A stretch of DNA of 64,000 nucleotides. It comes from an uncultured Bacteroidales bacterium (GTDB lineage: Bacteria > Bacteroidota > Bacteroidia > Bacteroidales > UBA932). Shown piece after piece: positions 1 through 64,000 of the stretch. The position numbers and the translations under genes are program-made. The stretch spans positions 42,880 through 106,879 of the forward strand of contig CAMEWE010000002.1 in NCBI GenBank assembly GCA_945939695.1, in the 5' to 3' direction. Every line of letters begins with the position of its first letter. The first letter of the stretch is position 1. The notes below the pieces were generated by a model, which was given only the letters and a program-made list of their open reading frames with translations, had not been told where the DNA came from and made no database searches.

Positions 1-420
1 GTCATTTACTTTCTTTCAAAATGTGATTACAGGATTCTGGCAAGCGACTCCTTTACTAACGTCAAAGCCGGTTATGAGGATAAAAGGCTGACATCCGTAA
101 AGGAGTACATAAGCACACATCTGACTGATAACATCAAATTGGCGAAACTGGCCGAGATAGCCGGGATGAGTCCAAGCGCATTCAGCCACTTCTTCAAGAA
201 ACACACAAGCATAACACTTTCAGACTATATCATAAAGATGAAACTTAGCCGTGCGTCAAGGGCGCTCGTCTCTTCAACTCTGAATATATCTGAAATATGT
301 TATGCTTCAGGGTTCAACAATATGTCCAATTTCAACAGAATCTTCAAGAACCGCAAGGGCATGTCGCCAAAAGAGTTCCGGGAGCTGTACAAAAAGGACA
401 AGGTAATCGAGACCTACTGA
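1..420 (+). CDS. AraC-family transcriptional regulator, C-terminal HTH part (5' end outside window)
   Basis: Frame 1 is open from base 1. Double-HTH signature LAEIAGMSPSAFSHFFKK...ISEICYASGFNNMSNFNRIFK...GMSPKEFR. Confidence 0.92.
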   Translation, partial: VIYFLSKCDYRILASDSFTNVKAGYEDKRLTSVKEYISTHLTDNIKLAKLAEIAGMSPSAFSHFFKKHTSITLSDYIIKMKLSRASRALVSSTLNISEICYASGFNNMSNFNRIFKNRKGMSPKEFRELYKKDKVIETY

Positions 421-431
421 AAAAGCCCGGC

Positions 432-2960
432 CTACTGATTCATGTTCAGCATTCTGTCAGCTGCAAGAGCCATGTATGCAAAGCAGGTGGTGTGCCCTCC
501 CATACAGTACTCGCCTTCCTGCCAGAGATATGGGAAACGAAGAAGTTCAGGGAGATCAGGCCTGATGGTGTTGACTCCCGGAGCCACGCCGCCTGGCAGA
601 TATGACCAATCTGCACGGTTGACACCATATGCCTCCTTCATTGTCTCTGAACCGACACCCGTGACGAATGATGACTGATTCTGTCCAGGATGCATTCCGA
701 GCAGGAACTGCATGCAGTTGAGGAAGTAAGTAGGTTCGAACAGTTCAGGGTAGAACTGTGACAGCCAAGCATACTGATATCCTTGCATCTGAGGCTCCCA
801 GGAGCCTGAGCTGCGGTTGCCTCTGTCGTGAGGAACACCATAAGGACTCTTTGCCGCCTGCTCATCATACATCTGCTTGACCTTAGGAAGAGCTGCCAGA
901 ATGGCTTTATGGAATTTTGAATCTCCGACGGTCTGGTCGAACTTGCCGATATACCATCCGTGTTGTGAAATGCCCTTTACGATTTCATCTTTCTTTGACA
1001 GGACATAATCCTTATATTCTTTCTTCCCTGTTGTAAGGAAAAGCTCAACCGCAGTTTTGATTTTGGTAGAAGCCATGCGGCCTTGCGCGTTCGTGGTGGC
1101 ATAGACCGTTTCCGCTATCTCAATACAGCGATTGGCAAGGGTGTCATTATGACCTCTGAGCACGCGCGCGATTCCAGCCAGATTGGCGGCCGTGTTAAGT
1201 TCCCGGCCAGGGTTGTCTTCAGTGAACACCCATCTGTCATCGGAGGTGCCGACAATTCCGTCGGTATGGGATGCAGCATCTCCAAGATGGACATATTGTC
1301 TCACCGTCGGGCAGAGAATGCCCCGGTAGAAACGCCCGAGCGCATCCCAACCGGCGACAATTGACAGTGCCCCGTTCTCGACCTGCTGGAGTACATCATT
1401 GCGACCGTCAGGTTGATGGATCTCGACTATATGCTTGTCGAAATCTATTGCAGTCTCATCCCAGTAGGCGCCGAGGTTCTCATACATCATGGCCAGAATA
1501 TATGCTTCTCCCGACTGCGATTCTATTCTGAGGTCGTAGTCGCCTGCATCGTGCCATCCGCCTACAGCCAAACCGGGAACCTTATCCCCTGGAGAAAACC
1601 TGGTAAGTGTACTCGGGCCCTGGCTGTACCCGTCAATATGATTGATATTGGTCTTGGCCATCAACGCATCATCATCGTGGCAGCGGTCGTGCCATACACG
1701 GTATTTCTCGTTGACCCTCATATGGCACATCTGTATAGGCAGGAAATATTCTATTTCCGTTTGCCATATTCCTCTGTCCCACACATCATCGGCGATGCGG
1801 AAAACAGGTGAGAGGCTCTTCCCATAAACCACTTGATAAAGACCCTCCTCCCTGATGTCCGAAAAGTCAAACTGGAGGTAACGGTATCTCATGAAATTCC
1901 CCCAATCCCTGGCGGGTTCCTGGCGCACAAGCTCCTTTCCCTCTGCAGTTATCCTGTATAAGGCTGGGCTCAGGAACGACGTTTCCCTGCCGTCCAATTC
2001 AATGACTGCCATTTTCTGCTGTGATGGATGATATCCGATCTGAGATGTCTGTACGACCGGAGCATGTCTCCATTCACTGGATACAGACGGACGGATTATC
2101 CATTTTGCCACCTCACCGCTTGCTCCCGCTTTGAATTCTGTCCTCAAGATAAACCAGCCGTTGTTGTGGTTGATTCTTCCGTCATAAAGCTTGAGCTCAC
2201 ATCCTTCTCCCTCTATCGTCAACTTTCCAAGTTCGTCATGCGGATTGAGAGTGAAGATGCGTCCGCTGGCAAGAGGAGCTGATACTATGTCATCCGCAAT
2301 CATGGGGTTGAATACGGAACGGTCACCGAGAAGCTGCTCCACATCAGCCTTGCCTCTAGGGTTATAGTCGCCAATATGCTTCGTGTTGCTTTCCTGATGC
2401 ATGGTCGGGCCGTTAGGCTGATGCGGGAAAATGCCGGTTATGTTGTCCATTATCCATGGCTTGCCCAGAAGAGTGGACGGAACCAGTTCAAGATTGAAGC
2501 CAAGTTTTCCCTCATACTTCTCCGGCATTGCTTCGTCCATATTGACCGTCAACTCAAGATGGTCGCCGACGCCTTTGACTTTTATTGTATATGAAAAGGC
2601 AAAGTCAGGGTAAAGCATAGGGTTGAAGCCGCTCATATGCTTGCTGGAATCCGGATAGCTGAGCATGACACTTATCGAATTGTCCTCGGTATCAACTGAA
2701 CGTTTCCTCAGTTTTGGCAGGCCCTGCCACTGACCCTGGGATACTTCAAAGCGTACATCCCCGTTGGCGGCTCTCCGGTCACCGTTAAGGACAATTGTAA
2801 CACCGCCCTGGTGGCCCTCAGGATAAACGTCGCTGAAGACCATGACATTGGATCCCTCATTTTCGAAATACTCGGAGGAATTCAGCTTGAAACTCTGTGC
2901 ATTGAGTGAAAGGCCCAGCATCAGAGAAAGGCAAAAAAGGATTGATTTTCTGATTGTCAT
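432..2960 (-). CDS. Glycoside hydrolase family 9 endoglucanase/xyloglucanase with signal peptide and Ig-like N-domain
   Basis: GGWHDAGDY catalytic motif. SQIGYHP...K.AV Ig-like segment precedes the catalytic domain. N-terminal signal peptide. Confidence 0.88.
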   Translation of the reverse strand: MTIRKSILFCLSLMLGLSLNAQSFKLNSSEYFENEGSNVMVFSDVYPEGHQGGVTIVLNGDRRAANGDVRFEVSQGQWQGLPKLRKRSVDTEDNSISVMLSYPDSSKHMSGFNPMLYPDFAFSYTIKVKGVGDHLELTVNMDEAMPEKYEGKLGFNLELVPSTLLGKPWIMDNITGIFPHQPNGPTMHQESNTKHIGDYNPRGKADVEQLLGDRSVFNPMIADDIVSAPLASGRIFTLNPHDELGKLTIEGEGCELKLYDGRINHNNGWFILRTEFKAGASGEVAKWIIRPSVSSEWRHAPVVQTSQIGYHPSQQKMAVIELDGRETSFLSPALYRITAEGKELVRQEPARDWGNFMRYRYLQFDFSDIREEGLYQVVYGKSLSPVFRIADDVWDRGIWQTEIEYFLPIQMCHMRVNEKYRVWHDRCHDDDALMAKTNINHIDGYSQGPSTLTRFSPGDKVPGLAVGGWHDAGDYDLRIESQSGEAYILAMMYENLGAYWDETAIDFDKHIVEIHQPDGRNDVLQQVENGALSIVAGWDALGRFYRGILCPTVRQYVHLGDAASHTDGIVGTSDDRWVFTEDNPGRELNTAANLAGIARVLRGHNDTLANRCIEIAETVYATTNAQGRMASTKIKTAVELFLTTGKKEYKDYVLSKKDEIVKGISQHGWYIGKFDQTVGDSKFHKAILAALPKVKQMYDEQAAKSPYGVPHDRGNRSSGSWEPQMQGYQYAWLSQFYPELFEPTYFLNCMQFLLGMHPGQNQSSFVTGVGSETMKEAYGVNRADWSYLPGGVAPGVNTIRPDLPELLRFPYLWQEGEYCMGGHTTCFAYMALAADRMLNMNQ

Positions 2961-2966
2961 AATATA

Positions 2967-5282
2967 TTATTGTTTCGGATCGCCATAAACTACTCCACGA
3001 CCGTGCGTTCCAACATAGACGCGGCCATATTTCTTCGGGTCGCCTGTGATATGGAGGACAAGCCCATACTGATGCTCGTCATCATTGATTCGCACCCAGG
3101 TCCTGGCAACATCATCGGAACGGAAGAAGCCTCTCACGCCATCTACAGTTCCAACGAGATAAATAGACGGATAAGTGCTGCCCGGTTTTGGTGCGCCGAA
3201 GCCGAAGGCGTGTATTTCACGGACGTGGCTCATCGCCGTAAATTTCCCGTTAGGCAGGATATGATACAAGCCGTCAAAGGCAGCAATCCACAAATCATTT
3301 TCTCTGTCAGGAGCTGAATATACCCTATCCTGACCTCCGCGGCTGTCTCCGCGGCTTGAGCGCTGGCTCCCCAAAGGCTCCAGAACCTTTCTTGCCGTGA
3401 AAGACCTGGCGCCGTCATTGCTCTCATACAGAAGTCCCGTGCTTATCTCCAGCGAATAGAATCTGCCAGGATTTACTTTGTCGGCAATCACTCGCTGACC
3501 GGCAGGAATACCCTGGGATTCATTCCAGGTTTTACCAAAATCGGAAGTATAGTAAACAGGAGAGCGGTCAGGAGTCCATACCCACACATTGCCGTCAGAC
3601 GATACCGCAATATGGCCATTCCGGCCAGTCGGTACAGGTACGCTTTCCGGTTCAAGCCAGGAAGCCCCGCCATCAAGAGAATAAGAAATGTTCTTCCCTG
3701 TATAGCCTCCGTGCACCGTACCCACCCTGACTACGAGTTCAGGCCTGAGTTCCGCTCCTGCAACGCCGTTAGTGTTCCCGAATCGTGGATCGTGGTGGGA
3801 ATCTCCTGCGGGAACATCGAGGTCGTAGTGTGTGAATCCGCCATAGTCTCCTATGCCGCTTATCAGCCAGGCACCTTCCTTCGGGCTGTACAATTCAAGA
3901 GGCACAGTCTCTTCTATTCCTGTACTCATAACTGACCATACTGTAGGTTTATTCCTGTCGATGTCAGAAAGGTTGAATGTTTCCCATCCGCCATATCCAG
4001 TAGTGAACATGGCGTGATCTGAATTGCAAGGGTCAATCTCGATGTCGAACAGCCAGTGTATTCCAGTATTGATGACATAAGGAGCCTTCGACTCATCATA
4101 TATCCCGCCGCTTGCGAAAACCCCCTTCCAGGTCTTGCCTCCGTCCGTTGAGCGGAAAATGTCCTCGCCTGACGCCTTCCCGGCAATGTGCAGGCCAAAG
4201 GTGCTGGCAATGATATGTTTCGGATTACGCAGGTCCACTGACACGGAAACATAGGCGAACGGATTGTCTTCATCCGGTTTGACTGGCGTTATTTCTGTCC
4301 AGCGCGAGGTCTTCAGGTCATATTTCCAAACGGCTCCATTCTTCATTGTCTGCGGGCCGGGATTGGTTCCATACGTGATGTATATGCACCTGTCGGACGA
4401 AATGACGCCGTGATTAGGCATATATTGGAGAGGAGCGCCTTCAACAGGAGCCCACGAGGCTCCTCCATCACGTGAGATGAACATATTCTCCTTATCCATC
4501 TGAGAGTATCCGACAATGATGGTCTGAGAGCACCCGTCTTTCTCGGAATCCTTGTCGAACAGTACGAAAACCACCCCGCAGCCTTGACGGCGCCGAAGCT
4601 CCATAGCCTTCGCAAACTGCTCTCTTTCTTCCGGGCTCATCTGAGCCTGTTGGTTCTGGGCCCCTCTCTTCATCTGAGGCATTGGAGCTTCAGGCTCCAC
4701 ATAATTGGAGAGCATCTCCGAGAATGATGTCACTTCCGAGAAGCTTTCGCCTCTATCAGTGCTCTTCCAGAGCCCTGCCTTTCGCGTGCCTACATAAATG
4801 ATGTCTGAATTGTTCGGGTCAACAGCCATCCTCTCGCCGTTACCTCTGCCATTCTCGTTTCCGCCCATTTTGAAAGGCACATCCGTGCGTTCAAAAGTCA
4901 GTCCACCGTCGTGGGAACGGAATATTGCACCATTGGAAGAAGATGTATATGTGCCACAGTCAAGGTAAACGGTCATGGGGTCGTTGGGATCCACGGCAAT
5001 GCTTTCCACTCCTACCAGGTTGTTGTCGGCATAACTTATGAAATCAGTCATGCATACCCATCTCCCGGCGGCGGAATCCCATCGGTATGCGCCACCCATA
5101 TCGGTCCTCGCATAACGGACATCTTTTGCTGTAGGATGAAATATTATGCCGTCACAGAAACCGCCACCGACGATTTGGGCATTCTTCCACTCATATGGTT
5201 CGGTCCTTACCGGCAATGCAGCGTATATGGGACTGAACACCGTTCCAAATGCTATCGCAAAAAGTACACTTCTGCAGTTCAT
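2967..5282 (-). CDS. Glycoside hydrolase family 74 xyloglucanase (double beta-propeller, BNR repeats)
   Basis: IVGGGFCDGIIFHP, YARTDMGGAYRWD, GGNENGRGNGERMAVDP and IGDYGGF (both catalytic Asp present). Repeated SxDGGxTW. Signal peptide. Confidence 0.9.
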   Translation of the reverse strand: MNCRSVLFAIAFGTVFSPIYAALPVRTEPYEWKNAQIVGGGFCDGIIFHPTAKDVRYARTDMGGAYRWDSAAGRWVCMTDFISYADNNLVGVESIAVDPNDPMTVYLDCGTYTSSSNGAIFRSHDGGLTFERTDVPFKMGGNENGRGNGERMAVDPNNSDIIYVGTRKAGLWKSTDRGESFSEVTSFSEMLSNYVEPEAPMPQMKRGAQNQQAQMSPEEREQFAKAMELRRRQGCGVVFVLFDKDSEKDGCSQTIIVGYSQMDKENMFISRDGGASWAPVEGAPLQYMPNHGVISSDRCIYITYGTNPGPQTMKNGAVWKYDLKTSRWTEITPVKPDEDNPFAYVSVSVDLRNPKHIIASTFGLHIAGKASGEDIFRSTDGGKTWKGVFASGGIYDESKAPYVINTGIHWLFDIEIDPCNSDHAMFTTGYGGWETFNLSDIDRNKPTVWSVMSTGIEETVPLELYSPKEGAWLISGIGDYGGFTHYDLDVPAGDSHHDPRFGNTNGVAGAELRPELVVRVGTVHGGYTGKNISYSLDGGASWLEPESVPVPTGRNGHIAVSSDGNVWVWTPDRSPVYYTSDFGKTWNESQGIPAGQRVIADKVNPGRFYSLEISTGLLYESNDGARSFTARKVLEPLGSQRSSRGDSRGGQDRVYSAPDRENDLWIAAFDGLYHILPNGKFTAMSHVREIHAFGFGAPKPGSTYPSIYLVGTVDGVRGFFRSDDVARTWVRINDDEHQYGLVLHITGDPKKYGRVYVGTHGRGVVYGDPKQ

Positions 5283-5291
5283 AATCTCATA

Positions 5292-7523
5292 CTAATATTT
5301 TACGTCATACTGCTTGCTCCAATCGATTTCGGAAGTGGATTGTGCGACCGGGACGTGAGGGATGACGGCACCTTTCTTCACGAGTATGATGCAAGGTATG
5401 TCTCCCGCTTCAATTCTGTTCCAGCCGGCCTTGTAAACCTTCCTGGTCTGATAATCCACCCACTTTCCCTCAGGGAGGTAAACATCCCTGGAAGAGCATT
5501 CTTCAAATAGGGGAGCGACGAGAATGTCGGAGCCGAAAAGGTACTCATCATCCAAAGTCCAAACACAAGGATCTTCAGGATATTCAATAAGCAGAGCCCT
5601 CAGCATAGGCAAACCATTTTCGACACAGTCCTCCGCCTGCTCCAGGATATAAGGCATCAGCTTATACTTCAACTCGGCCGATGCCCTGAATGCATCTGTA
5701 AAGCTCTCATTGTAGAGCCAAGGTTCGGTCGGAGGAGCACCGTGTGCACGTGTGTGGGAAGTCAGGAATCCGAATGGAAGCCATCTGCGATACAGTCCTT
5801 CAGGGGTACTCTTGACGAATCCTCCTATGTCGTGGCTCCAGAAGGCGAAACCGCTCAGTCCGAAGGAAAGACCGCAACGGAGGGTCGCCTGCATACCCAC
5901 GTCAGTGTTGGAGGCATCACCTCCCCAGTGAAGCGGGTATCTTTGAGAACCGGCCCAAGCGCTTCTCGACCACATGATTCTCTGCCCGTTGGTTTTCTTT
6001 ATTATATCGGACAGCGCCTTGTTGTATCTGAGAGGATAGAGATTATGCTCGTAAAGTCCACTCCTTCCGGATGCATAATACCCTGTCAATGGCGCTCCTT
6101 CACCAAAATCACCTTTGATGGCACTTACGCCAATTTTCAGCAAACCTTCAATCTTTCCCTGATACCACTGTACGGTCCGAGGATTTGAGAAATCGAGGAC
6201 AACGTCCTCAAACGGAAGACCGCCTTTCTGGTTCTTTACATAAAGGCCCTTGTCTATAAGCTCATTGTAGTACTTGTTGTGAGGTGTAAAATACGGCAGC
6301 TGCCAAAGGCAGATATGGAATCCATCCTTGGAAAGATCTTCCATCATCTTCGATGCATCGCTGAAACGGCTCGGTGCGAACTCATAGTCACATTCCCAGT
6401 CGGTCTCAAACCATCCTGTATCAATATGGATAACGTCTGACGGAATCCTATGGCTGCGCAGATTGGCGGCAACATCATATACTTCATCCTGACTGAGGTA
6501 GGTTATCCTGCTCATCCAGGTCCCGAAACTCCATACAGGAGGCATCTCAGCCTTTCCGGTAAGGTCTGTGTAGGCATCCAGAATCTCTTTCGGGGTACCG
6601 AGGAAGATGAAGAAGTCCATAGTTTCATCTTCCATAAATAGTTTCATCGCAGGGGCGTGAGTATTGCCGAAATCACATGTTACGGGAGCCGATGTATGCA
6701 TGAATATTCCATAACCGCGATTGCTGAAAAAGAATGGAATAGGCTTATACATGTCAGGAGTCTCCGGACTCTGGGGATCCGTGACGAAGAGATTGAGTTT
6801 CTGACCGACTTTGTTGATGGAGCTTGAAGACTCCCCGCAGCCCACTATCCTCTCATTCGCATGAAGAGCAAAAACAGGATTGATGCTTCTTCTGTTGTCG
6901 GAAGCCCTTCTTATGAATTGGAAAGGATGAGTCGGAACCTGTGTGGAATCATTGTCGGAAAAAGTTCTGGTATCAGCAATCTCCCGTCCTGCACTGTCGT
7001 AGATAACAATACGAAAAGGATTCTCGTCTAGAGCAATGGAGCCGTGCTCTCCTGTCCATTTGTGCTCGCTGCCTACTTTTGAATACTGCCATGGAGTCCC
7101 AACTGATGGCTGTCCCTCGGCAAGCATCAGGGAATTCTCCTGCTCCGGTATCACAACAGGAGATGTGTATATCCTTACTCTGACAGTTCGAGGCCCCACG
7201 AAATCTATCTTGAACGGAAGAGTCGGGTCATTGTCATACTCCGTGCTTGGGAAATCAAGCATCTTCAGAGGCCGCATCGCTGTCGTTGTCGTATTGAATG
7301 CCTGGCGGGAGAAGAGACTGTAACGTTTCCAGCTTATATGACCTGATGCATCTGCCGGATTGACGTCAGATACAGCATCGGCGAAGAAATAATTATGGGA
7401 GTAATCCTCAAAGTCCTTGCTTACATCATAGGTGGCACTCTGAAGATATGGAGGCTGTGCAATAGCCGTGGTGCAGATCAGCAGGAAAACTGCAAGTGGT
7501 GTAAACCTTTTCATATTTCTCAT
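5292..7523 (-). CDS. GH31 alpha-xylosidase, YicI-like
   Basis: KGDFGE nucleophile, WGGD acid/base, WSHDIGGF, HTRAHG. Start is probably ATG 7523 or 7514 rather than the TTG at 7541. Confidence 0.88.
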   Translation of the reverse strand: MRNMKRFTPLAVFLLICTTAIAQPPYLQSATYDVSKDFEDYSHNYFFADAVSDVNPADASGHISWKRYSLFSRQAFNTTTTAMRPLKMLDFPSTEYDNDPTLPFKIDFVGPRTVRVRIYTSPVVIPEQENSLMLAEGQPSVGTPWQYSKVGSEHKWTGEHGSIALDENPFRIVIYDSAGREIADTRTFSDNDSTQVPTHPFQFIRRASDNRRSINPVFALHANERIVGCGESSSSINKVGQKLNLFVTDPQSPETPDMYKPIPFFFSNRGYGIFMHTSAPVTCDFGNTHAPAMKLFMEDETMDFFIFLGTPKEILDAYTDLTGKAEMPPVWSFGTWMSRITYLSQDEVYDVAANLRSHRIPSDVIHIDTGWFETDWECDYEFAPSRFSDASKMMEDLSKDGFHICLWQLPYFTPHNKYYNELIDKGLYVKNQKGGLPFEDVVLDFSNPRTVQWYQGKIEGLLKIGVSAIKGDFGEGAPLTGYYASGRSGLYEHNLYPLRYNKALSDIIKKTNGQRIMWSRSAWAGSQRYPLHWGGDASNTDVGMQATLRCGLSFGLSGFAFWSHDIGGFVKSTPEGLYRRWLPFGFLTSHTRAHGAPPTEPWLYNESFTDAFRASAELKYKLMPYILEQAEDCVENGLPMLRALLIEYPEDPCVWTLDDEYLFGSDILVAPLFEECSSRDVYLPEGKWVDYQTRKVYKAGWNRIEAGDIPCIILVKKGAVIPHVPVAQSTSEIDWSKQYDVKY

Positions 7524-7542
7524 TGTATCAAAATGTTGCAAA

Positions 7543-9978
7543 TCATAAGGTAAAGCTGATCCGGCGACCCTTGTAGCTCACAGTCTTGGCTGTATTCTCT
7601 CCGGCTATCGTAAGCACAAATGTGCGGTTCTTCAGCATGCCTTCGTAGGAGCCTGTCCTGTCCCCTATGGTAAGAGTACGGGTAGAATCGTCCCATGAAA
7701 TAGGAATCTCGCTGTAGGCCCCGTTTTCATAGTTGTAATTGTCGAGTTCATCCTCATAGAGAACGAAGCTTGCGTCTTCTCCCGGATAAATCCTGATTTC
7801 AAGCTTTTTCCATTTCTTTTCCGTCGAATACTGGACCTTTTCCGTTGTAAACGGAACGATGGATCCTGCCTTTACATAAAGAGGAAGGATGTCTATGGGA
7901 GCCATCCTGGTTATGCTGCGCCCGCCTTCCTGCTTTTCATTTGTCCAGAAATCTATCCAGTTCGACCCGGCAGGAAGATATACTTCCCTGGCGACTGTCC
8001 TGTCTTCTCCTGTGCCGTCTTCCAGGACAGGGGCGACAAGGAAAGTATGTCCGAACATGAACTCGTCGGAAATGTCATAAGTATTTCTGTCATCCGGGGC
8101 TTCAAGGGAGAGCTGGCGCATAAAGGAAAAGTCATTCTTGGTGACTTCCCACGCAGTTGAATAAAGATAAGGGAGAAGAGAATACCTGAGGTTGATGAAC
8201 TTTTCCTGAACGTCAAAAGCCCAATATCCCCTTTCTCCGAACTGATAAATCTCTCTCGGAGAACCTGTGCCGTGGGCACGCATCATAGGATTGAATACTG
8301 CAAACTGGAACCATCGGCAGTAAAACTCCTGGTAGCCCGGGTCTGTATTGGCCGTATTGTATACATTTCCATAAGGATGCCAGGCACCGATATCGGTATT
8401 CCAATATGGGATACCGCAAATGGAGAAATTCAAGCCCGCAGGAATCTGTTTTCTGAAAACATCCCAGGAAGCACGGACGTCGCCGCTCCAAGAACCGGCC
8501 CCATATCTCTGTATGCCGGCAAAGGCGGAACGAGTGAGGATGTACACTCTCTTATCCGAGCTTGTGGCCCTCTGGCTTTCGTAAATATTCTTGCTTACCC
8601 ACAGCGGATACGTGTTTCGGATATTGCGAAGCGGGCCTTGGGCTGTCTGCAGATTGAAATCCCCCGGGGTGGTATTATAGAACTCAGGTTCAGGACCATC
8701 CAGCCACCAGGCGGACATGCCCGGCTGAAAGAGATTTCTGTTCATATAGTCCCAGAAAATGTCTTTCGCCTTCGGATTCCATACATCATATACCTTTGCC
8801 TCCTTTGGAGATGTTTGCATAGGGTAGACAGCGCCTATTTCTGAAAGGTCCTTATATACGGCCGTATTCTCTCCGACTGAAGGCCAAACGGAAATCATCA
8901 TCTTGGCGTTGAGCTTGTCCAGGCTTGCGAACATCTCACCGTAATTGCTGAATGCCGGATTGTTGAAGCCCAAAGAGTTCCAGTCGGCATTGTCCTCTCC
9001 CCAGTATTTCCAATCCTGGATGACTGCATCCAGCGGTACGCCGAGAGAACGGTATTTTGAAGCTACCTCTACAACTTCATCAGCTGATTTGTACCGTTCC
9101 TTGCACTGCCAGAAACCGAAAGTCCACAGAGGAGCCTGCCTTGCCTTGCCGGTAAGTTGACGAAGGAGGGCAATGGTCCTGTCTCCGTCTCCTCCGTATA
9201 GGAAGTAGTAATCGACAGCCTCTGCAGCCTCGGATGTAAATGAGGTCCCCATAAGTGTATCATCAAAGCGTGTGATGGAGTAACTGTCCCAATATACGCC
9301 ATAGCCCTTCACCGAAGCAAAATACGGTATTGCAATCTCCATATTGTTCTGCTCGAGATTCAGCCTCTGTCCCCTCTGGTTCATCAGCCCGCTCTGATGC
9401 TGACCGAGGCCATAAATGAACTCGTCCTCATCAAGGATAAAGGACTGGGTGACCTCATTCGTCTTCTCCGTTATCGTTCTCGGTCCGCCATTCTGCATGC
9501 CCGGCGTATCATGTCCGGGAGAACTTTGAGTCGGTGTGACTGTTTTGGTACCGGATGCGGCCTGCTGCGGGGCTCTCTGGGGACGTATTCTCTGGACGAA
9601 CTGGACGGGGACAAATTTCACACCATACTCCTGTTCTGAGAGTATCCTTTCTCCGCTAAGGCTGTTGAACTGTATCTTTCCTGTGGTAAGATCCATTGAC
9701 ACTTCCAGGGCGGACGAACGTGCTGTTACGCTGCCGTCCCCGTTGATGACCTGGACCTTTGGTGACTGAGGCTCGAGTACTACCACAAAATCTTTCTTCC
9801 TGGAAAGGTCGGAAGTGGAAGATGTCTTGAACACGCGGACGATGTCAGGTGTATAGAACTCGACCTTTACATCCACACCTCTTACAGAGGCACTGAAACC
9901 TGAATCCGTAGTCTTTACCTGTCCCGACAGCAGTATGGGCAGATATGAAGCTATAAACAATAAAAGAGTTTTTCTCAT
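7543..9978 (-). CDS. GH31 alpha-xylosidase (Bacteroides-type, with C-terminal DUF5110-like region)
   Basis: WWLDGPEPE, WSGD, YWNTDIGA, RWFQF and LYEDE..NYNYE.G motifs. Signal peptide MRKTLLLF starts at ATG 9978. Confidence 0.88.
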   Translation of the reverse strand: MRKTLLLFIASYLPILLSGQVKTTDSGFSASVRGVDVKVEFYTPDIVRVFKTSSTSDLSRKKDFVVVLEPQSPKVQVINGDGSVTARSSALEVSMDLTTGKIQFNSLSGERILSEQEYGVKFVPVQFVQRIRPQRAPQQAASGTKTVTPTQSSPGHDTPGMQNGGPRTITEKTNEVTQSFILDEDEFIYGLGQHQSGLMNQRGQRLNLEQNNMEIAIPYFASVKGYGVYWDSYSITRFDDTLMGTSFTSEAAEAVDYYFLYGGDGDRTIALLRQLTGKARQAPLWTFGFWQCKERYKSADEVVEVASKYRSLGVPLDAVIQDWKYWGEDNADWNSLGFNNPAFSNYGEMFASLDKLNAKMMISVWPSVGENTAVYKDLSEIGAVYPMQTSPKEAKVYDVWNPKAKDIFWDYMNRNLFQPGMSAWWLDGPEPEFYNTTPGDFNLQTAQGPLRNIRNTYPLWVSKNIYESQRATSSDKRVYILTRSAFAGIQRYGAGSWSGDVRASWDVFRKQIPAGLNFSICGIPYWNTDIGAWHPYGNVYNTANTDPGYQEFYCRWFQFAVFNPMMRAHGTGSPREIYQFGERGYWAFDVQEKFINLRYSLLPYLYSTAWEVTKNDFSFMRQLSLEAPDDRNTYDISDEFMFGHTFLVAPVLEDGTGEDRTVAREVYLPAGSNWIDFWTNEKQEGGRSITRMAPIDILPLYVKAGSIVPFTTEKVQYSTEKKWKKLEIRIYPGEDASFVLYEDELDNYNYENGAYSEIPISWDDSTRTLTIGDRTGSYEGMLKNRTFVLTIAGENTAKTVSYKGRRISFTL

Positions 9979-10153
9979 ATTCTGATTGATTGTTTGTTTG
10001 ATTTCTACCTGGACTTGATATCTGAGCATAGACGTATATCCTTGTCTGAGGCCTTTTCATCCTCTGAAATTACGTGCGAGCCTATGCATAAACAATGATA
10101 TTAAAGTTGTATAATTAGTCTATTTAGTATCATATGCGGCGAGAAATGATTAC

Positions 10154-10161
10154 TACCTTTG
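10154..10161 (+). promoter_or_regulatory. Bacteroidetes -7 promoter box TACCTTTG for the divergent GH31
   Basis: Matches TAnnTTTG and is followed by an A-rich leader. Confidence 0.6.
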
Positions 10162-10276
10162 CAACAAAATAAACAAAAAAATCCGACATTCGGGCGGCCG
10201 TCACAGTCTGTCGGAATCAACATAGCCACAAAGTATATTCATTCAGCAAAAAATGCACAAAATAAATAAGTTCAAT

Positions 10277-12724
10277 ATGATGAGAAAAATCCTATCCTCA
10301 ACAGTTCTTCTTGCAATGGCCTTATCACTTTTGGCGCAGGAAAGCAGGACCAAAGGTGGCTTCAAGGCAATTGTGAACGACGTTGACATCCAAGTGGAGT
10401 TCTACTCCCCAAGAATCGTACGTGTTATCAAGAGTCCAAGCGGAACCGAATTCGAGAAGAATAGCCTTTCTGTAACAAAATCACCAGAAAGCGTAAATGT
10501 TCAAGTTTCAAGTGGCGAATCGGACATCATCGCAAAATCATCGGATGTAAGCGTGAGTCTGGACAGAAAGACGGGAAGGATTACATTCAGCAGTCCGGGC
10601 GGAGAAATACTTCTCAGGGAAAAGGAATACGGGATACAGTTCCTTCCTATGAGCTACACCTCAAGGGAATTCGCCAAGGATGCCCTCGATGCGGGAGCCT
10701 ACGGCTATTCCCCGGCTATGCAGGACCAGGGGGCTCCCGGAATGGATCAAAGAAAGAGAAGGATGGTCCAGGTTACAGAGAAGACAAACGAAATCAGCCA
10801 AAGCTTTCTGTTTGATGAAGACGAGGTCATATACGGTCTTGGACAGCAGCAGGCAGGGCATATGAACCAGCGTAACCAAAGGCTCAACCTTGAGCAAAAC
10901 AATATGCTTGTCGCCATTCCGTACATTGCCTCAACGAAAGGATATGGTTTGTTCTGGGATAATTACTCCATTACACTTTTCACCGACACGAAGAGTTCAG
11001 GTGTGACATTCAAATCGGAAGCCGGAGACTGTGCGGATTATTATTTCCTTGCAGGAGGAGACGGAGACGGAACGGTGGCCCTTATGAGAGACCTGACAGG
11101 AGATGCGCCGATGATGCCGCTTTGGAGTTTCGGATTCTGGCAGAGCAAGGAGCGCTATGAATCACAGGACGAACTTGTAGGAATCGTCAGGAAATACCGC
11201 GAATTGGGCGTTCCGCTCGATGCTGTTGTCCAGGACTGGAAATATTGGGGAGAGCCGCCGCAGGAGCCTAATGACGATATGCAGTGGAACTCCATACAAT
11301 TCGGCAATCCTGCCTATCCTGATCCGAAGAAGATGATGGACGACATCCATTCCATGCACGCACACTCCATTATCTCCGTATGGTCGCAATTCGGAAAGGA
11401 ATCGGATATCTATAAGCAGCTGCAAAGTATAAATGCCATAATTCCTGTAAACACCTGGCCAAGCTCATCAACTCCATACGATGTATTCAATGTCAAGGCT
11501 AATGAGATGGTATGGGATAGAATGAGGGACAATATCTTCAAGTACGGAGTCGATGGTTGGTGGCTTGACGGTACCGAACCGGAGATCCACGAACCCAGAA
11601 CGGTTGCGCAGATGAACTTCAAAACCGCTCTCGGACCTTTCAGGAACTATCGCAATGCCTTCCCTCTCGGAGCCAACAGGGGCGTATATACCGGGCAGAG
11701 AGCTACGACTTCCGACAAAAGGGTGTACATACTGACGCGTTCGGCATTTGCCGGGCAGCAGAGATACGCAGCCAATACCTGGAGCGGAGATATTACTGCA
11801 AGCTGGGACATCTTCCACAAGCAGATATCAGCAGGTCTGAACTTCTCCATCTGCGGCATCCCTTATTGGAACACTGACATAGGAGCTTTCTATCCTCCTA
11901 AGCAGATGCCTGCCGAGTACGCCGGACATCCGGCCGATTACGAGTTCTACAAGCAACTCTACGTGCGCTGGTTCCAGTTCTCCACATTCCACCCTATGCT
12001 CCGTTCACACGGCACACGCGGTCCAAAGGAGATTTGGCAGTTCGGAGAAAGGGGCACCTGGGCCTTCGATGCCATTGAAAAATACATAAATCTCCGTTAC
12101 AAGCTTGTCCCGTATATCTACTCGACGGCCTGGCAGGTTACAAACAACAGATACTCATTCCTCCGTCATCCTTATATGGATTCTCCTGATGACGAGCGGA
12201 CATATCTTCTTGATGACGAATTCCTTTTCGGAAAATCGTTCCTCATTGCGCCCGTAATCGAAGAAAACGCGGAATCCAGAGATGTATATCTGCCGAACTC
12301 CTCTGCGTGGTTCGACTTCTGGACGGATGAGAAGCTCGAAGGCGGGCAGAGCGTAACGAAAGAGACGCCGATCGACATTGAACCTATATACGTAAAGGCA
12401 GGCTCAATAATCCCTTATACTACCAACAAGGCTCAATATACGGAAGCGATAGACTGGAACAGACTCGAACTCAAGATCTATCCCGGAGCAGACGGATCAT
12501 TCACCCTGTATGAGGACGAGTTCGATAACTATAACTACGAGAACGGAGATTACACCGAGATACCGATGCAGTGGGACGACGCTGCAGGAACTCTCACTGT
12601 TGGAGAAAGGAAAGGTGAATACAAGGGAATGATCAAAAAGAGAAAATTCGTGGTAACTCTTGCTGGAGGAAAATCAAAGACAATCTCCTATACGGGAAAG
12701 GCCGTTAAAGTCAAGATGCTGTAG
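10277..12724 (+). CDS. GH31 alpha-xylosidase, paralog of 7543..9978
   Basis: WWLDGTEPE, WSGD, YWNTDIGA. Collinear with the neighbouring GH31 (e.g. QRLNLEQNNM in both). Signal peptide from MMRKILSS. Confidence 0.88.
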   Translation: MMRKILSSTVLLAMALSLLAQESRTKGGFKAIVNDVDIQVEFYSPRIVRVIKSPSGTEFEKNSLSVTKSPESVNVQVSSGESDIIAKSSDVSVSLDRKTGRITFSSPGGEILLREKEYGIQFLPMSYTSREFAKDALDAGAYGYSPAMQDQGAPGMDQRKRRMVQVTEKTNEISQSFLFDEDEVIYGLGQQQAGHMNQRNQRLNLEQNNMLVAIPYIASTKGYGLFWDNYSITLFTDTKSSGVTFKSEAGDCADYYFLAGGDGDGTVALMRDLTGDAPMMPLWSFGFWQSKERYESQDELVGIVRKYRELGVPLDAVVQDWKYWGEPPQEPNDDMQWNSIQFGNPAYPDPKKMMDDIHSMHAHSIISVWSQFGKESDIYKQLQSINAIIPVNTWPSSSTPYDVFNVKANEMVWDRMRDNIFKYGVDGWWLDGTEPEIHEPRTVAQMNFKTALGPFRNYRNAFPLGANRGVYTGQRATTSDKRVYILTRSAFAGQQRYAANTWSGDITASWDIFHKQISAGLNFSICGIPYWNTDIGAFYPPKQMPAEYAGHPADYEFYKQLYVRWFQFSTFHPMLRSHGTRGPKEIWQFGERGTWAFDAIEKYINLRYKLVPYIYSTAWQVTNNRYSFLRHPYMDSPDDERTYLLDDEFLFGKSFLIAPVIEENAESRDVYLPNSSAWFDFWTDEKLEGGQSVTKETPIDIEPIYVKAGSIIPYTTNKAQYTEAIDWNRLELKIYPGADGSFTLYEDEFDNYNYENGDYTEIPMQWDDAAGTLTVGERKGEYKGMIKKRKFVVTLAGGKSKTISYTGKAVKVKML

Positions 12725-12795
12725 CAATTGACCTCAAACGCCTCTTCTGCGCTACCTGTTTGGCAGGCGAGGGTGCGGATGTCCGATAAAAATGC

Positions 12796-12803
12796 TATAT
12801 TTG
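12796..12803 (+). promoter_or_regulatory. -7 promoter box TATATTTG, 4 nt before the lactonase ATG
   Basis: Exact TAnnTTTG match. Confidence 0.6.
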
Positions 12804-12807
12804 GGAT

Positions 12808-13908
12808 ATGAATCGAATTCCTATATCTGGCATTGTGCTCTCAGGGCTGTTGTCGTGTGCCCTGCTCGGATCCTGCACCCGTCCTCTGCCGATGGTGGTG
12901 GGGACATATGGACATAATCTCTATGAGGTGGATTTCTATCCCGACGGCAGCTTCGGGCCGTTGAAAGCGATTCCGTCCGAAAATCCATCATTTGTGATAC
13001 GCGAAGGCGCCGGCCACTATTTTGCGGTCAGCGAGAACGATCCTCACAGCGGCGTGTACTCGTATTCGGAGTCCGCGGTCACTGCATTCAGTGACCACAG
13101 CGACTTCTGCCCCTGCCACCTGCTGTGTGTCGGGGATATGATCTACACTGCCGATTATGGGAAGGGCTCGATCTCCGCTTTCCCTGTGCTGGACGGGGTG
13201 GTACAGGCAAAATCCGGCGTCATACACTACGATTGCAGCGGACCGGACCCGGTACGCCAGACGCATTCGCACATACACCAGTTGCGCATGATCCCGGACG
13301 GGATTTGCCGTAAACTCGGGCTGGTAGGGGAGTGGATGCTGGCATCGGACCTCGGAGGTGACGTAATCCACGTGCTGAGTAGGAATGATGGCGCTGAGCT
13401 GCAGGACTGCCCTGAACTTGCGATAAAGCTGGCTCCTGGAACGGGACCGAGGCATATGGAGTTCAATCCTGACGCAAACATGCTCTACTGCATCACCGAA
13501 CTCGGGGGTATGGTGTACGCGATTGACATAAGCTCGGAGGACGGGAAGCCGCGCTTCGAGACCTTGCAGACGCTGAAGGCTGACCAAGTTGATGCCGGAG
13601 GCAGCGCGGATATTCACCTGCACCCTTCGGGAAAGTTCCTGTACACCTCGCATCGTCTTGATAATGATGGTATTGCTGTATTCGATGTGAGAGAAGACGG
13701 CACGCTTGAGCTGAGCTCATACCGGAGGACCGGACTGCATCCGCGCAACTTTGCCATTACGCCGGACGGGAAATATCTGCTCGTCGCCTGCCGGGATTCA
13801 TACTGCATCCAGGTATTTGCCATAGACCCGAAAGACGGCACCCTCTCCGTCGAGCCGCTGAACACCCTCCACTTCGACACCGATCAACCGGTCTGCATAG
13901 CGTTCTGA
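12808..13908 (+). CDS. pgl: 6-phosphogluconolactonase/lactonase family beta-propeller, predicted lipoprotein
   Basis: GTY, NPSF, RQTHSHIH, SDLGGD, GTGPRHM, ADIHLHPSGKFLYTSHR, HPRNFAI. Lipobox LGSC. Confidence 0.85.
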   Translation: MNRIPISGIVLSGLLSCALLGSCTRPLPMVVGTYGHNLYEVDFYPDGSFGPLKAIPSENPSFVIREGAGHYFAVSENDPHSGVYSYSESAVTAFSDHSDFCPCHLLCVGDMIYTADYGKGSISAFPVLDGVVQAKSGVIHYDCSGPDPVRQTHSHIHQLRMIPDGICRKLGLVGEWMLASDLGGDVIHVLSRNDGAELQDCPELAIKLAPGTGPRHMEFNPDANMLYCITELGGMVYAIDISSEDGKPRFETLQTLKADQVDAGGSADIHLHPSGKFLYTSHRLDNDGIAVFDVREDGTLELSSYRRTGLHPRNFAITPDGKYLLVACRDSYCIQVFAIDPKDGTLSVEPLNTLHFDTDQPVCIAF

Positions 13909-13927
13909 GTTGTTACCATAGAAAAAG

Positions 13928-13966
13928 GAGAGTGGCTATCAGTCAATCGACCTTTTAGCCACTCTC
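13928..13966. terminator. Hairpin between convergent pgl and ferritin (probable bidirectional terminator)
   Basis: 11-bp perfect inverted repeat GAGAGTGGCTA / TAGCCACTCTC. Confidence 0.65.
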
Positions 13967-13994
13967 GGAATAAGCCTAAAGGATTGCAGGCGTA

Positions 13995-14477
13995 TTATTT
14001 GCGCTGTGCAAGTTCGGTGTCAACGTGGAACTGGCAGTGCTCACCGGCGTGCCTGAGGGAGTCGACGATGCCGGCAGCGGTAGCTTCTTCCTCCACCTGC
14101 TCGCGAACGAAGCCCCAGAGGAAGTCCTGGGTGGCCTTGTCATTCTCTGCCGAAGCCAGATCGACGAGCTCATCTATGAGTTTGGATACGTGGCACTCGT
14201 GGTTGTAAACAGCTTCAAAAACTTCGAGGAGGCTCTTCCATCCGAAAGGAACTTCGTCAAGTTTTCCCACTCGTGCTTCTCCTCCGCGCTTAATGAGGTA
14301 GTCTGCCATTGTGAGGGCGTGCTCCTTCTCTTCGTCGGCCTGCTTGAACATCCAGTTTGCGGAACCGTTCCAACCTTCCTTCTTGAGGAAAAGGGCCATT
14401 GAGAGATAGAGGTTTGAAGACCAAAGCTCAGCAACGATCTGATCGTTGATGGCGTTTTCGAGTTTCTTGCTAATCAT
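13995..14477 (-). CDS. ftnA: Non-heme ferritin
   Basis: INDQIVAELWSSNLYLSM, QADEEKEHA, FLWGFVREQVEEE ferroxidase residues. Confidence 0.95.
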   Translation of the reverse strand: MISKKLENAINDQIVAELWSSNLYLSMALFLKKEGWNGSANWMFKQADEEKEHALTMADYLIKRGGEARVGKLDEVPFGWKSLLEVFEAVYNHECHVSKLIDELVDLASAENDKATQDFLWGFVREQVEEEATAAGIVDSLRHAGEHCQFHVDTELAQRK

Positions 14478-14586
14478 TTTATCATTAATTTAAGAACTTT
14501 ATGTCCGTGATGCAAATTTGGTTAACTTTAAATTGAAACGCAAATAATGGTGAAATTTCTTTGGGTAACATTTGATCCTGAGCTGA

Positions 14587-15057
14587 CTATTCCCCAATCT
14601 CCACCTTGTCAATTCTGATCCGGTAAGTGCCGGCAGGGGCCTGCACATCCACAATCTCGCCGGCCTTCCTGCCCATCAGGGCGAGTCCGATAGGGGATTT
14701 GCAGGAAAGTTTGCCCTGCTCCAGGTCCATCTCGTGGTGGCCGACGAGAGTGAAGCAGCGGCTGACTCCGGTGGACAGGTTGGTGAACTCCACTTTGCTC
14801 AGCAGGGAAATCCGGTCTTTCGGCAGGGCTTTGGTATCTATTACCCTGGAGTGCTGGAGCACCTTCTGAAGGAAGCGGATGCGGCTGATCGCCTTTGCCT
14901 GGGCCCTGCGGGCGGCGCGGTACTCGAAGTTCTCGCTCAAGTCTCCCTGGGCGCGAGCTTCCGACAATTCGTCCTTGATTCGGGGGTATTCCTCGTTGAT
15001 AAGCCGCTTGAGCTCTTCGGACAACTGCCCGTATCTTTCTTTTGAAAGGTATTCCAT
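14587..15057 (-). CDS. greA: Transcription elongation factor GreA/GreB family
   Basis: ARAQGDLSENFEY, SCKSPIGLALMG. Confidence 0.9.
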   Translation of the reverse strand: MEYLSKERYGQLSEELKRLINEEYPRIKDELSEARAQGDLSENFEYRAARRAQAKAISRIRFLQKVLQHSRVIDTKALPKDRISLLSKVEFTNLSTGVSRCFTLVGHHEMDLEQGKLSCKSPIGLALMGRKAGEIVDVQAPAGTYRIRIDKVEIGE

Positions 15058-15139
15058 AATGCGTAGCCTTGTTCCGCAAAATTAGTCAAAATTACACAAG
15101 AATAGTTCGGACAGCAAATGAAAGCAGTGAAATATTAGG

Positions 15140-15147
15140 TATATTTG
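15140..15147 (+). promoter_or_regulatory. -7 promoter box TATATTTG, 4 nt before the lipocalin-like ATG
   Basis: Exact TAnnTTTG match. Confidence 0.6.
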
Positions 15148-15151
15148 TGGT

Positions 15152-15592
15152 ATGAAAAGAACAATTGTCAAAATTTGCCTGATCGTAGCAGCCGCAGCGC
15201 TCTCATCCGCGTGCGGCAACAGCAGCGGCTTGGAGAAGCAACTGCTTGGAAAATGGCTTGGATCCGTTCCGGGAACGGAGTTTGAGCAGGGGATTGAGTT
15301 CCGCGCTGACGGCACTGCCGTTTCCGTGAACATGGCCACCCTGCAATACGAATCCTGGCGCCTGGAGCGCGGGAAACTGCTCCTCGAAGGCACCAGTATA
15401 GGCAACGGCATCAGTTGCGGGTTCTGCGACACCCTTGACGTGGTGTGCGTATCTGCTGACAGTCTCGTGCTGTCGAAGAAAATCTTGTCATTTCCCTTGC
15501 GAGGGAGTAGCTTGCTGCGCGAAAATCCGTATATTTGCGGAGGCAGTGGTCAATTTTGGATAAAGTGTTATGGACAAGTACTTTACCTTTAA
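15152..15592 (+). CDS. Lipocalin-like lipoprotein (Bacteroidetes family)
   Basis: Lipobox SAC. LLGKW...QGIEFRADGTAVSVNMATLQYESW...GTSIGNG...DTL...ADSLVL matches my recollection of the family. The 3' end may be aberrant. Confidence 0.65.
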   Translation: MKRTIVKICLIVAAAALSSACGNSSGLEKQLLGKWLGSVPGTEFEQGIEFRADGTAVSVNMATLQYESWRLERGKLLLEGTSIGNGISCGFCDTLDVVCVSADSLVLSKKILSFPLRGSSLLRENPYICGGSGQFWIKCYGQVLYL

Positions 15593-16712
15593 TAAATACG
15601 TCACCGGCGCAATCCACGTGGGTCGTGTAAACGAAGCACGTGCGCTCGCGAACCTGCTCGTCCAGCGGGAAAACGTCGTCATATCGGAGCCGCCGAAGAG
15701 CGGTAAGCAGTCCCTGGTGCGCCAGACTTTCCTCAATATGAAGGCGTCGGGTGCGGATTTCGTGCCTGTGATTGTGGACCTGATGAGCCTGCGAAGCGTG
15801 GCTGATTTCGTGAAACAGCTCAGTTCCGAACTCCTGAAGTCGTTCTGGAGCACGCCGGCAGAATATGCGGATGCCGCCGCGAACATGCTCGGATCTACGC
15901 ATCTGGTCTTCGATGCCAATTCGTATCAGCGTGAGGGCGAGGTGGTTTCGCTGAACTGGGATGTGGACAGCAATGATCTGCGTGCCGCCGTTTCCTTGGC
16001 GCGCCGCATCTCGGAGTCGAAAGGGAAGCGCGTGTACGTGCTCCTGCTCGAATTCCAGAACGTGATGCTCACTGAGGACGGCGACGGCATACTCTCAGCC
16101 TTTGAAGATGTGCTTGGGGAGGGTCCGTGCGACGCCGGTTTCATTTTCTGCGGCTCCCGCATCAACGCTATGTCCCGGATCCTGCGTGAACATTACAGGT
16201 TCCGCAAGTGCTGCGAACGCCTGCGTCTGCCGGAAATCGACGCGCGCCTTATTATTGACCACATTATACGCGGATTCAATTCCACTGGTAAGGTTACCGA
16301 GAGGGATCTGCTGCTGGGAGTGTGCAAGCTCTTCCGTGGCAATATGTTTTATATCAATCACTTCTGTTCGATCTGCGATGCCTTGAGCAGGGGCTACATT
16401 ATGGATTCCGTGCTCACCGAGGCACTTGGCCAGGTGATTTCAGTGCACCAGCCCCGATTCCTGAATATGATATATGACCTCACCTCTTTCCAGCTTCGTT
16501 TCCTCAAGGCGATACTCGACGGGCATACCAAGTTTTCCAGCACGGAAATCATTGAGCAGTACAAACTCAACTCATCGGCAAACGTGCTCAGACTCAAGGA
16601 GGCACTGTGCCGCAAGGAAATAGTGTACTTCGACGACGCCGGTGTTCCGCATATCATTGACCCGCTCTTCGAGTATTGGGTGAGGACAGCGTATTTCGGT
16701 ATGAAGATATGA
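15570..16712 (+). CDS. P-loop ATPase-like protein (archaeal-ATPase/STAND-like fold) with degenerate Walker motifs
   Basis: N-terminal F...YVTG....GR, Walker A-like EPPKSGKQS, Walker B-like LLLEFQNV, FCGS, and C-terminal IDPLFEYW typical of Bacteroidales ATP-binding proteins. Confidence 0.7.
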   Translation: MDKYFTFNKYVTGAIHVGRVNEARALANLLVQRENVVISEPPKSGKQSLVRQTFLNMKASGADFVPVIVDLMSLRSVADFVKQLSSELLKSFWSTPAEYADAAANMLGSTHLVFDANSYQREGEVVSLNWDVDSNDLRAAVSLARRISESKGKRVYVLLLEFQNVMLTEDGDGILSAFEDVLGEGPCDAGFIFCGSRINAMSRILREHYRFRKCCERLRLPEIDARLIIDHIIRGFNSTGKVTERDLLLGVCKLFRGNMFYINHFCSICDALSRGYIMDSVLTEALGQVISVHQPRFLNMIYDLTSFQLRFLKAILDGHTKFSSTEIIEQYKLNSSANVLRLKEALCRKEIVYFDDAGVPHIIDPLFEYWVRTAYFGMKI

Positions 16713-17419
16713 GTGCAATGAAATCAATAGCAGTGCTCACAGGCGCCGGCGTAAGCGCAGAGAGCGGACTGCAGACATACAGGGACAACAATGGCCTCTG
16801 GAACGACTACGACCCTATGGTGGTGGCATCGGTCGAGGGTTGGGCCTCCGACCCGGGGCTTGTGCTGGAGTTTTATAACAAGCGCAGGGCGGAGTTGGCG
16901 CAGACCCGTCCGAATGAGGCGCACAGGCTCATAGCGGAATTGGAAGAGAGGTACCGGGTGGATGTGATAACCCAGAACGTGGACAATCTTCACGAGAGGG
17001 CCGGCTCCACGCACGTGATTCACCTGCACGGCGAACTCACAAAGATACGCCCGCAGAACAGCTGCAACGAGGAGGACGGGTACTCCGAGAAACTGGTCGT
17101 GGACATAGGCTACGGCAGTGTCGGTTTGGGCGATATCGCCCCGAATGGAGCGCAGTACCGGCCGCACATAGTCTTTTTCGGAGAGGCGGTGCCGAAGATG
17201 GAGAGAGCGATAGACATAGTGTCCAAGGCGGATGCCGTGATTATCGTGGGTACTTCGCTGAGCGTATATCCGGCGGCAGGCTTGTACCGTTACGCTCCCT
17301 GGGAGGCTCCGATTTACCTTGTCGATCCTGCGGAAATGAGGCTGCACGACAGCCGCATAAGGCATATCAAAAAAGTTGCAAGTGAAGGAATGCGGGAATG
17401 TTTGGAACTTTTGAAATAA
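16709..17419 (+). CDS. cobB: NAD-dependent protein deacylase (class III sirtuin)
   Basis: GAGVSAESG, FYNKRR, TQNVDNLHERAG, HLHGE, RPHIVFFGE, GTSLSVYPAA. ATG 16709 overlaps the upstream stop (ATGA). Confidence 0.93.
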   Translation: MSAMKSIAVLTGAGVSAESGLQTYRDNNGLWNDYDPMVVASVEGWASDPGLVLEFYNKRRAELAQTRPNEAHRLIAELEERYRVDVITQNVDNLHERAGSTHVIHLHGELTKIRPQNSCNEEDGYSEKLVVDIGYGSVGLGDIAPNGAQYRPHIVFFGEAVPKMERAIDIVSKADAVIIVGTSLSVYPAAGLYRYAPWEAPIYLVDPAEMRLHDSRIRHIKKVASEGMRECLELLK

Positions 17420-17432
17420 TTACTTATCTTTG
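17401..17432 (+). promoter_or_regulatory. rpsU promoter: TTTG (-33) and TATCTTTG (-7)
   Basis: TTTG at 17401-17404, 20-nt spacer, TATCTTTG at 17425-17432. Confidence 0.7.
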
Positions 17433-17446
17433 CGCCCGCAATTGAA

Positions 17447-17457
17447 AAGGAGGTGAT
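17447..17457 (+). promoter_or_regulatory. Strong Shine-Dalgarno AAGGAGGTGAT upstream of rpsU
   Basis: Directly visible 6 nt before ATG 17464. Confidence 0.8.
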
Positions 17458-17463
17458 TTAGAA

Positions 17464-17658
17464 ATGATAATTGTACCAGTAAAGGAAGGCGAGAACATCG
17501 ATCGCGCGTTGAAGAAATTCAAGAGGAAATTCGAGAAGACCGGAGCAATCCGTGAGCTGCGCTCACGCAAGAACTTTGAGAAGCCTTCTGAGAAGCGTCG
17601 TGTGGCAAAAATGAAGGCCATCTACGTTCAGCACCTCCGTCTTCAGGACGAGCAGTAA
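17464..17658 (+). CDS. rpsU: 30S ribosomal protein S21
   Basis: VKEGENIDRALKKFKRK...LRSRKNFEKPSEKRR. Confidence 0.97.
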   Translation: MIIVPVKEGENIDRALKKFKRKFEKTGAIRELRSRKNFEKPSEKRRVAKMKAIYVQHLRLQDEQ

Positions 17659-17678
17659 TCAAAGTAGATACATTTTGG

Positions 17679-17709
17679 TCCGGATACTGTCAAGCATCCG
17701 GATTTTTTT
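17679..17709 (+). terminator. Intrinsic terminator after rpsU
   Basis: TCCGGAT / ATCCGGA stem followed by T7. Confidence 0.7.
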
Positions 17710-17770
17710 ATATCTTTGCGAAAAATATGTTATTTATGTTTCGCAGGTGCGGAACTTGAGTTTGTAAACT

Positions 17771-17992
17771 ATGTATTGGACACTCGAATTGGCCAGCAGC
17801 CTGGACGATGCTCCATGGCCGGCAAGCAAAGAAGAACTTATAGATTATGCTAACCGTTCCGGCGCTCCGGAAGAGGTGATTGAGAATCTCGAGGAGCTCG
17901 AGGATGACGGGGAGGACTACGAGTCGATAGAGGACATCTGGCCTGACTATCCTACCAAAGACGACTTTTTCTTCAACGAGGAGGAGTATTAG
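17771..17992 (+). CDS. DUF2795-family small acidic protein
   Basis: MYWTLELAS.L.DAPWPASKEELIDYA.RSGAP.EV.ENL, a highly conserved Bacteroidetes protein. Own TATCTTTG box at 17711-17718. Confidence 0.85.
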   Translation: MYWTLELASSLDDAPWPASKEELIDYANRSGAPEEVIENLEELEDDGEDYESIEDIWPDYPTKDDFFFNEEEY

Positions 17993-18030
17993 ACATTAAG
18001 GGCCCTGCACAAGGGCTGATAATAGTTACA

Positions 18031-18066
18031 GAGAGACGGGAAACCTGGTTTTCCTGTCTCTCTTTT
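18031..18066 (+). terminator. Hairpin terminator after DUF2795
   Basis: GAGAGACGGGAAACC / GGTTTTCCTGTCTCTC imperfect stem followed by TTTT. Confidence 0.6.
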
Positions 18067-18473
18067 CGCTTTGCGCAATTGTCTTTCATTTTTGTGGATA
18101 AGGCGTGAAAAATTGTAAGTATTCGGTAAAGATACTAAGGAGATTATTATGAATGGAACGGTAAACAGATTGTCACCAAAGCACTTGCGAAACTTAAAAT
18201 GTGAAATTTTACATATTTGGCAGTTAAGTTTGATAATAGGTAATTCAACGGATTTACAGGGAATAAACAGAGCGGCTGTTTCTGGATATAAATCGATTTG
18301 TAAGCTCATCTATATACAATGGAAACACAAATTACTTATATTTGTGGACATGGATCAAATGATTTGACATTGAAAAGAAAACTTCCGTTTATAAAAGAGG
18401 CTATCACACCTTATGCACTTCAGAAGCATTAGGAAACAAAGTTCCGGCAAAAGTTTATAGAAAATCTATAATT

Positions 18474-20849
18474 ATGGAAAAACTATTAAGAATTTTATGG
18501 ACTTTACTGATTCTGACTTTTTCAGTTTCAGCATATTCTCAAGATACGACTTCGGTAAAAGCACGTCCCAAGGTAGGCCTCGTGCTCTCTGGCGGAGGTG
18601 CAAAAGGTGCAGCTCATATCGGTGTACTGAAGTACATTGAGGAAGCGGGAATACCAATTGACTACATAGCTGGTACAAGTATGGGGTCAATAATCGGAGG
18701 AATGTATGCATTAGGTTATACTTCTGACGAGCTTCTTGACATCATCAGTTCAGTAGATTGGGACAGACTGATAAGCAATAATGTAGAAAGACGGAAGATA
18801 TCCTTTACCAGAAAGAGAGAAAGCAATACACAGAATATTACTATCCCTTTCTCAATTGATACAGACAAGGAGGAACTGCAGTCCAGATCCTTCAAGAATT
18901 CGCTGCCTACTGGAATCGTATCTGGAGATAATCTTATCAATCTATTCAATTCGCTTTCAGTAGGTTATTCCGACTCACTCAGTTTCAGAGATCTTCCTAT
19001 TCCATTTATATGCATAGCAACCAATCTGATGAACGGAGAAGCACAGATAATGGATAAGGGAATATTCTCAACTTCGCTCAGGGCATCAATGGCAATACCG
19101 ATCCTCTTCGATCCGGTAAAAATCAATGATGCATTGTATACAGACGGGGGTCTCGTATGCAATTTCCCAGCAGATCAATGTCGAGCCATGGGGGCTGATT
19201 ACATCATCGGTGTAAGCATGTCATCCGGACTTGAAGACAATCCCGAAAATATCAATTCAGTATTGTCACAGGTACAGCAGTTAAAGGAAATAATAACAGA
19301 CAAGGATTTCGACGAGTATCATAAGCTATGCGACATCTTCATCAGCCCAGACCTGAAAGGTGTCGGAATGCTTAGTTTCGATGCAGAGAGCATATACAAA
19401 GTAACACAGAGCGGTTATGAGGCAGCTGCCAGTCAGGAAGAAAAATTCAAGCAACTTAAGGCAATGATCCAGTCCTTTCCTGACAGTCTCGAGTGCAAAG
19501 ATGCTGACAAGGCTCTCAACATTCTTGAAGATGAAGTAACCATATCCGGGATTGAGTGGATCGGAGTCAATAACAGATATATCGAAAAATGGATGCGCAA
19601 CAAATGCACGATAAAGTCTGGGCAGAAGATCAATAAAGACGATATAGACGAAGTTGTATCATTATATTACGGCACAGGAGATTACAGCAGCGTTACATAT
19701 ACTCTTCATCGGGACCCTATAAGAACAGATGAATATACGTTGAGATTCAAATTCGCTGAAAAGCCTCCACATAATTTAGGTGCAGGAGTCCGTTTTGACT
19801 CACAGGACATGCTCTCGGCTCTTCTGCATCTTGGAGTAAACAGCAACCGCATGAACGGTTTTAAAGCTGATATAAAGACAAAGCTGGGTGAAAATCAATG
19901 GCTAAGCGCCAACATTTCATACGGCCATCTTCTCTACCCAAGAATCAATGTTTCGTATAATTTCAGAAACTCTGAACTTGATGCGTATGACATGGATGCC
20001 CTTGTGATGAATACAAAATTCCTGCAGCATAAGATCAGAGCATATCTTTCTGAAAATTATTTAAGGACAATCAGTTTCGGAGGTGGATTCGAGGCTGAAT
20101 TCCTCGACCCAAGAAAAGTCATGTACTTGAACCATGACACTGTCGAAGAGGATTACAATCATATAAATACGCTTGGCAGCTTTGCATATTTTCATTTTGA
20201 CAACCTGGACAGGACCTGTTTCGCTTCGAATGGAATGAAAGGCAAGATTGAATTCTCATGGAAGGACATGAAATTTTCAAAGAACGACACAGATGCTTTA
20301 GGTCTTGGGTCAGTAGTGTTTGGAATCGAGGGATACATCCCAGTTATCAAGGACAGACTGGTGCTGACACCCCAATTATATGGCAGTGTACTTTTCGGCA
20401 AAGGAGCGACCTGCGGCAAGAAGGACAGCTGGAACCCTATATTCAACGGTCCTGTGCCGGCCTACCCTACCATGAATAATATTGTCGGTGGCGCTGAAAT
20501 GGGAAGATATCTCGACCAACAGCTGCCTTTCATCGGGTTAAACAAGATCTCATTCGCATTCAACAACATTGCCATAGCCAGACTTGACATAAGGACACGC
20601 CTGTTCAGAAGCCATTACCTGACAGCAATAGTCAATTACGCACGTTCCAGCGTAGACTTGAAGAATTTTTTCAAGACAGATGACAAACTGCAGTGGGATA
20701 GTCTATATGATTATAACGCATCAAATTGGTGGGGAGCAGGCTTGAGATACTCGGTAGACACCAAAATAGGCCCGCTCAGTCTGGACATAAGTTCCTCAAA
20801 TTTATCACACAAGGTGAATCTATATTTCAGTATAGGCCACTTCTTCTAA
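18474..20849 (+). CDS. Patatin-like phospholipase with POTRA-like linker and C-terminal beta-barrel (PlpD-like)
   Basis: Signal peptide, GGGAKG, GTSMG, DGG. Amphipathic C-terminal strands end in YFSIGHFF. Confidence 0.85.
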   Translation: MEKLLRILWTLLILTFSVSAYSQDTTSVKARPKVGLVLSGGGAKGAAHIGVLKYIEEAGIPIDYIAGTSMGSIIGGMYALGYTSDELLDIISSVDWDRLISNNVERRKISFTRKRESNTQNITIPFSIDTDKEELQSRSFKNSLPTGIVSGDNLINLFNSLSVGYSDSLSFRDLPIPFICIATNLMNGEAQIMDKGIFSTSLRASMAIPILFDPVKINDALYTDGGLVCNFPADQCRAMGADYIIGVSMSSGLEDNPENINSVLSQVQQLKEIITDKDFDEYHKLCDIFISPDLKGVGMLSFDAESIYKVTQSGYEAAASQEEKFKQLKAMIQSFPDSLECKDADKALNILEDEVTISGIEWIGVNNRYIEKWMRNKCTIKSGQKINKDDIDEVVSLYYGTGDYSSVTYTLHRDPIRTDEYTLRFKFAEKPPHNLGAGVRFDSQDMLSALLHLGVNSNRMNGFKADIKTKLGENQWLSANISYGHLLYPRINVSYNFRNSELDAYDMDALVMNTKFLQHKIRAYLSENYLRTISFGGGFEAEFLDPRKVMYLNHDTVEEDYNHINTLGSFAYFHFDNLDRTCFASNGMKGKIEFSWKDMKFSKNDTDALGLGSVVFGIEGYIPVIKDRLVLTPQLYGSVLFGKGATCGKKDSWNPIFNGPVPAYPTMNNIVGGAEMGRYLDQQLPFIGLNKISFAFNNIAIARLDIRTRLFRSHYLTAIVNYARSSVDLKNFFKTDDKLQWDSLYDYNASNWWGAGLRYSVDTKIGPLSLDISSSNLSHKVNLYFSIGHFF

Positions 20850-21051
20850 AATAGAGCACCCTGCAAACTGCAAACAAGCCTATATGAATGACCAATGGAA
20901 CCGGCTTCAGAAACCGTATCAGTACAGAAGCACGACTACGCCAGACGAAGAACATCGGTGCAATAGTCGATGATCTTGTCACGATGAGTAATGAATATCA
21001 TCGTGTGATCCGGATGCTTACGAAAAATTTGTTTTCTTCATCCAAGAGTCG

Positions 21052-21059
21052 TAAATTTG
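21052..21059 (+). promoter_or_regulatory. -7 promoter box TAAATTTG, 4 nt before the GH3 ATG
   Basis: Exact TAnnTTTG match. Confidence 0.6.
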
Positions 21060-21063
21060 AGGT

Positions 21064-23358
21064 ATGAGGAAAAGATTTTATCAGACAGCTTTGCTTTGGC
21101 TTGCGTTGTCTTGCGTAGCCTGCACTCCCAAGTCCGAGATGGACCGTTTTGTCGATGATCTGATGGGACGTATGACCCTGGAACAGAAAATCGGACAGCT
21201 GAACCTCCATTCCGCTCCCGGCTTCATTTCTGCCGAGAAGGTGATGGAAGAGGATGAAAATATCAAACTGCTCAGGCAGGGACTTCTCGGTGGCTTATAC
21301 GGATCCGGAAATCCGGAGTTGCTGCGCCAGTGCCAGGAGATTGCTCTTGAATCCGGCGCCGGCATTCCGCTAATCTTCGGCATGGACGTCATTCACGGTT
21401 ATCAGACCGTGTTCCCGGTGCCACTGGCACTGTCCACATCCTGGAATATGGATTTGATCGAGAACTGCACGCGCATTGCTGCGAGTGAAGCAGCTGCGAG
21501 CGGCATCAACTGGGTGTTCAGCCCGATGGTGGATATATGCCGCGATGCGCGCTGGGGCAGAATTGTCGAAGGCGGCGGCGAAGATCCGTATCTCGGCGGA
21601 GAGATAGCGAAGGCTATGGTGTACGGATATCAGGGCCGGGATGAGGAATATGGCACCGACGAGCTTATGGCCTGCGTAAAGCACTATGCTCTCTACGGAG
21701 GAGCGGAAGCCGGACGCGACTACAACTCCGTGTTCCTGTCCCGTCAGGAAGCGCTCAACGGCTATATGCGCCCGTATATGAAGGCCGCCGAGGCTGGAGC
21801 TGCCAGCTATATGAGTTCGTTCAACGAGTTCGAGGGCATTCCTGCATCGATGAACTCTTACCTTATGCAGGAGCTTCTCAGGGATGACTGGGGATTCAAA
21901 GGCTTCATAGTATCCGATGCCACGGCCATTGCAGAAGAGGTGAACCACGGCATCGGCGATATGCAGGAGGTGTCCGCAAGGTCGCTGCAGGCCGGATTGG
22001 ATATGGATATGAACTCTGATGCCTATATCGGCACGTTGAAAAAATCCCTTGAGGAGGGGCGGATTGCGGAAGCGGACATAGACCGTGCCTGTCGCCGCAT
22101 ACTCGAAGCCAAGTACAAGCTCGGTCTCTTCGAAGATCCGTTCCGCTATCTGGATGCAGAAAGGTATGCAAACGCCGTATATACGGAGGAGAACCGCAAG
22201 GCATCCCGCGAAGCTGCCCGAGAGTGTCAGGTGCTGCTTAAGAATAACGGTGTCCTGCCGCTTTCCCGCGATGCCCGCATTGCTGTAGTAGGCCCGCTCG
22301 CAGACGACGCTGAATCGATGACAGGCTGCTGGTCGATGTCAAGCCACGGAAAGGAAAGCGTTACCATATGGCAGGGCATATCCGAGGTGGCCAAGGCCAG
22401 TCTGTCCGAGGGGTCCTGGCTTTTCAATGATGCCGAAATGGAGGAGAATGTCCTCTACAGCCTTGCCAAATCCTTTGTTCCCGGGTTCAAGGCTCCCGAT
22501 GTCCACAGCGTCAGCCAGAAGAGCCTGATTGCGGATGCCGTAGCAAAGGCCCGCCAGGCGGATGTCGTGGTGGCGTGCGTGGGAGAACACGCAAATATGA
22601 ACGGTGAGGGTTCATCCAGGTCGGATATTAGCCTTCCTGATGCCCAGAAAGAACTGCTCAGGGCGCTCAAGGCTACCGGCAAGCCTGTGGTGATGGTTCT
22701 TGTGACCGGCCGCCCTCTCGCACTTGTGGAGGAAGATGCCTCCATGGATGCCATACTGAATGTCTGGAGCCCTGGCTCCGAGGGTGGACACGCAGTAGCC
22801 GACATACTTTTCGGGGAGGTCTCCCCTTCAGCCAAACTGACTGCATCCTTCCCTCGCAGCGTGGGCCAGCTGCCTCTTTATTACAATCATAAGAACACAG
22901 GAAGGCCTCACCCTGACGATGCTGGGTATAAGAAGTTCGTCAGCTGCTACATGGATGAAATCAATGCCCCTCTGTATCCTTTCGGCTACGGTCTAAGCTA
23001 CACGACTTTCGAATACGGCCCTGTCAGCCTGAGTTCTGCGGAAATGCCTTTGGACGGTTCTGTCATAGCGTCCGTACAGGTCAGCAACAGGGGTAAGTTC
23101 GACGCAGATGAGATAGTCCAGCTCTATATTCACGACATTTACGCCAGCTCCACCCGCCCTGTCAAGGAACTCAAGGGCTTCCGCAAGCTGCACATTCCGG
23201 CTGGGGAATCCGTTCAGGTGGATTTCACCATAACTGCTGAAGAGCTGTCGTTCTATAACCACGATCTTGAATGGGTGTGCGAGGCCGGTGATTTTGAAAT
23301 CATGCTCGGACCGAACAGCCGAGACGTTCAGAAACTCACTTTGAAAATAATTGATTGA
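21064..23358 (+). CDS. bglX: GH3 beta-glucosidase (BglX-like), predicted lipoprotein
   Basis: MTLEQKIGQL, DVIHG, RDARWGR, CVKHYA, IVSD nucleophile, PLYPFGYGLSYT, Fn3-like C-terminus. Lipobox VAC. Confidence 0.92.
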   Translation: MRKRFYQTALLWLALSCVACTPKSEMDRFVDDLMGRMTLEQKIGQLNLHSAPGFISAEKVMEEDENIKLLRQGLLGGLYGSGNPELLRQCQEIALESGAGIPLIFGMDVIHGYQTVFPVPLALSTSWNMDLIENCTRIAASEAAASGINWVFSPMVDICRDARWGRIVEGGGEDPYLGGEIAKAMVYGYQGRDEEYGTDELMACVKHYALYGGAEAGRDYNSVFLSRQEALNGYMRPYMKAAEAGAASYMSSFNEFEGIPASMNSYLMQELLRDDWGFKGFIVSDATAIAEEVNHGIGDMQEVSARSLQAGLDMDMNSDAYIGTLKKSLEEGRIAEADIDRACRRILEAKYKLGLFEDPFRYLDAERYANAVYTEENRKASREAARECQVLLKNNGVLPLSRDARIAVVGPLADDAESMTGCWSMSSHGKESVTIWQGISEVAKASLSEGSWLFNDAEMEENVLYSLAKSFVPGFKAPDVHSVSQKSLIADAVAKARQADVVVACVGEHANMNGEGSSRSDISLPDAQKELLRALKATGKPVVMVLVTGRPLALVEEDASMDAILNVWSPGSEGGHAVADILFGEVSPSAKLTASFPRSVGQLPLYYNHKNTGRPHPDDAGYKKFVSCYMDEINAPLYPFGYGLSYTTFEYGPVSLSSAEMPLDGSVIASVQVSNRGKFDADEIVQLYIHDIYASSTRPVKELKGFRKLHIPAGESVQVDFTITAEELSFYNHDLEWVCEAGDFEIMLGPNSRDVQKLTLKIID

Positions 23359-23382
23359 CACCATTTTAATTAATCTCTATTT

Positions 23383-24513
23383 ATGAAAAGAATCATTAGC
23401 TTACTTGTCGCATCAGTATTCGCGACAACAGCGCTCAACGCGCAGGAACTTGCCAACTTCGCTTTCGGAGGACGCAAGCCTATTGTGTCCCCTGAGGTGC
23501 AGAATGACAGTGTAACCTTCCGTCTGAAGGCTGACTATGCCACGGTGGTGAAGCTTTCCGCTTCCTGGCTGGGATACCAGAATATTGTAGAACTCACCAG
23601 GGGTGAGGGCAATGTCTGGTCAGTTACTCTTCCTGCACCTTCACCGGAGATCTATACCTACAACTTCATTGTTGACGGAACTTCCGTGAACGACCCTAGC
23701 AACGTGCTCGTGCAGAGGGATGGAACCCGCTACCTGAGCATGCTCCTCATCGACGGTGAGCTTTCGGAGAATTATAAGGAGGCAAACCAGAGAGGTTCTG
23801 TCACCCATATGTGGTATGACAGCGAGATACTCGGGATCAACCGCCGTCTCACCGTATATACCCCGTACGGCTATGAGGCCAACAAGAAGGCCAAGTATCC
23901 GGTGCTCTATCTTCTCCACGGTGCAGGCGGAGACGAGGAGGCCTGGACTTCCATGGGTCGCGCAGCCCAGATTCTCGACAATCTTATCGAGAAAGGTCTG
24001 GCAAAGCCTATGATTGTGGTTATGCCTAACGGCAACCCTAACCAGCAGGCGGCAGTTACCCTCAACCTCCCTACAAGCAAGATGAATTATCGTGATCCGG
24101 CTAATGCCAATGCATATGTAAGGAGCCTCTGCGAGGAAATCGTTCCATTCATCGAGAAGAATTTCCGCGCAATCCCTAAGCCTGAGTCACGCGCTATCGC
24201 CGGACTCTCGATGGGCGGCGGACACACCATCGCGGCTTCAACCCTCTATCCTCAGCTCTTCGACTATATTTGCCCGCTTTCAGCAGCAGGCAATATGACT
24301 GTGGAGCAGGCTCAGGCGCTGAAGAAGGCTGGCGTGAAACTCTACTGGATAGGTTGCGGACGTGAAGACTTCCTCTTCGAGGGCAACAATAAACTTGATG
24401 CAGTGCTCACTGAGGCCGGCCTGGAGCACACCTATTACGTGAATGGAGGCGGCCACGTCTGGTTCAACTGGAGACAGTATCTCAACATCTTCGCCCAGTT
24501 GCTTTTCAAATAG
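23383..24513 (+). CDS. Carbohydrate esterase family 1 with N-terminal CBM48-like domain
   Basis: YTYNFIVDG..V.DP, YPVLYLLHGAGGDE, AIAGLSMGG, GGHVW. Signal peptide. Confidence 0.85.
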   Translation: MKRIISLLVASVFATTALNAQELANFAFGGRKPIVSPEVQNDSVTFRLKADYATVVKLSASWLGYQNIVELTRGEGNVWSVTLPAPSPEIYTYNFIVDGTSVNDPSNVLVQRDGTRYLSMLLIDGELSENYKEANQRGSVTHMWYDSEILGINRRLTVYTPYGYEANKKAKYPVLYLLHGAGGDEEAWTSMGRAAQILDNLIEKGLAKPMIVVMPNGNPNQQAAVTLNLPTSKMNYRDPANANAYVRSLCEEIVPFIEKNFRAIPKPESRAIAGLSMGGGHTIAASTLYPQLFDYICPLSAAGNMTVEQAQALKKAGVKLYWIGCGREDFLFEGNNKLDAVLTEAGLEHTYYVNGGGHVWFNWRQYLNIFAQLLFK

Positions 24514-24523
24514 CAAATCAGAG

Positions 24524-24554
24524 AGGGTGATTGGTCAGCCAGTCACCCTTTTTT
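24524..24554 (+). terminator. Intrinsic terminator after the esterase
   Basis: AGGGTGATTGG-TCAG-CCAGTCACCCT followed by a T-run. Confidence 0.75.
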
Positions 24555-24575
24555 ATTGCTTGGCAGCCTGTTCTA

Positions 24576-25487
24576 TTAAGGCTGTGACTGATTGCGGCGT
24601 CCCGGCTTGAGTATCATAAAGATGACAGAGGCAATGCAGATTGCGATGCCGCAGCACATACGCGGCGTGAAAGGCTCTGCGAAGACGGTAGTGCCCACCA
24701 GAATGGCTGTGATAGGCTCGAATACTCCCAGCACGGAGGTTTTGGTTGGCCCTATGTACCGGGATGAAATCGCCAGAGCGAGCAGGGCAATAAGGGTAGG
24801 GAAGACGGCAAGTCCCAGGAGACGGGCGGCATCAGCCCACGAACCCAGACCCCGTATAAAGCAATCTCCTTCCCGCAGGCACTCGGCGGACCTGAGACAG
24901 GCGAACACCAGGGTGCCGAAAATCAGCACATAGAGGGTGAGCCTGTCCTCGGCAATGTTACGGAGACGCTTGCTCCGGTTGACGATGATCAGGTATGCTG
25001 AGTAGCTCAGGGCGGACAGGATGGCCAGAGCTATGCCGGGGAGTTTGATTTCTGCCCCGTCGGAGGGGCTGGACAGCAGGCATATGCCGCCAAAGGTGGT
25101 GACAATAGAGAGCCAGGTCTGCCAACTGGGGTAAAACCTCATCAGGGCCATGATAAGCGCCACGAATACGGGGTAGAGGTACACCAGAGTCGTGGCCAGT
25201 CCGGAGGGAATGAAAAGGTACGAGGCAAAGAGGAAAGCGCTGCTGCAGGCAAAGAGTACGCCGAGTGTGGCGAGTTGGGGCAGTTCCCTCCATTTCACGC
25301 GCAGTTTTTCCTTGCGTGCGGCCATCAGTACAATGATGAGAATGACGGAAAACAGATACCTGAACAAGAGCATCACCGTCACAGGCATCCCCTCGTCTAT
25401 GAGAGGCTTTGCGAAAAGCGGATTGAGTCCATATGATGCCCCCGCTGCGATTCCTGCAGAATAACCTATGATTCTTCTGTCAATCAA
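24576..25487 (-). CDS. DMT/EamA family transporter
   Basis: About 10 hydrophobic segments in two EamA repeats (SYGLNPLF, LVYLYPVFVA, LGVFEPITA). TTG start. Confidence 0.88.
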   Translation of the reverse strand: MIDRRIIGYSAGIAAGASYGLNPLFAKPLIDEGMPVTVMLLFRYLFSVILIIVLMAARKEKLRVKWRELPQLATLGVLFACSSAFLFASYLFIPSGLATTLVYLYPVFVALIMALMRFYPSWQTWLSIVTTFGGICLLSSPSDGAEIKLPGIALAILSALSYSAYLIIVNRSKRLRNIAEDRLTLYVLIFGTLVFACLRSAECLREGDCFIRGLGSWADAARLLGLAVFPTLIALLALAISSRYIGPTKTSVLGVFEPITAILVGTTVFAEPFTPRMCCGIAICIASVIFMILKPGRRNQSQP

Positions 25488-25631
25488 GTTTGGCTTTTTT
25501 GAAAACCCTGTTTCTCTGAATTCTTATGAACAGTTCTGCCTTGTCCATGGATACATTGAAATTTCTCAAAATTACGAATTCTCTTCATAACTTGCAAATA
25601 TTTCCGACAAAGATGGAGTGGAGCTGTCTTG

Positions 25632-25663
25632 TTTGTGGAAGAGTCAAATAATTGCTATATTTG
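25632..25663 (+). promoter_or_regulatory. Promoter of the kinase/AAA/FHA/PP2C operon: TTTG (-33) and TATATTTG (-7)
   Basis: TTTG at 25632-25635, 20-nt spacer, TATATTTG at 25656-25663, 24 nt before ATG 25688. Confidence 0.7.
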
Positions 25664-25687
25664 TAGATAAGGCATATTGAACGGTAC

Positions 25688-26608
25688 ATGAACTTTGTTA
25701 TGGCAGATGATATCAGGACCAGGCAGCGCACACGTGAAGAGGCTCAGGCTGCCGTGAAACAGCAGACTGAAGAGGGGACTCCCTTCGGAAAATGTCCCAA
25801 ATGCGGAGCCCCTACGGTTCCGGACTTTGAGCTTTGCCCGAATTGCGGGGCGAAGCTGGTGGATTATTGTACCTTCTGCGGTGCCATGATGGGTCCTGAT
25901 GATATGGACTGCCCGGAGTGCGGAATGCCGTCGGAGGGGATGGAGTGCCCCGATTGCAAGATAATCAATTACCGTCCTTTCTGCCGAGCCTGTGGAAGAC
26001 CCCTTTCCCGGGCTGCCCGAAAAGCTGTGGAAAAAGCTAAGATGGATCCTAAGGTGCGTGAGGCGGCCAGGGCAATGGTGCGTATTTCCGAGCTTCAGGC
26101 AGAATTGGATTCAGCAGCTTGTAAAGAAGAATGTGCTGAAAATCAAGAACCTACGGAAGGGAAACTCCGCCTTGATGAACTTATGTCCAAGGTGGGATTC
26201 ACGACGGCGGACATGCCATCTGCGAAGCGCAGGAAGATGGGCCGCAGCCGTGAGGAAGTGATGGCCGAGTACGCCAGGGCGGTGGAAGAAGCCAACAGGA
26301 TTTTCGAGGAGATGCTGCCTCCGGCCGGAATGACACCCCAGGAGCAGCGCAATTATTACACTGCCAGAAAGGTGGCCGTGATGGAGACAATAGAAGAAAG
26401 CTGGTATGAAGTTACGGTGAGCGTGGGAATGTACTGGGAGTGCAACAAGTGCCATGTCAAACACAATAATCCATCCGAATGTTATGTGCGCGAGTTTGGA
26501 GGCAAATGGATTCAGGACAAGATTACCAGGGTGGTGCCGGAAGGAACCCCTGGGGCAGTTAAATATACCAAGGTTGTGGGAGAGAGAAAGGTATACAAAA
26601 GAGAGTAG
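25688..26608 (+). CDS. Multi-zinc-ribbon (DZR-type) hypothetical protein
   Basis: Six CxxC motifs (CPKC, CPNC, CTFC, CPEC, CPDC, CRAC), a charged helical middle and a further CNKC-H-C cluster. Confidence 0.8.
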   Translation: MNFVMADDIRTRQRTREEAQAAVKQQTEEGTPFGKCPKCGAPTVPDFELCPNCGAKLVDYCTFCGAMMGPDDMDCPECGMPSEGMECPDCKIINYRPFCRACGRPLSRAARKAVEKAKMDPKVREAARAMVRISELQAELDSAACKEECAENQEPTEGKLRLDELMSKVGFTTADMPSAKRRKMGRSREEVMAEYARAVEEANRIFEEMLPPAGMTPQEQRNYYTARKVAVMETIEESWYEVTVSVGMYWECNKCHVKHNNPSECYVREFGGKWIQDKITRVVPEGTPGAVKYTKVVGERKVYKRE

Positions 26609-26611
26609 ATT

Positions 26612-29482
26612 ATGGCACAGGAGGACAAAATTAAACAGATCCTGGAAGGACTCCACAAAAAGGAGAATGGCACGACAGTCCCTCAGAAGACTGCTGCAAC
26701 CCCTCAAAAGACTGCTGTGGCCCCTCAGAAGACTGCTGTAGCCCCTCAGAAGACCGATGCGGGACCGGGTGCCGTGTCCAAAGGCTCCTCCGATGTGAAA
26801 TGTGCCTATAGCGAAGGCGCCAAAATCAGCGCCGGCAGCAGGGACTGCATCGTGGAGAAAGTCATAGGCAGCGGATCGGAAGGCGAACTCTATGTTGTGT
26901 CGGCTTCAGGCAGGCGCTATGCCCTGAAGCTTTATCGCAAGGGGCATCAGCCGAATTTCAAAGTGCTACCGTTTCTGGATAAGCTTGCCGGGAAAGGTTA
27001 CCTCGTGGATACTGTCGACTACGGCCCCGACTATGAACTTCTGGAATATTTTCCTGAGGGCAATGCCGCAGCTGCCGGATTGAAGGGTAACGCGCAGGCC
27101 ATACTTGCCATCGCTCTCAAGACCGCAATGGCTCTGGACAAGCTGCACAAGGAGGGCATACTGCATAAGGATGTCAAGCCTGCAAATATACTCATAAAAG
27201 ACAGGGACAGTTGGGACACTGTCCTGTGCGACTTCGGAATTGCAGACATTATGGATGCTCAGGGGAAGTGCGCCACAACCCAGGTGCGTACTCCCATATA
27301 TGCCGCTCCGGAAGTGTATTCGGACACTGTGACCATTTCGGGGGTAAGCTATACTGAACTGAGCGCCAAGGCTGACTTCTATTCCCTTGGTATGACCATA
27401 CTCTCGCTATGGGCAGGGGAAAGCGCTTTCCTTGCAAAAGAGCACCAGATGGCTATTGACAAGGTAAAGGGTAGGATTGCCGTGCCTTCCGATATGCCGG
27501 ACCCCCTGGCGAGGATATGCCGCGGACTGCTAATCAGGAACCCGGCCAAACGCTGGGACTGGGAGGAAATCGAGAAGACGGTAAACGGCCGGGATGTGCC
27601 GGTGGAGGAAGATGAACTGCTGGAGGATCTCAATATCACCTTCAGTGCTTCCAAACACCTGTTCGCCAATACCCCTGAGGAACTTGTCGGATGTATGGTT
27701 CAGGAACCTGAACTGGCAAGGAAGTATCTCTACCGCGGCACTGTGGAGAAGTGGTTGAGACCCTATCCTGAACTTGCCCTTGAGATTCAGGACATAGTGG
27801 AGAAACGCTATCCGAAAGACCAGGATACAGGACTTATGGCAGCGATTTACCTGTTGGATCCGACTGTCCCCCTGCGGCTCTCCGGCAGTTTGCGAAAGGA
27901 CGGAAAGGCCGTCTGCCGTGATGCCGTGACCCTGAAGGACGTGGGCAATTTTTTCAACGACAGCTTACCGGATCCGGACACCGTCAATCTTTTGAATTCT
28001 GACACTTTTGTGGAATGGGTCCGTTCCAGAAGTGCGGATGTGGCTGCCAAACTGCCTGCCACAAAAGCCTGCTATCCGACATATATGCTTCGCGTGCAGA
28101 CTGTGGACCCTATGTCGGACATAAATCTCATCAACGACAGCTCGGACCCGCTGTACGCTATGACTCAGCAGGGCATTGGCCTTGTACTCAATGAGATATA
28201 CAATATTTTCTGGGGTAGGTACAGGGGCAATCTGGATACGCTGATCAGCGATTGGCCCAAGAAAGCCAACGCGCCGCTGAACAGGCGCATACCCCTGAGT
28301 ACAATCAGCAATGTGGTGATGGGCCTTTATTATCCTGATGAATTCTGCTACCTTAAGACTTTCTTCAAGCTGAAAGGCGGCCGTTTCACCAAGCAGCTCA
28401 GCTGGTACGAGCACTGCGTGGACTATCACAGCTCCGACAATAAGAAGAAAGCCGGTCCCAAGGATGAGCGCTACCTCGTTCAGTGTGCCTGGATGAGGAT
28501 AGTCAAGGGATTCGGTCGCACTCCGGAATACAACTTCCCGGGGAGTGGAATCAGCATAAGGGACAGGAAGGATCTTGCAGCGATAGGCAAGGATGAGTTG
28601 CAAGGCGAATATGTGAAGGGCGGTCTGGTCGGTTGGCTTGCCGTGCAGTACCACGAGGACCCTTTCGCAGACCTTTCTGCCAAGTATAGCTATGAGCGTC
28701 TTCTAGAGAGCTATCTCGAGGAAATCAGACTGATTGATGCGAAACTTGAACCCGTGAAGCGTTTTGACCTTGCTAAGAAAAAGGCTGCTGCCGCGCTGGC
28801 GGGAGGAAAAGCCAGAATCAATGGCCTGAACATCAGGACAGCCCTGCAATGGCTGTGTCTGTTCGTCCTCGCCATGGTTCCTTGTTTGATTCTGCTCACT
28901 ATGCTGGTATGCTCCATCATCGAGCATCCGACCTTGGATGTGTCCGGTCTGCGCCTTGAATCCTTCTTCTGGCCTGTGGGTCTGGTGGTTTCCGTAATTA
29001 TATTCTTTGCCAGCGATTCGGACGGCTGCCTCATTCCCATCATCGGAGGTGCCGTTTCTGCTGTTGCAGTTTTTTTCCTGATCAGGATTTTGGGTGCATA
29101 TGTACTCTATATCTTTGCCGCAGTCGTGCTTGCTGTGCTCGGAATGCTTGTATTCTATGCTGTCAAATTTCTAAAGAGCGGCAATGCAGCCGTTGCGCGC
29201 AGGTTCTCCAAGCCGGGGTTTGAGGAAAACGTGTTGGAACCACTCTACTTTGCCTTCAGCGATGAGACCGATTTCGATTCCTCACTCAACGGGGCTTTCA
29301 ACGACAGTGAGCTTCTCAGCTGGAAGCTGGAGCTTAAGAGCAGGCGGAAGTTCATAATCTCATTCGTGGTCGTGGTCTGGATCCTGATGGGGCTCAGTAT
29401 GTTGATTCCGGGCAGCAGCCGATTCGACAATATGGCCAGGCCATTGCTGGAAAAAGTAATGCCGGCAGAGAAGCAGGAATAA
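26612..29482 (+). CDS. Hanks-type Ser/Thr protein kinase with C-terminal multi-pass membrane domain
   Basis: GSGSEG, ALK, HKDVKPAN, DFG, YAAPE, ADFYSLG. About five hydrophobic helices near the C-terminus. Confidence 0.92.
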   Translation: MAQEDKIKQILEGLHKKENGTTVPQKTAATPQKTAVAPQKTAVAPQKTDAGPGAVSKGSSDVKCAYSEGAKISAGSRDCIVEKVIGSGSEGELYVVSASGRRYALKLYRKGHQPNFKVLPFLDKLAGKGYLVDTVDYGPDYELLEYFPEGNAAAAGLKGNAQAILAIALKTAMALDKLHKEGILHKDVKPANILIKDRDSWDTVLCDFGIADIMDAQGKCATTQVRTPIYAAPEVYSDTVTISGVSYTELSAKADFYSLGMTILSLWAGESAFLAKEHQMAIDKVKGRIAVPSDMPDPLARICRGLLIRNPAKRWDWEEIEKTVNGRDVPVEEDELLEDLNITFSASKHLFANTPEELVGCMVQEPELARKYLYRGTVEKWLRPYPELALEIQDIVEKRYPKDQDTGLMAAIYLLDPTVPLRLSGSLRKDGKAVCRDAVTLKDVGNFFNDSLPDPDTVNLLNSDTFVEWVRSRSADVAAKLPATKACYPTYMLRVQTVDPMSDINLINDSSDPLYAMTQQGIGLVLNEIYNIFWGRYRGNLDTLISDWPKKANAPLNRRIPLSTISNVVMGLYYPDEFCYLKTFFKLKGGRFTKQLSWYEHCVDYHSSDNKKKAGPKDERYLVQCAWMRIVKGFGRTPEYNFPGSGISIRDRKDLAAIGKDELQGEYVKGGLVGWLAVQYHEDPFADLSAKYSYERLLESYLEEIRLIDAKLEPVKRFDLAKKKAAAALAGGKARINGLNIRTALQWLCLFVLAMVPCLILLTMLVCSIIEHPTLDVSGLRLESFFWPVGLVVSVIIFFASDSDGCLIPIIGGAVSAVAVFFLIRILGAYVLYIFAAVVLAVLGMLVFYAVKFLKSGNAAVARRFSKPGFEENVLEPLYFAFSDETDFDSSLNGAFNDSELLSWKLELKSRRKFIISFVVVVWILMGLSMLIPGSSRFDNMARPLLEKVMPAEKQE
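26681..26764 (+). repeat. Four tandem 21-bp coding repeats (PQKTAAT/PQKTAVA/PQKTAVA/PQKTDAG)
   Basis: Units CCTCA(G/A)AAGAC... start at 26681, 26702, 26723 and 26744. Confidence 0.95.
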
Positions 29483-29528
29483 CGCTTTTGATTAAAACAA
29501 TCATTTACTTGAGAAACCTGAGATAGAT

Positions 29529-32500
29529 ATGGTTTGCAATAAATGCGGAAAGGATAACAGGAAGGAGGCGAAGTACTGTCGATTCTGCGGAACTGAGTTC
29601 TCCCGGGCTTCTGTCCCTGGAGAGCTTATCTGCAAGGCAGGGATACTCCCTGAGCTGGAAAAGCTGGAAGATAAACTGAAGGTTGCGGGAATAATAGCCG
29701 AAGGAGGAGCCCGAATAGGTATGGACTGCCTGATATTGGGTGATTCCGGCAGCGGCAAGAACTTCATCGCCAATATGATCGCAGACAAAATGCTATCTTC
29801 AGGGGTGGTGAAGAAGAAGCCGATGGCAGTGGATGCCTCGGATTGGGATAAATTCTCTTCTGACTTCGACAAGAACATTTCGTCCATCAAGGACGGGATA
29901 CTGCTCATTACCAATGCCCATAAACTCCTTCCGACGTCCAAAGCCTCCAACGTCAACCAGCTTGACAGGCTCTTCAACAGGATGCGCAGTACCGAAGGTG
30001 CTCCGGTAGTGCTGCTCTGCGGGCTTCTGAACGAGCTTTCCGTGTTCATGGAGTACAACAAGGACGTGCGGCGGCTCTTCGAATTCGAGTTCTCCCTGGA
30101 AGCCTTCGACATAAGCGGTCTGAGCGAACTGGCAATGACAATCTTCAGGGAAAGGTATGGAGCAGGCGTGGCCGAGGGGGTGGAAGAATGTCTGAGAAGC
30201 CATTTTTCATGGTATATGCGCCAGGCCGACCTGGGCTACACCAACGGGCATCTTGCCGAGAAGGTCGCGGAGGACATATATGTGAAGGCGGCTCTGCGCG
30301 GCAGCAGGATCATTGAAACGCAGGACATAGACCCTGACAGGTGCTTTGTACCCAAAAGTGAGGAAGATATTCTTGCCGACCTGGACGGATATGTCGGTCT
30401 TCAAAGTGTCAAGGACGAAATCAGGGCAATCATACGCAATGTCAAGAAACGCAAGGAGAAGGGTGTCAAATCCAAACTGCTTTGCGACCACTATATCTTC
30501 ACCGGCAATCCAGGCACGGGCAAAACCACTTTTGCACGCAAGTTCGGGGAAGTCCTCAATGCCATTGGCGCCCTGCCTACGGGACAGTTCGTGGAGATTT
30601 CAGGCAAAGATTTCATAGGCCGCTTTCAGGGCGATTCCGAAGCCAATGTGAAGAATTACGTTGCCAAGGCAATGGGCGGCGTGCTCTTCATCGACGAGGC
30701 CTACGCTCTTTCGGGCAGCGGGGACGGAAAGGGAGGATACGGAATGGATGCGGTCAATACCCTGCTCAACCTTCTTGAAAACCGCAAGGGGGATTTTGTC
30801 TGCATTATGGCGGGTTACACCAGGGAAATGGGGAATTTCGTCCGCATGAATCCGGGCATCCCTTCCCGTTGCAATGTCACTATAGAATTCCCCGACTACA
30901 ACGCCAGGGAACTGGAGCAGATATTCCGCAGACTGCTCGCAAACAATAATGAGAACACGGTTTTCACCCTTGATGATGAGGCCGGGAAGATGCTTCCGAA
31001 GATATTCGACAGGATGTACCTCAAGCGCGGGGATACTTTCGGCAACGCCCGTGAGGTCAGGAATCTCTTCGATCTGGCTGTGAAGCGCTTGCGTCTGCGA
31101 GAAGCTGCAGATGACACTTTGAGCTACGCGGATCTGGTGGGTGAGGATGCTACGGAGGACATAGCTGTCGAGGCAATAATGAAGGAACTTGACGGATTCG
31201 TAGGAATGCAGGGAGTCAAGAAGGCGGTACGGCTCATAGTGGAGGAGGCTGCGGTGCAGAAGAAACTGGTTGAGCTGGGCGATGCCGAGGAAGGACTGAC
31301 AAGATTCAACATCATCCTGACAGGAAATCCCGGCACGGGAAAGACCAGTGTGGCGCGTACCTTCGGCAGAATATTCAAGGCTCTGGGAGTGACTGCGACA
31401 GACCGGGTGACAGAAAAGGTCCCGGACAATATCATAAGCAAGTACGTGAACGAGTCGGCGCAGAATATGGATGCCGCCGTCAACGAAGCGATGGGAGGCG
31501 TACTCTTCCTGGATGAGGCATATGACCTCAACCCTATGGATCCGGCAGGGCAGAGCAAGAACAAGGAGGGCGAAAATGCTGTGCGGACGCTGATGACGCG
31601 TATGGAGAACGATGCGGGAAAGTTCGTGGCGATACTCGCTGGTTATCCTAAGGAAATGGAAGATTTCCTGAACTCCAACAAGGGCTTGAAGCGGCGTTTC
31701 AGCCATTTCATACATATTGAAGACTATACGGCCGAGGAATTGCTGGAGATATACGAGCGTGCGGCAAAGGCAAAGAAAAACAATTTCACCCTTGCGGACG
31801 AGCAGGTCAGGATGAAGGCACTGAATATGTTCCGCAATATGGTGGCGATGAAGGACGACAAGTTCGGAAACGCCGGCGAAGCCATGAAGATGGTGGCGCA
31901 GACCAAAACCAATATCTACAAAAGGCTGGCTGCCGTTCCGCCAGAGCAATGGACCCCTGAGATGGCGCATACAGCCTATCTGGAGGACATTCCGTACGTG
32001 GAGCCTAAGAAGCTCTCGATAGACGGATGTCTCGCAGAGCTCAATGCGCTTGTAGGTCTTGATGGCGTGAAAAAGTCCCTGACAAAACTGGCGCACACTA
32101 TCAATAACGAAATAGAGAGCGCCAGGCTGGAGCAGCGCCGTCCGGAGATACCTTTAGGACACTACCTCTTCCTTGGAAACCCAGGCACAGGAAAGACTAC
32201 GGTAGCCCGACTTATGGGGAAGATACTGTACTCAATGGGAGCCTTGCCTTCTCCTAAGGTGGTTGAGGTGGGGAAGTCTGACCTTGTGGGGCGATACTTG
32301 GGTGATACAGAAGCAATTACCACCCATGTGATCAACTCCGCGATGGGCGGAATACTCTTCATCGACGAGGCCTACCAGCTCTCTGCGGACCAGTATGGAA
32401 AGACTGTGCTCGAGATTCTTGTGCCGAGGTTGGAGAATGACAGGGGTAAATTCGTGTGCATAGCTGCCGGCTACAGCTACGAAATGCAGGCTTTTCTGCA

Positions 32501-32819
32501 GGCAAACAGCGGATTCGAGTCCCGGTTCCCGGAGCGCAATCGCATTGTGTTTGAGGACTATACGCCCGATGAGCTCTACAGTATCTTCAAAATGCGCGCC
32601 GACAAGGAAGGGTACAAACTCGACCCTATGGCAGAGAATGCGGTCAGAGGCAGGCTTACGATGATGTATAACAAGCGTGGCCGCAGTTTCGGTAACGGAC
32701 GCGACGCACGCAACCTCTTCGACGAGGTGAAGTCCAACCTCGCCGCACGCCTCGCTGAGGAAGTCGGGAGCGTGACCCCGGAACAGCGTAAAACCATAAT
32801 GATGGAGGATGTGCTATGA
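29529..32819 (+). CDS. Tandem four-module AAA+ ATPase of the SpoVK/CbbX/EccA type with N-terminal zinc ribbon
   Basis: CNKC...CRFC at the N-terminus. Walker A at 29739 (GDSGSGKN), 30504, 31323 and 32175 (GNPGTGKT). Three LF(I/L)DEAY Walker B motifs and AGY...SRF/RRF-type signatures. Confidence 0.92.
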   Translation: MVCNKCGKDNRKEAKYCRFCGTEFSRASVPGELICKAGILPELEKLEDKLKVAGIIAEGGARIGMDCLILGDSGSGKNFIANMIADKMLSSGVVKKKPMAVDASDWDKFSSDFDKNISSIKDGILLITNAHKLLPTSKASNVNQLDRLFNRMRSTEGAPVVLLCGLLNELSVFMEYNKDVRRLFEFEFSLEAFDISGLSELAMTIFRERYGAGVAEGVEECLRSHFSWYMRQADLGYTNGHLAEKVAEDIYVKAALRGSRIIETQDIDPDRCFVPKSEEDILADLDGYVGLQSVKDEIRAIIRNVKKRKEKGVKSKLLCDHYIFTGNPGTGKTTFARKFGEVLNAIGALPTGQFVEISGKDFIGRFQGDSEANVKNYVAKAMGGVLFIDEAYALSGSGDGKGGYGMDAVNTLLNLLENRKGDFVCIMAGYTREMGNFVRMNPGIPSRCNVTIEFPDYNARELEQIFRRLLANNNENTVFTLDDEAGKMLPKIFDRMYLKRGDTFGNAREVRNLFDLAVKRLRLREAADDTLSYADLVGEDATEDIAVEAIMKELDGFVGMQGVKKAVRLIVEEAAVQKKLVELGDAEEGLTRFNIILTGNPGTGKTSVARTFGRIFKALGVTATDRVTEKVPDNIISKYVNESAQNMDAAVNEAMGGVLFLDEAYDLNPMDPAGQSKNKEGENAVRTLMTRMENDAGKFVAILAGYPKEMEDFLNSNKGLKRRFSHFIHIEDYTAEELLEIYERAAKAKKNNFTLADEQVRMKALNMFRNMVAMKDDKFGNAGEAMKMVAQTKTNIYKRLAAVPPEQWTPEMAHTAYLEDIPYVEPKKLSIDGCLAELNALVGLDGVKKSLTKLAHTINNEIESARLEQRRPEIPLGHYLFLGNPGTGKTTVARLMGKILYSMGALPSPKVVEVGKSDLVGRYLGDTEAITTHVINSAMGGILFIDEAYQLSADQYGKTVLEILVPRLENDRGKFVCIAAGYSYEMQAFLQANSGFESRFPERNRIVFEDYTPDELYSIFKMRADKEGYKLDPMAENAVRGRLTMMYNKRGRSFGNGRDARNLFDEVKSNLAARLAEEVGSVTPEQRKTIMMEDVL

Positions 32820-33259
32820 TACAGTGTCCCGATTGCAGAGCTATGATTCCTGACGACAGCGCATTTTGCGACCAGTGCGGCAGGGAGTTGAAATGGTGCC
32901 CGGAGTGCAAACGTCCGAAACGGGGACTTGAGTGCCCGGTGTGCGGCAGTGATCTTGTCACCGGGCGCAAGTACCTTGGCGGCACGCCGCCGCAGGCCTC
33001 GGAACTGGTCGGAAACGGCTGGAGGCTCGTCCTGAAACCCGGGGAATTCGGCCGGAGCGGAGGAATGTGGCCTGAACTGGGCAGCTGCCCCTATGTCTCG
33101 GGGCGCCACGGTTCCGTGGAAAAGGACGCGGACGGCTGGACCATAATTGATAATAAATCCACCAACGGCACTTTTGTCAACGGGCAGCGTATCAGCAGAG
33201 CCAAGTTGAAAAAAGGTGACCGCGTTACTATTGCAACCCTTGATTTTGTAGTGGAATGA
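32816..33259 (+). CDS. Double-zinc-ribbon plus FHA domain protein
   Basis: Four CxxC motifs, then FGR, SGRH and STNGTFVNG (FHA pThr-binding motifs). Confidence 0.9.
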   Translation: MIQCPDCRAMIPDDSAFCDQCGRELKWCPECKRPKRGLECPVCGSDLVTGRKYLGGTPPQASELVGNGWRLVLKPGEFGRSGGMWPELGSCPYVSGRHGSVEKDADGWTIIDNKSTNGTFVNGQRISRAKLKKGDRVTIATLDFVVE

Positions 33260-33996
33260 AACTGGATATTCAGGCAATATGCCACAAAGGCCTCGTGCGT
33301 GAGAACAATGAGGATGCGCTCTCCATCGGAGGACTGCTGCTGCGCGACGATTCCACAACGCTCACGGTCAGCACCCCGGAGGACGGTTTCTTCTACCTGC
33401 TCGTCTCCGACGGTATGGGCGGACACGAGGATGGGGAAGAGGCGAGCCGCTTCGCCCTGGATGAGATAAAGGAGCAGCTCGTGTTGCATCAGATTTCCCC
33501 GGAACGCTTCGAGGATGAGCTGAGGGAGGCTGCCTCCTACATATCCTTCAAGCTGAACAGCGCTGCGGCTCAGCGAGGTCAGAGCAGGCCTATGGGCTGC
33601 ACTCTTACGGGGGTGATATGGCATTACGGGCACATATGGCTCATCAATGCCGGAGACAGCCGCAGCTATCGCTTCAGGGAGGGAGTGCTGCGCCAACTCA
33701 CTACGGATGACAACGAGCGTGGGCTTACAGGAAACCCGGAGGCCGGAAAACTGCTGCTGAACTGCCTTGGAGGGGGCTGTGAGGGCCGTTTGCAGGTGCA
33801 GAGCCTGGACGGGAAACTCCTGGAAGGGGACGCGCTTCTGATCTGCTCCGACGGCCTGAGCGATATGCTCTCAGACGAGGAAATCGAAGAGGCCCTTTGC
33901 GGCGGGGACTGCAGTGCAGAAAGCCTCTTCCGCAGTGCGTGCGAAAGAGGCGGTACTGATAACATCTCCGTAATCCTTGCGAGAATTGCGGGCTGA
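33256..33996 (+). CDS. PP2C/PPM family Ser/Thr phosphatase
   Basis: RENNED, SDGMGG, NAGDSR, CSDGL, GTDNIS. Confidence 0.93.
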   Translation: MKLDIQAICHKGLVRENNEDALSIGGLLLRDDSTTLTVSTPEDGFFYLLVSDGMGGHEDGEEASRFALDEIKEQLVLHQISPERFEDELREAASYISFKLNSAAAQRGQSRPMGCTLTGVIWHYGHIWLINAGDSRSYRFREGVLRQLTTDDNERGLTGNPEAGKLLLNCLGGGCEGRLQVQSLDGKLLEGDALLICSDGLSDMLSDEEIEEALCGGDCSAESLFRSACERGGTDNISVILARIAG

Positions 33997-34010
33997 TGAA
34001 TTATTGCTGA

Positions 34011-36008
34011 CTATCTGATCGAATATTCCTTTCCGTATTTGAGCATCTGCCCGAGGAAACTGTCGGCATACTCGAGCTTGTAGTCCACCACCTTGCCCTT
34101 CTTGACCACAGGCACGATGTCCGGGTTCACGAAACCTCCGTATGGCTTGAGCTGAAGAGCAGCATATCTTTCCAGCACCTCCTTGTGCAGTTCAGGGTCA
34201 ATGTTGACTGCGTATGTCTCCACAAGGCGTTTCCCGGCCTCATAGTCGCCCTCGCTCTTGATGCGCTGCACTTCAGCCAGCAGCCTGGCGAACAGTCCCC
34301 TCAGGGCTTCGAAGTCATTGACCACGAAATAGGTCTTGCCGTCGCGCACTTTCTTTTCTATGACCTTGTCTGCCCTGCCCTGCTCGTAGCACCACTCGGC
34401 TATGAGCTTGCGGTTCTGCATATGGGCTTCGGTGTTCTTCGCTCCGAGTTCGACGCGGGTGAACTGGGTGAAGAGTCCGTTGCGTATGTATGAGGCATAT
34501 TCGGCCTTGTATGCATCCTTGTCAGGCATTATGCCCAATTCGACCAGTTTCGGGTCTGCCGCATAGTAGAGGCCGAAGAGATCCGCCCGCGTCTCCTCGA
34601 GGGTGGAGGAATACTCTCCCATTGCCGTGGTAGCCACGCCCGGAAGCAGCTGGCCGGAACCGTGACCTAGACATTCGTGGAGATCGGTGTGGATTTCGCT
34701 TGCATAGGAACCGAACTTTCTCTCGAGTTCCTTCTCCTTCTCGTCCCAGGCGAACTCGTCGAGCATATTCTTCGGCGACTCGTTGGCGGCGTAGTCGTAT
34801 GCGTGGGTGATGTTGGCTATGGTCACCGATTTGCTGCCGTATTCCTTCCTGATCCAGTCGGCATTAGGGAGATTGATGCCTATAGGCGTTGCAGGGTATG
34901 CATCTCCGGATATGCAGGCCACATTGATGACCTTTGCGGACACGCCCTTGACTTCGGACTTCCTGAATCTCGGGTCCACAGGGGAGTTGTCCTCAAACCA
35001 CTGTGCGTTCGCGGAGAGGATTTCGCTCCGCTCCGATGCCTTGTGGTCTTTTATGTTGACGTTGGCCTCCCAGGCACCCTTGCGCCCAAGCGGGTCGTTG
35101 TAGTCCTCCACGAACCCGTTCACGAAGTCTATCGTGCCGTCCAACTCCTTGACCCACTTGATGTTGTACTCGTCCCATTTGCGCAGGTCGCCAGTCCTGT
35201 AATACTCCACAAGGGTTGCGATGTACTCGCGTTGCGCGTCATTCTCCGCCACTGCTGCAGCCTTTTCGAGTTCCTCGCAAATCTTGCTCAACTCCCTGGA
35301 ATAGATGCCGCCCACGCACCACGGCAGCTCTGTGACCTTGCCGTCTATCTTCACCACCTTGGTGTTGAGGCCGTAGGATATGGGATGCGGGTCGTTCCTG
35401 TCCTCTATGCCTGCATAGTAATCCTCGACTTCTTTCCTGCTGACCCCTTCGTAAAAGTTTACTGCCGAAAGACTTACAATGTCGCCCTCGCTGCTGGTAG
35501 AACGGCGCTGGAGCCCGTTCTCCCTGTCATAGACAAAGTCAAGTACCTGACTGTCGTATGAGTCCACCGCCTTCATCAGGCTTGCGAAGTACTCCCTGCT
35601 GCAGGCCGGAAAGAACTTGTCCTCGGCGTAGTGATGGTGCACTCCGTTGGAGAAGAAGACCCGCTTTGCATATACTTCAAAATCCTTGTACCCGGCGCAT
35701 TCCCTGTCTCCTGCGTACTCGCTGACTATTTTCTCCAGCACCCTCCTGAGCTCGAGGTTTCCGGCGCAGTTCTGGTCCCAGTAGATGTCGCGTCCCCATT
35801 TGGCCGCCTCGGCAAGGTGATATACATACTCCTTCTGCTGAAGGCTGAGCTCCTCCCATCCCGGGACGGTGTACCGAATCACCTTGATGTCTGCAAATTC
35901 ATCAAGAAGATACCTGAAGCCTTCCACCTTGTCGTTCTGAAGTGACGAACAAGATGCTGCAAGCGTTCCGATTCCAAGCATTGCGAAAAATTTTAGATGG
36001 CTGTTCAT
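34011..36008 (-). CDS. Dipeptidyl-peptidase III (peptidase M49), predicted lipoprotein
   Basis: HECLGH and EETRAD zinc motifs. Lipobox ASC. ATG at 36008; the ORF-track TTG at 36035 lies inside the promoter box TATATTTG (36033-36040, minus strand). Confidence 0.92.
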   Translation of the reverse strand: MNSHLKFFAMLGIGTLAASCSSLQNDKVEGFRYLLDEFADIKVIRYTVPGWEELSLQQKEYVYHLAEAAKWGRDIYWDQNCAGNLELRRVLEKIVSEYAGDRECAGYKDFEVYAKRVFFSNGVHHHYAEDKFFPACSREYFASLMKAVDSYDSQVLDFVYDRENGLQRRSTSSEGDIVSLSAVNFYEGVSRKEVEDYYAGIEDRNDPHPISYGLNTKVVKIDGKVTELPWCVGGIYSRELSKICEELEKAAAVAENDAQREYIATLVEYYRTGDLRKWDEYNIKWVKELDGTIDFVNGFVEDYNDPLGRKGAWEANVNIKDHKASERSEILSANAQWFEDNSPVDPRFRKSEVKGVSAKVINVACISGDAYPATPIGINLPNADWIRKEYGSKSVTIANITHAYDYAANESPKNMLDEFAWDEKEKELERKFGSYASEIHTDLHECLGHGSGQLLPGVATTAMGEYSSTLEETRADLFGLYYAADPKLVELGIMPDKDAYKAEYASYIRNGLFTQFTRVELGAKNTEAHMQNRKLIAEWCYEQGRADKVIEKKVRDGKTYFVVNDFEALRGLFARLLAEVQRIKSEGDYEAGKRLVETYAVNIDPELHKEVLERYAALQLKPYGGFVNPDIVPVVKKGKVVDYKLEYADSFLGQMLKYGKEYSIR

Positions 36009-36067
36009 TGTAATTTGAATTTCAATTTTACGCAAATATAGATATTAATTCCTTAAGTTCAGGAATA

Positions 36068-36099
36068 TTTGGTGGTTTCGGAAATTATTCCTAAATTCG
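36068..36099 (+). promoter_or_regulatory. Probable rplU promoter: TTTG, 20 nt, TAAATTCG
   Basis: One mismatch to TAnnTTTG with canonical spacing. Confidence 0.55.
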
Positions 36100-36187
36100 C
36101 GGTCCGAATGATTATGGCCGATGAGCTTGACAAGAGCTGCCCGGGTGGGCAGACGCTTACGGTCGAAACTTTATAAAAGAAGTTTTA

Positions 36188-36499
36188 ATGTACGCAATCG
36201 TAGACATTGCAGGCCAGCAGTTCAAAGTTGAAGCTGGAAATGAGATCTTTGTGCAGAGGCTCGCTGATGCCAAAGGTGCTGACGTGGAGTTCAAGAAGGT
36301 CCTTCTCGTGGCTGACGATGCCAATGTGAAGGTGGGAGCTCCTTATGTGGACGGAGCAGTAGTGAAGGCTACCGTGCTCGATGATGATGTTAAAGCTGAC
36401 AAGGTGCTTGTTTTCAAGAAGATCCGTCGCAAGGGCTTCCAGAAGCTCAACGGTCACCGTCAGAAACTTACCAAGATTAAGATTAACGAAATCGCTTAA
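36188..36499 (+). CDS. rplU: 50S ribosomal protein L21
   Basis: [14 protein letters not shown]...GHRQKLT. Confidence 0.97.
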
Positions 36500-36504
36500 G
36501 GATT

Positions 36505-36765
36505 ATGGCACACAAGAAAGGTCAATCAAGTTCTAAGAACGGTCGTGAGTCACAAAGCAAACGCCTTGGTCTCAAGAAATTCGGCGGCGAAGTAGTTAAA
36601 GCCGGAAATATCATCGTACGTCAGAGAGGTACCGTGCACAATCCTGACAAGAACGTCGGAATGGGTAAGGACCACACTCTCTATGCGCTCGTAGACGGTA
36701 CAGTGAAGTTCACCCGCAAGAGGGAGAACAAATCCTATGTATCGGTAATTCCTTTTGAGAACTAA
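36505..36765 (+). CDS. rpmA: 50S ribosomal protein L27
   Basis: [16 protein letters not shown]...KRLG. Confidence 0.98.
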
Positions 36766-36784
36766 CTCGAAGGATCAGTAGATG

Positions 36785-36830
36785 ACAAAGGGCTTGCACT
36801 TCGAGTTGAGTGTGGGTCCTTTGTTTTTTT
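36785..36830 (+). terminator. Intrinsic terminator after rpmA
   Basis: About 17-bp stem (ACAAAGG.../...CCTTTGT, with G-U pairs) followed by a T-run. Confidence 0.7.
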
Positions 36831-36865
36831 GAGGATATAAGTCATACAATATAAATTTCAGAGTC

Positions 36866-38137
36866 ATGTTGACACTCAAAATGCTTCGCGACGACCCTAA
36901 GGCCGTGATTGAGAAGCTCGCAATCAAAAATTTTGACGCCGCCCCTATTGTGGACAGGGTGCTCGAACTCGACGCTCTGCGCCGCAAGCTCCAGACCGAA
37001 AGCGATGCTCTGCTGGCCGAGCAGAACAGGAAGGCCGCAGAAATCGGAGGACTTATGAAGAAAGGCCTCAAGGAAGAGGCTGAACAGGTAAAGGCTGCTG
37101 TTGCAGAGCTCAAGGCAAAGTCGGGTGAACTTCTTGCCGGGATGGATGCTGCCGGAAAGGAACTCGAGGAAAAGCTCGTACTCCTACCTAATGTTCCTTG
37201 CTCGCTTGTGAAGCCGGGCAAGGGCGCTGAAGACAATGAGGTGGTCAAGATGGGTGGTCCCGAGGTCAAACTTCCTGATAATGCCCTCCCTCACTGGGAA
37301 CTCGCCAAGAAATACGATATCATTGATTTCGACCTCGGCGTAAAGATTACCGGAGCAGGTTTTCCGGTTTACAAGGGAAAGGGCGCAAAGCTCCAGAGGG
37401 CATTGATCAACTTCTTCCTTGACTGCAATACCGCAGCCGGCTATAAGGAGGTTGAACCTCCTGTCATGGTGAACGCAGCTTCAGGTTTCGGTACCGGCCA
37501 GCTTCCTGACAAGGAAGGCCAGATGTACCACGCAAACCTTGATGATTTCTATATGGTACCTACGGCTGAAGTGCCTGTGACCAACATTTTCAGGGATGTG
37601 ATCCTTGCCGTGGGAGAAATCCCTCAGAGGCTCACTGCCTACACACCTTGCTTCCGTCGCGAGGCCGGCTCTTATGGCAAGGACGTGCGCGGACTCAACC
37701 GCCTGCACCAGTTCGACAAGGTGGAGATCGTGCGCGTGGAGAAGCCTGAAGATTCATACAAGGCTCTGGACGATATGGTTGCACACGTGGAATCCCTGGT
37801 GAACAAGCTCGGTCTCAAGTACCGCATACTCCGTCTGTGCGGCGGCGACTTGAGTTTTACCTCTGCAATCACCTATGACTTCGAGCTCTGGTCAGCAGCT
37901 CAGCAGCGTTGGCTTGAGATTTCTTCTGTTTCCAACTTCGAAACCTACCAGGCCAACCGCCTGCACCTTCGTTATCGTGATGAGAACGGAAAGACTCAGC
38001 TCGCACACACTCTCAACGGCAGCTCACTTGCCCTCCCGCGCGTAGTGGCAGCCCTGCTTGAAGACAATCAGACCCCGGACGGCATCATCATCCCTGAAGT
38101 TCTCCGTCCATATACAGGATTTGACAAGATTGACTGA
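36866..38137 (+). CDS. serS: Serine-tRNA ligase
   Basis: PTAEVP, FRREAGS...RLHQFDKVE, EISSVSN, HTLNGS. Confidence 0.97.
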   Translation: MLTLKMLRDDPKAVIEKLAIKNFDAAPIVDRVLELDALRRKLQTESDALLAEQNRKAAEIGGLMKKGLKEEAEQVKAAVAELKAKSGELLAGMDAAGKELEEKLVLLPNVPCSLVKPGKGAEDNEVVKMGGPEVKLPDNALPHWELAKKYDIIDFDLGVKITGAGFPVYKGKGAKLQRALINFFLDCNTAAGYKEVEPPVMVNAASGFGTGQLPDKEGQMYHANLDDFYMVPTAEVPVTNIFRDVILAVGEIPQRLTAYTPCFRREAGSYGKDVRGLNRLHQFDKVEIVRVEKPEDSYKALDDMVAHVESLVNKLGLKYRILRLCGGDLSFTSAITYDFELWSAAQQRWLEISSVSNFETYQANRLHLRYRDENGKTQLAHTLNGSSLALPRVVAALLEDNQTPDGIIIPEVLRPYTGFDKID

Positions 38138-38693
38138 CAAGAGCAGAACAATAATAGGCATTGATCCCGGAACCAATATTTTAGGTTTCGGGATTGTGCG
38201 TGTTGATGCCGCCGGGAAGCCGCATTACGTGGATATGGGTGTGGTGGACCTGAGGAAGATTGACTCGGCCTATGATAAACTTGAAATAATCTATGAAAAG
38301 GTAGGTGCGCTCTGCGACCTGTACCGCCCCGATGATATGGCAATCGAATCACCCTTTTACGCAAAGAATGCGCAAGTGATTTTCAAGCTCGGAAGAGCTC
38401 AGGGGGCAGCTATGATTTCCGCCCTTTCGAGAGGGGTCAAAGTGTATGAATATGCCCCACGAAAGGCGAAAATGGCCATATGCGGCAATGGTGCCGCTTC
38501 CAAGGAACAGGTCAGCCTTATGGTGCAGAAGACGCTTGGCACAAAAATTGAAAATAAATTCCTGGACGCTACAGACGCGCTGGCACTCGCTATGTGCCAC
38601 TTCTATCAAGTTACAAGTCCGCTTGCTCAGTCAGGGCAGACTTCCGGCTCGTGGGAACAGTTCATAGCCTCCAATCCCGACAGGGCGAAATAA
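38130..38693 (+). CDS. ruvC: Crossover junction endodeoxyribonuclease RuvC
   Basis: IIGIDPG, AIESPF, LGRAQG, GNGAASKEQV, DATDALA. No ATG; the start is probably TTG 38130 (or 38121), overlapping the serS stop. Confidence 0.9.
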   Translation: MTDKSRTIIGIDPGTNILGFGIVRVDAAGKPHYVDMGVVDLRKIDSAYDKLEIIYEKVGALCDLYRPDDMAIESPFYAKNAQVIFKLGRAQGAAMISALSRGVKVYEYAPRKAKMAICGNGAASKEQVSLMVQKTLGTKIENKFLDATDALALAMCHFYQVTSPLAQSGQTSGSWEQFIASNPDRAK

Positions 38694-38721
38694 CCAGACG
38701 ATTATTATTATTGGTTAGAAT

Positions 38722-41682
38722 ATGAACAAGTTGAGATTATCCTCAATGCTGGGCTTTTTGTTTTTAAGCCTTAGCCTCTTTGCCCAGAACACTGTGAAAT
38801 TGGTTCTGGTTGATGACTCGGACGGCAGCCCTGTGGGCTTCGCGACAGTCTCCCTTGTAAAGGACGGACAGTCCAAACCTTCAAACTATGCCCTTTCTGA
38901 CAGCGAGGGAAACGTCAAGATTGAATCAGTCAAGAACGGATCATATACCCTGAAAGCGGAATTGATGGGATATGTCACCCATACCCAGAAAATCAAAATG
39001 GAATCCAAAGCTCTCGACCTGGGCACGATAAAGCTCAAGGTTGACGCCGAGGTGATTGATGCCGCTTCCGTGTCCGCTACCGGTAATGCAGTGATAATCA
39101 AGAAGGATACGGTGGAATATACGGCTTCAGCCTTCAAGACCACCGACAACGATATGCTGGAGGATCTCCTGAAAAAACTTCCTGGAGTGGAGGTCTCCGA
39201 AGACGGTTCCATCACAGCCAACGGCGAGACCATCACAAAAATTACCATCGATGGCAAGACCTTCTTTCTGGATGACCCGCAGCTCGCTTCGAAGAACATT
39301 CCCGCAAAGATGATCAACAAGCTTAAGGTCATACAGAAGAAGTCCGAGCAGGCCGAGTTTACCGGCATAGACGACGGCGAGGAGGAGACGGTGATCGACC
39401 TCTCCGTGCAGAAGGGTATGATGAGAGGTCTTTTCGGCCAGGTCAGCGCCGGTGCCGGTTCAGACGTGCCTTCACAGCCGGAAATAGAGCCTGAACTCAG
39501 GTACTTGGGCAACGCCTTCATAGGCAAGTTCAATGAGGATACCCAGATCAGCTTGATACTCAACGGCAACAATACCAACAACCGCGGTGCTACCAACCGT
39601 TCCGGCAATATGATGATGAATATGCGCGGAGGCGGAATGGGAGGCGGCCAGGGCGGCTGGGGCGGAGGCAACGGCATCACCACTTCCTATATGGGTGGTT
39701 TGAATGCGGCTTCCACCTTCTTCGACGGAAATATGCAACTTGGAGGCAACTATATTTACAATTACAACCGCAACGACGTGGAGGAGAGTTCAATGAAGAC
39801 GACCTATCTTCAGGACAACAACCTCATCTATATGAGCGGCGGCAAGAGCACCACCAATTCCGGCGGCCACAATTTCGGCTTCCGTCTGGAGCACAAGTTC
39901 TCCGAGAATACTTCCATACTCTTCGAGCCTCAGATTACCATAGGCAACGGCAGCTATGTGCAGACCAGCCGTGACACCACCTACAACGACAACCTTATGG
40001 GCTCGGTGGACAAAATCAACACCTCATTCACCGATAACTTCGGGGACAACAAGAACGTTTCCGCGAGCGGCCGCTTCCTGCTCCGCCAGCGCCTCGGAAT
40101 TCCGGGACGAACAATGACCCTGAACATGAATTTCAGAGCAACGGACAACAAGCTCACCGGTTACAACAAGAACGGCATCACCACTTACGGCGACAATGCT
40201 TCCGTGCAGAAGGTGACCCAGCAGTTCGACAATGACCAGAACTCATATTCCGTTGACGGACGCCTCACCTATACCGAACCTCTCGGCAACCGTTTCTATG
40301 TGGAAGCCAACTACTCCTATTCCTGGAGCAAGTCTGTCTCCGACAAACTCACATACGATATGGAGAACGGTGGGGCAATCGACTACAACTACACCAACAA
40401 GATCATCAATCAGACCGACCGTCAGCAGATAGGAGCCAACGTGCTCTACCAGAGCGACAAGCTTCGTGCCCAGGTGGGCTTCTCGGCAATACCTACCAAG
40501 ACCTACAACAGTACCACCAAGTACGATGCTCTCAGCCAGAGTTACTCGCCTCAGGAATACACAGACTTCAGGTGGAACTTCTCCCCTCAGGCAATGGTGA
40601 GCTTCGAACCGAATGACAGCTACAGCGGCCGTCTCTTCTACAGGGGAACCTCAAGCCAGCCGTCCACCTCACAGCTCATGCCGGTGCCTGACAACTCTGA
40701 CCCTCTTAACGTAAGTTTCGGTAACCCTTCGCTTACCCCGTATTTCAACCACAACATACGCCTTAATTTACGCTACTCCAACAGGCAGAAGTTTGCGTCA
40801 GCAAATGTGAGTCTCACGGGAGGTTTCACCCAGAACCCTATTGTAAGCTCAGTATGGTATGGCTCCAACGGCGCTCAGTACACTATGCCTTTCAATGGTC
40901 CTACCACCGCAAATGCAGGCGGAAACATGTTCTGCAACTTCCCTATCGGAAAGAGCAACTTCTCCGTCAACAATTCCCTTGGCCTCAACTGGAGGATGAG
41001 TGCGTCATATGTCGGTACGGACGTGGATATGAGCGTGTATGACGATAAGGGGTACTACGACTTCATGGAGTGGTTCATAGACAAGTTCAACGATCCGACC
41101 TACTACTCGAACCATATAGCCGAGAACATTACCAACACCGTTAGTGCCAACGAGCGCCTCAGGCTGAGGTACAGCGGCAAGTCCATCGAGGCATCGCTGG
41201 GTGCCAGCACCAGAATGAACAAGTCCTGGTATTCCATTTCCACGATGAAGGATCAGACTACAACCTGGAACAATCAGGTATCCATGGAACTCAACTGGGA
41301 CCTCAGTTCCATCGGTATGACCCTTTCCGGAGAGGCCGATTACAACTGGTATAACGGATATTCCACTCCTCAGCCGTCCCAGTGCGTGCTGAATGCAGAA
41401 ATCTCCAAACTCCTCTTCAACAACAACGTCACCCTCGCCCTGCGCGGCTATGACCTTCTCGGACAGTCCAAGAACCTTACCGTCACCGACAGTGCCAACT
41501 ACCACAGCGAGGCCATCAACAACACTCTCGGAAGATACGTGGTGCTTTCTCTCTCCTGGAGGTTCGGTACTATGGGCCAGAGGGGTGGCAGACGTCATTC
41601 CGGCGGTCCTGCTGGCCCTGGAGCTCCTCCTGCAGGCGGTCCGGGTATGCCTCCACCGGGCGGCGGAATGCGAATGATGTAG
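38722..41682 (+). CDS. Outer-membrane beta-barrel protein with N-terminal carboxypeptidase-regulatory-like domain and plug-like region
   Basis: Signal peptide, PVGFATVSL, DTVEY.A..F, LEDLLKKLPGVEV, N/S/T/Y-rich strands, final strand LSLSWRF. Confidence 0.8.
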   Translation: MNKLRLSSMLGFLFLSLSLFAQNTVKLVLVDDSDGSPVGFATVSLVKDGQSKPSNYALSDSEGNVKIESVKNGSYTLKAELMGYVTHTQKIKMESKALDLGTIKLKVDAEVIDAASVSATGNAVIIKKDTVEYTASAFKTTDNDMLEDLLKKLPGVEVSEDGSITANGETITKITIDGKTFFLDDPQLASKNIPAKMINKLKVIQKKSEQAEFTGIDDGEEETVIDLSVQKGMMRGLFGQVSAGAGSDVPSQPEIEPELRYLGNAFIGKFNEDTQISLILNGNNTNNRGATNRSGNMMMNMRGGGMGGGQGGWGGGNGITTSYMGGLNAASTFFDGNMQLGGNYIYNYNRNDVEESSMKTTYLQDNNLIYMSGGKSTTNSGGHNFGFRLEHKFSENTSILFEPQITIGNGSYVQTSRDTTYNDNLMGSVDKINTSFTDNFGDNKNVSASGRFLLRQRLGIPGRTMTLNMNFRATDNKLTGYNKNGITTYGDNASVQKVTQQFDNDQNSYSVDGRLTYTEPLGNRFYVEANYSYSWSKSVSDKLTYDMENGGAIDYNYTNKIINQTDRQQIGANVLYQSDKLRAQVGFSAIPTKTYNSTTKYDALSQSYSPQEYTDFRWNFSPQAMVSFEPNDSYSGRLFYRGTSSQPSTSQLMPVPDNSDPLNVSFGNPSLTPYFNHNIRLNLRYSNRQKFASANVSLTGGFTQNPIVSSVWYGSNGAQYTMPFNGPTTANAGGNMFCNFPIGKSNFSVNNSLGLNWRMSASYVGTDVDMSVYDDKGYYDFMEWFIDKFNDPTYYSNHIAENITNTVSANERLRLRYSGKSIEASLGASTRMNKSWYSISTMKDQTTTWNNQVSMELNWDLSSIGMTLSGEADYNWYNGYSTPQPSQCVLNAEISKLLFNNNVTLALRGYDLLGQSKNLTVTDSANYHSEAINNTLGRYVVLSLSWRFGTMGQRGGRRHSGGPAGPGAPPAGGPGMPPPGGGMRMM

Positions 41683-41715
41683 AAATACAAAAAAATATGA
41701 GTATATTTGCCGTCT

Positions 41716-42345
41716 ATGACGTTAGAGCTCGTAAAGGCATTGCTTGTGGGTATCATCGCCGCCCTTCCCGTTGGACCGGTACTGATGATGGTCATCCACA
41801 AAACCCTTGAGGGAGGAAAGACGGCAGGTATGATGACAGGATTCGGCTCGGCCGTGGGGGATTCATTCCTTGCCGCGGTCGGGCTGTTGACTTTGGGTGC
41901 GATAGAGGAATTCATACTCCGCTATTCGGGCCCGATAATGCTGGTGGGATCCGTGCTCCTTATGGCAGTGGGCCTGAGTATGGCTCTGACTGCCACGGTG
42001 CCTGACGTAAACAGCGTGCTTGCTCCGCGCAGCAAGAAGACCCTCGCCTCGTATTCGCTCCAGGCCATGTTGGCTGTGTTTTCGAATCCGGCTGCGTATG
42101 CGCTTATGTTCGGTCTGCTTGGCATTATGCATCTGGCATACTCGGACAGATTGTCTCCGTCCTGGGCCGTAGTGCTTTGTGTGGGTCTGGGTGAACTGCT
42201 CTACTGGGCTCTGGTGGTTTACGTGCTCGCCCGTTTCGTGAAGGTGAAGACCAGGACTATGAGGAGAATCAAGAAGGGTGCCGGGATAGTAGTATGCTGC
42301 TTTTCCGTGGCTTTGCTTGTCAAGGGTATAGTCACTTTTTTGTAG
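41716..42345 (+). CDS. LysE-family translocator
   Basis: AALPVGPV, G...GFGSAVGD, NPAA. ATG 41716 follows a TATATTTG box at 41702-41709. Confidence 0.8.
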   Translation: MTLELVKALLVGIIAALPVGPVLMMVIHKTLEGGKTAGMMTGFGSAVGDSFLAAVGLLTLGAIEEFILRYSGPIMLVGSVLLMAVGLSMALTATVPDVNSVLAPRSKKTLASYSLQAMLAVFSNPAAYALMFGLLGIMHLAYSDRLSPSWAVVLCVGLGELLYWALVVYVLARFVKVKTRTMRRIKKGAGIVVCCFSVALLVKGIVTFL

Positions 42346-42360
42346 GAAACAATTTCAAAG

Positions 42361-43161
42361 ATGAAGATAAAGGATATTTTTACCAACTGGATAGTGAAGA
42401 ACGTGCTCCTGGCCGTTGCCTTCGTACTGGTGCTGGTGTTCTCCGTGAATGCGCTCCTGGCAGTGGGGACCAGGCACAACAAGGAAATCACTGTTCCTGA
42501 TTTCAGCGGAATGAGCGTTGAAGAGGCTCAGACTGCGGCTTCTGCCGTGGGCGTAAGGGCCGTGGTCACAGATTCCGTTTACGTCAGGCGTATGACTCCG
42601 GGAGCAATTTACATGCAGACGCCCAAGGCCGGTTCGCACGTGAAGAAGGGACGCAAGATACGCCTCACCGCGAATACTATGGTGCCAAGCGAGGTGTATA
42701 TGCCTTCTCTGATAGGCTGCTCGCTGCGCCAGGCGAAAGCGGAGCTCCAGCGCAACGGACTCGAGCTCGGCCGCCTGATCTATGTCAAGGACATTGCGAC
42801 CAACTACGTGCTGAAGCAGCAGCGCTATGGGGTGGATGTCGCCCCCGGCACTCCTATGTCCAGCGGCACTGTAATCAATCTGGTTCTGGGCTTGAGCAGC
42901 GACAACCTCACCAATGTCCCAGACCTCAGCGGCAAGCAGTATCGCGCAGCAGTCGACATGGCCCAGGAGAACTCCCTGAACATAGGTCGTCTCCGCTTCG
43001 ACAATACGGTGAAGAACTATGCCGATACCCTGAGTGCCGTAGTGTACAGGCAGAACCCTGCCGCAGATGCACCGGCAGTCACCAAAGGCAGTGAACTCAC
43101 CCTTTACCTCACCCTGGATACGGAAAAGGTTCCGGCAGGCAAAACCCCAGCCGAAAAATGA
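42361..43161 (+). CDS. PASTA-domain membrane protein
   Basis: N-terminal TM helix, then three repeats beginning VPDFSG / MPSLIG / VPDLSG with QxP motifs. Confidence 0.88.
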   Translation: MKIKDIFTNWIVKNVLLAVAFVLVLVFSVNALLAVGTRHNKEITVPDFSGMSVEEAQTAASAVGVRAVVTDSVYVRRMTPGAIYMQTPKAGSHVKKGRKIRLTANTMVPSEVYMPSLIGCSLRQAKAELQRNGLELGRLIYVKDIATNYVLKQQRYGVDVAPGTPMSSGTVINLVLGLSSDNLTNVPDLSGKQYRAAVDMAQENSLNIGRLRFDNTVKNYADTLSAVVYRQNPAADAPAVTKGSELTLYLTLDTEKVPAGKTPAEK

Positions 43162-44177
43162 CGACAAACGAGGAGCTTTTTGAGCATTTCCGCTTCGAAG
43201 TGGACAAGGGGCAGACCCCGATGCGCATAGACAAGTATATGGCTACGCATATGGAGGATACCTCCCGCAGCCGTGTGCAACAGGCTTTCAAAGAGGGATA
43301 CGTGCGCGTGGGCGACGAACTCGTTAAACCGAACTATATAGTGCGCCCGGGCGACGTGATACGCTTTGTGATGCCCTACCGAAGGCGCGGGCTGGAGATT
43401 CTTCCCCAGGACATACCTCTGAACATAGTGTACGAAGACGAGGATGTGCTGGTGGTGAACAAGCCTGCGGGGATGGTGGTACATCCGGGACACGGTCATT
43501 TCGAGGGTACCCTGATCAATGCGCTTTCCCACCACCTGGGCATATCCCAGGGACCGGAGGCCGAAGATGAGAGGATGGGGGTACTGGTCCACAGGATTGA
43601 CAAGGATACCAGCGGTCTGCTGGCGGTGGCAAAGAACGAGGAATCCCAGCTCAAATTGGCGAAGCAGTTCTTCGACCACAGCATAGAGAGGCGCTACGTG
43701 GCCATAGTGTGGGGAGACATACGCGAGGATGAGGGCACAATCGAGGGCAACATAGGCCGCGACCCCAACGACCGTATGCGTTTCCGTGTGTTCGAGGAGG
43801 AAGACAAGGGAAAGCGTGCGGTCACCCATTACAGGGTGCTGGAACGTTTTGGCTTCGTGACCCTGGTGGAATGCAAACTGGAGACCGGCCGCACCCACCA
43901 GATACGCGTGCATATGTCCCGTCTCGGACATCCCATATTCAACGATGAGCGCTACGGCGGCAACGAAATCCGCAAAGGTACCATCTATTCCAAGTACAGA
44001 CAGTTTATAAGCAACTGCTTCGAGCTCTGCCCGCGTCAGGCGCTGCACGCCAAGACCCTTGGTTTCGTGCACCCTCGCACCGGGGAGTGGCTTCAGTTCG
44101 ATTCCGCCGTTCCGGAAGATATGACCGCGCTTCTGGACAAGTGGAGAAAGTATTGCGGCCAGATGCCTGAAGAATGA
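43158..44177 (+). CDS. rluD: 23S rRNA pseudouridine synthase RluD (S4 + RluA family)
   Basis: RIDKY, NKPAGMVVHPG, HRIDKDTSG, ETGRTHQIRVH, RQALHA. Confidence 0.93.
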   Translation: MTTNEELFEHFRFEVDKGQTPMRIDKYMATHMEDTSRSRVQQAFKEGYVRVGDELVKPNYIVRPGDVIRFVMPYRRRGLEILPQDIPLNIVYEDEDVLVVNKPAGMVVHPGHGHFEGTLINALSHHLGISQGPEAEDERMGVLVHRIDKDTSGLLAVAKNEESQLKLAKQFFDHSIERRYVAIVWGDIREDEGTIEGNIGRDPNDRMRFRVFEEEDKGKRAVTHYRVLERFGFVTLVECKLETGRTHQIRVHMSRLGHPIFNDERYGGNEIRKGTIYSKYRQFISNCFELCPRQALHAKTLGFVHPRTGEWLQFDSAVPEDMTALLDKWRKYCGQMPEE

Positions 44178-45799
44178 AGCGCCCCTCCTTATACCTCCTG
44201 CTTTTGAGCACGGTCTCTGCTGTGCTCCTGAGCCTGCCTTGGCTGGTGCCTCATGCCGGCGCACTTTCACTGGTCGCCTTCCTCCCTCTGCTCTGGGCTG
44301 ATTATGCCGCCGATGAGTTGAAAATCAAGCACTTCTGGCTGTATCACTTCTATTGCTTCGTGCTTTGGAATGCCCTCACCACCTTCTGGGTATGCAATGC
44401 CACTCTGGGCGGCGGCGTTTTCGCCATACTTGCCAACGCTTTTCAGATGTCCCTGGTGTGGGCTTTGTTCCGTCTTGGGAAAAGGTATATGGGAGGCGCG
44501 GTGCCGTACATCTTCCTTGCCGTGATGTGGCTTGCCTGGGAAAGGCATTATTTCGATGTGGACATCTCCTGGCCTTGGCTGACCCTCGGGAACGCCTTTG
44601 CCGGCAGTACCCGCAGCGTGCAGTGGTATGAGTTCACCGGAACTCTGGGCGGCTCACTGTGGATCTGGGCGTGCAACCTTGCGTTCTTCGCTATGCTTCG
44701 CGCTTTCGCTTCGGGCTCCTGGAATGTCTGGAACCGCATTGCGCGCACATCTGCGGTTTTTGGCATAACACTGCTGATTTTCGGCCCTCTGGTGCTTTCC
44801 AAGGCTCTTTATGCCTCATACGAGGAAAAGGCGGAGTCCACTCTGGAAGTAGTGATTGCCCAGCCAAATCTGGATCCATACGAAAAGTTCGAAAGCCTAG
44901 ACCAGAAGCAGCAGAATGCCAGGCTGCTGGGTATCTTCGACTCCGAACTCAAGCGCCTCGGGGACAGTTCGAAAACGCGACTGCTGCTCGCGCCTGAAAC
45001 CTTTACCTCGGACATTTTCCTCAATGACGCGGAGGCTTCCGCGAGTGTGAAGGAATTCCGTGCTTTCCTCGGGAACTATCCCGGCTCGCAGCTGCTTTTC
45101 GGGGCAAGCACCATAGAGACCTACTCCTCTGCAGCGCCTCCGGATATACTTGCAAGGCCTTATGGCAGAGGATGGTATATGAGCCACAACACTGCTTTCC
45201 TGCTCGCCTGTGACCAGCCTTTGCAGAAATACCACAAGAGCAGGCTGGTGGTGGGTGTGGAATCCACTCCATATCCGCGCATCTTCGTGCCTCTGGACAA
45301 CTATCTGTCAAAGCTTTTCCATGTCTCCGGCCTGATGGGACGGTGCAAGGCCCAGGACAATGCCGGCGTGCTCCGCTTCGATGAAGACAGGGCGCTTGGC
45401 TGCGCTATCTGCTATGAATCCGTCTATGGGGAATACTGCACGGAGTACGTGAAGGCAGGAGCAGGAGCCCTGACCGTCATCACCAACGATGCCTGGTGGG
45501 GAGACACTCCCGGCTACAGGCAGCATTTGAACTATTCGCGTCTGCGTGCGATTGAAACCCGCAGGGACATAGCCCGTTGCGGGAATACCGGCATCTCCTG
45601 CTTCATCGATCAGAGGGGAGAAATCAAGGCCAGTACGCAGTGGTGGACTCAGGAAAGCCTTTCCGGAAGCATTGCCTTCAATTCGGAGCAGACTTTCTTC
45701 GTGCGTTGCGGGGATATAGTGGGCAGGGTTTCCACTCTGATGTTCTTCCTTCTCGCTGCTCTGCTTCTGATGCGTCTGGTGATGCGAAAAAAAGTCTAG
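44174..45799 (+). CDS. lnt: Apolipoprotein N-acyltransferase
   Basis: N-terminal TM helices, PWLTLG, and the nitrilase triad PET / YHKSRLV / ICYES. TNDAWWG and RAIETRR. Confidence 0.9.
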   Translation: MKRPSLYLLLLSTVSAVLLSLPWLVPHAGALSLVAFLPLLWADYAADELKIKHFWLYHFYCFVLWNALTTFWVCNATLGGGVFAILANAFQMSLVWALFRLGKRYMGGAVPYIFLAVMWLAWERHYFDVDISWPWLTLGNAFAGSTRSVQWYEFTGTLGGSLWIWACNLAFFAMLRAFASGSWNVWNRIARTSAVFGITLLIFGPLVLSKALYASYEEKAESTLEVVIAQPNLDPYEKFESLDQKQQNARLLGIFDSELKRLGDSSKTRLLLAPETFTSDIFLNDAEASASVKEFRAFLGNYPGSQLLFGASTIETYSSAAPPDILARPYGRGWYMSHNTAFLLACDQPLQKYHKSRLVVGVESTPYPRIFVPLDNYLSKLFHVSGLMGRCKAQDNAGVLRFDEDRALGCAICYESVYGEYCTEYVKAGAGALTVITNDAWWGDTPGYRQHLNYSRLRAIETRRDIARCGNTGISCFIDQRGEIKASTQWWTQESLSGSIAFNSEQTFFVRCGDIVGRVSTLMFFLLAALLLMRLVMRKKV

Positions 45800-45802
45800 A
45801 TT

Positions 45803-46471
45803 CTAGAGCTTCCAGTCTATAGGGGACTTGCCTTCGTATTCGAGGATTTCGTTGGCCCTGGAAAAATGCCTGCAGCCGAAAAAGGCTCCGCGGGCAAGCG
45901 GGGAGGGGTGAGCCGCTGCAAGTATATGGTGTCGGCTGATGTCTATAAGAGGCGCCTTGGTTTTGGCATAGTTGCCCCAGAGGAGAAATACGACTCCATC
46001 CTGAGTCTCGGAGATGATGCGAATGACCGCATCGGTGAATTCCTGCCATCCCAGTCCGCTGTGAGATGCGGCCGCTCCGGCCCTGACCGTGAGCACCGAG
46101 TTGAGCAACAGTACACCCTGCCTCGCCCAGGGAGTGAGGTCTGTGCTTCCGCTCATCCTTATTCCCAGGTCCGATTCGATTTCCTTGAAAATGTTCTTCA
46201 GCGAAGGAGGGGCGGCAACGCCTTCCGGGACGGAAAATGACAGGCCCATCGCCTGGCCGGGGTTGTGGTAGGGGTCCTGGCCCAGGATTACAACCTTGAC
46301 CTTATCCAGAGGGCAGAGGTCAAAGGCCTTGAAGATGCTTCCACCGGGAGGGTAAACGGTGATCCCAGCTTGCTTTTCGCGGTGGAGTTCTGCCACCAGC
46401 TCCCTGAAATAGGGCTTGTCAAATTCTTCCGCAAGAGCCTTCTTCCAGCTCTGCTCTATTCTTACGTCCAT
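45803..46471 (-). CDS. ung: Uracil-DNA glycosylase family 1
   Basis: VILGQDPYH, PPSLKNI, GVLLLN, HPSPL. Confidence 0.97.
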   Translation of the reverse strand: MDVRIEQSWKKALAEEFDKPYFRELVAELHREKQAGITVYPPGGSIFKAFDLCPLDKVKVVILGQDPYHNPGQAMGLSFSVPEGVAAPPSLKNIFKEIESDLGIRMSGSTDLTPWARQGVLLLNSVLTVRAGAAASHSGLGWQEFTDAVIRIISETQDGVVFLLWGNYAKTKAPLIDISRHHILAAAHPSPLARGAFFGCRHFSRANEILEYEGKSPIDWKL

Positions 46472-46525
46472 GGTCTTCCGATAATTATACCGCTAATTTA
46501 ATCAAAATATTGTATATTTGAGGTT

Positions 46526-46996
46526 ATGAAACTGAAAGCGTTATTTCCGGGCTCTTTCGACCCGTTCACCGCAGGGCATCTCAACATACTCACGAGGGCC
46601 CTGGGGATGTTCGATGAAGTTACCGTAGCCATAGGTATCAACCAGGACAAAAGGGGCTTTTTCTCCAATGAGCAGAAGACGGAGATAATTGAGCAGGCCA
46701 TTAGAGGCCTTGAGAATGTGGATGTGATTGAGTATGATGGACTTACGGTGGATATCTGCCGCCAGCTCGGGATCCGCCACATAGTCAGGGGAGTGAGGAA
46801 TATGCTCGATTTTGAAAATGAGCGCGCCATAGCTGACGCTAACAGACGCATAGCCCCTGAAATCGAGACCATCATCATTCCGACTGCCCAGGAGTTCGCC
46901 CATATCTCATCCTCAGCCGTGCGCGACATACTCCGTCATCACGGGGATACCTCCCTCTTCCTCCCGGAAGGGGTAATACTTCCTGAAGTCAGATGA
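46526..46996 (+). CDS. coaD: Phosphopantetheine adenylyltransferase
   Basis: FPGSFDPFTAGH, VRGVR...DFENE, ISSSAVR. TATATTTG box at 46513-46520. Confidence 0.96.
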   Translation: MKLKALFPGSFDPFTAGHLNILTRALGMFDEVTVAIGINQDKRGFFSNEQKTEIIEQAIRGLENVDVIEYDGLTVDICRQLGIRHIVRGVRNMLDFENERAIADANRRIAPEIETIIIPTAQEFAHISSSAVRDILRHHGDTSLFLPEGVILPEVR

Positions 46997-47811
46997 AAAG
47001 GCTGCTGCTCATATTGTTCATTTTTCTGGGCTTCTGCTGCTCAGTTAATGCGCAGGAGGAGGATTCACGGCGCTATGCAGGCCTTGACAGTCTGCTGACC
47101 CAGTTCTACCGGGCGCTCGAGCGCGAGAGCGTGGAAGTGAAGAATGCCGAGTTCGACAGTCTCATAGCTATGGTGGACGATTCCCTGGCCAGGCAGCACG
47201 TCACGCTCAGGGTGCTGAATCACTATATGCACGCGCGCGTCATGGGTGAGGAGGCGGTGGCAATTCATATCTTCGATACCTGGCTTGCCAGCGGCAAGGT
47301 GCAGGCAAGCAGCGAGTTCGAGTACCTGGAAGCGGAGATGTTCGCCAACTGCAACCGGCGTTCCCTGCTGGGTATGCAAGCCGAGAAAATCACGCTCCGC
47401 AAGCCTTGCGGAGGGAAGAAGACCATCCCCGAGGACGGGAAGGTGGCAGTGCTTTTCTTTTACGACACTTCCTGCTCAAAATGCAGACTTGAATCTATGG
47501 TCCTGCCGGGAGTGCTGGATGAGGTGGATTTCCCGATGAACCTGTATGCAGTATATGCATCCGACAACAAGCGCGACTGGAAGGCTTTCCGGCGTAACTT
47601 CAAGATACACAACAGAAACGTCAGCTTGATTCATCTCTGGGATCCGGAATTCGACTCCGACTACCAGCGCATCTACGGGGTAACCGGAACTCCGAGGATG
47701 TTCCTGATCTGGTCGGATGGAGAAATTCTGGGGCGTAGGCTGGAGGTGGAGAACCTGGCGCAAATGATCCAGCTAATAAAGTCAGTCAATGCCACGCAAA
47801 AAGAAAACTAG
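46993..47811 (+). CDS. Secreted thioredoxin-fold protein (helical N-domain plus CxxC redoxin)
   Basis: Signal peptide, FYDTSCSKC, YGVTGTPRMFLI. Confidence 0.7.
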   Translation: MKRLLLILFIFLGFCCSVNAQEEDSRRYAGLDSLLTQFYRALERESVEVKNAEFDSLIAMVDDSLARQHVTLRVLNHYMHARVMGEEAVAIHIFDTWLASGKVQASSEFEYLEAEMFANCNRRSLLGMQAEKITLRKPCGGKKTIPEDGKVAVLFFYDTSCSKCRLESMVLPGVLDEVDFPMNLYAVYASDNKRDWKAFRRNFKIHNRNVSLIHLWDPEFDSDYQRIYGVTGTPRMFLIWSDGEILGRRLEVENLAQMIQLIKSVNATQKEN

Positions 47812-48028
47812 GAAGTACTCCGCCGTGGATCCCGAGTATCTGGACAGGCAGAAGGAGTCACTCAAAAGAAATTGCCGCAAGACCGTGCTTTTCAATGCGC
47901 AGGAACTCGCGGCAATAGATGAGTATTGCACCAGATTCAAGGTGTCTTCCCGTTCCGCCCTCATACGCAAGTCCGTTATGGAACACGTCCTGGAGGGACT
48001 TGAGAAGAATCACCCGACTCTTTTCTAG
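47789..48028 (+). CDS. Small conserved Bacteroidales hypothetical protein
   Basis: VLFN..EL.AID.YC..FKV.SRS.LIR...HPTLF resembles a conserved Bacteroidales family (from memory, not searched). Confidence 0.6.
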   Translation: MPRKKKTRKYSAVDPEYLDRQKESLKRNCRKTVLFNAQELAAIDEYCTRFKVSSRSALIRKSVMEHVLEGLEKNHPTLF

Positions 48029-50427
48029 AAGATGTAGTCTATCACATCCTTGATGGTCTTGACGTAGTGGAACTCAAGGCCTTCTACGTATATTGCCTTG
48101 ATGTCTTCCACGTCCTTGCGGTTGTCTTCGGAGATGACTATGGTCTTCACGCCCGCACGCTTGGCTGCGAGTATCTTCTCCTTGATGCCGCCCACCGGAA
48201 GCACCCTGCCTCTCAAAGTCATCTCTCCCGTCATAGCCACGTGTGGCTTTATGGATTCGCCACGCAGGGCGGACACCATTGAGCTGACCATGGTGATACC
48301 TGCGGACGGACCGTCCTTCGGAGTGGCTCCCTCAGGCACGTGCACGTGAATGTCCTTGCTAGAGAAGGTCTCGGAGTCCATCTTAGCCATCTCGGGATGA
48401 GCCTTGATGTACTGGTATGCGATGGTGGCGGATTCCTTCATCACGTCGCCGAGGTTGCCGGTCATTGTCATTACTCCCTTGCCGTTGGACACGGAACTCT
48501 CCACAAACAGGATTTCACCTCCCATCTGGGTCCAGGCCAGGCCTGTCACTACGCCAGGAGCCTCGTTGCCGGCCTGCTTGTCGTGGAAGGCTGTAGGGAG
48601 GCCGAGGTACTCCTTGAGTTTGTCCTTCTTAATCGTTACAGGCTGGTCGTCACCGGTCGCTACCTTCTTCGCCGTCACGCGGGCTATCTTGGCAATCTGC
48701 TTCTCCAGGCCGCGGACTCCGGATTCGTGGGTGTATTCGTCAATGATGGCCATAAGGGCAGCCTTGTCGATCTTGACCTGCTTCTTCTGGAGACCGTGTT
48801 CCTCGAGCTGCTTTGGTATGAGGAACTTCTTTGCGATTTCCATCTTCTCTTCAGCGAGGTAACCCGTCACATTGATGAGCTCCATTCGGTCGAGCAGGGC
48901 AGGCTGGATAGGGGAGATGCTGTTGGCAGTGGTGATGAAGAGCACGTTGCTCAGATCGTAGTCCAGATCCAGGTAGTTGTCGTGGAAAGCGGCATTCTGC
49001 TCCGGGTCGAGGGCTTCCAGCAGGGCGGATGAAGGGTCGCCCTTGAAGTCCGAGCTGAGCTTGTCGATCTCGTCGAGCACGATCACGGGGTTGGAGGTGC
49101 CTGCACGTGCGATGCCGTTGAGTATGCGTCCCGGAAGTGCGCCGACGTAGGTCTTGCGGTGGCCGCGTATCTCGGCTTCATCGTGCATGCCTCCCAGGGC
49201 GATGCGCACGTACTTGCGTCCCAAGGCCTTTGCCACTGACTTTCCCAGGGAGGTCTTGCCGACTCCCGGAGGGCCGTAGAGGCAGAGGATAGGGGATTTC
49301 ATGTTCCCCTTGAGCTTGAGCACTGCAAGGTATTCTATGATTCTGTCCTTGACGCTCTCCAGACCGAAGTGGTCGTGGTCCAGCACCTTCTGGGCGTGGT
49401 TGAGGTCGAGGTTGTCCTCGCTCATCTCGCCCCACGGGAGCTGAAGCATGAATTCCAGGTAGTTGTACTGGACACTGTAGTCCGGGGAGGAAGGATTGTA
49501 CTTCTCGAGCTTGGTGAGCTCTCGCTCGAAGGCCTTGGCAATTTCCTCAGGCCACTTCTTGGCGGCAGCCTTCTCGCGCAGACGGTCAAACTCCTCCGCA
49601 TCGTCCATTCCGAGTTCCTCCTGAATGGTACGGAGCTGGTTGTTGAGGTAGTATTCCCTCTGCTGCTGGTCGATGTCGCTCTTTACCTTCTGGTTGATTT
49701 CCTGCTTGATTTTCATCAATTCTATCTGGGAGCCGAGCAGCGACAGGAGCTTGAGAGACCTGAACTTGACGTCGTCATATTCCAGAAGCTCTATGCGGGC
49801 CTGGAAATCCTCCAGCTCGATGGAAGTCGCAATGAAGTTCACCAGGAAGCGGAAGTCGTCTATGGCCTTGAGGGCGCCTATGGTGTCGCGGGTGCCGAGA
49901 TTGGATGAGCGCATTATCTGAATGGCCTTATCCTTCAGGGACTCGCTTATCGCCTTTATGTCAGTGGCAGTAGCCGCCTCGTTGAGAATTTCGTCGTGGT
50001 ATGCCACTTTGGCAGTGATATAAGGCTCATAGCCGAGGACTCCCTGGATTTCAAAGCGCTTGCAGGCGTGCAGGATGGCAGTTATGGTGCCGTCAGGCAT
50101 CTCCAGAGTCTTGACGACGCGGCAGGCGGAGCCGAAGGCGAAGAGGTCGTCCTCCTGCGGTTCTTCCACCATTACGTCAAGCTGCGGCACGGCTCCTATG
50201 AAGAAAGACTCCTTCTCGGCGTCGTGTATAAGCTTCATGGATTTCTCCCTGCCTATGGTGACAGGGAATATGGCGCCGGGAAACAGCACGACGTTGCGGA
50301 GAGCCAGAACCGGCAGAACCTCAGGGAGTTCCGCCTCGTCAAACTTCATCATGGCGTCCCCCTGTACCACCGGAATGATGCTCACTTCAGCACCGGCCGG
50401 GAAAGTGAATTCTTTATCTTGTCTCAT
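48025..50427 (-). CDS. lon: ATP-dependent Lon protease
   Basis: [30 protein letters not shown] (Ser), GGIKEK (Lys). Confidence 0.97.
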
Positions 50428-50535
50428 ATTTTGTCAAAATGTCAGTAATTATCCTTAATAAAACCAAGTTGCGAATATAGTCAATCTCCGTGCCAATGCC
50501 AAATGTAGAAGATTGAAAAAACTGCAACAAATCAT

Positions 50536-50566
50536 TTTGATTTATGAAATAATTAATCTAATTTTG
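50536..50566 (+). promoter_or_regulatory. HU promoter: TTTG, 19 nt, TAATTTTG
   Basis: Consensus Bacteroidetes -33/-7 pair. Confidence 0.65.
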
Positions 50567-50623
50567 CACCTCAATTTCGTTGGCTAGTAATTGAATATTA
50601 ATTAACTAATAAAACATAGTAAA

Positions 50624-50902
50624 ATGACTAAAGCAGAAATCGTAAATCAGGTTGCCAAGGCGACAGGTATTGAGAAGGTGACTGTACAGTCCGTTGTAGA
50701 GGCGACTATGGACAGCATTAAGGCTTCCCTCGTGAACGGTGAGCCTGTATATCTCCGTGGCTTCGGCAGCTTTATCATCAAGCACCGCGCTCAGAAGGCT
50801 GCTCGCAACATCACTCAGAAGACCACCCTTACCATTCCGGCACACGATATTCCGGCTTTCAAACCGGCAAAGTCCTTCGTTGAGGAAGTCAAGAGCAAAT
50901 AA
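50624..50902 (+). CDS. hup: DNA-binding protein HU
   Basis: MTKAEIV, LRGFGSF, ARNI, PAFKPAK. Confidence 0.96.
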   Translation: MTKAEIVNQVAKATGIEKVTVQSVVEATMDSIKASLVNGEPVYLRGFGSFIIKHRAQKAARNITQKTTLTIPAHDIPAFKPAKSFVEEVKSK

Positions 50903-50919
50903 TTAACACATTTTATAAT

Positions 50920-51009
50920 ATGCCAAACGGAAAGAAGCATAAGAGACACAAGATGTCTACACACAAGCGCAAGAAGCGTTTGCGTCTGAACAGACATAAG
51001 AAGAAATAG
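50920..51009 (+). CDS. 29-aa basic peptide, bS22/AURKAIP1-COX24-like small ribosomal protein (absent from the ORF track)
   Basis: MPNGKKHKRHKMSTHKRKKRLRLNRHKKK*. AT-rich start region. Followed by a terminator-like hairpin. Confidence 0.88.
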   Translation: MPNGKKHKRHKMSTHKRKKRLRLNRHKKK

Positions 51010-51011
51010 TC

Positions 51012-51050
51012 GAGAAAAGCCTGACGGGAGATCCGGCGGGCTTTTTCTTT
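51012..51050 (+). terminator. Intrinsic terminator after the bS22-like gene
   Basis: AAAAGCCTG ... CGGGCTTTTT stem with U-tract. Confidence 0.6.
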
Positions 51051-51071
51051 CTGATATTGAACTTGCTAATA

Positions 51072-52634
51072 ATGGAAACCACCGCGAAAACAGAAAAGGA
51101 TCTTGTGGTCGATGTCTCGGCCTCTGAAGTCCGGATAGCCTTGATGGAGAACCACAGGCTAATCGAACTTGACAGGGAGTCAACCAAGGATCACGGCTTC
51201 TCGGTAGGGGATGTATATCTTGGAAGAGTCAAGAAACTGCTCCCTGCCCTGAACGCCGCTTTCGTGGACATAGGCGACAGCAAGGAGGCTTTCATCCATT
51301 ATCTGGACCTCGGACTGTATTTTACGGCGTTCGACACCTTCGTGAAGGAGACCAACCCCAACAGGAATGCCGGAGAACTTTACTCCGGAATCAAGTTGGG
51401 CAAGATACTCGCCAAGGACGGACGTATTGAGGATCATCTCAAGCCGGGCCAGATGGTGATTGCCCAGATTATAAAGGAGCCTATTTCCACAAAGGGATCG
51501 AGGTTGACTGCGGAAATTTCATTGGCAGGACGCAACATTGTTTTGCTCCCCTTCGCAGAGAAGGTGAGCGTTTCCCAGAAAATCTCCTCAAGGGAGGAGA
51601 AAAAGAGGCTTGAGGCCCTCGTCAGGAGCATACTCCCCAAGAATTATGGAGCCATAATCCGAACTGCGGCAGAGAATAAGAACGCTGCCGTGCTGGTGGC
51701 TGAACTCCGTTCGCTCATAGAAAAGTGGGAGCAGTCCTGGAAGAAGCTTTCGGCATCCAAGGGAGTGGGGCTGCTGTTCACGGAAACGGACAGAACCACC
51801 GCAGTCATCAGAGATCTGCTGAACTCCTCGTTCACGAATGTGTACGTCAATGATGCAGCGACGTGCGAGGGTGTGCGCAGCTACGTATCGCAGATTTCTC
51901 CGGATCAGGAGAAGATAGTGAAACTCTATGATGGAAAGGAGCCGATTTTCGACCATTTCGAGGTCACGCGCCAGATCAAGAGCTCTTTCGGCAAGGTTGT
52001 TCCTATGAAACAGGGAGCATATCTGGTGATAGAGACTACCGAGGCCCTCAATGTCATCGACGTCAACAGCGGTACCCGTGCCAAAACGAATGATCAGGAG
52101 GAGAACACCTTCGAGGTCAACAAGATTGCGGCGGAGGAAATCGCACGTCAGCTTAGGCTCAGGGATATGGGCGGCATTGTCATAGTCGATTTTATCGATA
52201 TGGAGAAAGCCGAACACCGTAACGAGCTTTTCAAGTATATGAAGGAGCTGATGGATGGCGACCGCGCCAAGCACAACGTGCTGCCGCTCACCAAATTCGG
52301 TCTGATGCAGCTGACCCGTCAGCGCATACGTCCGGTAACGGAGATAAACACGACCGAAAAATGTCCGCTATGCCACGGAACAGGCAAGATCGCTTCCACC
52401 CTCATCATTGATGAGGAGATAGAGCGCAAACTTGCCGACCTTGCAGAAAACGGACACAGGACATTTACGCTCACCGTAAGCCCGATTTTGGGTGCATACC
52501 TGAGCAGGGGATTGTTTTCCTACGTCTCCAAGTGGAAACGCAAATTCAAATGCAAGCTGAAACTTGTCGAAAAGACAGACCACAGCATCCTGCAGTATGA
52601 AATTCTGGATGAAAAGGGAAAGGCTCTCAATTGA
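51072..52634 (+). CDS. Rne/Rng family ribonuclease
   Basis: GDVYLGRV, AFVDIG, IIKEPISTKG.RLT, IDVNSG, LRLRDMGGIVIVDFIDM. Confidence 0.95.
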   Translation: METTAKTEKDLVVDVSASEVRIALMENHRLIELDRESTKDHGFSVGDVYLGRVKKLLPALNAAFVDIGDSKEAFIHYLDLGLYFTAFDTFVKETNPNRNAGELYSGIKLGKILAKDGRIEDHLKPGQMVIAQIIKEPISTKGSRLTAEISLAGRNIVLLPFAEKVSVSQKISSREEKKRLEALVRSILPKNYGAIIRTAAENKNAAVLVAELRSLIEKWEQSWKKLSASKGVGLLFTETDRTTAVIRDLLNSSFTNVYVNDAATCEGVRSYVSQISPDQEKIVKLYDGKEPIFDHFEVTRQIKSSFGKVVPMKQGAYLVIETTEALNVIDVNSGTRAKTNDQEENTFEVNKIAAEEIARQLRLRDMGGIVIVDFIDMEKAEHRNELFKYMKELMDGDRAKHNVLPLTKFGLMQLTRQRIRPVTEINTTEKCPLCHGTGKIASTLIIDEEIERKLADLAENGHRTFTLTVSPILGAYLSRGLFSYVSKWKRKFKCKLKLVEKTDHSILQYEILDEKGKALN

Positions 52635-52792
52635 GGGCCTTTTCTGTATCAGGGAAAGAAATATTTTTTACGTTTTTTATAGGTCTTATTGATATATTTG
52701 GGTATATTTGTAAGAACCAAACGGGCTGGATGGCCCTGCACTGATACTATAACCTTTTATTAAGCTGTCAATGAGGAAATCAATTGAGCTTT

Positions 52793-53887
52793 ATGAATAA
52801 AATTATCCCTATCTCGCTGGGCCTCTTCGTCCTGGCTGCGCTTGCTTGTTCTCCGTCCAAGGAAGAGGGCAACAGAATCTACACCTTGAGAAACAGTAAC
52901 GGAATGGAAGTCGGAGTCACCAATTTCGGCGGACGCATCACATCCATAGTTCTTGAAGATAAGGACGGGGTCAGGCGCGATGTCGTCCTGGGCTTCGACA
53001 ATGTAGAGGACTATTACCCTGAGAACAATCAGAGCGATTTCGGCGCATCCATCGGACGCTACGCAAACCGCATCGACAAGGGCCGCTTCTCCATTGACGG
53101 CGTGGAGTACGATCTTCCGAAGAACAACTTCGGCCACTGCCTCCACGGAGGACCTTCAGGATGGCAATATCAGCCTTACAAGGTCGACGAAGTGAAGGAA
53201 AACAGCATCAGGCTGAGAATGGACTCTCCCGACGGAGACAACAATTTCCCGGGAGCGGTGACTGCATTCGTGACATATACCCTCACGGATGACAATGCCA
53301 TCGAGATTGCATACGAGGCCACAAGCACTGCCCCGACCATCATCAATATGACCAACCACTCATATTTCAACCTCTCCGGCGACCCGGCGAACAATGACGT
53401 CTGCGACGATTACCTATATATCAACGCTTCAAATTTCACTCCTGTGGACAATACATATATGACCACAGGAGAAATTGTCCCTGTGGCCGGAACTCCTTTC
53501 GATTTCACCACTCTCCACAAGATAGGTGACAGAATAGGGGAGACGGACAACGAGCAGATAGCCAACGGCAACGGCTACGACCACAACTGGGTGCTTGACA
53601 CCGGAGGAAACATGGATGAGCTTGCCGCAAGGCTCCATTGCGAAAAGACCGGCATTACCCTGGATCTTTATACCGATGAACCGGGTGTCCAGGTTTACAG
53701 CGGCAACTTCCTTGACGGAACGGTCAAGGGCAAGGGCGGTGTTGTTTATAAGCAGCGCACCGGCATCTGCCTCGAAACCCAGCACTATCCGGACAGCCCC
53801 AACAAGCCTCAGTGGCCTTCAGTTGTGCTCCGCCCCGGAGAGACTTACCGCAGCCACTGTACTTTCGCATTCTCAGTAACAAAATAA
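52793..53887 (+). CDS. galM: Aldose 1-epimerase (mutarotase; AraM/GalM), predicted lipoprotein
   Basis: GRYANRI, LHGG, NMTNHSYFNL, GNGYDHNW, CLETQH. Lipobox LAC. Confidence 0.93.
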   Translation: MNKIIPISLGLFVLAALACSPSKEEGNRIYTLRNSNGMEVGVTNFGGRITSIVLEDKDGVRRDVVLGFDNVEDYYPENNQSDFGASIGRYANRIDKGRFSIDGVEYDLPKNNFGHCLHGGPSGWQYQPYKVDEVKENSIRLRMDSPDGDNNFPGAVTAFVTYTLTDDNAIEIAYEATSTAPTIINMTNHSYFNLSGDPANNDVCDDYLYINASNFTPVDNTYMTTGEIVPVAGTPFDFTTLHKIGDRIGETDNEQIANGNGYDHNWVLDTGGNMDELAARLHCEKTGITLDLYTDEPGVQVYSGNFLDGTVKGKGGVVYKQRTGICLETQHYPDSPNKPQWPSVVLRPGETYRSHCTFAFSVTK

Positions 53888-53899
53888 ACAAGATATTCA

Positions 53900-55849
53900 A
53901 TGACTATTTTTCAACAGATTGCGGCTTCAGGTTTCAGAACCGTCGACCTCATCATCGTCCTCGTCTACCTTGCCGTACTCATCTTCCTCGGGCTCTTCCT
54001 CGGCCGTAACAAAAAAGGTCAGGAAAAGAGCGCCAATGATTACTTCCTCGCAGGAAACAACCTTACCTGGTGGGCTGTCGGCGCTTCGCTGATTGCTGCC
54101 AACATTTCCGCCGAGCAGTTCATCGGAATGTCCGGAACCAGCTATGCTGACGGAATAGCCACCGCAGCCTACGAACTTATGGCTGCCGTAACCCTCATAG
54201 TCATAGGTAAATTCCTGCTTCCTGTGATGCTGAAGCGTAAGATTTTCACCATTCCCCAGTTCCTGCGCGAACGCTACAATGACGGTGTGGGACTCGCTTT
54301 TTCGGTGCTCTGGCTCTTCCTCTACGTATTCGTGAACCTGACTTCCGTTGCTTGGCTCGGTTCCCTTGCAATCGAACAGATTCTCGGTCTCCAGGGGGCC
54401 ACGCTGGTAATCGGGGACTTCTCCGTGTCAATGAGGATGGTTATTGTCCTTGCCCTGTACGTCATTGCCGGAATCTATTCCATCTACGGCGGTCTTGCTT
54501 CCGTGGCGTGGACTGACGTGCTTCAGGTCGTGTTCCTGGTTGGCGGTGGCCTTGTCACCGCAATCTTCGCGCTAAGCGCTGTGGGCGGCGGTGAGGGTAT
54601 TCTTGCCGGTCTGAACAATATTTTCAACGACCTTACTTCCGGAGAGCACCTCAATGACAGCCATCTTCACCTGGTAATCCAGCAGAGCCACGGCGAGAGC
54701 GCGTTTGCGAATGTGCCGGGTATTGCTGCCGTGGTCGGCGGCGTATGGCTGACAAACCTCGGTTACTGGGGCTTCAACCAGTACATCATACAGAAGGGCC
54801 TTGCTGCCAAGAGCATCAGCGAAGCCCAGAAGGGTCTCGTGTTCGCCGGCTTCCTGAAGATATTGGTCCCTTTCATCGTATGCCTTCCAGGCATCTGTGC
54901 CTACTACATATCTCTGCATCCTGAGTTAATGTCCGGTCTCCAGGGCTCCATCAACGTCTCCGATGACGCATATCCTTGGCTCGTGCGCAACTTCACCCCG
55001 GTGGGCGTGAAAGGCATTACCTTCGCTGCCCTTGCCGCAGCCGTCATATCTTCTCTCGCTTCCATGTTCAACAGTACTTCCACTCTCTTCACAATGGATA
55101 TCTACAAGAAGTACATCAAGAAGAATGCTTCAGACAAGAGTCTCGTGAAAGTGGGACGCCTTACCTCCCTTTGCGCGCTCGTGATTGCTGCCATCGCAGT
55201 AGAGCCTCTGCTTGGCGGTCTCGACCAGGCCTTCCAGTACATTCAGGAATACTCAGGATTCATATATCCGGGTATCGTGGTGGTATTCGGTCTCGGTCTG
55301 CTCTGGAGGCGCGCTTCCAGCAGGGCAGCCGTATGGACTGCAATCATTACCATCCCTCTCGGAGTGCTCTTCAAGATATTCCTGGGCGGAGTGCCGTTCC
55401 AGCTTCGTGCTGGCTACATTTTCATCATACTCGTCGTCTTCTTCATTATCATGTCCCTGCTGGACAAGAAGTACGTTTCTTGCGAGCTGCCTGAGCAGAA
55501 GGACCGCGAGGCTATGGTGAAGTGGGCCAGGATACTTGGCGGAGCCGGTGCATTTTTCATCCTCGTTGCGGCTGTCGTGGTCATCTGGGGAGCCTGTCTT
55601 CCTGAATCTGCGACTCCGGAGAATCATTTCATCGCTTATCTGAACGATATAGGTTTCCAGGCCTTCTTCTTCTTCGGAGCCCTCGTCGGTTGCCAGGCCG
55701 TATGGCTATATAGCAATGCCAACGTTGCCAGAACCGATCCTAAGGGACTTCCTGTGGACCTCACCCTCTTCCATACTACCCGATCCTACGGAATCGGAGC
55801 CCTTGTTATCTGCGTTCTGGTAGGACTTTTGTATATCGTTCTCTGGTAA
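53900..55849 (+). CDS. Sodium:solute symporter, probable L-arabinose transporter (AraP-like)
   Basis: YFLAG, SLIAANISAEQFIG, SSLASMFNS. Located within the ara operon. Confidence 0.88.
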   Translation: MTIFQQIAASGFRTVDLIIVLVYLAVLIFLGLFLGRNKKGQEKSANDYFLAGNNLTWWAVGASLIAANISAEQFIGMSGTSYADGIATAAYELMAAVTLIVIGKFLLPVMLKRKIFTIPQFLRERYNDGVGLAFSVLWLFLYVFVNLTSVAWLGSLAIEQILGLQGATLVIGDFSVSMRMVIVLALYVIAGIYSIYGGLASVAWTDVLQVVFLVGGGLVTAIFALSAVGGGEGILAGLNNIFNDLTSGEHLNDSHLHLVIQQSHGESAFANVPGIAAVVGGVWLTNLGYWGFNQYIIQKGLAAKSISEAQKGLVFAGFLKILVPFIVCLPGICAYYISLHPELMSGLQGSINVSDDAYPWLVRNFTPVGVKGITFAALAAAVISSLASMFNSTSTLFTMDIYKKYIKKNASDKSLVKVGRLTSLCALVIAAIAVEPLLGGLDQAFQYIQEYSGFIYPGIVVVFGLGLLWRRASSRAAVWTAIITIPLGVLFKIFLGGVPFQLRAGYIFIILVVFFIIMSLLDKKYVSCELPEQKDREAMVKWARILGGAGAFFILVAAVVVIWGACLPESATPENHFIAYLNDIGFQAFFFFGALVGCQAVWLYSNANVARTDPKGLPVDLTLFHTTRSYGIGALVICVLVGLLYIVLW

Positions 55850-55861
55850 TTGTTCAGCGAT

Positions 55862-56554
55862 ATGTTGGAAGAACTTAAGAATAAAGTCTGCCGTGCAAAC
55901 CTTGACCTGGTCAAGCACGGCCTTGTGATCTTCACCTGGGGCAACGTGTCCGCCATTGACCGCGAAAGCGGCCTGGTGGTCATCAAGCCTTCGGGTGTCA
56001 GTTATGATGATATGAAAGCGGAGGATATGGTCGTGGTAGACCTCGACGGCAAAGTCATCGAGGGTTCGCTCAGACCGTCTTCCGATACTCCTACTCATCT
56101 TGTGCTATACAGGGCCTTCCCTGAGATTGGCGGAGTGGTGCATACGCACTCCACCTACGCTACCGCCTGGGCCCAGGCCGGCATTGATCTGCCGAACATA
56201 GGGACCACGCACGCGGACTATTTCCACGATGCCGTGCCTTGTACGGCCGATATGACGGAAGAGGAAGTGAAGGGACAGTACGAACTCGAGACGGGTAATG
56301 TAATCGTGAAGCGTTTTGAGGGACTGAACCCCGTACACACTCCTGCCGTGCTGGTGAAAAATCACGGTCCCTTCGCCTGGGGCAAGGATGCCGACGAGGC
56401 GGTGCACAATGCCGTGGTGCTTGAACAGGTGGCCAGGATGGCTTCCATAGCCTACAGCATAAATCCTTCACTCACAATGAATCCGTTGCTTATAGAGAAG
56501 CACTTCAACCGAAAGCACGGTCCCGGTGCATATTATGGACAGAAAAAGAAGTAA
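55862..56554 (+). CDS. araD: L-ribulose-5-phosphate 4-epimerase
   Basis: [39 protein letters not shown]. Confidence 0.96.
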
Positions 56555-56579
56555 AACAATTATTAACCATTAACAGAAT

Positions 56580-58121
56580 ATGATAAAGGAATACGAAAAT
56601 CTTGAAGTATGGTTCGTTACCGGCGCCCAACTCCTTTACGGTGGAGACGCTGTAGTTCAGGTGGACGGACATTCACAGCAGATGGTAGACGGAATGAACG
56701 CCTCCGGCGTGCTTCCGGTGAAACTTGTATATAAGGGGACCGCAAACTCTTCCGCCGAGGTGGCCGATGTTATGGGAAGGGCTGAGGCTGATCCTAAATG
56801 CATAGGTGTAATCACCTGGATGCACACCTTCTCACCGGCTAAGATGTGGATTCACGGAATGCAGAAACTCCGCAAGCCTCTGCTTCACCTCCATACCCAG
56901 TTCAATGAGGAGATTCCATGGGATTCCATCGATATGGATTTCATGAACCTCAACCAGAGTGCCCACGGTGACCGCGAGTTCGGCCACATCCTTGCCCGTA
57001 TGCGCAAGGGCCACAAGACCGTGGTAGGCTACTGGAAGGACAGGACCACCCTCGAACATATAGCCGTATGGGAAAGGGTCGCAGCCGCTTGGGCTGATGC
57101 ACAGGACTGTCGCATCATACGCTTTGGCGACCAGATGAACAACGTGGCCGTCACCGACGGAGACAAGGTGGAAGCTGAGATGCGTCTGGGATACCACGTG
57201 GATTATATGCCTTTCAGCTCTGTGATGCCTTATTTCGAGGCTGTCAAGGATGCCGATGTGGATGAGCTCGTGGCTGAATACTTCAGGGAATACGACCATT
57301 GCTCCTGCCTGGAGAACAGGGAGAGCTTGGAATATAAGAAGATATGGAACTCCGCCAAGGCTGAACTCACCCTCAGGGCTGTGCTCAAGGATACCGGAGC
57401 GAAGGGATTCACCACCAACTTCGATGATCTCGGCGACGTGAATGTCGAGACCACGGGCAAGGGCTTCGATCAGATTCCGGGTCTGGCTTCCCAGAGGCTG
57501 ATGGCTGAAGGTTATGGCTTCGGCGCAGAGGGTGACTGGAAGACTGCCGCTCTCTACCGCACCGTATGGTTTATGTCTAGGGGACTCCCTAAGGGATGCT
57601 CTTTCCTCGAGGATTATACCCTCAATTTCGACGGCAAAACTTCGGCCATACTCCAGTCGCATATGCTTGAGGTCTGCCCTCTGATTGCCGCCGGCAAGCC
57701 TAAGCTTGAGGTTCATCAGCTCGGAATCGGTGTGCGCAAGACCCCTACTGCCCGTCTTGTATTCACCAGCAAGGAAGGCGAGGGCATCGCAGCCACCATC
57801 GTGGATATGGGCGGTCGCTTCCGCCTCATTGCCGCAGACGTGAACTGCATCAAGCCTAAGGACCTGCCGAAGCTTCCTGTGGCTTCTGCGCTCTGGATTC
57901 CTCAGCCTGATTTCGAGACCGGAGCCGCTGCCTGGATCATTGCCGGAGGTACCCATCACTCCGCCTTCTCCTACGATCTCACCCGCGAGTACTGGGAGGA
58001 TTATGCTGAAATCGCCGACATTGAGATGCTCAGCATAAACAAGGATACTACAGTGGAGAATTTCAAGAGGGATATACGCATCAATGAGGTATATTACCTC
58101 CTCAACAAAGCTCTTAAATAG
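56580..58121 (+). CDS. araA: L-arabinose isomerase
   Basis: [44 protein letters not shown]. Confidence 0.96.
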
Positions 58122-58123
58122 CA

Positions 58124-59722
58124 ATGGCGGTGCAGGCAAAAGAACTTATCGAATCCGGGAAGGCGGTTCTCGGCATAGAACTGGGTTCTACCAGAATCAA
58201 GTCTGTCCTGATCGACGGGGAATGCAAATCCGTCGCCCAGGGCAGCTTCGAGTGGGAGAACCAGCTGGTGGACGGGCTTTGGACCTACAGCATAGACATA
58301 ATATGGAAGGGGCTCCAGGCCTCGTACGCTGACCTTTGCGACAATGTCAGGGCCCGGTACGGAGTTGAAATAACAAAGCTTGCCGGAATTGGCGTGAGTG
58401 CAATGATGCACGGATATATGGCCTTTGACAGGAATCAGAACATACTGGTGCCTTTCAGGACCTGGAGAAACACCAATACGGGAAAGGCTGCCTCCGAGTT
58501 GTCAAGCCTCTTCAACTATAACATCCCTCTACGCTGGAGCATCTCTCACCTCTATCAGGCAATACTCGACGGCGAAGAGCATGTGGGAAGCATAGATTTC
58601 CTTACAACCCTTGCGGGATACATACACTGGCAGCTCAGCGGCAGGCGGGTCCTGGGAATAGGGGACGCCTCCGGAATGATTCCGGTGGATCCTCAGACCA
58701 GGGACTACTCTGCCGAAATGGTGGAGAAGTTCGATAAACTCGTGGCGCCGTACGGCTTCTCCTGGAAGCTTCGCGACATACTGCCCGAGGCATTGACGGC
58801 AGGTCAGGATGCCGGATGTCTTACTGCTGAAGGCGCTCTCAAACTGGATCCCAGCGGCAAGCTTCAGCCCGGCACTCCGCTCTGCCCTCCTGAAGGAGAT
58901 GCCGGCACGGGTATGGTAGCGACCAATGCCGTGCGCCAGCGCACCGGAAATGTATCTGCCGGTACTTCATCCTTCTCAATGATAGTGCTGGAGAAGGAGC
59001 TCTCCCGGCCTTATGAGATGATTGACATGGTGACGACTCCTGACGGCAGCCCCGTGGCGATGGTACACTGCAACAACTGCACCTCCGAACTCAACGCCTG
59101 GGTTGGCCTATTCAAGGAGTACCAGGAGCTGCTCGGTGTGCCTGTGGATATGGGCCAGGTGTTCGGCAAACTCTACAACAATGCAATGGAAGGGGATGCC
59201 GACTGCGGCGGACTCGTGTCCTACAACTACGTTTCGGGCGAGCCTGTGACGGGTTTCGAACAGGGCAGGCCCCTGTTTGTGCGTTCTGCTTCCGACAGGT
59301 TCAACCTTGCAAACTTCTTCCGCTCCCAGCTCTACGCTTCCGTGGGCGTGTTGAAAATAGGCAACGACATACTCTTTAGGGAAGAGGGAGTAAAGGTGGA
59401 CAGGATTACCGGACACGGTGGCCTTTTCAAGACCAGGGGAGTGGGTCAGAGGGTGCTCGCCGCTGCCCTGGATTCCCCGATATCCGTGATGGAGACTGCC
59501 GGAGAAGGCGGTGCGTGGGGCATCGCCCTGCTTGCCAAGTTCCTGGTGGACAATCCCGAGAAGCTGAGTCTGGAGGACTACCTCGACAAAAAGGTGTTCG
59601 CGGGCGAGAAGGGTGTGGAGATTGCTCCTGACCCTGAGGACGTCGAGGGTTTCAACCGTTATATCGCCAACTACAAGGCGGGCTTCCCTATCGAGGCCGC
59701 GGCTGTGAAGTGCAAGCGCTAA
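58124..59722 (+). CDS. araB: FGGY-family sugar kinase (Bacteroidetes-type ribulokinase)
   Basis: [33 protein letters not shown]. Follows araA. Confidence 0.88.
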
Positions 59723-60123
59723 TGGAACTTATCTGGGATCCTTTGCGTAAGAAAAATGTAGCTGCCACACCCGAGGAACGGGTGCGGCAGTGGTTTATTA
59801 CGCAGTTGCGCGACCGCTTCAAAGTGCCTGTAACAATGATGATGAGCGAGGCGGGCTTCCTTTTCGGGGGCAAACGATACCGCGCGGACATAATTGTTTA
59901 CGGTCGTGACGGCAAGCCGGTGGCAGTGGTGGAGTGCAAGAGGCCCGAAGTTGACCTTGATGCGTCTGTCGCAGAACAGGCGATGAAGTACAATTCCGTG
60001 CTTGGAGTAAAATTTTTGATACTGACAAACGGAAATTTGACCTATCTTTACACTTTGGAAAACGGGGTGTTCGTCCCTTGTGGCCGCATTCCCCTCTATG
60101 AAGAGATGATATGTCAACGGTAA
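59722..60123 (+). CDS. Stand-alone HsdR-N-terminal-like PD-(D/E)xK domain protein
   Basis: WDPLRKK...TPEERVRQ, RADIIVY, VECK, AEQAMKYN, TNG. Confidence 0.8.
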   Translation: MELIWDPLRKKNVAATPEERVRQWFITQLRDRFKVPVTMMMSEAGFLFGGKRYRADIIVYGRDGKPVAVVECKRPEVDLDASVAEQAMKYNSVLGVKFLILTNGNLTYLYTLENGVFVPCGRIPLYEEMICQR

Positions 60124-61559
60124 CAGCTCAGTTTTTGGACAGGCCGATATTCAGGATAATCGGAGAAGTTGCTGAAAGCAGAGGCGTAAGAGCCTTTGTG
60201 ATAGGAGGTTATGTTAGAGATTGCTTCCTCGGTCGCAAGTGTAATGATATAGATGTAGTGGTGGAAGGGAGCGGAATAGACTTCGCTCGCGCAGTGGGGG
60301 AGAAGACTGGCAGGTACGTCTCCTATTTCAAGAACTTCGGCACGGCGATGATGCATTTCGGCGGAGACGAAATTGAGTTCGTAGGTGCCAGAAAGGAGTC
60401 TTACAGGCGCGAATCCCGAAAACCCATAGTGGAGGACGGGAGCCTGGAGGATGACCAGTGCCGGCGGGACTTCACCATCAATGCAATGGCGTTTTCCCTC
60501 CAGAAAGAAGACTTCGGTGCCCTGGTCGATCCTTTCGGTGGAATACGGGACCTTGCCGACGGTGTCATCAGAACCCCGTTGGACCCTGACACCACCTATT
60601 CCGACGATCCTCTGAGAATGTTGCGCGCGGTGCGTTTCGCTGCCAAGCTCTCCACCCCGGAGCGCCGTTTCCGCATAGTGCCGGAGTCCATGGCCTCTAT
60701 GCGCCGTATGGCGGAACGCCTGAACATACTCTCAAAGGAAAGGATTGCGGACGAGTTGTGCAAGATGCTTGTGTGCCGTCAGCCTTCCATAGCTATTTCC
60801 CTGATGCAGGAGGCAGGATTGCTGCATTACATACTTCCCGAGATCGAAGCCCTGAAGGGGGTGGAGACCGTGGACGGGAAAGGTCACAAGGACAATTTTG
60901 AGCATACGTTGGCGGTACTCGACAATATACGCACCGAGGACGTGGAGCCCCAGAAGGAACGCGACCACCTGCTCTGGTTGCGTTGGGCTGCACTGCTGCA
61001 CGATATAGGCAAGCCTGCAAGCAAACGTTTCGACCCGAGGCTCGGCTGGACTTTCCACGGCCACGATGTGATCGGAGCCAGGATGGTGCCCCGTATATTC
61101 AACCGGCTGCGCCTATCCCAGGATGAGATGAAGTACGTCAGTAAGCTGGTACGTCTGCACCTGCGCCCCATAGCCCTGGTGGATGATGAGGTCACGGACT
61201 CCGCCGTACGCAGACTGCTGTTTGACGCCGGCAATGACATCGACGACCTGATGCTGCTCTGCAACGCGGATATCACCTCCAAGAACGAGGCCAAGGTTGC
61301 CCGGATACGTTCCAACTTCCTTCTCGTATCGCGCAAACTCGTGGAAGTGGAGGAGAAGGACGCCATACGCAATTTCAAGAATCCTATTGACGGCGAATAT
61401 GTTATGAAGGTGTACGGAATTGAGCCTTGCAGGGAGATAGGTCTGCTCAAGGATATGGTCAAGGAAGCCATACTGGATGGCCTGATAGGCAACAATTTCG
61501 AGGAGGCGGATGCCTATATGCGGCAGCGTGCCCCTGAACTTGGTCTAAAGGAAGCATAG
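60111..61559 (+). CDS. cca: tRNA nucleotidyltransferase (CCA-adding) with HD domain
   Basis: IGGYVRD, DIDVVV, RRDFTINA, DDPLRMLRAVRF, LLHDIGK. Confidence 0.94.
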   Translation: MSTVTAQFLDRPIFRIIGEVAESRGVRAFVIGGYVRDCFLGRKCNDIDVVVEGSGIDFARAVGEKTGRYVSYFKNFGTAMMHFGGDEIEFVGARKESYRRESRKPIVEDGSLEDDQCRRDFTINAMAFSLQKEDFGALVDPFGGIRDLADGVIRTPLDPDTTYSDDPLRMLRAVRFAAKLSTPERRFRIVPESMASMRRMAERLNILSKERIADELCKMLVCRQPSIAISLMQEAGLLHYILPEIEALKGVETVDGKGHKDNFEHTLAVLDNIRTEDVEPQKERDHLLWLRWAALLHDIGKPASKRFDPRLGWTFHGHDVIGARMVPRIFNRLRLSQDEMKYVSKLVRLHLRPIALVDDEVTDSAVRRLLFDAGNDIDDLMLLCNADITSKNEAKVARIRSNFLLVSRKLVEVEEKDAIRNFKNPIDGEYVMKVYGIEPCREIGLLKDMVKEAILDGLIGNNFEEADAYMRQRAPELGLKEA

Positions 61560-62483
61560 ATGCTCTCGGCCTACATAGACTATCTGAAGGGGGTCCGTCG
61601 TTATTCCGAAAGGACCTGCACGCTCTATGAAGGAATTTTGAAGGATTTCTTCATGTTTGCGGGCTGCCCGCCAGAAGGGGATATTTCTGTCCTTGACTAC
61701 CAGCTTGTCAGGTCCTATGAAGTATACCTTATGGAAACGAAGGATGACGGGCCGCGCACAGTCAATCTTCACCTTTCTGCGCTCAGCAGTTTTTGCCGGT
61801 ATCTGATGAAGGAAGGACTGCTGGATTCCAATCCCGTCCGTCTGCTCAAAAAACCGGCGCAGGCCAAAAGAATACCGGAGTTCTTCCGTGAGGATGCATT
61901 GAGGGCTTATTTCGAATCCACGAAGGGCGTGATGGAGTTCGGAGATTATAAGTCAAAGCTCAACAGGATGATTATCAGTATTCTATATAATACGGGAATA
62001 CGTCGTTCCGAACTGATTGGCTTGACACGCGGCTCTGTGGATCTTTCCAGGAGGGTGCTGAGGGTAAGGGGAAAGGGAGATAAAATACGAGAAATTCCTC
62101 TGCTCCCTTCATTTTGTGAAGAAATTTCTTTATATTTACAATCGCAAGACTCTTTGAAATGTGCGGATTTGTCGCCTGACGCTCCGCTCTTGCAGACGGA
62201 GAAGGGAAACGCCCTATATCCTGTCTTTGTCGAGCGGGTGGTCAAGAAGGAGCTGGGAGACGTGGAGGGAATAGGCGGACGCAAGTCCCCGCACGTGCTC
62301 AGGCATACCCTGGCAACTGAACTTCTCGACAACGGGGTCGACCTCTTTTCCATAAAGGAGCTTCTCGGACACTCCTCGCTTGCCGCGACCCAGGTCTATA
62401 CCCACAATTCGGCAGAGCGCTTGCGGAAAGTATATGAAAACGCCCACCCAAGGGCAAAAAACGGAGGTAAAAATGGAGATTAA
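61560..62483 (+). CDS. xerC: Tyrosine recombinase XerC-like
   Basis: GIRRSEL, GKGDK, HVLRHT, LGHSS, TQVYTH; all catalytic residues present. Confidence 0.88.
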   Translation: MLSAYIDYLKGVRRYSERTCTLYEGILKDFFMFAGCPPEGDISVLDYQLVRSYEVYLMETKDDGPRTVNLHLSALSSFCRYLMKEGLLDSNPVRLLKKPAQAKRIPEFFREDALRAYFESTKGVMEFGDYKSKLNRMIISILYNTGIRRSELIGLTRGSVDLSRRVLRVRGKGDKIREIPLLPSFCEEISLYLQSQDSLKCADLSPDAPLLQTEKGNALYPVFVERVVKKELGDVEGIGGRKSPHVLRHTLATELLDNGVDLFSIKELLGHSSLAATQVYTHNSAERLRKVYENAHPRAKNGGKNGD

Positions 62484-62763
62484 AATCAAAGCTCTGAAAT
62501 TCGACGCCGGCGAGAAGCTCGTTGCGTTTGTCGAGAAAAAGGTGGCTCGTCTGTCCAAATTCTTTGATGGCGTAGCCCAGGAAGCAGAGGTTTCCCTTGA
62601 GGACATCAAGGAAGGCAAGAAAGCCAAAATCCAGATCAACATTCCGGGCGATACGCTCATCATCGAGCGCGTGGCTGACACATTTGAAAACGCCATCACG
62701 GAATGTGTGGACGCGATGAAGGAAAAGCTGACCCGAGCAAAGGAAAAGAAATACGAGAAATAG
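62473..62763 (+). CDS. hpf: Ribosome hibernation promoting factor (HPF/RaiA)
   Basis: MEIKIKALKFDA..KL..FVEKKV.RL, IPGDTL, TFENAI. ATG at 62473. Confidence 0.9.
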   Translation: MEIKIKALKFDAGEKLVAFVEKKVARLSKFFDGVAQEAEVSLEDIKEGKKAKIQINIPGDTLIIERVADTFENAITECVDAMKEKLTRAKEKKYEK

Positions 62764-62767
62764 TTTC

Positions 62768-63802
62768 TCAAACATTGAGAATTTTTGAGATGAGCTCTGG
62801 AAAGAGCTCATCTGTCGTTACGGGGCTGCCTCCCTTGCTGTAGTAGTCATATTCGCAGAGTAGGGATATTACCTGGCGGCACTTCTGGGGAGGATAGGCT
62901 CTGACGGCTCCCTCGTACTCCCTGTAGAAGTAAGGATTCACTCCCTGCAATGCCACGGCCTTCATTTCGGGGCTTACCGGACCCCTGGACAGCAGCACTC
63001 CGTATTTCAGTATGCGTTGGAAGTTGGTGAAGAGCATTGCCATCGCTGCCGGCATGGAAAACCTTGCGGCTGCGCTCATCCTCTCCGCTATGACCAGGGC
63101 GCGAGATGCCCTGTGCGCATTGAGCTCCTTTGTGAGCTCGAAGATGCTGAACTCCCTGGATATGCCCACGTTCCTGTCTATGTCCGCCGCGCTCACGCCG
63201 GTGCTGCCTTCCGGCAGGTTCCTGACCAGTTTGTCGGTTTCATCTGCAATCTTGGAAAGGTCGCTGCCCGCATATTCCGCGAGCAGTGCTGCCGCATCCG
63301 GGCTTATGTTGAGGGAACGGCTTCTGTAGTAGGCACTTATCCATCCCGGGACCTCATAATCCCTGAGCTGTGGTGAATCTACCACCTTGCCCTTTTTTGC
63401 AAAGCACTTGTAAAGGGCTCCGCGCTTGTCCAGCTTGCCTCCGTGCATCGCCACAACCAGCACCGTGCTTTCCAGCGGATTCTCGCAGTATGCCAGCAAA
63501 TTGTCCACGTCTTTCATCAACTGGGCTTCCTTCAGCACCACGAGCTGCCTGTCTGACATCATAGGGTAGCGCCGCGCGCAGGAAATCACCTGCTCAGCGT
63601 TGCTCTCGGTGCCGTAAAGCACGGTCTGGTTGAAATCCCTGTCCTCTTCGGCTATGCAATTGTCAAGTATCGCCTGGCAAACCATATCCGGGTAGTAGGG
63701 CTCTTCGCCCATCAGAAGATACAGGGGGCTGAATTCGCCCTTCTTGATGTCTGCGATCAACTGCCGGCAGACCATATCCATATTTTCGGTGTTTTTGGCC
63801 AT
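62768..63802 (-). CDS. holA: DNA polymerase III subunit delta
   Basis: YLLMGEEPYY, DFN...YG, PMMSDRQLVVLKEAQ, VGISREFSIFEL. Confidence 0.93.
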   Translation of the reverse strand: MAKNTENMDMVCRQLIADIKKGEFSPLYLLMGEEPYYPDMVCQAILDNCIAEEDRDFNQTVLYGTESNAEQVISCARRYPMMSDRQLVVLKEAQLMKDVDNLLAYCENPLESTVLVVAMHGGKLDKRGALYKCFAKKGKVVDSPQLRDYEVPGWISAYYRSRSLNISPDAAALLAEYAGSDLSKIADETDKLVRNLPEGSTGVSAADIDRNVGISREFSIFELTKELNAHRASRALVIAERMSAAARFSMPAAMAMLFTNFQRILKYGVLLSRGPVSPEMKAVALQGVNPYFYREYEGAVRAYPPQKCRQVISLLCEYDYYSKGGSPVTTDELFPELISKILNV

Positions 63803-63829
63803 AGTTATGCGAAATTAGTCATTTTTTAT

Positions 63830-63837
63830 TAAATTTG
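63830..63837 (+). promoter_or_regulatory. -7 box TAAATTTG for the gene at 63887
   Basis: Exact TAnnTTTG match, divergent from holA. Confidence 0.55.
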
Positions 63838-63886
63838 TCATACTGTAACACATATAACGCAATTACTGAAATAATCAATTAAAATT

Positions 63887-64000
63887 ATGAACAAAATTAT
63901 TTCATTTTTCTCAGCAGCCTGCCTGCTGCTCGGAGGCTCTTCACTTTTCGCCCAGGATGCCACTATCCGTATTCACGATGCAGGGACCGGAGTGACAATT
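63887..64000 (+). CDS. 5' part of a secreted protein, possibly GH51 alpha-L-arabinofuranosidase
   Basis: Signal peptide MNKIISFFSAACLLLGGSSLFA, then QDATIRIHDAGTGVTI, reminiscent of GH51 N-termini. Truncated by the window edge. Confidence 0.4.
   Translation, partial: MNKIISFFSAACLLLGGSSLFAQDATIRIHDAGTGVTI

Follow-up and report, generated by a model that had tools for sequence, protein, structure and literature searches.

A conserved five-gene kinase, FHA, PP2C and AAA+ cassette of gut and rumen Bacteroidales: a possible receptor-kinase-gated switch

Do five adjacent genes for a zinc-ribbon protein, a membrane kinase, a large AAA+ protein, an FHA protein and a phosphatase form a unit in an uncultured Bacteroidales bacterium, and what might such a unit do? 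We analyzed these genes in a window of 64,000 nucleotides, the whole stretch of DNA considered here. The five ORFs (g1-g5) lie in one orientation at 25688-33996, downstream of a promoter motif.

25632..25663, + strand: Bacteroidetes-type promoter read from the sequence (-33 TTTG at 25632-25635, 20 nt spacer, -7 TAtaTTTG at 25656-25663)
25688..26608, + strand: g1, 306 aa multi-zinc-ribbon protein (ORF, Pfam DZR), always the first cassette gene
26612..29482, + strand: g2, 956 aa membrane Hanks-type Ser/Thr receptor kinase (ORF, Pfam, hydropathy, conservation)
29529..32819, + strand: g3, 1096 aa AAA+ protein with four CbbX/EccA/SpoVK-type modules and an N-terminal zinc ribbon
32816..33259, + strand: g4, 147 aa double zinc ribbon plus FHA protein (Pfam DZR 2.3e-8, FHA 2e-14)
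33256..33996, + strand: g5, 246 aa Stp1-like PP2C phosphatase (Pfam PP2C_2 5.8e-14), metal-binding motifs intact

An initial annotation of this DNA had described one co-oriented operon at these positions, under one promoter and between a divergent EamA gene and a convergent Peptidase_M49/DPP III gene. ORF coordinates and sequence bear this out, including junctions of 3 nt (g1/g2) and 46 nt (g2/g3) and ATGA overlaps at g3/g4 and g4/g5, and Pfam identified both flanking genes as named. The window has 7 copies of the promoter motif versus 0.36 expected by chance; the copies checked sit just 5′ of gene starts (GH3, EamA and the operon), and a motif scan of the window found no second copy within the operon. 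The g1/g2, g2/g3 and g4/g5 junctions were bridged by metatranscriptome contigs, but depth over the operon was low and not above that of the flanks, so the contigs may stem from carried-over DNA.

The five genes stay together, in order, across deep divergence. In a phyletic survey that searched with two peptide patterns and took a single genome for each species, all five were present in 66 of 80 species-level loci, and 65 of these 66 were colinear; 13 of the 14 incomplete loci were cut by contig ends. Carriers were many uncultured gut and rumen Bacteroidales, Prevotella included. In a deep Prevotella branch all five proteins were homologous at only 26-35% identity, with order unchanged. Chance adjacency of unrelated genes, which is also at odds with the overlapping stop and start codons and the single promoter motif, is effectively refuted by the colinearity and the Prevotella-branch gene order, and its probability is negligible. 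We found no paper describing the cassette in the literature, and it appears to be undescribed, as the initial annotation had proposed along with its conservation as a unit. The same annotation had expected the cassette to be patchily present between EamA and DPP III; this found no support, and neighbors are kept across divergence. Divergent species of the Prevotella branch share ABC-F and M13 genes upstream and HTS, U32 and a ~325 aa unknown downstream, and locus L095, whose kinase is 40% identical, adjoins orthologues of the window's S21, SIR2, unknown-380 and L21/L27 genes. The upstream GH3-esterase context is common to the window and the closest species. Recurrent neighbors of the cassette were housekeeping genes, with no integrase among the 25 listed recurrent flanking families.

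As judged from sequence, catalytic or binding motifs are intact in the kinase, the phosphatase, the FHA protein and three of the four AAA+ modules. The kinase is composed of the following parts.

26680..26754, + strand: g2 N-terminal Thr array, a 21-bp tandem repeat in 3.6 copies (TRF)
26855..27574, + strand: g2 catalytic domain, residues 82-321 (Pfam Pkinase 9e-27)
27599..28840, + strand: g2 middle domain, residues 330-743, cytoplasmic and mostly helical (AlphaFold2)
28853..29407, + strand: g2 membrane region, residues 748-932 (hydropathy scan, conservation, cross-branch comparison)

K106, HKD186, N191, DFG207 and APE are all intact, and the ALK Lys, HKD, DFG and APE motifs are at least 95% conserved in 68-71 kinase orthologues. 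About five TM helices were detected by the hydropathy scan (N-in, C-out); g2 is a membrane protein whose kinase domain, 414-residue middle domain and Thr-repeat tail are cytoplasmic. The 21-bp repeat encodes four P-Q-K-T units at residues 24-48, and APQxTAx heptad arrays were present in ~62 of 71 orthologous kinases. In the wider kinase family, tandem repeats were found in 30 of 106 N-terminal tails versus 1 of 106 control windows, Thr was part of the repeat unit in 29 of the 30 repeat-bearing tails, and the tails were ~2x as rich in Thr as the remainder of the protein; Thr-bearing repeats are thus kept family-wide while the repeat sequence turns over. This array is likely a multi-phosphothreonine dock for the FHA protein, but it could instead serve as a linker, be glycosylated or mimic a substrate, and its pT+3 residues are Ala or Pro, which are not classic FHA preferences.

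The middle domain was modeled by AlphaFold2 at pLDDT 92.3 and pTM 0.87, had no match in PDB (best E 1.2) and belonged to no Pfam family; in the predicted model it is an uncharacterized fold without known relative. Among 1.84 billion proteins it occurred in only 227 representative clusters, almost always immediately following a kinase domain. Between TM4 and TM5 lies a cytoplasmic loop with the conserved sequence LEPLY(F/Y). PG_binding_1 follows the last TM helix in most kinase orthologues, but is missing from locus L007, the entire Prevotella branch and the kinase of the window, whose outer tail has just 24 residues and no periplasmic sensor domain; Sel1 or YARHG takes its place in distant kinases. 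By domain annotation, the outer sensor is swappable: PG_binding_1, Sel1, YARHG or none.

The AAA+ protein g3 is the most conserved cassette gene, with a median identity of 70% versus 51-68% for the others.

29535..29588, + strand: g3 CxxC...CxxC zinc ribbon, residues 3-20 (sequence, conservation)
29691..30368, + strand: AAA+ module 1, residues 55-280, degenerate; Walker A GDSGSGKN, no Walker B acidic pair (ILLITNA)
30375..31148, + strand: AAA+ module 2, residues 283-540; GNPGTGKT, VLFIDEAY, pore-loop-like FIGRFQG
31161..31973, + strand: AAA+ module 3, residues 545-815; GNPGTGKT, VLFLDEAY, degenerate pore loop
31986..32816, + strand: AAA+ module 4, residues 820-1096; GNPGTGKT, ILFIDEAY, pore-loop-like LVGRYLG

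Pfam recognized three AAA plus AAA_lid_6 units. Module 1, in which TN replaces DE in Walker B, was aligned by BLASTP with module 4 (E=3e-7) and EccA1 (E=1.5e-6). The protein had been annotated as a fourfold AAA+ ATPase; four homologous modules are indeed present, but one is catalytically degenerate and three are competent. Variants of ~825 aa are without one canonical module. Matches to CbbX (2.5e-42) and EccA1 (9lur, 3.6e-38) were obtained, and the modules scored best among NCBIfam models with SpoVK and also matched the EccA model TIGR03922. Like members of this clade, modules 2-4 are each a full CbbX-type AAA plus AAA_lid_6 unit, and modules 2 and 4 carry the (L/F)(V/I)G-x-(Y/F)-x-G pore-loop region. 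However, known members have one module per chain, preceded in EccA by an N-terminal TPR domain, whereas g3 fuses four, one of them degenerate, behind a zinc ribbon. In addition, CbbX, EccA and SpoVK genes adjoin Rubisco, T7SS or sporulation genes, whereas the host of g3 is non-sporulating, non-autotrophic and without T7SS.

In g4, zinc ribbons at residues 4-44 precede an FHA domain at ~65-147 with GR, SxxH and NG. These FHA motifs and the RxxNED, DGMGGH, DGLSD and DN motifs of the PP2C protein were mostly at least 80% conserved in 68-71 orthologues, and the motifs named in the initial annotation were all present. NCBIfam matches of both proteins, FhaB/FipA for g4 (5.8e-9) and Stp1_PP2C for g5 (1.7e-38), were far under the cut-offs.

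The first gene, g1, which may alternatively start at the ATG at 25700 (302 aa, the start used in locus L087), has three conserved regions.

25793..25993, + strand: g1 residues 36-102, three tandem CxxC...CxxC zinc ribbons (Pfam DZR)
26315..26377, + strand: g1 residues 210-230, LPPAGxTPQEQRNYxTARKVA motif (invariant alignment columns)
26435..26482, + strand: g1 residues 250-265, C-terminal W-x-C-x-x-C...H...C zinc knuckle in a beta-rich domain

Cys pairs of the ribbons are invariant or near-invariant (alignment A1), and W250, C252, C255, H259 and C265 are invariant in the knuckle, a region that forms strands in the AlphaFold2 model (pLDDT 76 for g1). A search with this model detected no fold match in PDB. 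The protein had been called an orphan, which is wrong: its homologues make up more than 1,800 clusters at 90% identity, 518 of them from one branch and 1,336 from the other. We infer that T216-P217 may be a phospho-acceptor. In the Prevotella branch this site is S-P plus RNY in the cross-branch alignment, and FHA domains are not known to read phospho-Ser; this counts against the switch favored below.

The cassette resembles several known systems, from which alternative explanations of its function follow. That it regulates cell wall or division, like actinobacterial PknB-PstP-FhaA/FhaB, with the kinase reading peptidoglycan via PG_binding_1 to tune PG synthesis or division and the AAA+ protein acting SpoVK-like on a wall-synthesis factor, is doubtful. 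A receptor kinase, a co-operonic PP2C and small FHA proteins are shared with the PknB-PstP-FhaA/FhaB (FipA) cluster and the Firmicute pairs PrkC/PrpC and Stk1/Stp1, most orthologous kinases have a peptidoglycan-binding outer domain, and the FhaB/FipA, Stp1/IreP and SpoVK matches point the same way; SpoVK is required in a late, wall-related stage of sporulation. However, the PG-binding domain is dispensable, the FHA and PP2C matches are weak by NCBIfam cut-offs, and neither the window nor the set of recurrent neighbors includes RodA, PBP or Fts genes. The cassette also differs from these systems in having PG_binding_1 or nothing rather than PASTA outside the membrane, a multi-pass anchor, a unique cytoplasmic domain, and added AAA+ and zinc-ribbon partners. 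Improbable, in our view, is a regulator and chaperone of a machine encoded elsewhere (e.g., T6SS-iii, T9SS or another export apparatus), parallel to PpkA-PppA-Fha1 with ClpV or to EccA with T7SS. The T6SS threonine-phosphorylation pathway (PpkA/TagE, PppA/TagG, Fha1/TagH) does combine a membrane-bound Hanks kinase carrying an outer sensor with a PP2C eraser and an FHA reader, and its output involves an AAA+ ATPase (PMC13584744); the EccA matches would fit as well. Against this, the window has no secretion-system genes within its 64 kb, none recurs as a neighbor of the cassette across more than 90 loci, and a review lists PpkA, PppA and Fha1 for Pseudomonadota only (PMC13584744). The AAA+ protein is of the CbbX/EccA/SpoVK class with four tandem modules rather than ClpV/ClpB type (TssH 4.6e-8, far under that model's cut-off), and, compared with Fha1, the FHA protein is small and zinc-ribbon-bearing and is accompanied by the extra obligate zinc-ribbon protein g1.

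The initial annotation had proposed a signalling or conflict module, possibly anti-phage or envelope-stress. In an anti-phage or abortive-infection system, the kinase would sense infection, the AAA+ protein or a released client would arrest the cell or attack phage components, and the PP2C would avert autoimmunity. We consider such a system improbable, although kinase-phosphatase modules such as KKP are known in phage defense (PMC11341870). PADLOC matches within the cassette were limited to generic catalytic cores, namely mad6 (8.6e-27) and PD-T4-6 (3.9e-21) for the kinase domain and IetA and TRIP13 for AAA modules; g1, FHA, PP2C and accessory proteins had none except a marginal capP match (E=0.0034) for the M48-TerB protein, and cassette neighbors gave only single candidate-family (PDC) matches and stray single-domain ones, with no assembled known system. 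The likeness to PD-T4-6, MADS mad6, Stk2 and KKP is thus in the Hanks catalytic domain, plus a phosphatase partner in KKP, and other partner genes of these systems are absent. Housekeeping flanks without defense-island or mobility genes, synteny stable over deep divergence, the absence of g1 from viral contigs and the lack of a PADLOC system disfavor a defense island. All components are strongly conserved, AAA+ above all, and nothing points to fast diversification of a sensor. In favor of a defense role, the accessory genes are variable and shuffled: TerB, M48-TerB, DUF1963 or Sel1/TPR genes are attached in about a third to half of relatives, and E. coli ter operons confer phage and colicin resistance. 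The cassette is therefore not always self-contained, as the initial annotation had called it, although none of these genes occurs in this window. Kinase and PP2C, plus FHA, also make up stress modules of the TerY-P, E. coli YegI-YegK-YegL and Deinococcus DRA0331-0334 (vWA-kinase-FHA-PP2C) type (bioRxiv 10.64898/2026.01.23.701218), and the TerB genes of relatives extend this likeness to TerY-P; in the cassette, however, an AAA+ protein stands in place of the vWA partner. No vWA protein was present in any cassette locus examined, and, as annotated, no T6SS, T7SS or vWA partner genes were found in the 64-kb window or among recurrent neighbors.

We favor, at about even odds (probability near 0.5), a vertically inherited cassette that resides in the chromosome of gut and rumen Bacteroidales and controls an AAA+ remodeller through a receptor-kinase-gated switch. 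An envelope or membrane cue would activate the kinase, which would phosphorylate its own N-terminal tail on the repeated Thr residues. The zinc-ribbon FHA protein may then dock on this multi-phosphothreonine array, a mode of binding with a precedent in T6SS, where phospho-Thr on the kinase PpkA is bound by the FHA protein TagH/Fha1 (PMC13584744). At the membrane, docking would recruit or license the zinc-ribbon-tagged AAA+ protein along with its obligate partner g1, a putative adaptor or client, and the PP2C would remove the phospho-marks and reset the switch. This relay, still a proposal, is close to that of the initial annotation and fits the anatomy of the proteins, and it gains support because the kinase carries a Thr-repeat tail. 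CbbX/EccA/SpoVK-class AAA+ proteins engage and remodel client proteins. The TerB genes, M48-TerB fusion protease, TYPP/DUF1963, proposed to be chaperone-like (PMC4275035), and Sel1/TPR scaffolds attached in relatives suggest a proteostasis or envelope output, and the switch would likely serve envelope-linked or membrane-protein remodelling or quality control in these bacteria.

The five genes were recovered by ORF calling and Pfam with the positions, strand, junctions and domain content described in the initial annotation.

Genes of the cassette (ORF calls, with Pfam domains)
25688-26608, plus strand: g1, ORF with a double zinc ribbon
26612-29482, plus strand: g2, ORF with Pkinase at residues 82-321
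29529-32819, plus strand: g3, ORF with three AAA + AAA_lid_6 units
32816-33259, plus strand: g4, ORF with DZR + FHA
33256-33996, plus strand: g5, ORF with PP2C_2

Junctions from g1 to g5 are 3 nt, 46 nt, ATGA and ATGA, and Pfam assigned the flanking genes to EamA (divergent) and Peptidase_M49 (convergent). A Bacteroidetes promoter motif (TTTG, 20 nt, TAtaTTTG) was present 5′ of the cassette at 25632-25663. Seven copies of this motif were counted in the window where chance predicts 0.36, a count reached by none of the shuffles; copies that were checked lay directly 5′ of gene starts (GH3, EamA and the operon), and the window scan detected none inside the operon. The motif test superseded a generic sigma-70 scan, in which promoter and terminator counts for the window were close to those of shuffled sequences (9 vs 7.3 and 11 vs 10.9, respectively). 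No Rfam matches were found in the entire window. All five genes were covered by contigs of gut metatranscriptome assemblies, at a low depth similar to that of the flanks, and contigs spanned g1/g2 (26424-27339), g2/g3 (29120-29622) and g4/g5 (33049-33286). Co-transcription is suggested by the overlapping gene ends and the lone promoter motif, with weak support from the junction-spanning contigs, which are consistent with one transcript.

A gene-neighborhood analysis agreed with the proposal that the five genes form a unit. Among 80 loci retained for analysis of gene order, 66 contained all five genes, and 65 of these were colinear; 13 of the 80 were cut by contig ends. The kinase was relocated behind PP2C in one locus (L083), and only one cassette (L035) was broken, everything after the kinase being lost to an Rhs-like toxin block. 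In this locus, a minus-strand block (14123-16880) replaces the AAA+, FHA and PP2C genes and encodes an apparent Rhs/YD-repeat toxin C-terminus (…HRWMVPDPKSEEYYGVSVYAYCGGNPMNAVDIDG…) and small immunity-like ORFs; an insertion or an assembly error would explain it. A search with the non-catalytic part of the kinase identified a second branch (~25% identity) in Prevotella, with the same five genes in the same order, and all five proteins could be aligned between branches (26-35% identity). Thus, the cassette was intact and co-inherited in both branches, and chance adjacency of its genes is a practically negligible explanation.

The cassette is also more widespread than could be known from the window. 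The g1 family comprised 518 clusters at 90% identity in the window's branch and 1,336 in Prevotella alone, i.e., more than 1,800 across both branches. The cassette marker was detected in 84 species (one genome per GTDB species), of which nearly all bear the label of uncultured Bacteroidales MAGs from gut or rumen, including Cryptobacteroides, a 'Rikenellaceae' bin at 84% identity, Paludibacteraceae, Ca. Minthenecus and Ca. Limimorpha. A complete cassette, 54-75% identical to that of the window, was found on a contig labeled as the Firmicute Acetatifactor sp. (L042), which probably reflects contamination of the bin by a Bacteroidales contig rather than horizontal transfer.

The catalytic motifs of the kinase are intact (Gly-rich loop, ALK Lys106, HKD186, N191, DFG207 and APE), with conservation of 95% or more for each in a set of 71 orthologs. 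FHA-domain residues GR, SxxH and NG are kept in g4, with a double zinc ribbon N-terminal to them, and PP2C motifs RxxNED, DGMGGH, DGLSD and DN are kept in g5. Judged by motif, the kinase and the phosphatase should be catalytically competent and the FHA domain should bind phospho-Thr; with the suggested co-transcription, these features correspond to a general Hanks/PP2C/FHA phospho-Thr module.

Hydropathy analysis predicted about five transmembrane helices in kinase residues 748-932, and positive charges flanking the cytoplasmic sides place the N-terminus inside and the C-terminus outside. The last helix is followed by a PG_binding_1 domain in most orthologs, and by only a short tail in the window kinase, its closest relative (L007) and the entire Prevotella branch. 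No Pfam family matched the 414 residues that separate the kinase domain from the membrane. The AlphaFold2 model of this region is of high confidence (pLDDT 92.3, pTM 0.87) and had no significant Foldseek match in PDB (best E 1.2, TM 0.15). When 1.84 billion representative proteins were searched exhaustively with phmmer, this domain was found in only 227 clusters. Nearly all of these proteins were 900-1,350 aa long, with the domain starting at about residue 330-400, and a kinase domain preceded it in each of seven distant representatives. C-terminal modules of the distant kinases varied (Sel1, YARHG or none). The family therefore has a receptor-kinase design, with a constant cytoplasmic core and exchangeable outer sensors.

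Four P-Q-K-T units make up the N-terminal tail of the kinase, and the DNA that encodes them is a 21-bp tandem repeat (26680-26754, 3.6 copies, 88% match). At least three APQxTAx heptads were present in approximately 62 of the 71 orthologs, and Prevotella-branch tails contained other Thr-bearing repeats (GMSDATLV, DDKTMVY). In the wider family, strict tandem repeats were found in 30 of 106 tails versus 1 of 106 size-matched control windows. Thr was present in 29 of the 30 repeat units, usually as [K/G]-T-hydrophobic, and Thr content was 10.4% in the tails versus 4.9% elsewhere. Turnover of the repeat sequence is complete, yet Thr is retained. The number of units varies widely among species, from 3 to more than 10, and slippage at the 21-bp repeat could tune the number of phospho-sites.

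The AAA+ protein g3 is the most conserved component of the cassette (median identity 70% vs 51-68% for the others). It begins with a CxxC...CxxC ribbon, followed by a degenerate module 1 (Walker A ending in N, Walker B DE replaced by TN) that is homologous to the other modules (E=3e-7 vs module 4; 1.5e-6 vs EccA1). Modules 2-4 contain GNPGTGKT and (V/I)LF(I/L)DEAY, which are invariant in modules 2 and 4. A distant clade has a version of ~825 aa with one canonical module fewer. The nearest solved relatives are CbbX (2.5e-42) and EccA1 (3.6e-38 for a single module), placing the modules in the CbbX/EccA/SpoVK clade. Although g3 scored above cut-off for the NCBIfam families of this clade, membership in each was rejected because the scores sum repeated modules and because features of context and architecture fail. 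For the T7SS protein EccA (TIGR03922), 539.8 bits versus a cut-off of 466.65 were summed over four stretches of repeated modules, the N-terminus of g3 (zinc ribbon plus degenerate AAA module) had no match to the TPR of EccA, and no linked ESX/T7SS genes were found in the window. For the Rubisco activase CbbX (TIGR02880), the score was barely above the cut-off (460.3 vs 459.25 bits), and only as the sum of three stretches; CbbX is a single-module protein linked to red-type Rubisco, and no Rubisco genes were found in the window. The 571 bits for SpoVK (TIGR02881) were summed over four stretches, and SpoVK is a single-module protein of endospore formers, whereas g3 has four modules and a Bacteroidales MAG as its host.

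The first protein, g1, contains three tandem zinc ribbons, a helical segment, an invariant LPPAGxTPQEQRNYxTARKVA motif (S-P...RNY in the Prevotella branch) and a C-terminal CxxC...H...C knuckle within a beta-rich domain. Its predicted model (pLDDT 76) had no significant Foldseek match in PDB, a result whose meaning is limited by moderate model quality and multi-domain shape. Zinc ribbons of the same kind are present in three of the five cassette proteins.

Seven kinds of accessory genes accompany the cassette in about one third to one half of window-branch loci, in variable order, upstream or downstream; none occurs anywhere in the window.

Accessory genes of related loci
Sel1-like protein, ~470 aa
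unknown protein, ~194 aa
TerB-domain protein, 265 aa
M48 peptidase fused to TerB
TerB-TPR protein
DUF1963 protein
small membrane protein

A chaperone-like role was proposed for the TYPP superfamily, of which DUF1963 is a member (PMC4275035). By association only, these genes suggest a protein-handling or membrane-stress output.

Taken together, these data favor, at a probability of about 0.5, a receptor-kinase-gated AAA+ remodeler. A membrane or envelope cue would activate the kinase, which would then phosphorylate its own Thr array. The FHA protein may dock on the phosphorylated array, as the FHA protein TagH/Fha1 does on the PpkA kinase in T6SS (PMC13584744), and docking would bring together or license the AAA+ motor and g1, until PP2C resets the system. 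The sequences establish the integrity, co-inheritance and architecture of the cassette, whereas the order of events, client and cue are inferred here; the signaling-to-remodeler logic of the initial annotation stands.

Several alternatives share part of this logic. A Hanks kinase, PP2C and FHA protein are also encoded together in the T6SS Thr-phosphorylation pathway, so that the cassette could regulate a distant secretion machine. However, T6SS, T7SS and vWA genes were absent throughout the 64 kb window, as had been noted from sequence, the remainder of which is ordinary chromosome; T6SS and T7SS genes were not recurrent neighbors of the more than 90 loci either, and g3 is not the partner ATPase ClpV/TssH (TIGR03345 VI_ClpV1, 31.8 bits vs cut-off 884.95). 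This role is distinctly improbable. The vWA partner defines TerY-P/YegIKL-type triads, and no TerY-like vWA protein was found in the cassette, window or recurrent neighbors. A PknB-type regulator of wall and division would use kinase/PP2C/FHA logic similar to that of actinobacterial division clusters, but the cassette lacks PASTA domains and a linked PBP or RodA. The kinase matched the PknB/PASTA family (NF033483) only in the catalytic core (49.5 bits vs cut-off 450), and the outer domain is PG_binding_1 in relatives and is lacking in the window kinase, making such a regulator rather unlikely.

The initial annotation had proposed a signaling or conflict module, possibly anti-phage or envelope-stress, and the defense or conflict reading was its weakest part. 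A PADLOC-DB v2 search, a check it had proposed, matched cassette proteins only in generic catalytic cores (mad6, PD-T4-6, IetA, TRIP13); g1, g4, g5 and the seven accessory proteins gave no match, except a marginal capP match for M48-TerB (E=0.0034). Full-length matches and partner genes being required, membership in a known or candidate defense system was rejected. Among 102 representatives of flank genes present in at least two loci, PADLOC returned single matches only, mostly to candidate (PDC) families; housekeeping functions dominated, TerB was the most recurrent family and no integrase was among the top families. A scan of viral contigs with the g1 alignment found no g1 relative. The Prevotella cassette has ABC-F and M13 peptidase genes at one flank and, at the opposite flank, genes for HTS, U32 peptidase and an unknown protein of ~325 aa; these flanks are constant across species whose kinases share only ~53% identity or less. 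Similarly, in L095, whose kinase and AAA+ protein are only 40% and 43% identical to those of the window, the cassette adjoins orthologs of the window's S21, SIR2 (71%), unknown 380 aa protein (50%) and L21/L27 (91-93%). Constant flanks, housekeeping neighbors, absence of viral g1 and ordinary chromosome fit long vertical residence and not a defense island. A phage-defense system is therefore improbable, and the genomic surroundings suggest that the cassette is resident and serves housekeeping or stress.

Other features of this setting were observed. A pig-gut MAG of the same species (GCA_028720345.1) is 99.0% identical to the window over 17 kb (18296-35487) and divergent beyond, with a strain-level breakpoint at ~18296, ~7 kb upstream of the cassette; there, the MAG has an AAA_14/DUF4143 ATPase gene (cf. 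L087, 17193-18853), and the window is low in GC (~40-44%), with S21 and small ORFs. In the closest species, the GH3-esterase pair is retained upstream and EamA is absent. In a search for strains lacking the cassette, EamA was found only on cassette-bearing contigs, and the DPP III sequence of the window had no exact match on record. The gene of the 380 aa protein, which has no Pfam match, overlaps the start of the SIR2-family gene (236 aa), and the two genes form a pair (15570-17419, plus strand, in the window; 14047-15902 in L095) that probably encodes a CobB-type deacetylase with an uncharacterized partner. A glycoside hydrolase cluster (432-12724) contains GH9, a BNR/sortilin-like protein and three GH31 paralogs, with GH3 and an esterase farther on; no SusC/SusD pair was found in the window. 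PASTA domains usually belong to PknB-type kinases or PBP2x. A 266 aa protein (42361-43161, plus strand) has three PASTA repeats without a kinase or PBP domain, and its gene lies between LysE transporter and RluD-Lnt genes, 8 kb from the PASTA-less receptor kinase. In a 133 aa protein (59722-60123, plus strand), the sole domain is HSDR_N_2 of type I restriction enzymes; its gene is flanked by ribulokinase-like (FGGY family) and CCA-adding/poly(A) polymerase genes, with no other restriction-modification genes nearby.

The cassette was not described in any paper retrieved by full-text literature searches, in agreement with its being called undescribed; the nearest systems were vWA-kinase-FHA-PP2C operons. 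The phospho-Thr switch is familiar, but such a switch joined to a four-module CbbX-class motor, with a dedicated zinc-ribbon partner, a Thr-repeat tail and a new kinase domain, is not. The cassette thus pairs classic kinase/FHA/PP2C logic with an unusual tandem CbbX/EccA-class motor, and genomic context corrects the label of a new defense system. The Thr-repeat tail offers a directly testable hypothesis of multivalent FHA recruitment, and structural biology would find good targets in g1 and in the middle domain of the kinase, which is confidently folded yet unmatched.

A fuller form of the receptor-kinase-gated remodeler may be put forward only tentatively: a new phospho-regulated AAA+ machine at the membrane, in which a fast-evolving, multivalent Thr-repeat pad, when phosphorylated and acting by threshold or counting, recruits the zinc-ribbon FHA adaptor to a four-module motor and its zinc-ribbon partner. 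Bacteroidales dominate gut and rumen communities, and to our knowledge their Ser/Thr phospho-signaling is almost unexplored. Known CbbX/EccA-class members require a specific client, and identification of the client would therefore define a new physiological pathway. If true, this machine would represent lineage-wide envelope surveillance and remodeling in the dominant gut and rumen Bacteroidales (Prevotella, UBA932/Cryptobacteroides and Paludibacteraceae), and the kinase middle domain and g1 would be two new protein domains.

Follow-up and report, generated by a model that had tools for sequence, protein, structure and literature searches.

What does a bacterium do with four AAA+ modules of the SpoVK/CbbX type joined in a single polypeptide, and on what does such a chain act? 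The question is raised by a 64,000-nt stretch of DNA (hereafter the window; contig CAMEWE010000002.1, positions 42,880 to 106,879) from an uncultured Bacteroidales bacterium of the lineage UBA932 (assembly GCA_945939695.1). A sequence-only reading had recognised the protein there and proposed that it forms a concatenated, partly pre-assembled ring or a multi-tier motor, and that it is probably the effector output of the surrounding operon. Here we report a computational analysis of this ATPase, its relatives and the genes that accompany it.

The ATPase gene is an intact ORF, far beyond chance, and is present in one copy in the genome (2.1 Mb, 95.5% complete), a metagenome-assembled draft of 84 contigs. 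The motif G-x4-GK[STN] occurs at residue 71 as GDSGSGKN, and GNPGTGKT stands at residues 326, 599 and 883, with Walker B sequences VLFIDE (aa 385), VLFLDE (aa 658) and ILFIDE (aa 942). A Pfam scan of the kind proposed by the sequence-only reading returned three AAA domains (E 4.3e-53) and three AAA_lid_6 domains (PF17866; E 9.7e-30), and the NCBIfam models TIGR02881 and TIGR03922 each matched four stretches. The proposed make-up, four SpoVK/CbbX-type modules of which the first is degenerate, following a zinc ribbon, is thus confirmed by ORF, motif and Pfam/NCBIfam scans (Table 1), and the conventional one- or two-module architecture is not what the HMMs show. Modules 2-4 are 33-40% identical to one another, and module 1 is 18-23% identical to the others. 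The N-terminal cysteine motif CNKC...CRFC (aa 3-20) scores 26.1 bits against Zn_Ribbon_1 (cut-off 25), and each of the residues C3, C6, N10, R11, C17, C20 and G21 is conserved in 90% or more of 38 aligned homologues.

Table 1. Features of the five-gene cassette and of the ATPase, with positions in the window.
Feature	Position (nt)	Strand	Remarks
Candidate Bacteroidota -7 promoter element, TATATTTG	25656..25663	+	read in sequence; ~25 nt upstream of gene 1
Gene 1, multi-zinc-ribbon protein (DZR)	25688..26608	+	306 aa; Pfam DZR 1.3e-9
Gene 2, Hanks-type Ser/Thr kinase	26612..29482	+	956 aa; Pfam Pkinase 9e-27
Gene 3, ATPase	29529..32819	+	open ORF, 1096 aa; zinc ribbon and four AAA+ modules
N-terminal zinc ribbon of ATPase	29529..29609	+	aa 1-27; C3, C6, C17, C20; NR signature
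Module 1	29610..30359	+	aa 28-277; degenerate AAA+
Module 1 Walker A, GDSGSGKN	29739-29762	+	
Module 1 Walker B position, LLITN (LLITNAH)	29901-29915	+	
Module 2	30360..31163	+	aa 278-545; intact AAA+ plus AAA_lid_6
Module 2 motifs	Walker A 30504; Walker B 30681		pore-loop F366, AGY430, N441...R447, sensor-2 R508
Module 3	31164..32015	+	aa 546-829; Walker A and B intact
Module 3 motifs	Walker A 31323; Walker B 31500		pore-loop Y639, AGY706, N717...R723
Module 4	32016..32819	+	aa 830-1096; intact
Module 4 motifs	Walker A 32175; Walker B 32352		pore-loop Y923, AGY982, N993...R999, sensor-2 R1058
Gene 4, double-zinc-ribbon plus FHA protein	32816..33259	+	147 aa; Pfam FHA 2e-14, DZR 2.3e-8
Gene 5, PP2C phosphatase	33256..33996	+	246 aa; PP2C_2 5.8e-14

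Module 1 lies under the Pfam AAA cut-off (18.1 vs 21.2 bits) and was detected both by an HMM built from modules 2-4 alone (E 2.8e-7) and by TIGR02881 (E 1.9e-6); judged by these sequence matches, it is a true degenerate AAA+ homologue. Its P-loop lysine, K77, is present in all 38 aligned homologues, and the canonical Walker B Asp-Glu pair in none. Position 128 is Thr in 25 of them and Asp in 12, and position 129 is Asn in 30; Glu occurs at 129 in one sequence only, which reads Glu-Glu, position 128 there being Glu and not Asp. His241 stands where the sensor-2 Arg would be, and CGL at the site of the clade's GY sensor-1 (AGY in modules 2-4). N177, the Asn upstream of the arginine finger, is kept in 36 of the 38 homologues, most of which also have an Arg near the finger position. 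The module evolves faster than its neighbours, with 61% identity among orthologues against 74-81% for modules 2-4. Because the P-loop lysine is invariant and the Asp-Glu pair is missing throughout the alignment, module 1 probably binds ATP without hydrolysing it, by conserved design. The Walker B region had previously been described as decayed; the pair is indeed absent, but the invariant lysine speaks against simple decay.

Modules 2-4 keep full Walker A and B sets and aromatic pore loops. Pfam AAA matches modules 2, 3 and 4 with E-values of 3.6e-19, 1.9e-13 and 6.3e-14; the lid is clear in module 2 (4.6e-10, 39.9 bits) and module 4 (3.3e-12, 46.7 bits) and marginal in module 3 (24.0 vs 24.3 bits). 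The three AGY motifs are invariant or present in 37 of 38 homologues, and N441, N717 and N993 are invariant, as is the Arg at position +6 from each of them. The sensor-2 Arg is a feature of two of the four modules (R508 in 34 and R1058 in 36 of 38 homologues); module 3 has Gly783 in its place, a Gly in 28 homologues and an Arg in 10. Since this Arg is missing from module 3 in close orthologues, modules 2-4 may not be equally active.

Members of the SpoVK-EccA-CbbX clade share a GY sensor-1, a conserved Asn before the arginine finger and a sensor-2 Arg (PMC11513918), and the ATPase displays all of these together with AAA_lid_6. Its closest solved relative is CbbX, the red-type Rubisco activase (PDB 3SYL, 3ZUH; E 2.5e-42, whole protein), which is also the best structural match found by Foldseek (TM 0.73-0.75). 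Module 4 aligns with CbbX (3zuh) residue by residue (E 3.6e-43), with the pore-loop Tyr, GY sensor-1, Asn...Arg finger, sensor-2 Arg and AAA_lid_6 all in register. However, CbbX has a single module, assembles as a hexamer and serves Rubisco, whereas the present protein is a four-module chain behind a zinc ribbon, with a kinase, an FHA protein and a PP2C phosphatase as partners in a genome without Rubisco; moreover, the CbbX Arg at Asn+4 is Pro, Lys or Glu here, and the Asn+6 Arg alone is retained. EccA1 of ESX-1 type VII secretion (PDB 9LUR; E 3.6e-38) is a clade-mate and a specialised chaperone tied to a membrane machine, but it carries an N-terminal TPR domain and one AAA module where the ATPase has a zinc ribbon and a degenerate AAA module. 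SpoVK, the MurG-activating sporulation chaperone (PMC11513918), is the best NCBIfam match and has the GY, Asn and sensor-2 signatures in common with the ATPase, yet it is a single module of ~320 aa confined to sporulating Bacillota. Tandem classical AAA+ modules with an inactive first copy do have a bacterial precedent in PspA-associated proteins, in which the N-terminal one of two AAA+ domains is inactive (PMC11237479); these differ in having two modules and a PspA/Snf7 context, and no PspA gene was recognised among the scanned neighbours of the operon.

The array itself is not peculiar to this genome. Among the best 150 of 22,427 database relatives, 148 contain three to eight modules, and the order of a zinc ribbon and then a degenerate first module recurs; strong relatives number roughly 9,400. 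The expectation of one or two modules in an ATPase of this kind therefore holds for those that have been studied, but the clade is rich in longer chains. When modules were compared between proteins, as had been suggested for detecting internal duplication, the nearest neighbour was the same position in another protein for 113 of 177 modules, and each of the four modules of the ATPase pairs with its positional counterpart. Because the modules group by position between proteins, the sequences indicate an ancient array with positional orthology, and recent or local internal duplication is rejected. We found no functional description of multi-module SpoVK-like ATPases, or of the five-gene cassette described below, in the literature; the 3-8-module ATPases are a large bacterial family, functionally undescribed in the literature found.

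The ATPase is the third of five genes, and a candidate promoter element upstream of the first of them matches the Bacteroidota -7 consensus, TAnnTTTG. The product of gene 1, a member of every complete cassette, contains the conserved motif MLPPAGxTPQEQRNYYTARK and, at its C-terminus, a Cys/His cluster; in an alignment of 26 orthologues its CxxC pairs and P217 are invariant and T216 is near-invariant. The gene 2 kinase has the HKD, DFG and APE motifs and, at its N-terminus, four copies of a threonine heptad, PQKTAxA, an array found in all cassette kinases examined (3-9 copies), its repeat number showing no correlation by eye with AAA module number. No domain was assigned to its middle region, and long hydrophobic stretches in its C-terminal ~220 residues probably constitute a membrane anchor. 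Gene 4 encodes the only FHA domain in the genome, and gene 5 matches the Stp1/IreP family model at 1.7e-38, under that model's cut-off. The start of gene 4 overlaps the ATPase stop by 4 nt, as does that of gene 5 the gene 4 stop; these overlaps and the single FHA domain are signs of dedicated signalling. As the ATPase is the only mechano-enzyme in this conserved kinase/FHA/PP2C cassette, its earlier designation as the effector output is a reasonable one.

The complete five-gene set was found in about 37 further loci, with protein identity down to 36%. Among these are about 25 species-level genomes whose orthologues are 66-89% identical and whose five genes stand in the same order, and eight loci at 36-44% identity with ATPases of three, four or five modules. 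Four further metagenome contigs carry FHA, PP2C and kinase partners beside ATPases of four, five, six and eight modules; three of them also encode the zinc-ribbon protein, the locus on the fourth beginning at the kinase, and in two the gene order is altered. In every informative context examined, the ATPase is accompanied by kinase, phosphatase, FHA and zinc-ribbon partners. The five genes are thus co-inherited across deep divergence and shuffled order. Many Bacteroidales of the gut and rumen have cassette-type loci, as do other bacteria. Occurrence is patchy: within the family, 8 of 151 genomes have the cassette, and among 8 other genomes of the genus none does. Its flanks are not syntenic, the upstream flank being common only to the 89% orthologue, and in the window they consist of housekeeping genes (GH3, esterase, EamA, M49 peptidase, SerRS). 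Plasmids and phages yielded no cassette-type copy, only one- and two-module relatives.

Set beside kinase, phosphatase, FHA and zinc-ribbon partners, the ATPase is, on the reading that we consider probable, a protein remodeller of concatenated AAA+ modules (SpoVK/EccA/CbbX clade), through which a self-contained Thr-phosphorylation switch exerts its mechanical output. Under this mechanism a membrane-level signal would activate the kinase, which would phosphorylate the Thr array that it carries and/or the zinc-ribbon protein at Thr216; the phospho-threonine would be read by the FHA adaptor, which would recruit the ATPase to the complex or license it, and the PP2C phosphatase would reset the switch. 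Module 1 would stay loaded with ATP throughout and serve as a tier for assembly or docking, in the manner of NSF-D2 or p97-D1, while modules 2 to n would pull a dedicated client through a central pore, in the way that CbbX threads the tail of Rubisco. The chains would most likely lie alongside one another, the modules at each position making up a separate ring and the rings stacking as tiers; any module number would then be tolerated. A similar logic is seen in the Pseudomonas H1-T6SS PpkA/PppA/Fha1 pathway, where a membrane Hanks kinase, a PP2C phosphatase and an FHA adaptor control a machine that uses the AAA+ ATPase ClpV1. ClpV1, however, belongs to another clade; here the ATPase is encoded within the cassette itself, the soluble partners described all have zinc ribbons, and no T6SS sheath gene (VipB/TssC) was found in the 95.5%-complete genome.

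Other explanations of the protein and its cassette were weighed against this one. A draft assembled from metagenomic reads into 84 contigs could in principle yield an assembly artefact or a decaying fusion without function, but thousands of full-length homologues of equal length, an intact ORF, catalytic residues invariant in 38 homologues and a conserved operon leave this a negligible prospect, and it was rejected. Orthology with SpoVK, CbbX or EccA was likewise rejected and seems very improbable, although the whole protein exceeds the equivalog cut-offs (TIGR02881, 571 vs 423 bits; TIGR03922, 540 vs 467; TIGR02880, 460.3 vs 459.25). These scores are sums over modules: single modules reach 127-209 bits, far under every cut-off (TIGR02881, cut-off 422.95, 27, 209, 158 and 198 bits for modules 1-4; TIGR02880, 175, 127 and 170 bits; TIGR03922, 166-189 bits per module). 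The clients are absent as well: RuBisCO_large was not found in the 95.5%-complete genome, control genomes being positive, nor was WXG100 or any other T7SS marker, and the ATPase has no TPR domain. We know of no sporulation in Bacteroidota. More weight is due to a conflict system, anti-phage or abortive-infection, in which the kinase would sense infection and the ATPase, as effector, would unfold or sequester host or phage proteins. Patchy occurrence without synteny beyond the cassette is a pattern that conflict systems typically show, in contrast to housekeeping chaperones; DUF4062 giant proteins and DUF1963 are neighbours in several loci, one locus adjoins a TraG/TrwB coupling protein, and the kinase domain resembles the defence kinases mad6 and PD-T4-6. 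Yet PADLOC-DB v2 returned only generic matches to AAA (IetA, TRIP13) and kinase domains (mad6, PD-T4-6) and none for the other three proteins, so that assignment to a known anti-phage defence system was rejected; the core cassette has no nuclease, toxin or NADase, and the housekeeping flanks and the lack of plasmid or phage copies also count against a conflict role, which we regard as unlikely.

The arrangement of the modules in space was a further matter of choice. AlphaFold modelled the full-length ATPase with four AAA-like units (pLDDT 84.6) and low-confidence inter-module placement (pTM 0.53), and modules 2-3 again with low-confidence inter-module geometry (pTM 0.66); all ATPase models are of monomers. 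The two-module model reaches TM 0.52-0.56 against type II AAA+ chains (Rix7, Cdc48, NSF), a modest gain on the 0.40 that a single module reaches. In dynein and midasin, a single chain supplies the modules that tile a ring. By analogy, the modules of one ATPase chain could sit adjacent in a single in-plane pseudo-hexamer of two chains with three active modules each, module 1 either having no place in the ring or completing the site of a neighbour. Three intact modules in two chains make six, the linkers are very short (in the model, helices end at about aa 542 and resume at about aa 547), and the Arg near the finger position of module 1 in most homologues could complete a neighbouring active site. 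However, orthologous cassettes have two, three, four, five or 6-7 intact modules, several of which numbers cannot tile a hexamer, and Foldseek shows no dynein-type ring likeness for the monomer model (TMq 0.17). Because module number varies from three to eight between cassettes, a fixed in-plane pseudo-hexamer is disfavoured, and we consider it decidedly doubtful; the same variation (three, four, five, six or eight modules in orthologous cassettes) tells against the partly pre-assembled ring of the sequence-only reading and is compatible with its alternative of stacked tiers. Tandem modules in one chain are also found in type II AAA+ unfoldases (p97/Cdc48, NSF, Rix7, ClpA/B), in which one tier often binds ATP, is hydrolytically weak and serves assembly (NSF-D2, p97-D1); these, however, have two tiers only and belong to other clades, whereas the present family has three to eight modules of one clade. 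We tentatively suggest AAA+ barrels of variable length: hexamers in which each of the 3-8 module positions forms its own ring, with a base tier that is locked on ATP and does not hydrolyse it, plus as many as seven tiers that translocate. The assembly or activity of such barrels at the membrane may be gated by the dedicated kinase/FHA/PP2C Thr-phosphorylation switch.

Mechanistic knowledge of the SpoVK/EccA/CbbX clade comes entirely from single-module hexamers, each with one dedicated client. Here the same type of module is chained three to eight times, with a conserved first copy that is probably non-hydrolysing, and is tied to a complete Thr-phosphorylation switch. If the tiers stack, the result would be an AAA+ geometry not yet seen; if instead the modules tile rings, the variable module number would demand a new assembly rule. 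In either case, for a phylum in which Hanks-kinase signalling has barely been studied, the cassette offers a compact and genetically tractable example whose mechanical output is defined. The variable-length barrel, if true, would be a quaternary architecture new among classical AAA+ enzymes, and its pathway from signalling to remodelling would likewise be new, and widespread in bacteria.

A motif scan together with Pfam and NCBIfam searches bore out the layout claimed by the sequence-only reading, four modules of which the first is degenerate, preceded by a zinc ribbon, and matched its coordinates exactly. The ATPase ORF (29529-32819, + strand) is open over 1096 aa and received three AAA and three AAA_lid_6 matches from Pfam, while the NCBIfam SpoVK and EccA models each matched four stretches. 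When the N-terminal 277 aa were scanned separately, Zn_Ribbon_1 scored above its cut-off and AAA slightly under (18.1 vs 21.2 bits). Pairwise identity is 33-40% among modules 2-4 and 18-23% between these and module 1.

Features of the window and of other loci (L numbers are handles of the loci or contigs compared)
Feature	Position (nt)	Position (aa)	Strand	Basis or remark
TATATTTG, fits Bacteroidota -7 promoter consensus	25656-25663			read in sequence; 25 nt upstream of gene 1 ATG
Gene 1, zinc-ribbon protein	25688-26608	conserved stretches 209-228, 250-265
Kinase Thr-heptad array	26681-26764			also kinase genes in L013-L041, L066-L073
Zinc-ribbon cysteines, CNKC...CRFC		3-20		motif scan
Module 1 Walker A, GDSGSGKN	29739	71	+	scan for G-x4-GK[STN]
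Module 2 Walker A, GNPGTGKT	30504	326	+	scan for G-x4-GK[STN]
Module 3 Walker A, GNPGTGKT	31323	599	+	scan for G-x4-GK[STN]
Module 4 Walker A, GNPGTGKT	32175	883	+	scan for G-x4-GK[STN]
Module 2 Walker B, VLFIDE		385		motif scan
Module 3 Walker B, VLFLDE		658		motif scan
Module 4 Walker B, ILFIDE		942		motif scan
DUF1963 gene after PP2C gene	L070 11030-11656; L071 11066-11689; L073 5069-5707
DUF4062 protein and ~612-aa protein	L029 11592-16494			equivalent in L021, L022, L030-L032, L036

Module 1 is a real, diverged homologue, since it was recovered by an HMM made from modules 2-4 only (E 2.8e-7) and by TIGR02881 (E 1.9e-6). In an alignment of 38 homologues with identity down to 31%, its G71, G74 and K77 are invariant, and an Arg close to the finger position is retained in most. 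The Walker B Asp position is occupied by Thr in 25 homologues and by Asp in 12, the following residue is mostly Asn, and the sensor-2 Arg is replaced by His; a Glu follows in a single protein (P0140), where it is preceded by Glu and not Asp. The degeneracy noted for this module thus holds, yet it is not random decay, given the invariant K77 and the absence of the canonical Asp-Glu pair from all 38 homologues. Module 1 is probably a conserved ATP-binding, non-hydrolysing design, and its faster evolution (61% identity among orthologues vs 74-81% for the others) would fit a docking or regulatory role.

In the same alignment modules 2-4 have an invariant Walker B DE, an AGY motif, an Asn followed six residues on by an Arg, and a pore loop with a conserved aromatic (F366, Y639, Y923); modules 2 and 4 retain the sensor-2 Arg, which is Gly in module 3 of close orthologues. 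Three features define the SpoVK/CbbX/EccA clade, specialised chaperones with dedicated clients: sensor-1 has GY, an Asn precedes the Arg finger, and sensor-2 has an Arg (PMC11513918). CbbX was the best solved structure by sequence (E 2.5e-42, followed by EccA1 at 3.6e-38) and, in a Foldseek search with the predicted model, also by fold (TM 0.73-0.75); residue by residue, Walker B, AGY, Asn/Arg and the pore-loop aromatic of module 4 are all in register with it. Membership of the SpoVK, CbbX or EccA family itself was rejected: single modules reach 127-209 bits against cut-offs of 423-467, and the whole-protein NCBIfam scores above cut-off are sums over modules. Neither Rubisco, WXG100 nor T6SS sheath was found in the own genome.

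The ATPase gene stands third in a compact row of five. Its neighbours encode, upstream, a zinc-ribbon protein followed by a Hanks kinase whose C-terminal region is hydrophobic and probably spans the membrane and, downstream, a zinc-ribbon-FHA protein followed by a PP2C; stop and start overlap at the last two junctions. Orthologues with 66-89% identity occur in about 30 rumen/gut Bacteroidales genomes, about 25 of which have the five genes in identical order, wherever the contig is long enough. All five are kept at eight further loci (36-44% identity), whose ATPases have ~810 aa (three modules), ~1115 aa (four) or 1386 aa (five). More distant representatives with 4, 5, 6 and 8 modules lie on four metagenome contigs, again with cassette partners; gene order differs on two, and the six-module locus begins at the kinase, with the zinc-ribbon protein not in view. 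Because the genes stay together despite shuffled order, comparative genomics offers strong evidence that they are functionally coupled.

The genome has no FHA domain besides that of the cassette. In all the cassette kinases examined, an N-terminal heptad with one Thr recurs 3-9 times, and its sequence drifts (PQKTAVA, PQGTAVA, PEKTAxA, DKTLKPD, EKTxRP) with the Thr kept. In 26 orthologues, the most distant at 28% identity, the gene 1 product has a near-invariant G-x-T-P-Q-E-Q-R-N-Y-Y motif within MLPPAGxTPQEQRNYYTARK and a C-terminal W-x-C...H...C cluster. The heptad Thr and Thr216 of the gene 1 motif are candidate phospho-sites.

An exhaustive profile search returned 22,427 relatives, 9,390 with E <= 1e-30. 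HMM-based counts on the best 150 cluster representatives gave 2 modules in 2 proteins, 3 in 72, 4 in 58, 5 in 14, 6 in 3 and 8 in 1; about 40 start with a zinc ribbon and a degenerate module, followed by 2-7 intact ones. The statement that CbbX and EccA carry one module, and most ring AAA+ enzymes one or two, is therefore true of studied enzymes only, as 148 of these 150 have 3-8. Module phylogeny had been proposed as a check for internal duplication; in a tree built on the 177 modules of 48 proteins with the zinc-ribbon/degenerate-first-module layout, modules group by position, those of the window's ATPase being nearest to their positional counterparts, so the array is old and its middle modules were gained or lost.

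Other architectures include a beta-helix (Streptomyces) or Sel1 repeats (Undibacterium) with two modules, and TPR with three modules in Ignavibacteriaceae, adjoining SiaC and DUF6272. At L044 (4591-9571), and similarly at L043, L046 and L056, from Ignavibacteriaceae/Melioribacteraceae, the TPR protein has ~1265 aa, and the DUF6272 and SiaC-family regulatory phosphoprotein genes lie upstream, a different Ser/Thr-phosphorylation module beside the same kind of ATPase. P0153, a 1629-aa three-module protein from the representative search, starts like Hsp70 (MILGIDLGTTYS...) and may combine Hsp70 with a multi-AAA protein in one chain. In another genome, G104, the genes for the four-module ATPase and the FHA protein are separated by a 188-aa ORF that partially matches AAA (L073 8001-11348 / L002 873-1439) and may represent an additional module that has split off or is decaying.

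The proposed geometry was a concatenated, partly pre-assembled ring or a multi-tier motor. In the full-length model the single domains are predicted with confidence (pLDDT 84.6), their relative placement is not (pTM 0.53). A model of two modules (pTM 0.66) superposes on the stacked type II chains of Rix7, Cdc48 and NSF with TM 0.52-0.56, compared with 0.40 for a single-module match to CbbX, which is no more than suggestive of stacking; Foldseek gave no match of the model to dynein-type rings (TMq 0.17). Comparison between loci weighs more: the ATPases of orthologous cassettes have 3, 4, 5, 6 or 8 modules, a variability that a ring stack would tolerate and a closed in-plane hexamer would not. 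This speaks against the ring and is compatible with a multi-tier motor.

The distribution of the cassette is patchy: it occurs in 8 of the family's 151 genomes and in none of the eight other genomes of the genus, a search of 201 genomes of the order gave only one other full-length match, and 10 of 401 genomes in the phylum have a match. The flanks, syntenic with the 89% orthologue only, are ordinary genes in the window, and DUF1963 and DUF4062 proteins recur beside the cassette at other loci. PADLOC gave only generic matches on the cassette, and searches of both plasmids and phages did not find it there. That the cassette is a conflict system is possible but seems to us unlikely.

Among these neighbours, a DUF1963 protein of ~205 aa is encoded immediately after PP2C in three distant cassettes, and at least 13 loci have it close to the cassette (including L024, L028-L031, L033, L034, L036 and L038); the own genome has a homologue on another contig (G000:C9; L075 7955-8584). 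A ~1027-aa protein with an N-terminal DUF4062, then a ~612-aa protein without family assignment, follow the cassette in several genomes. At L081 (2357-4501 and 12486-16152) a five-module cassette, its kinase bearing ankyrin repeats, adjoins a TraG/TrwB-type coupling protein and may lie on a conjugative element.

Literature searches turned up no account of SpoVK-like ATPases with multiple modules, nor of the cassette, and the names in databases are only 'AAA family ATPase'. The nearest descriptions are those of the clade (PMC11513918) and of PspA-linked AAA+ proteins (PMC11237479), which have two modules with an inactive first copy, whereas the present ATPase has four with a degenerate first. 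The interpretation in the sequence-only reading is thus partly supported, and we lean towards the view that the ATPase is a widespread, unstudied chained AAA+ remodeller through which a cassette dedicated to threonine phosphorylation would exert its output.
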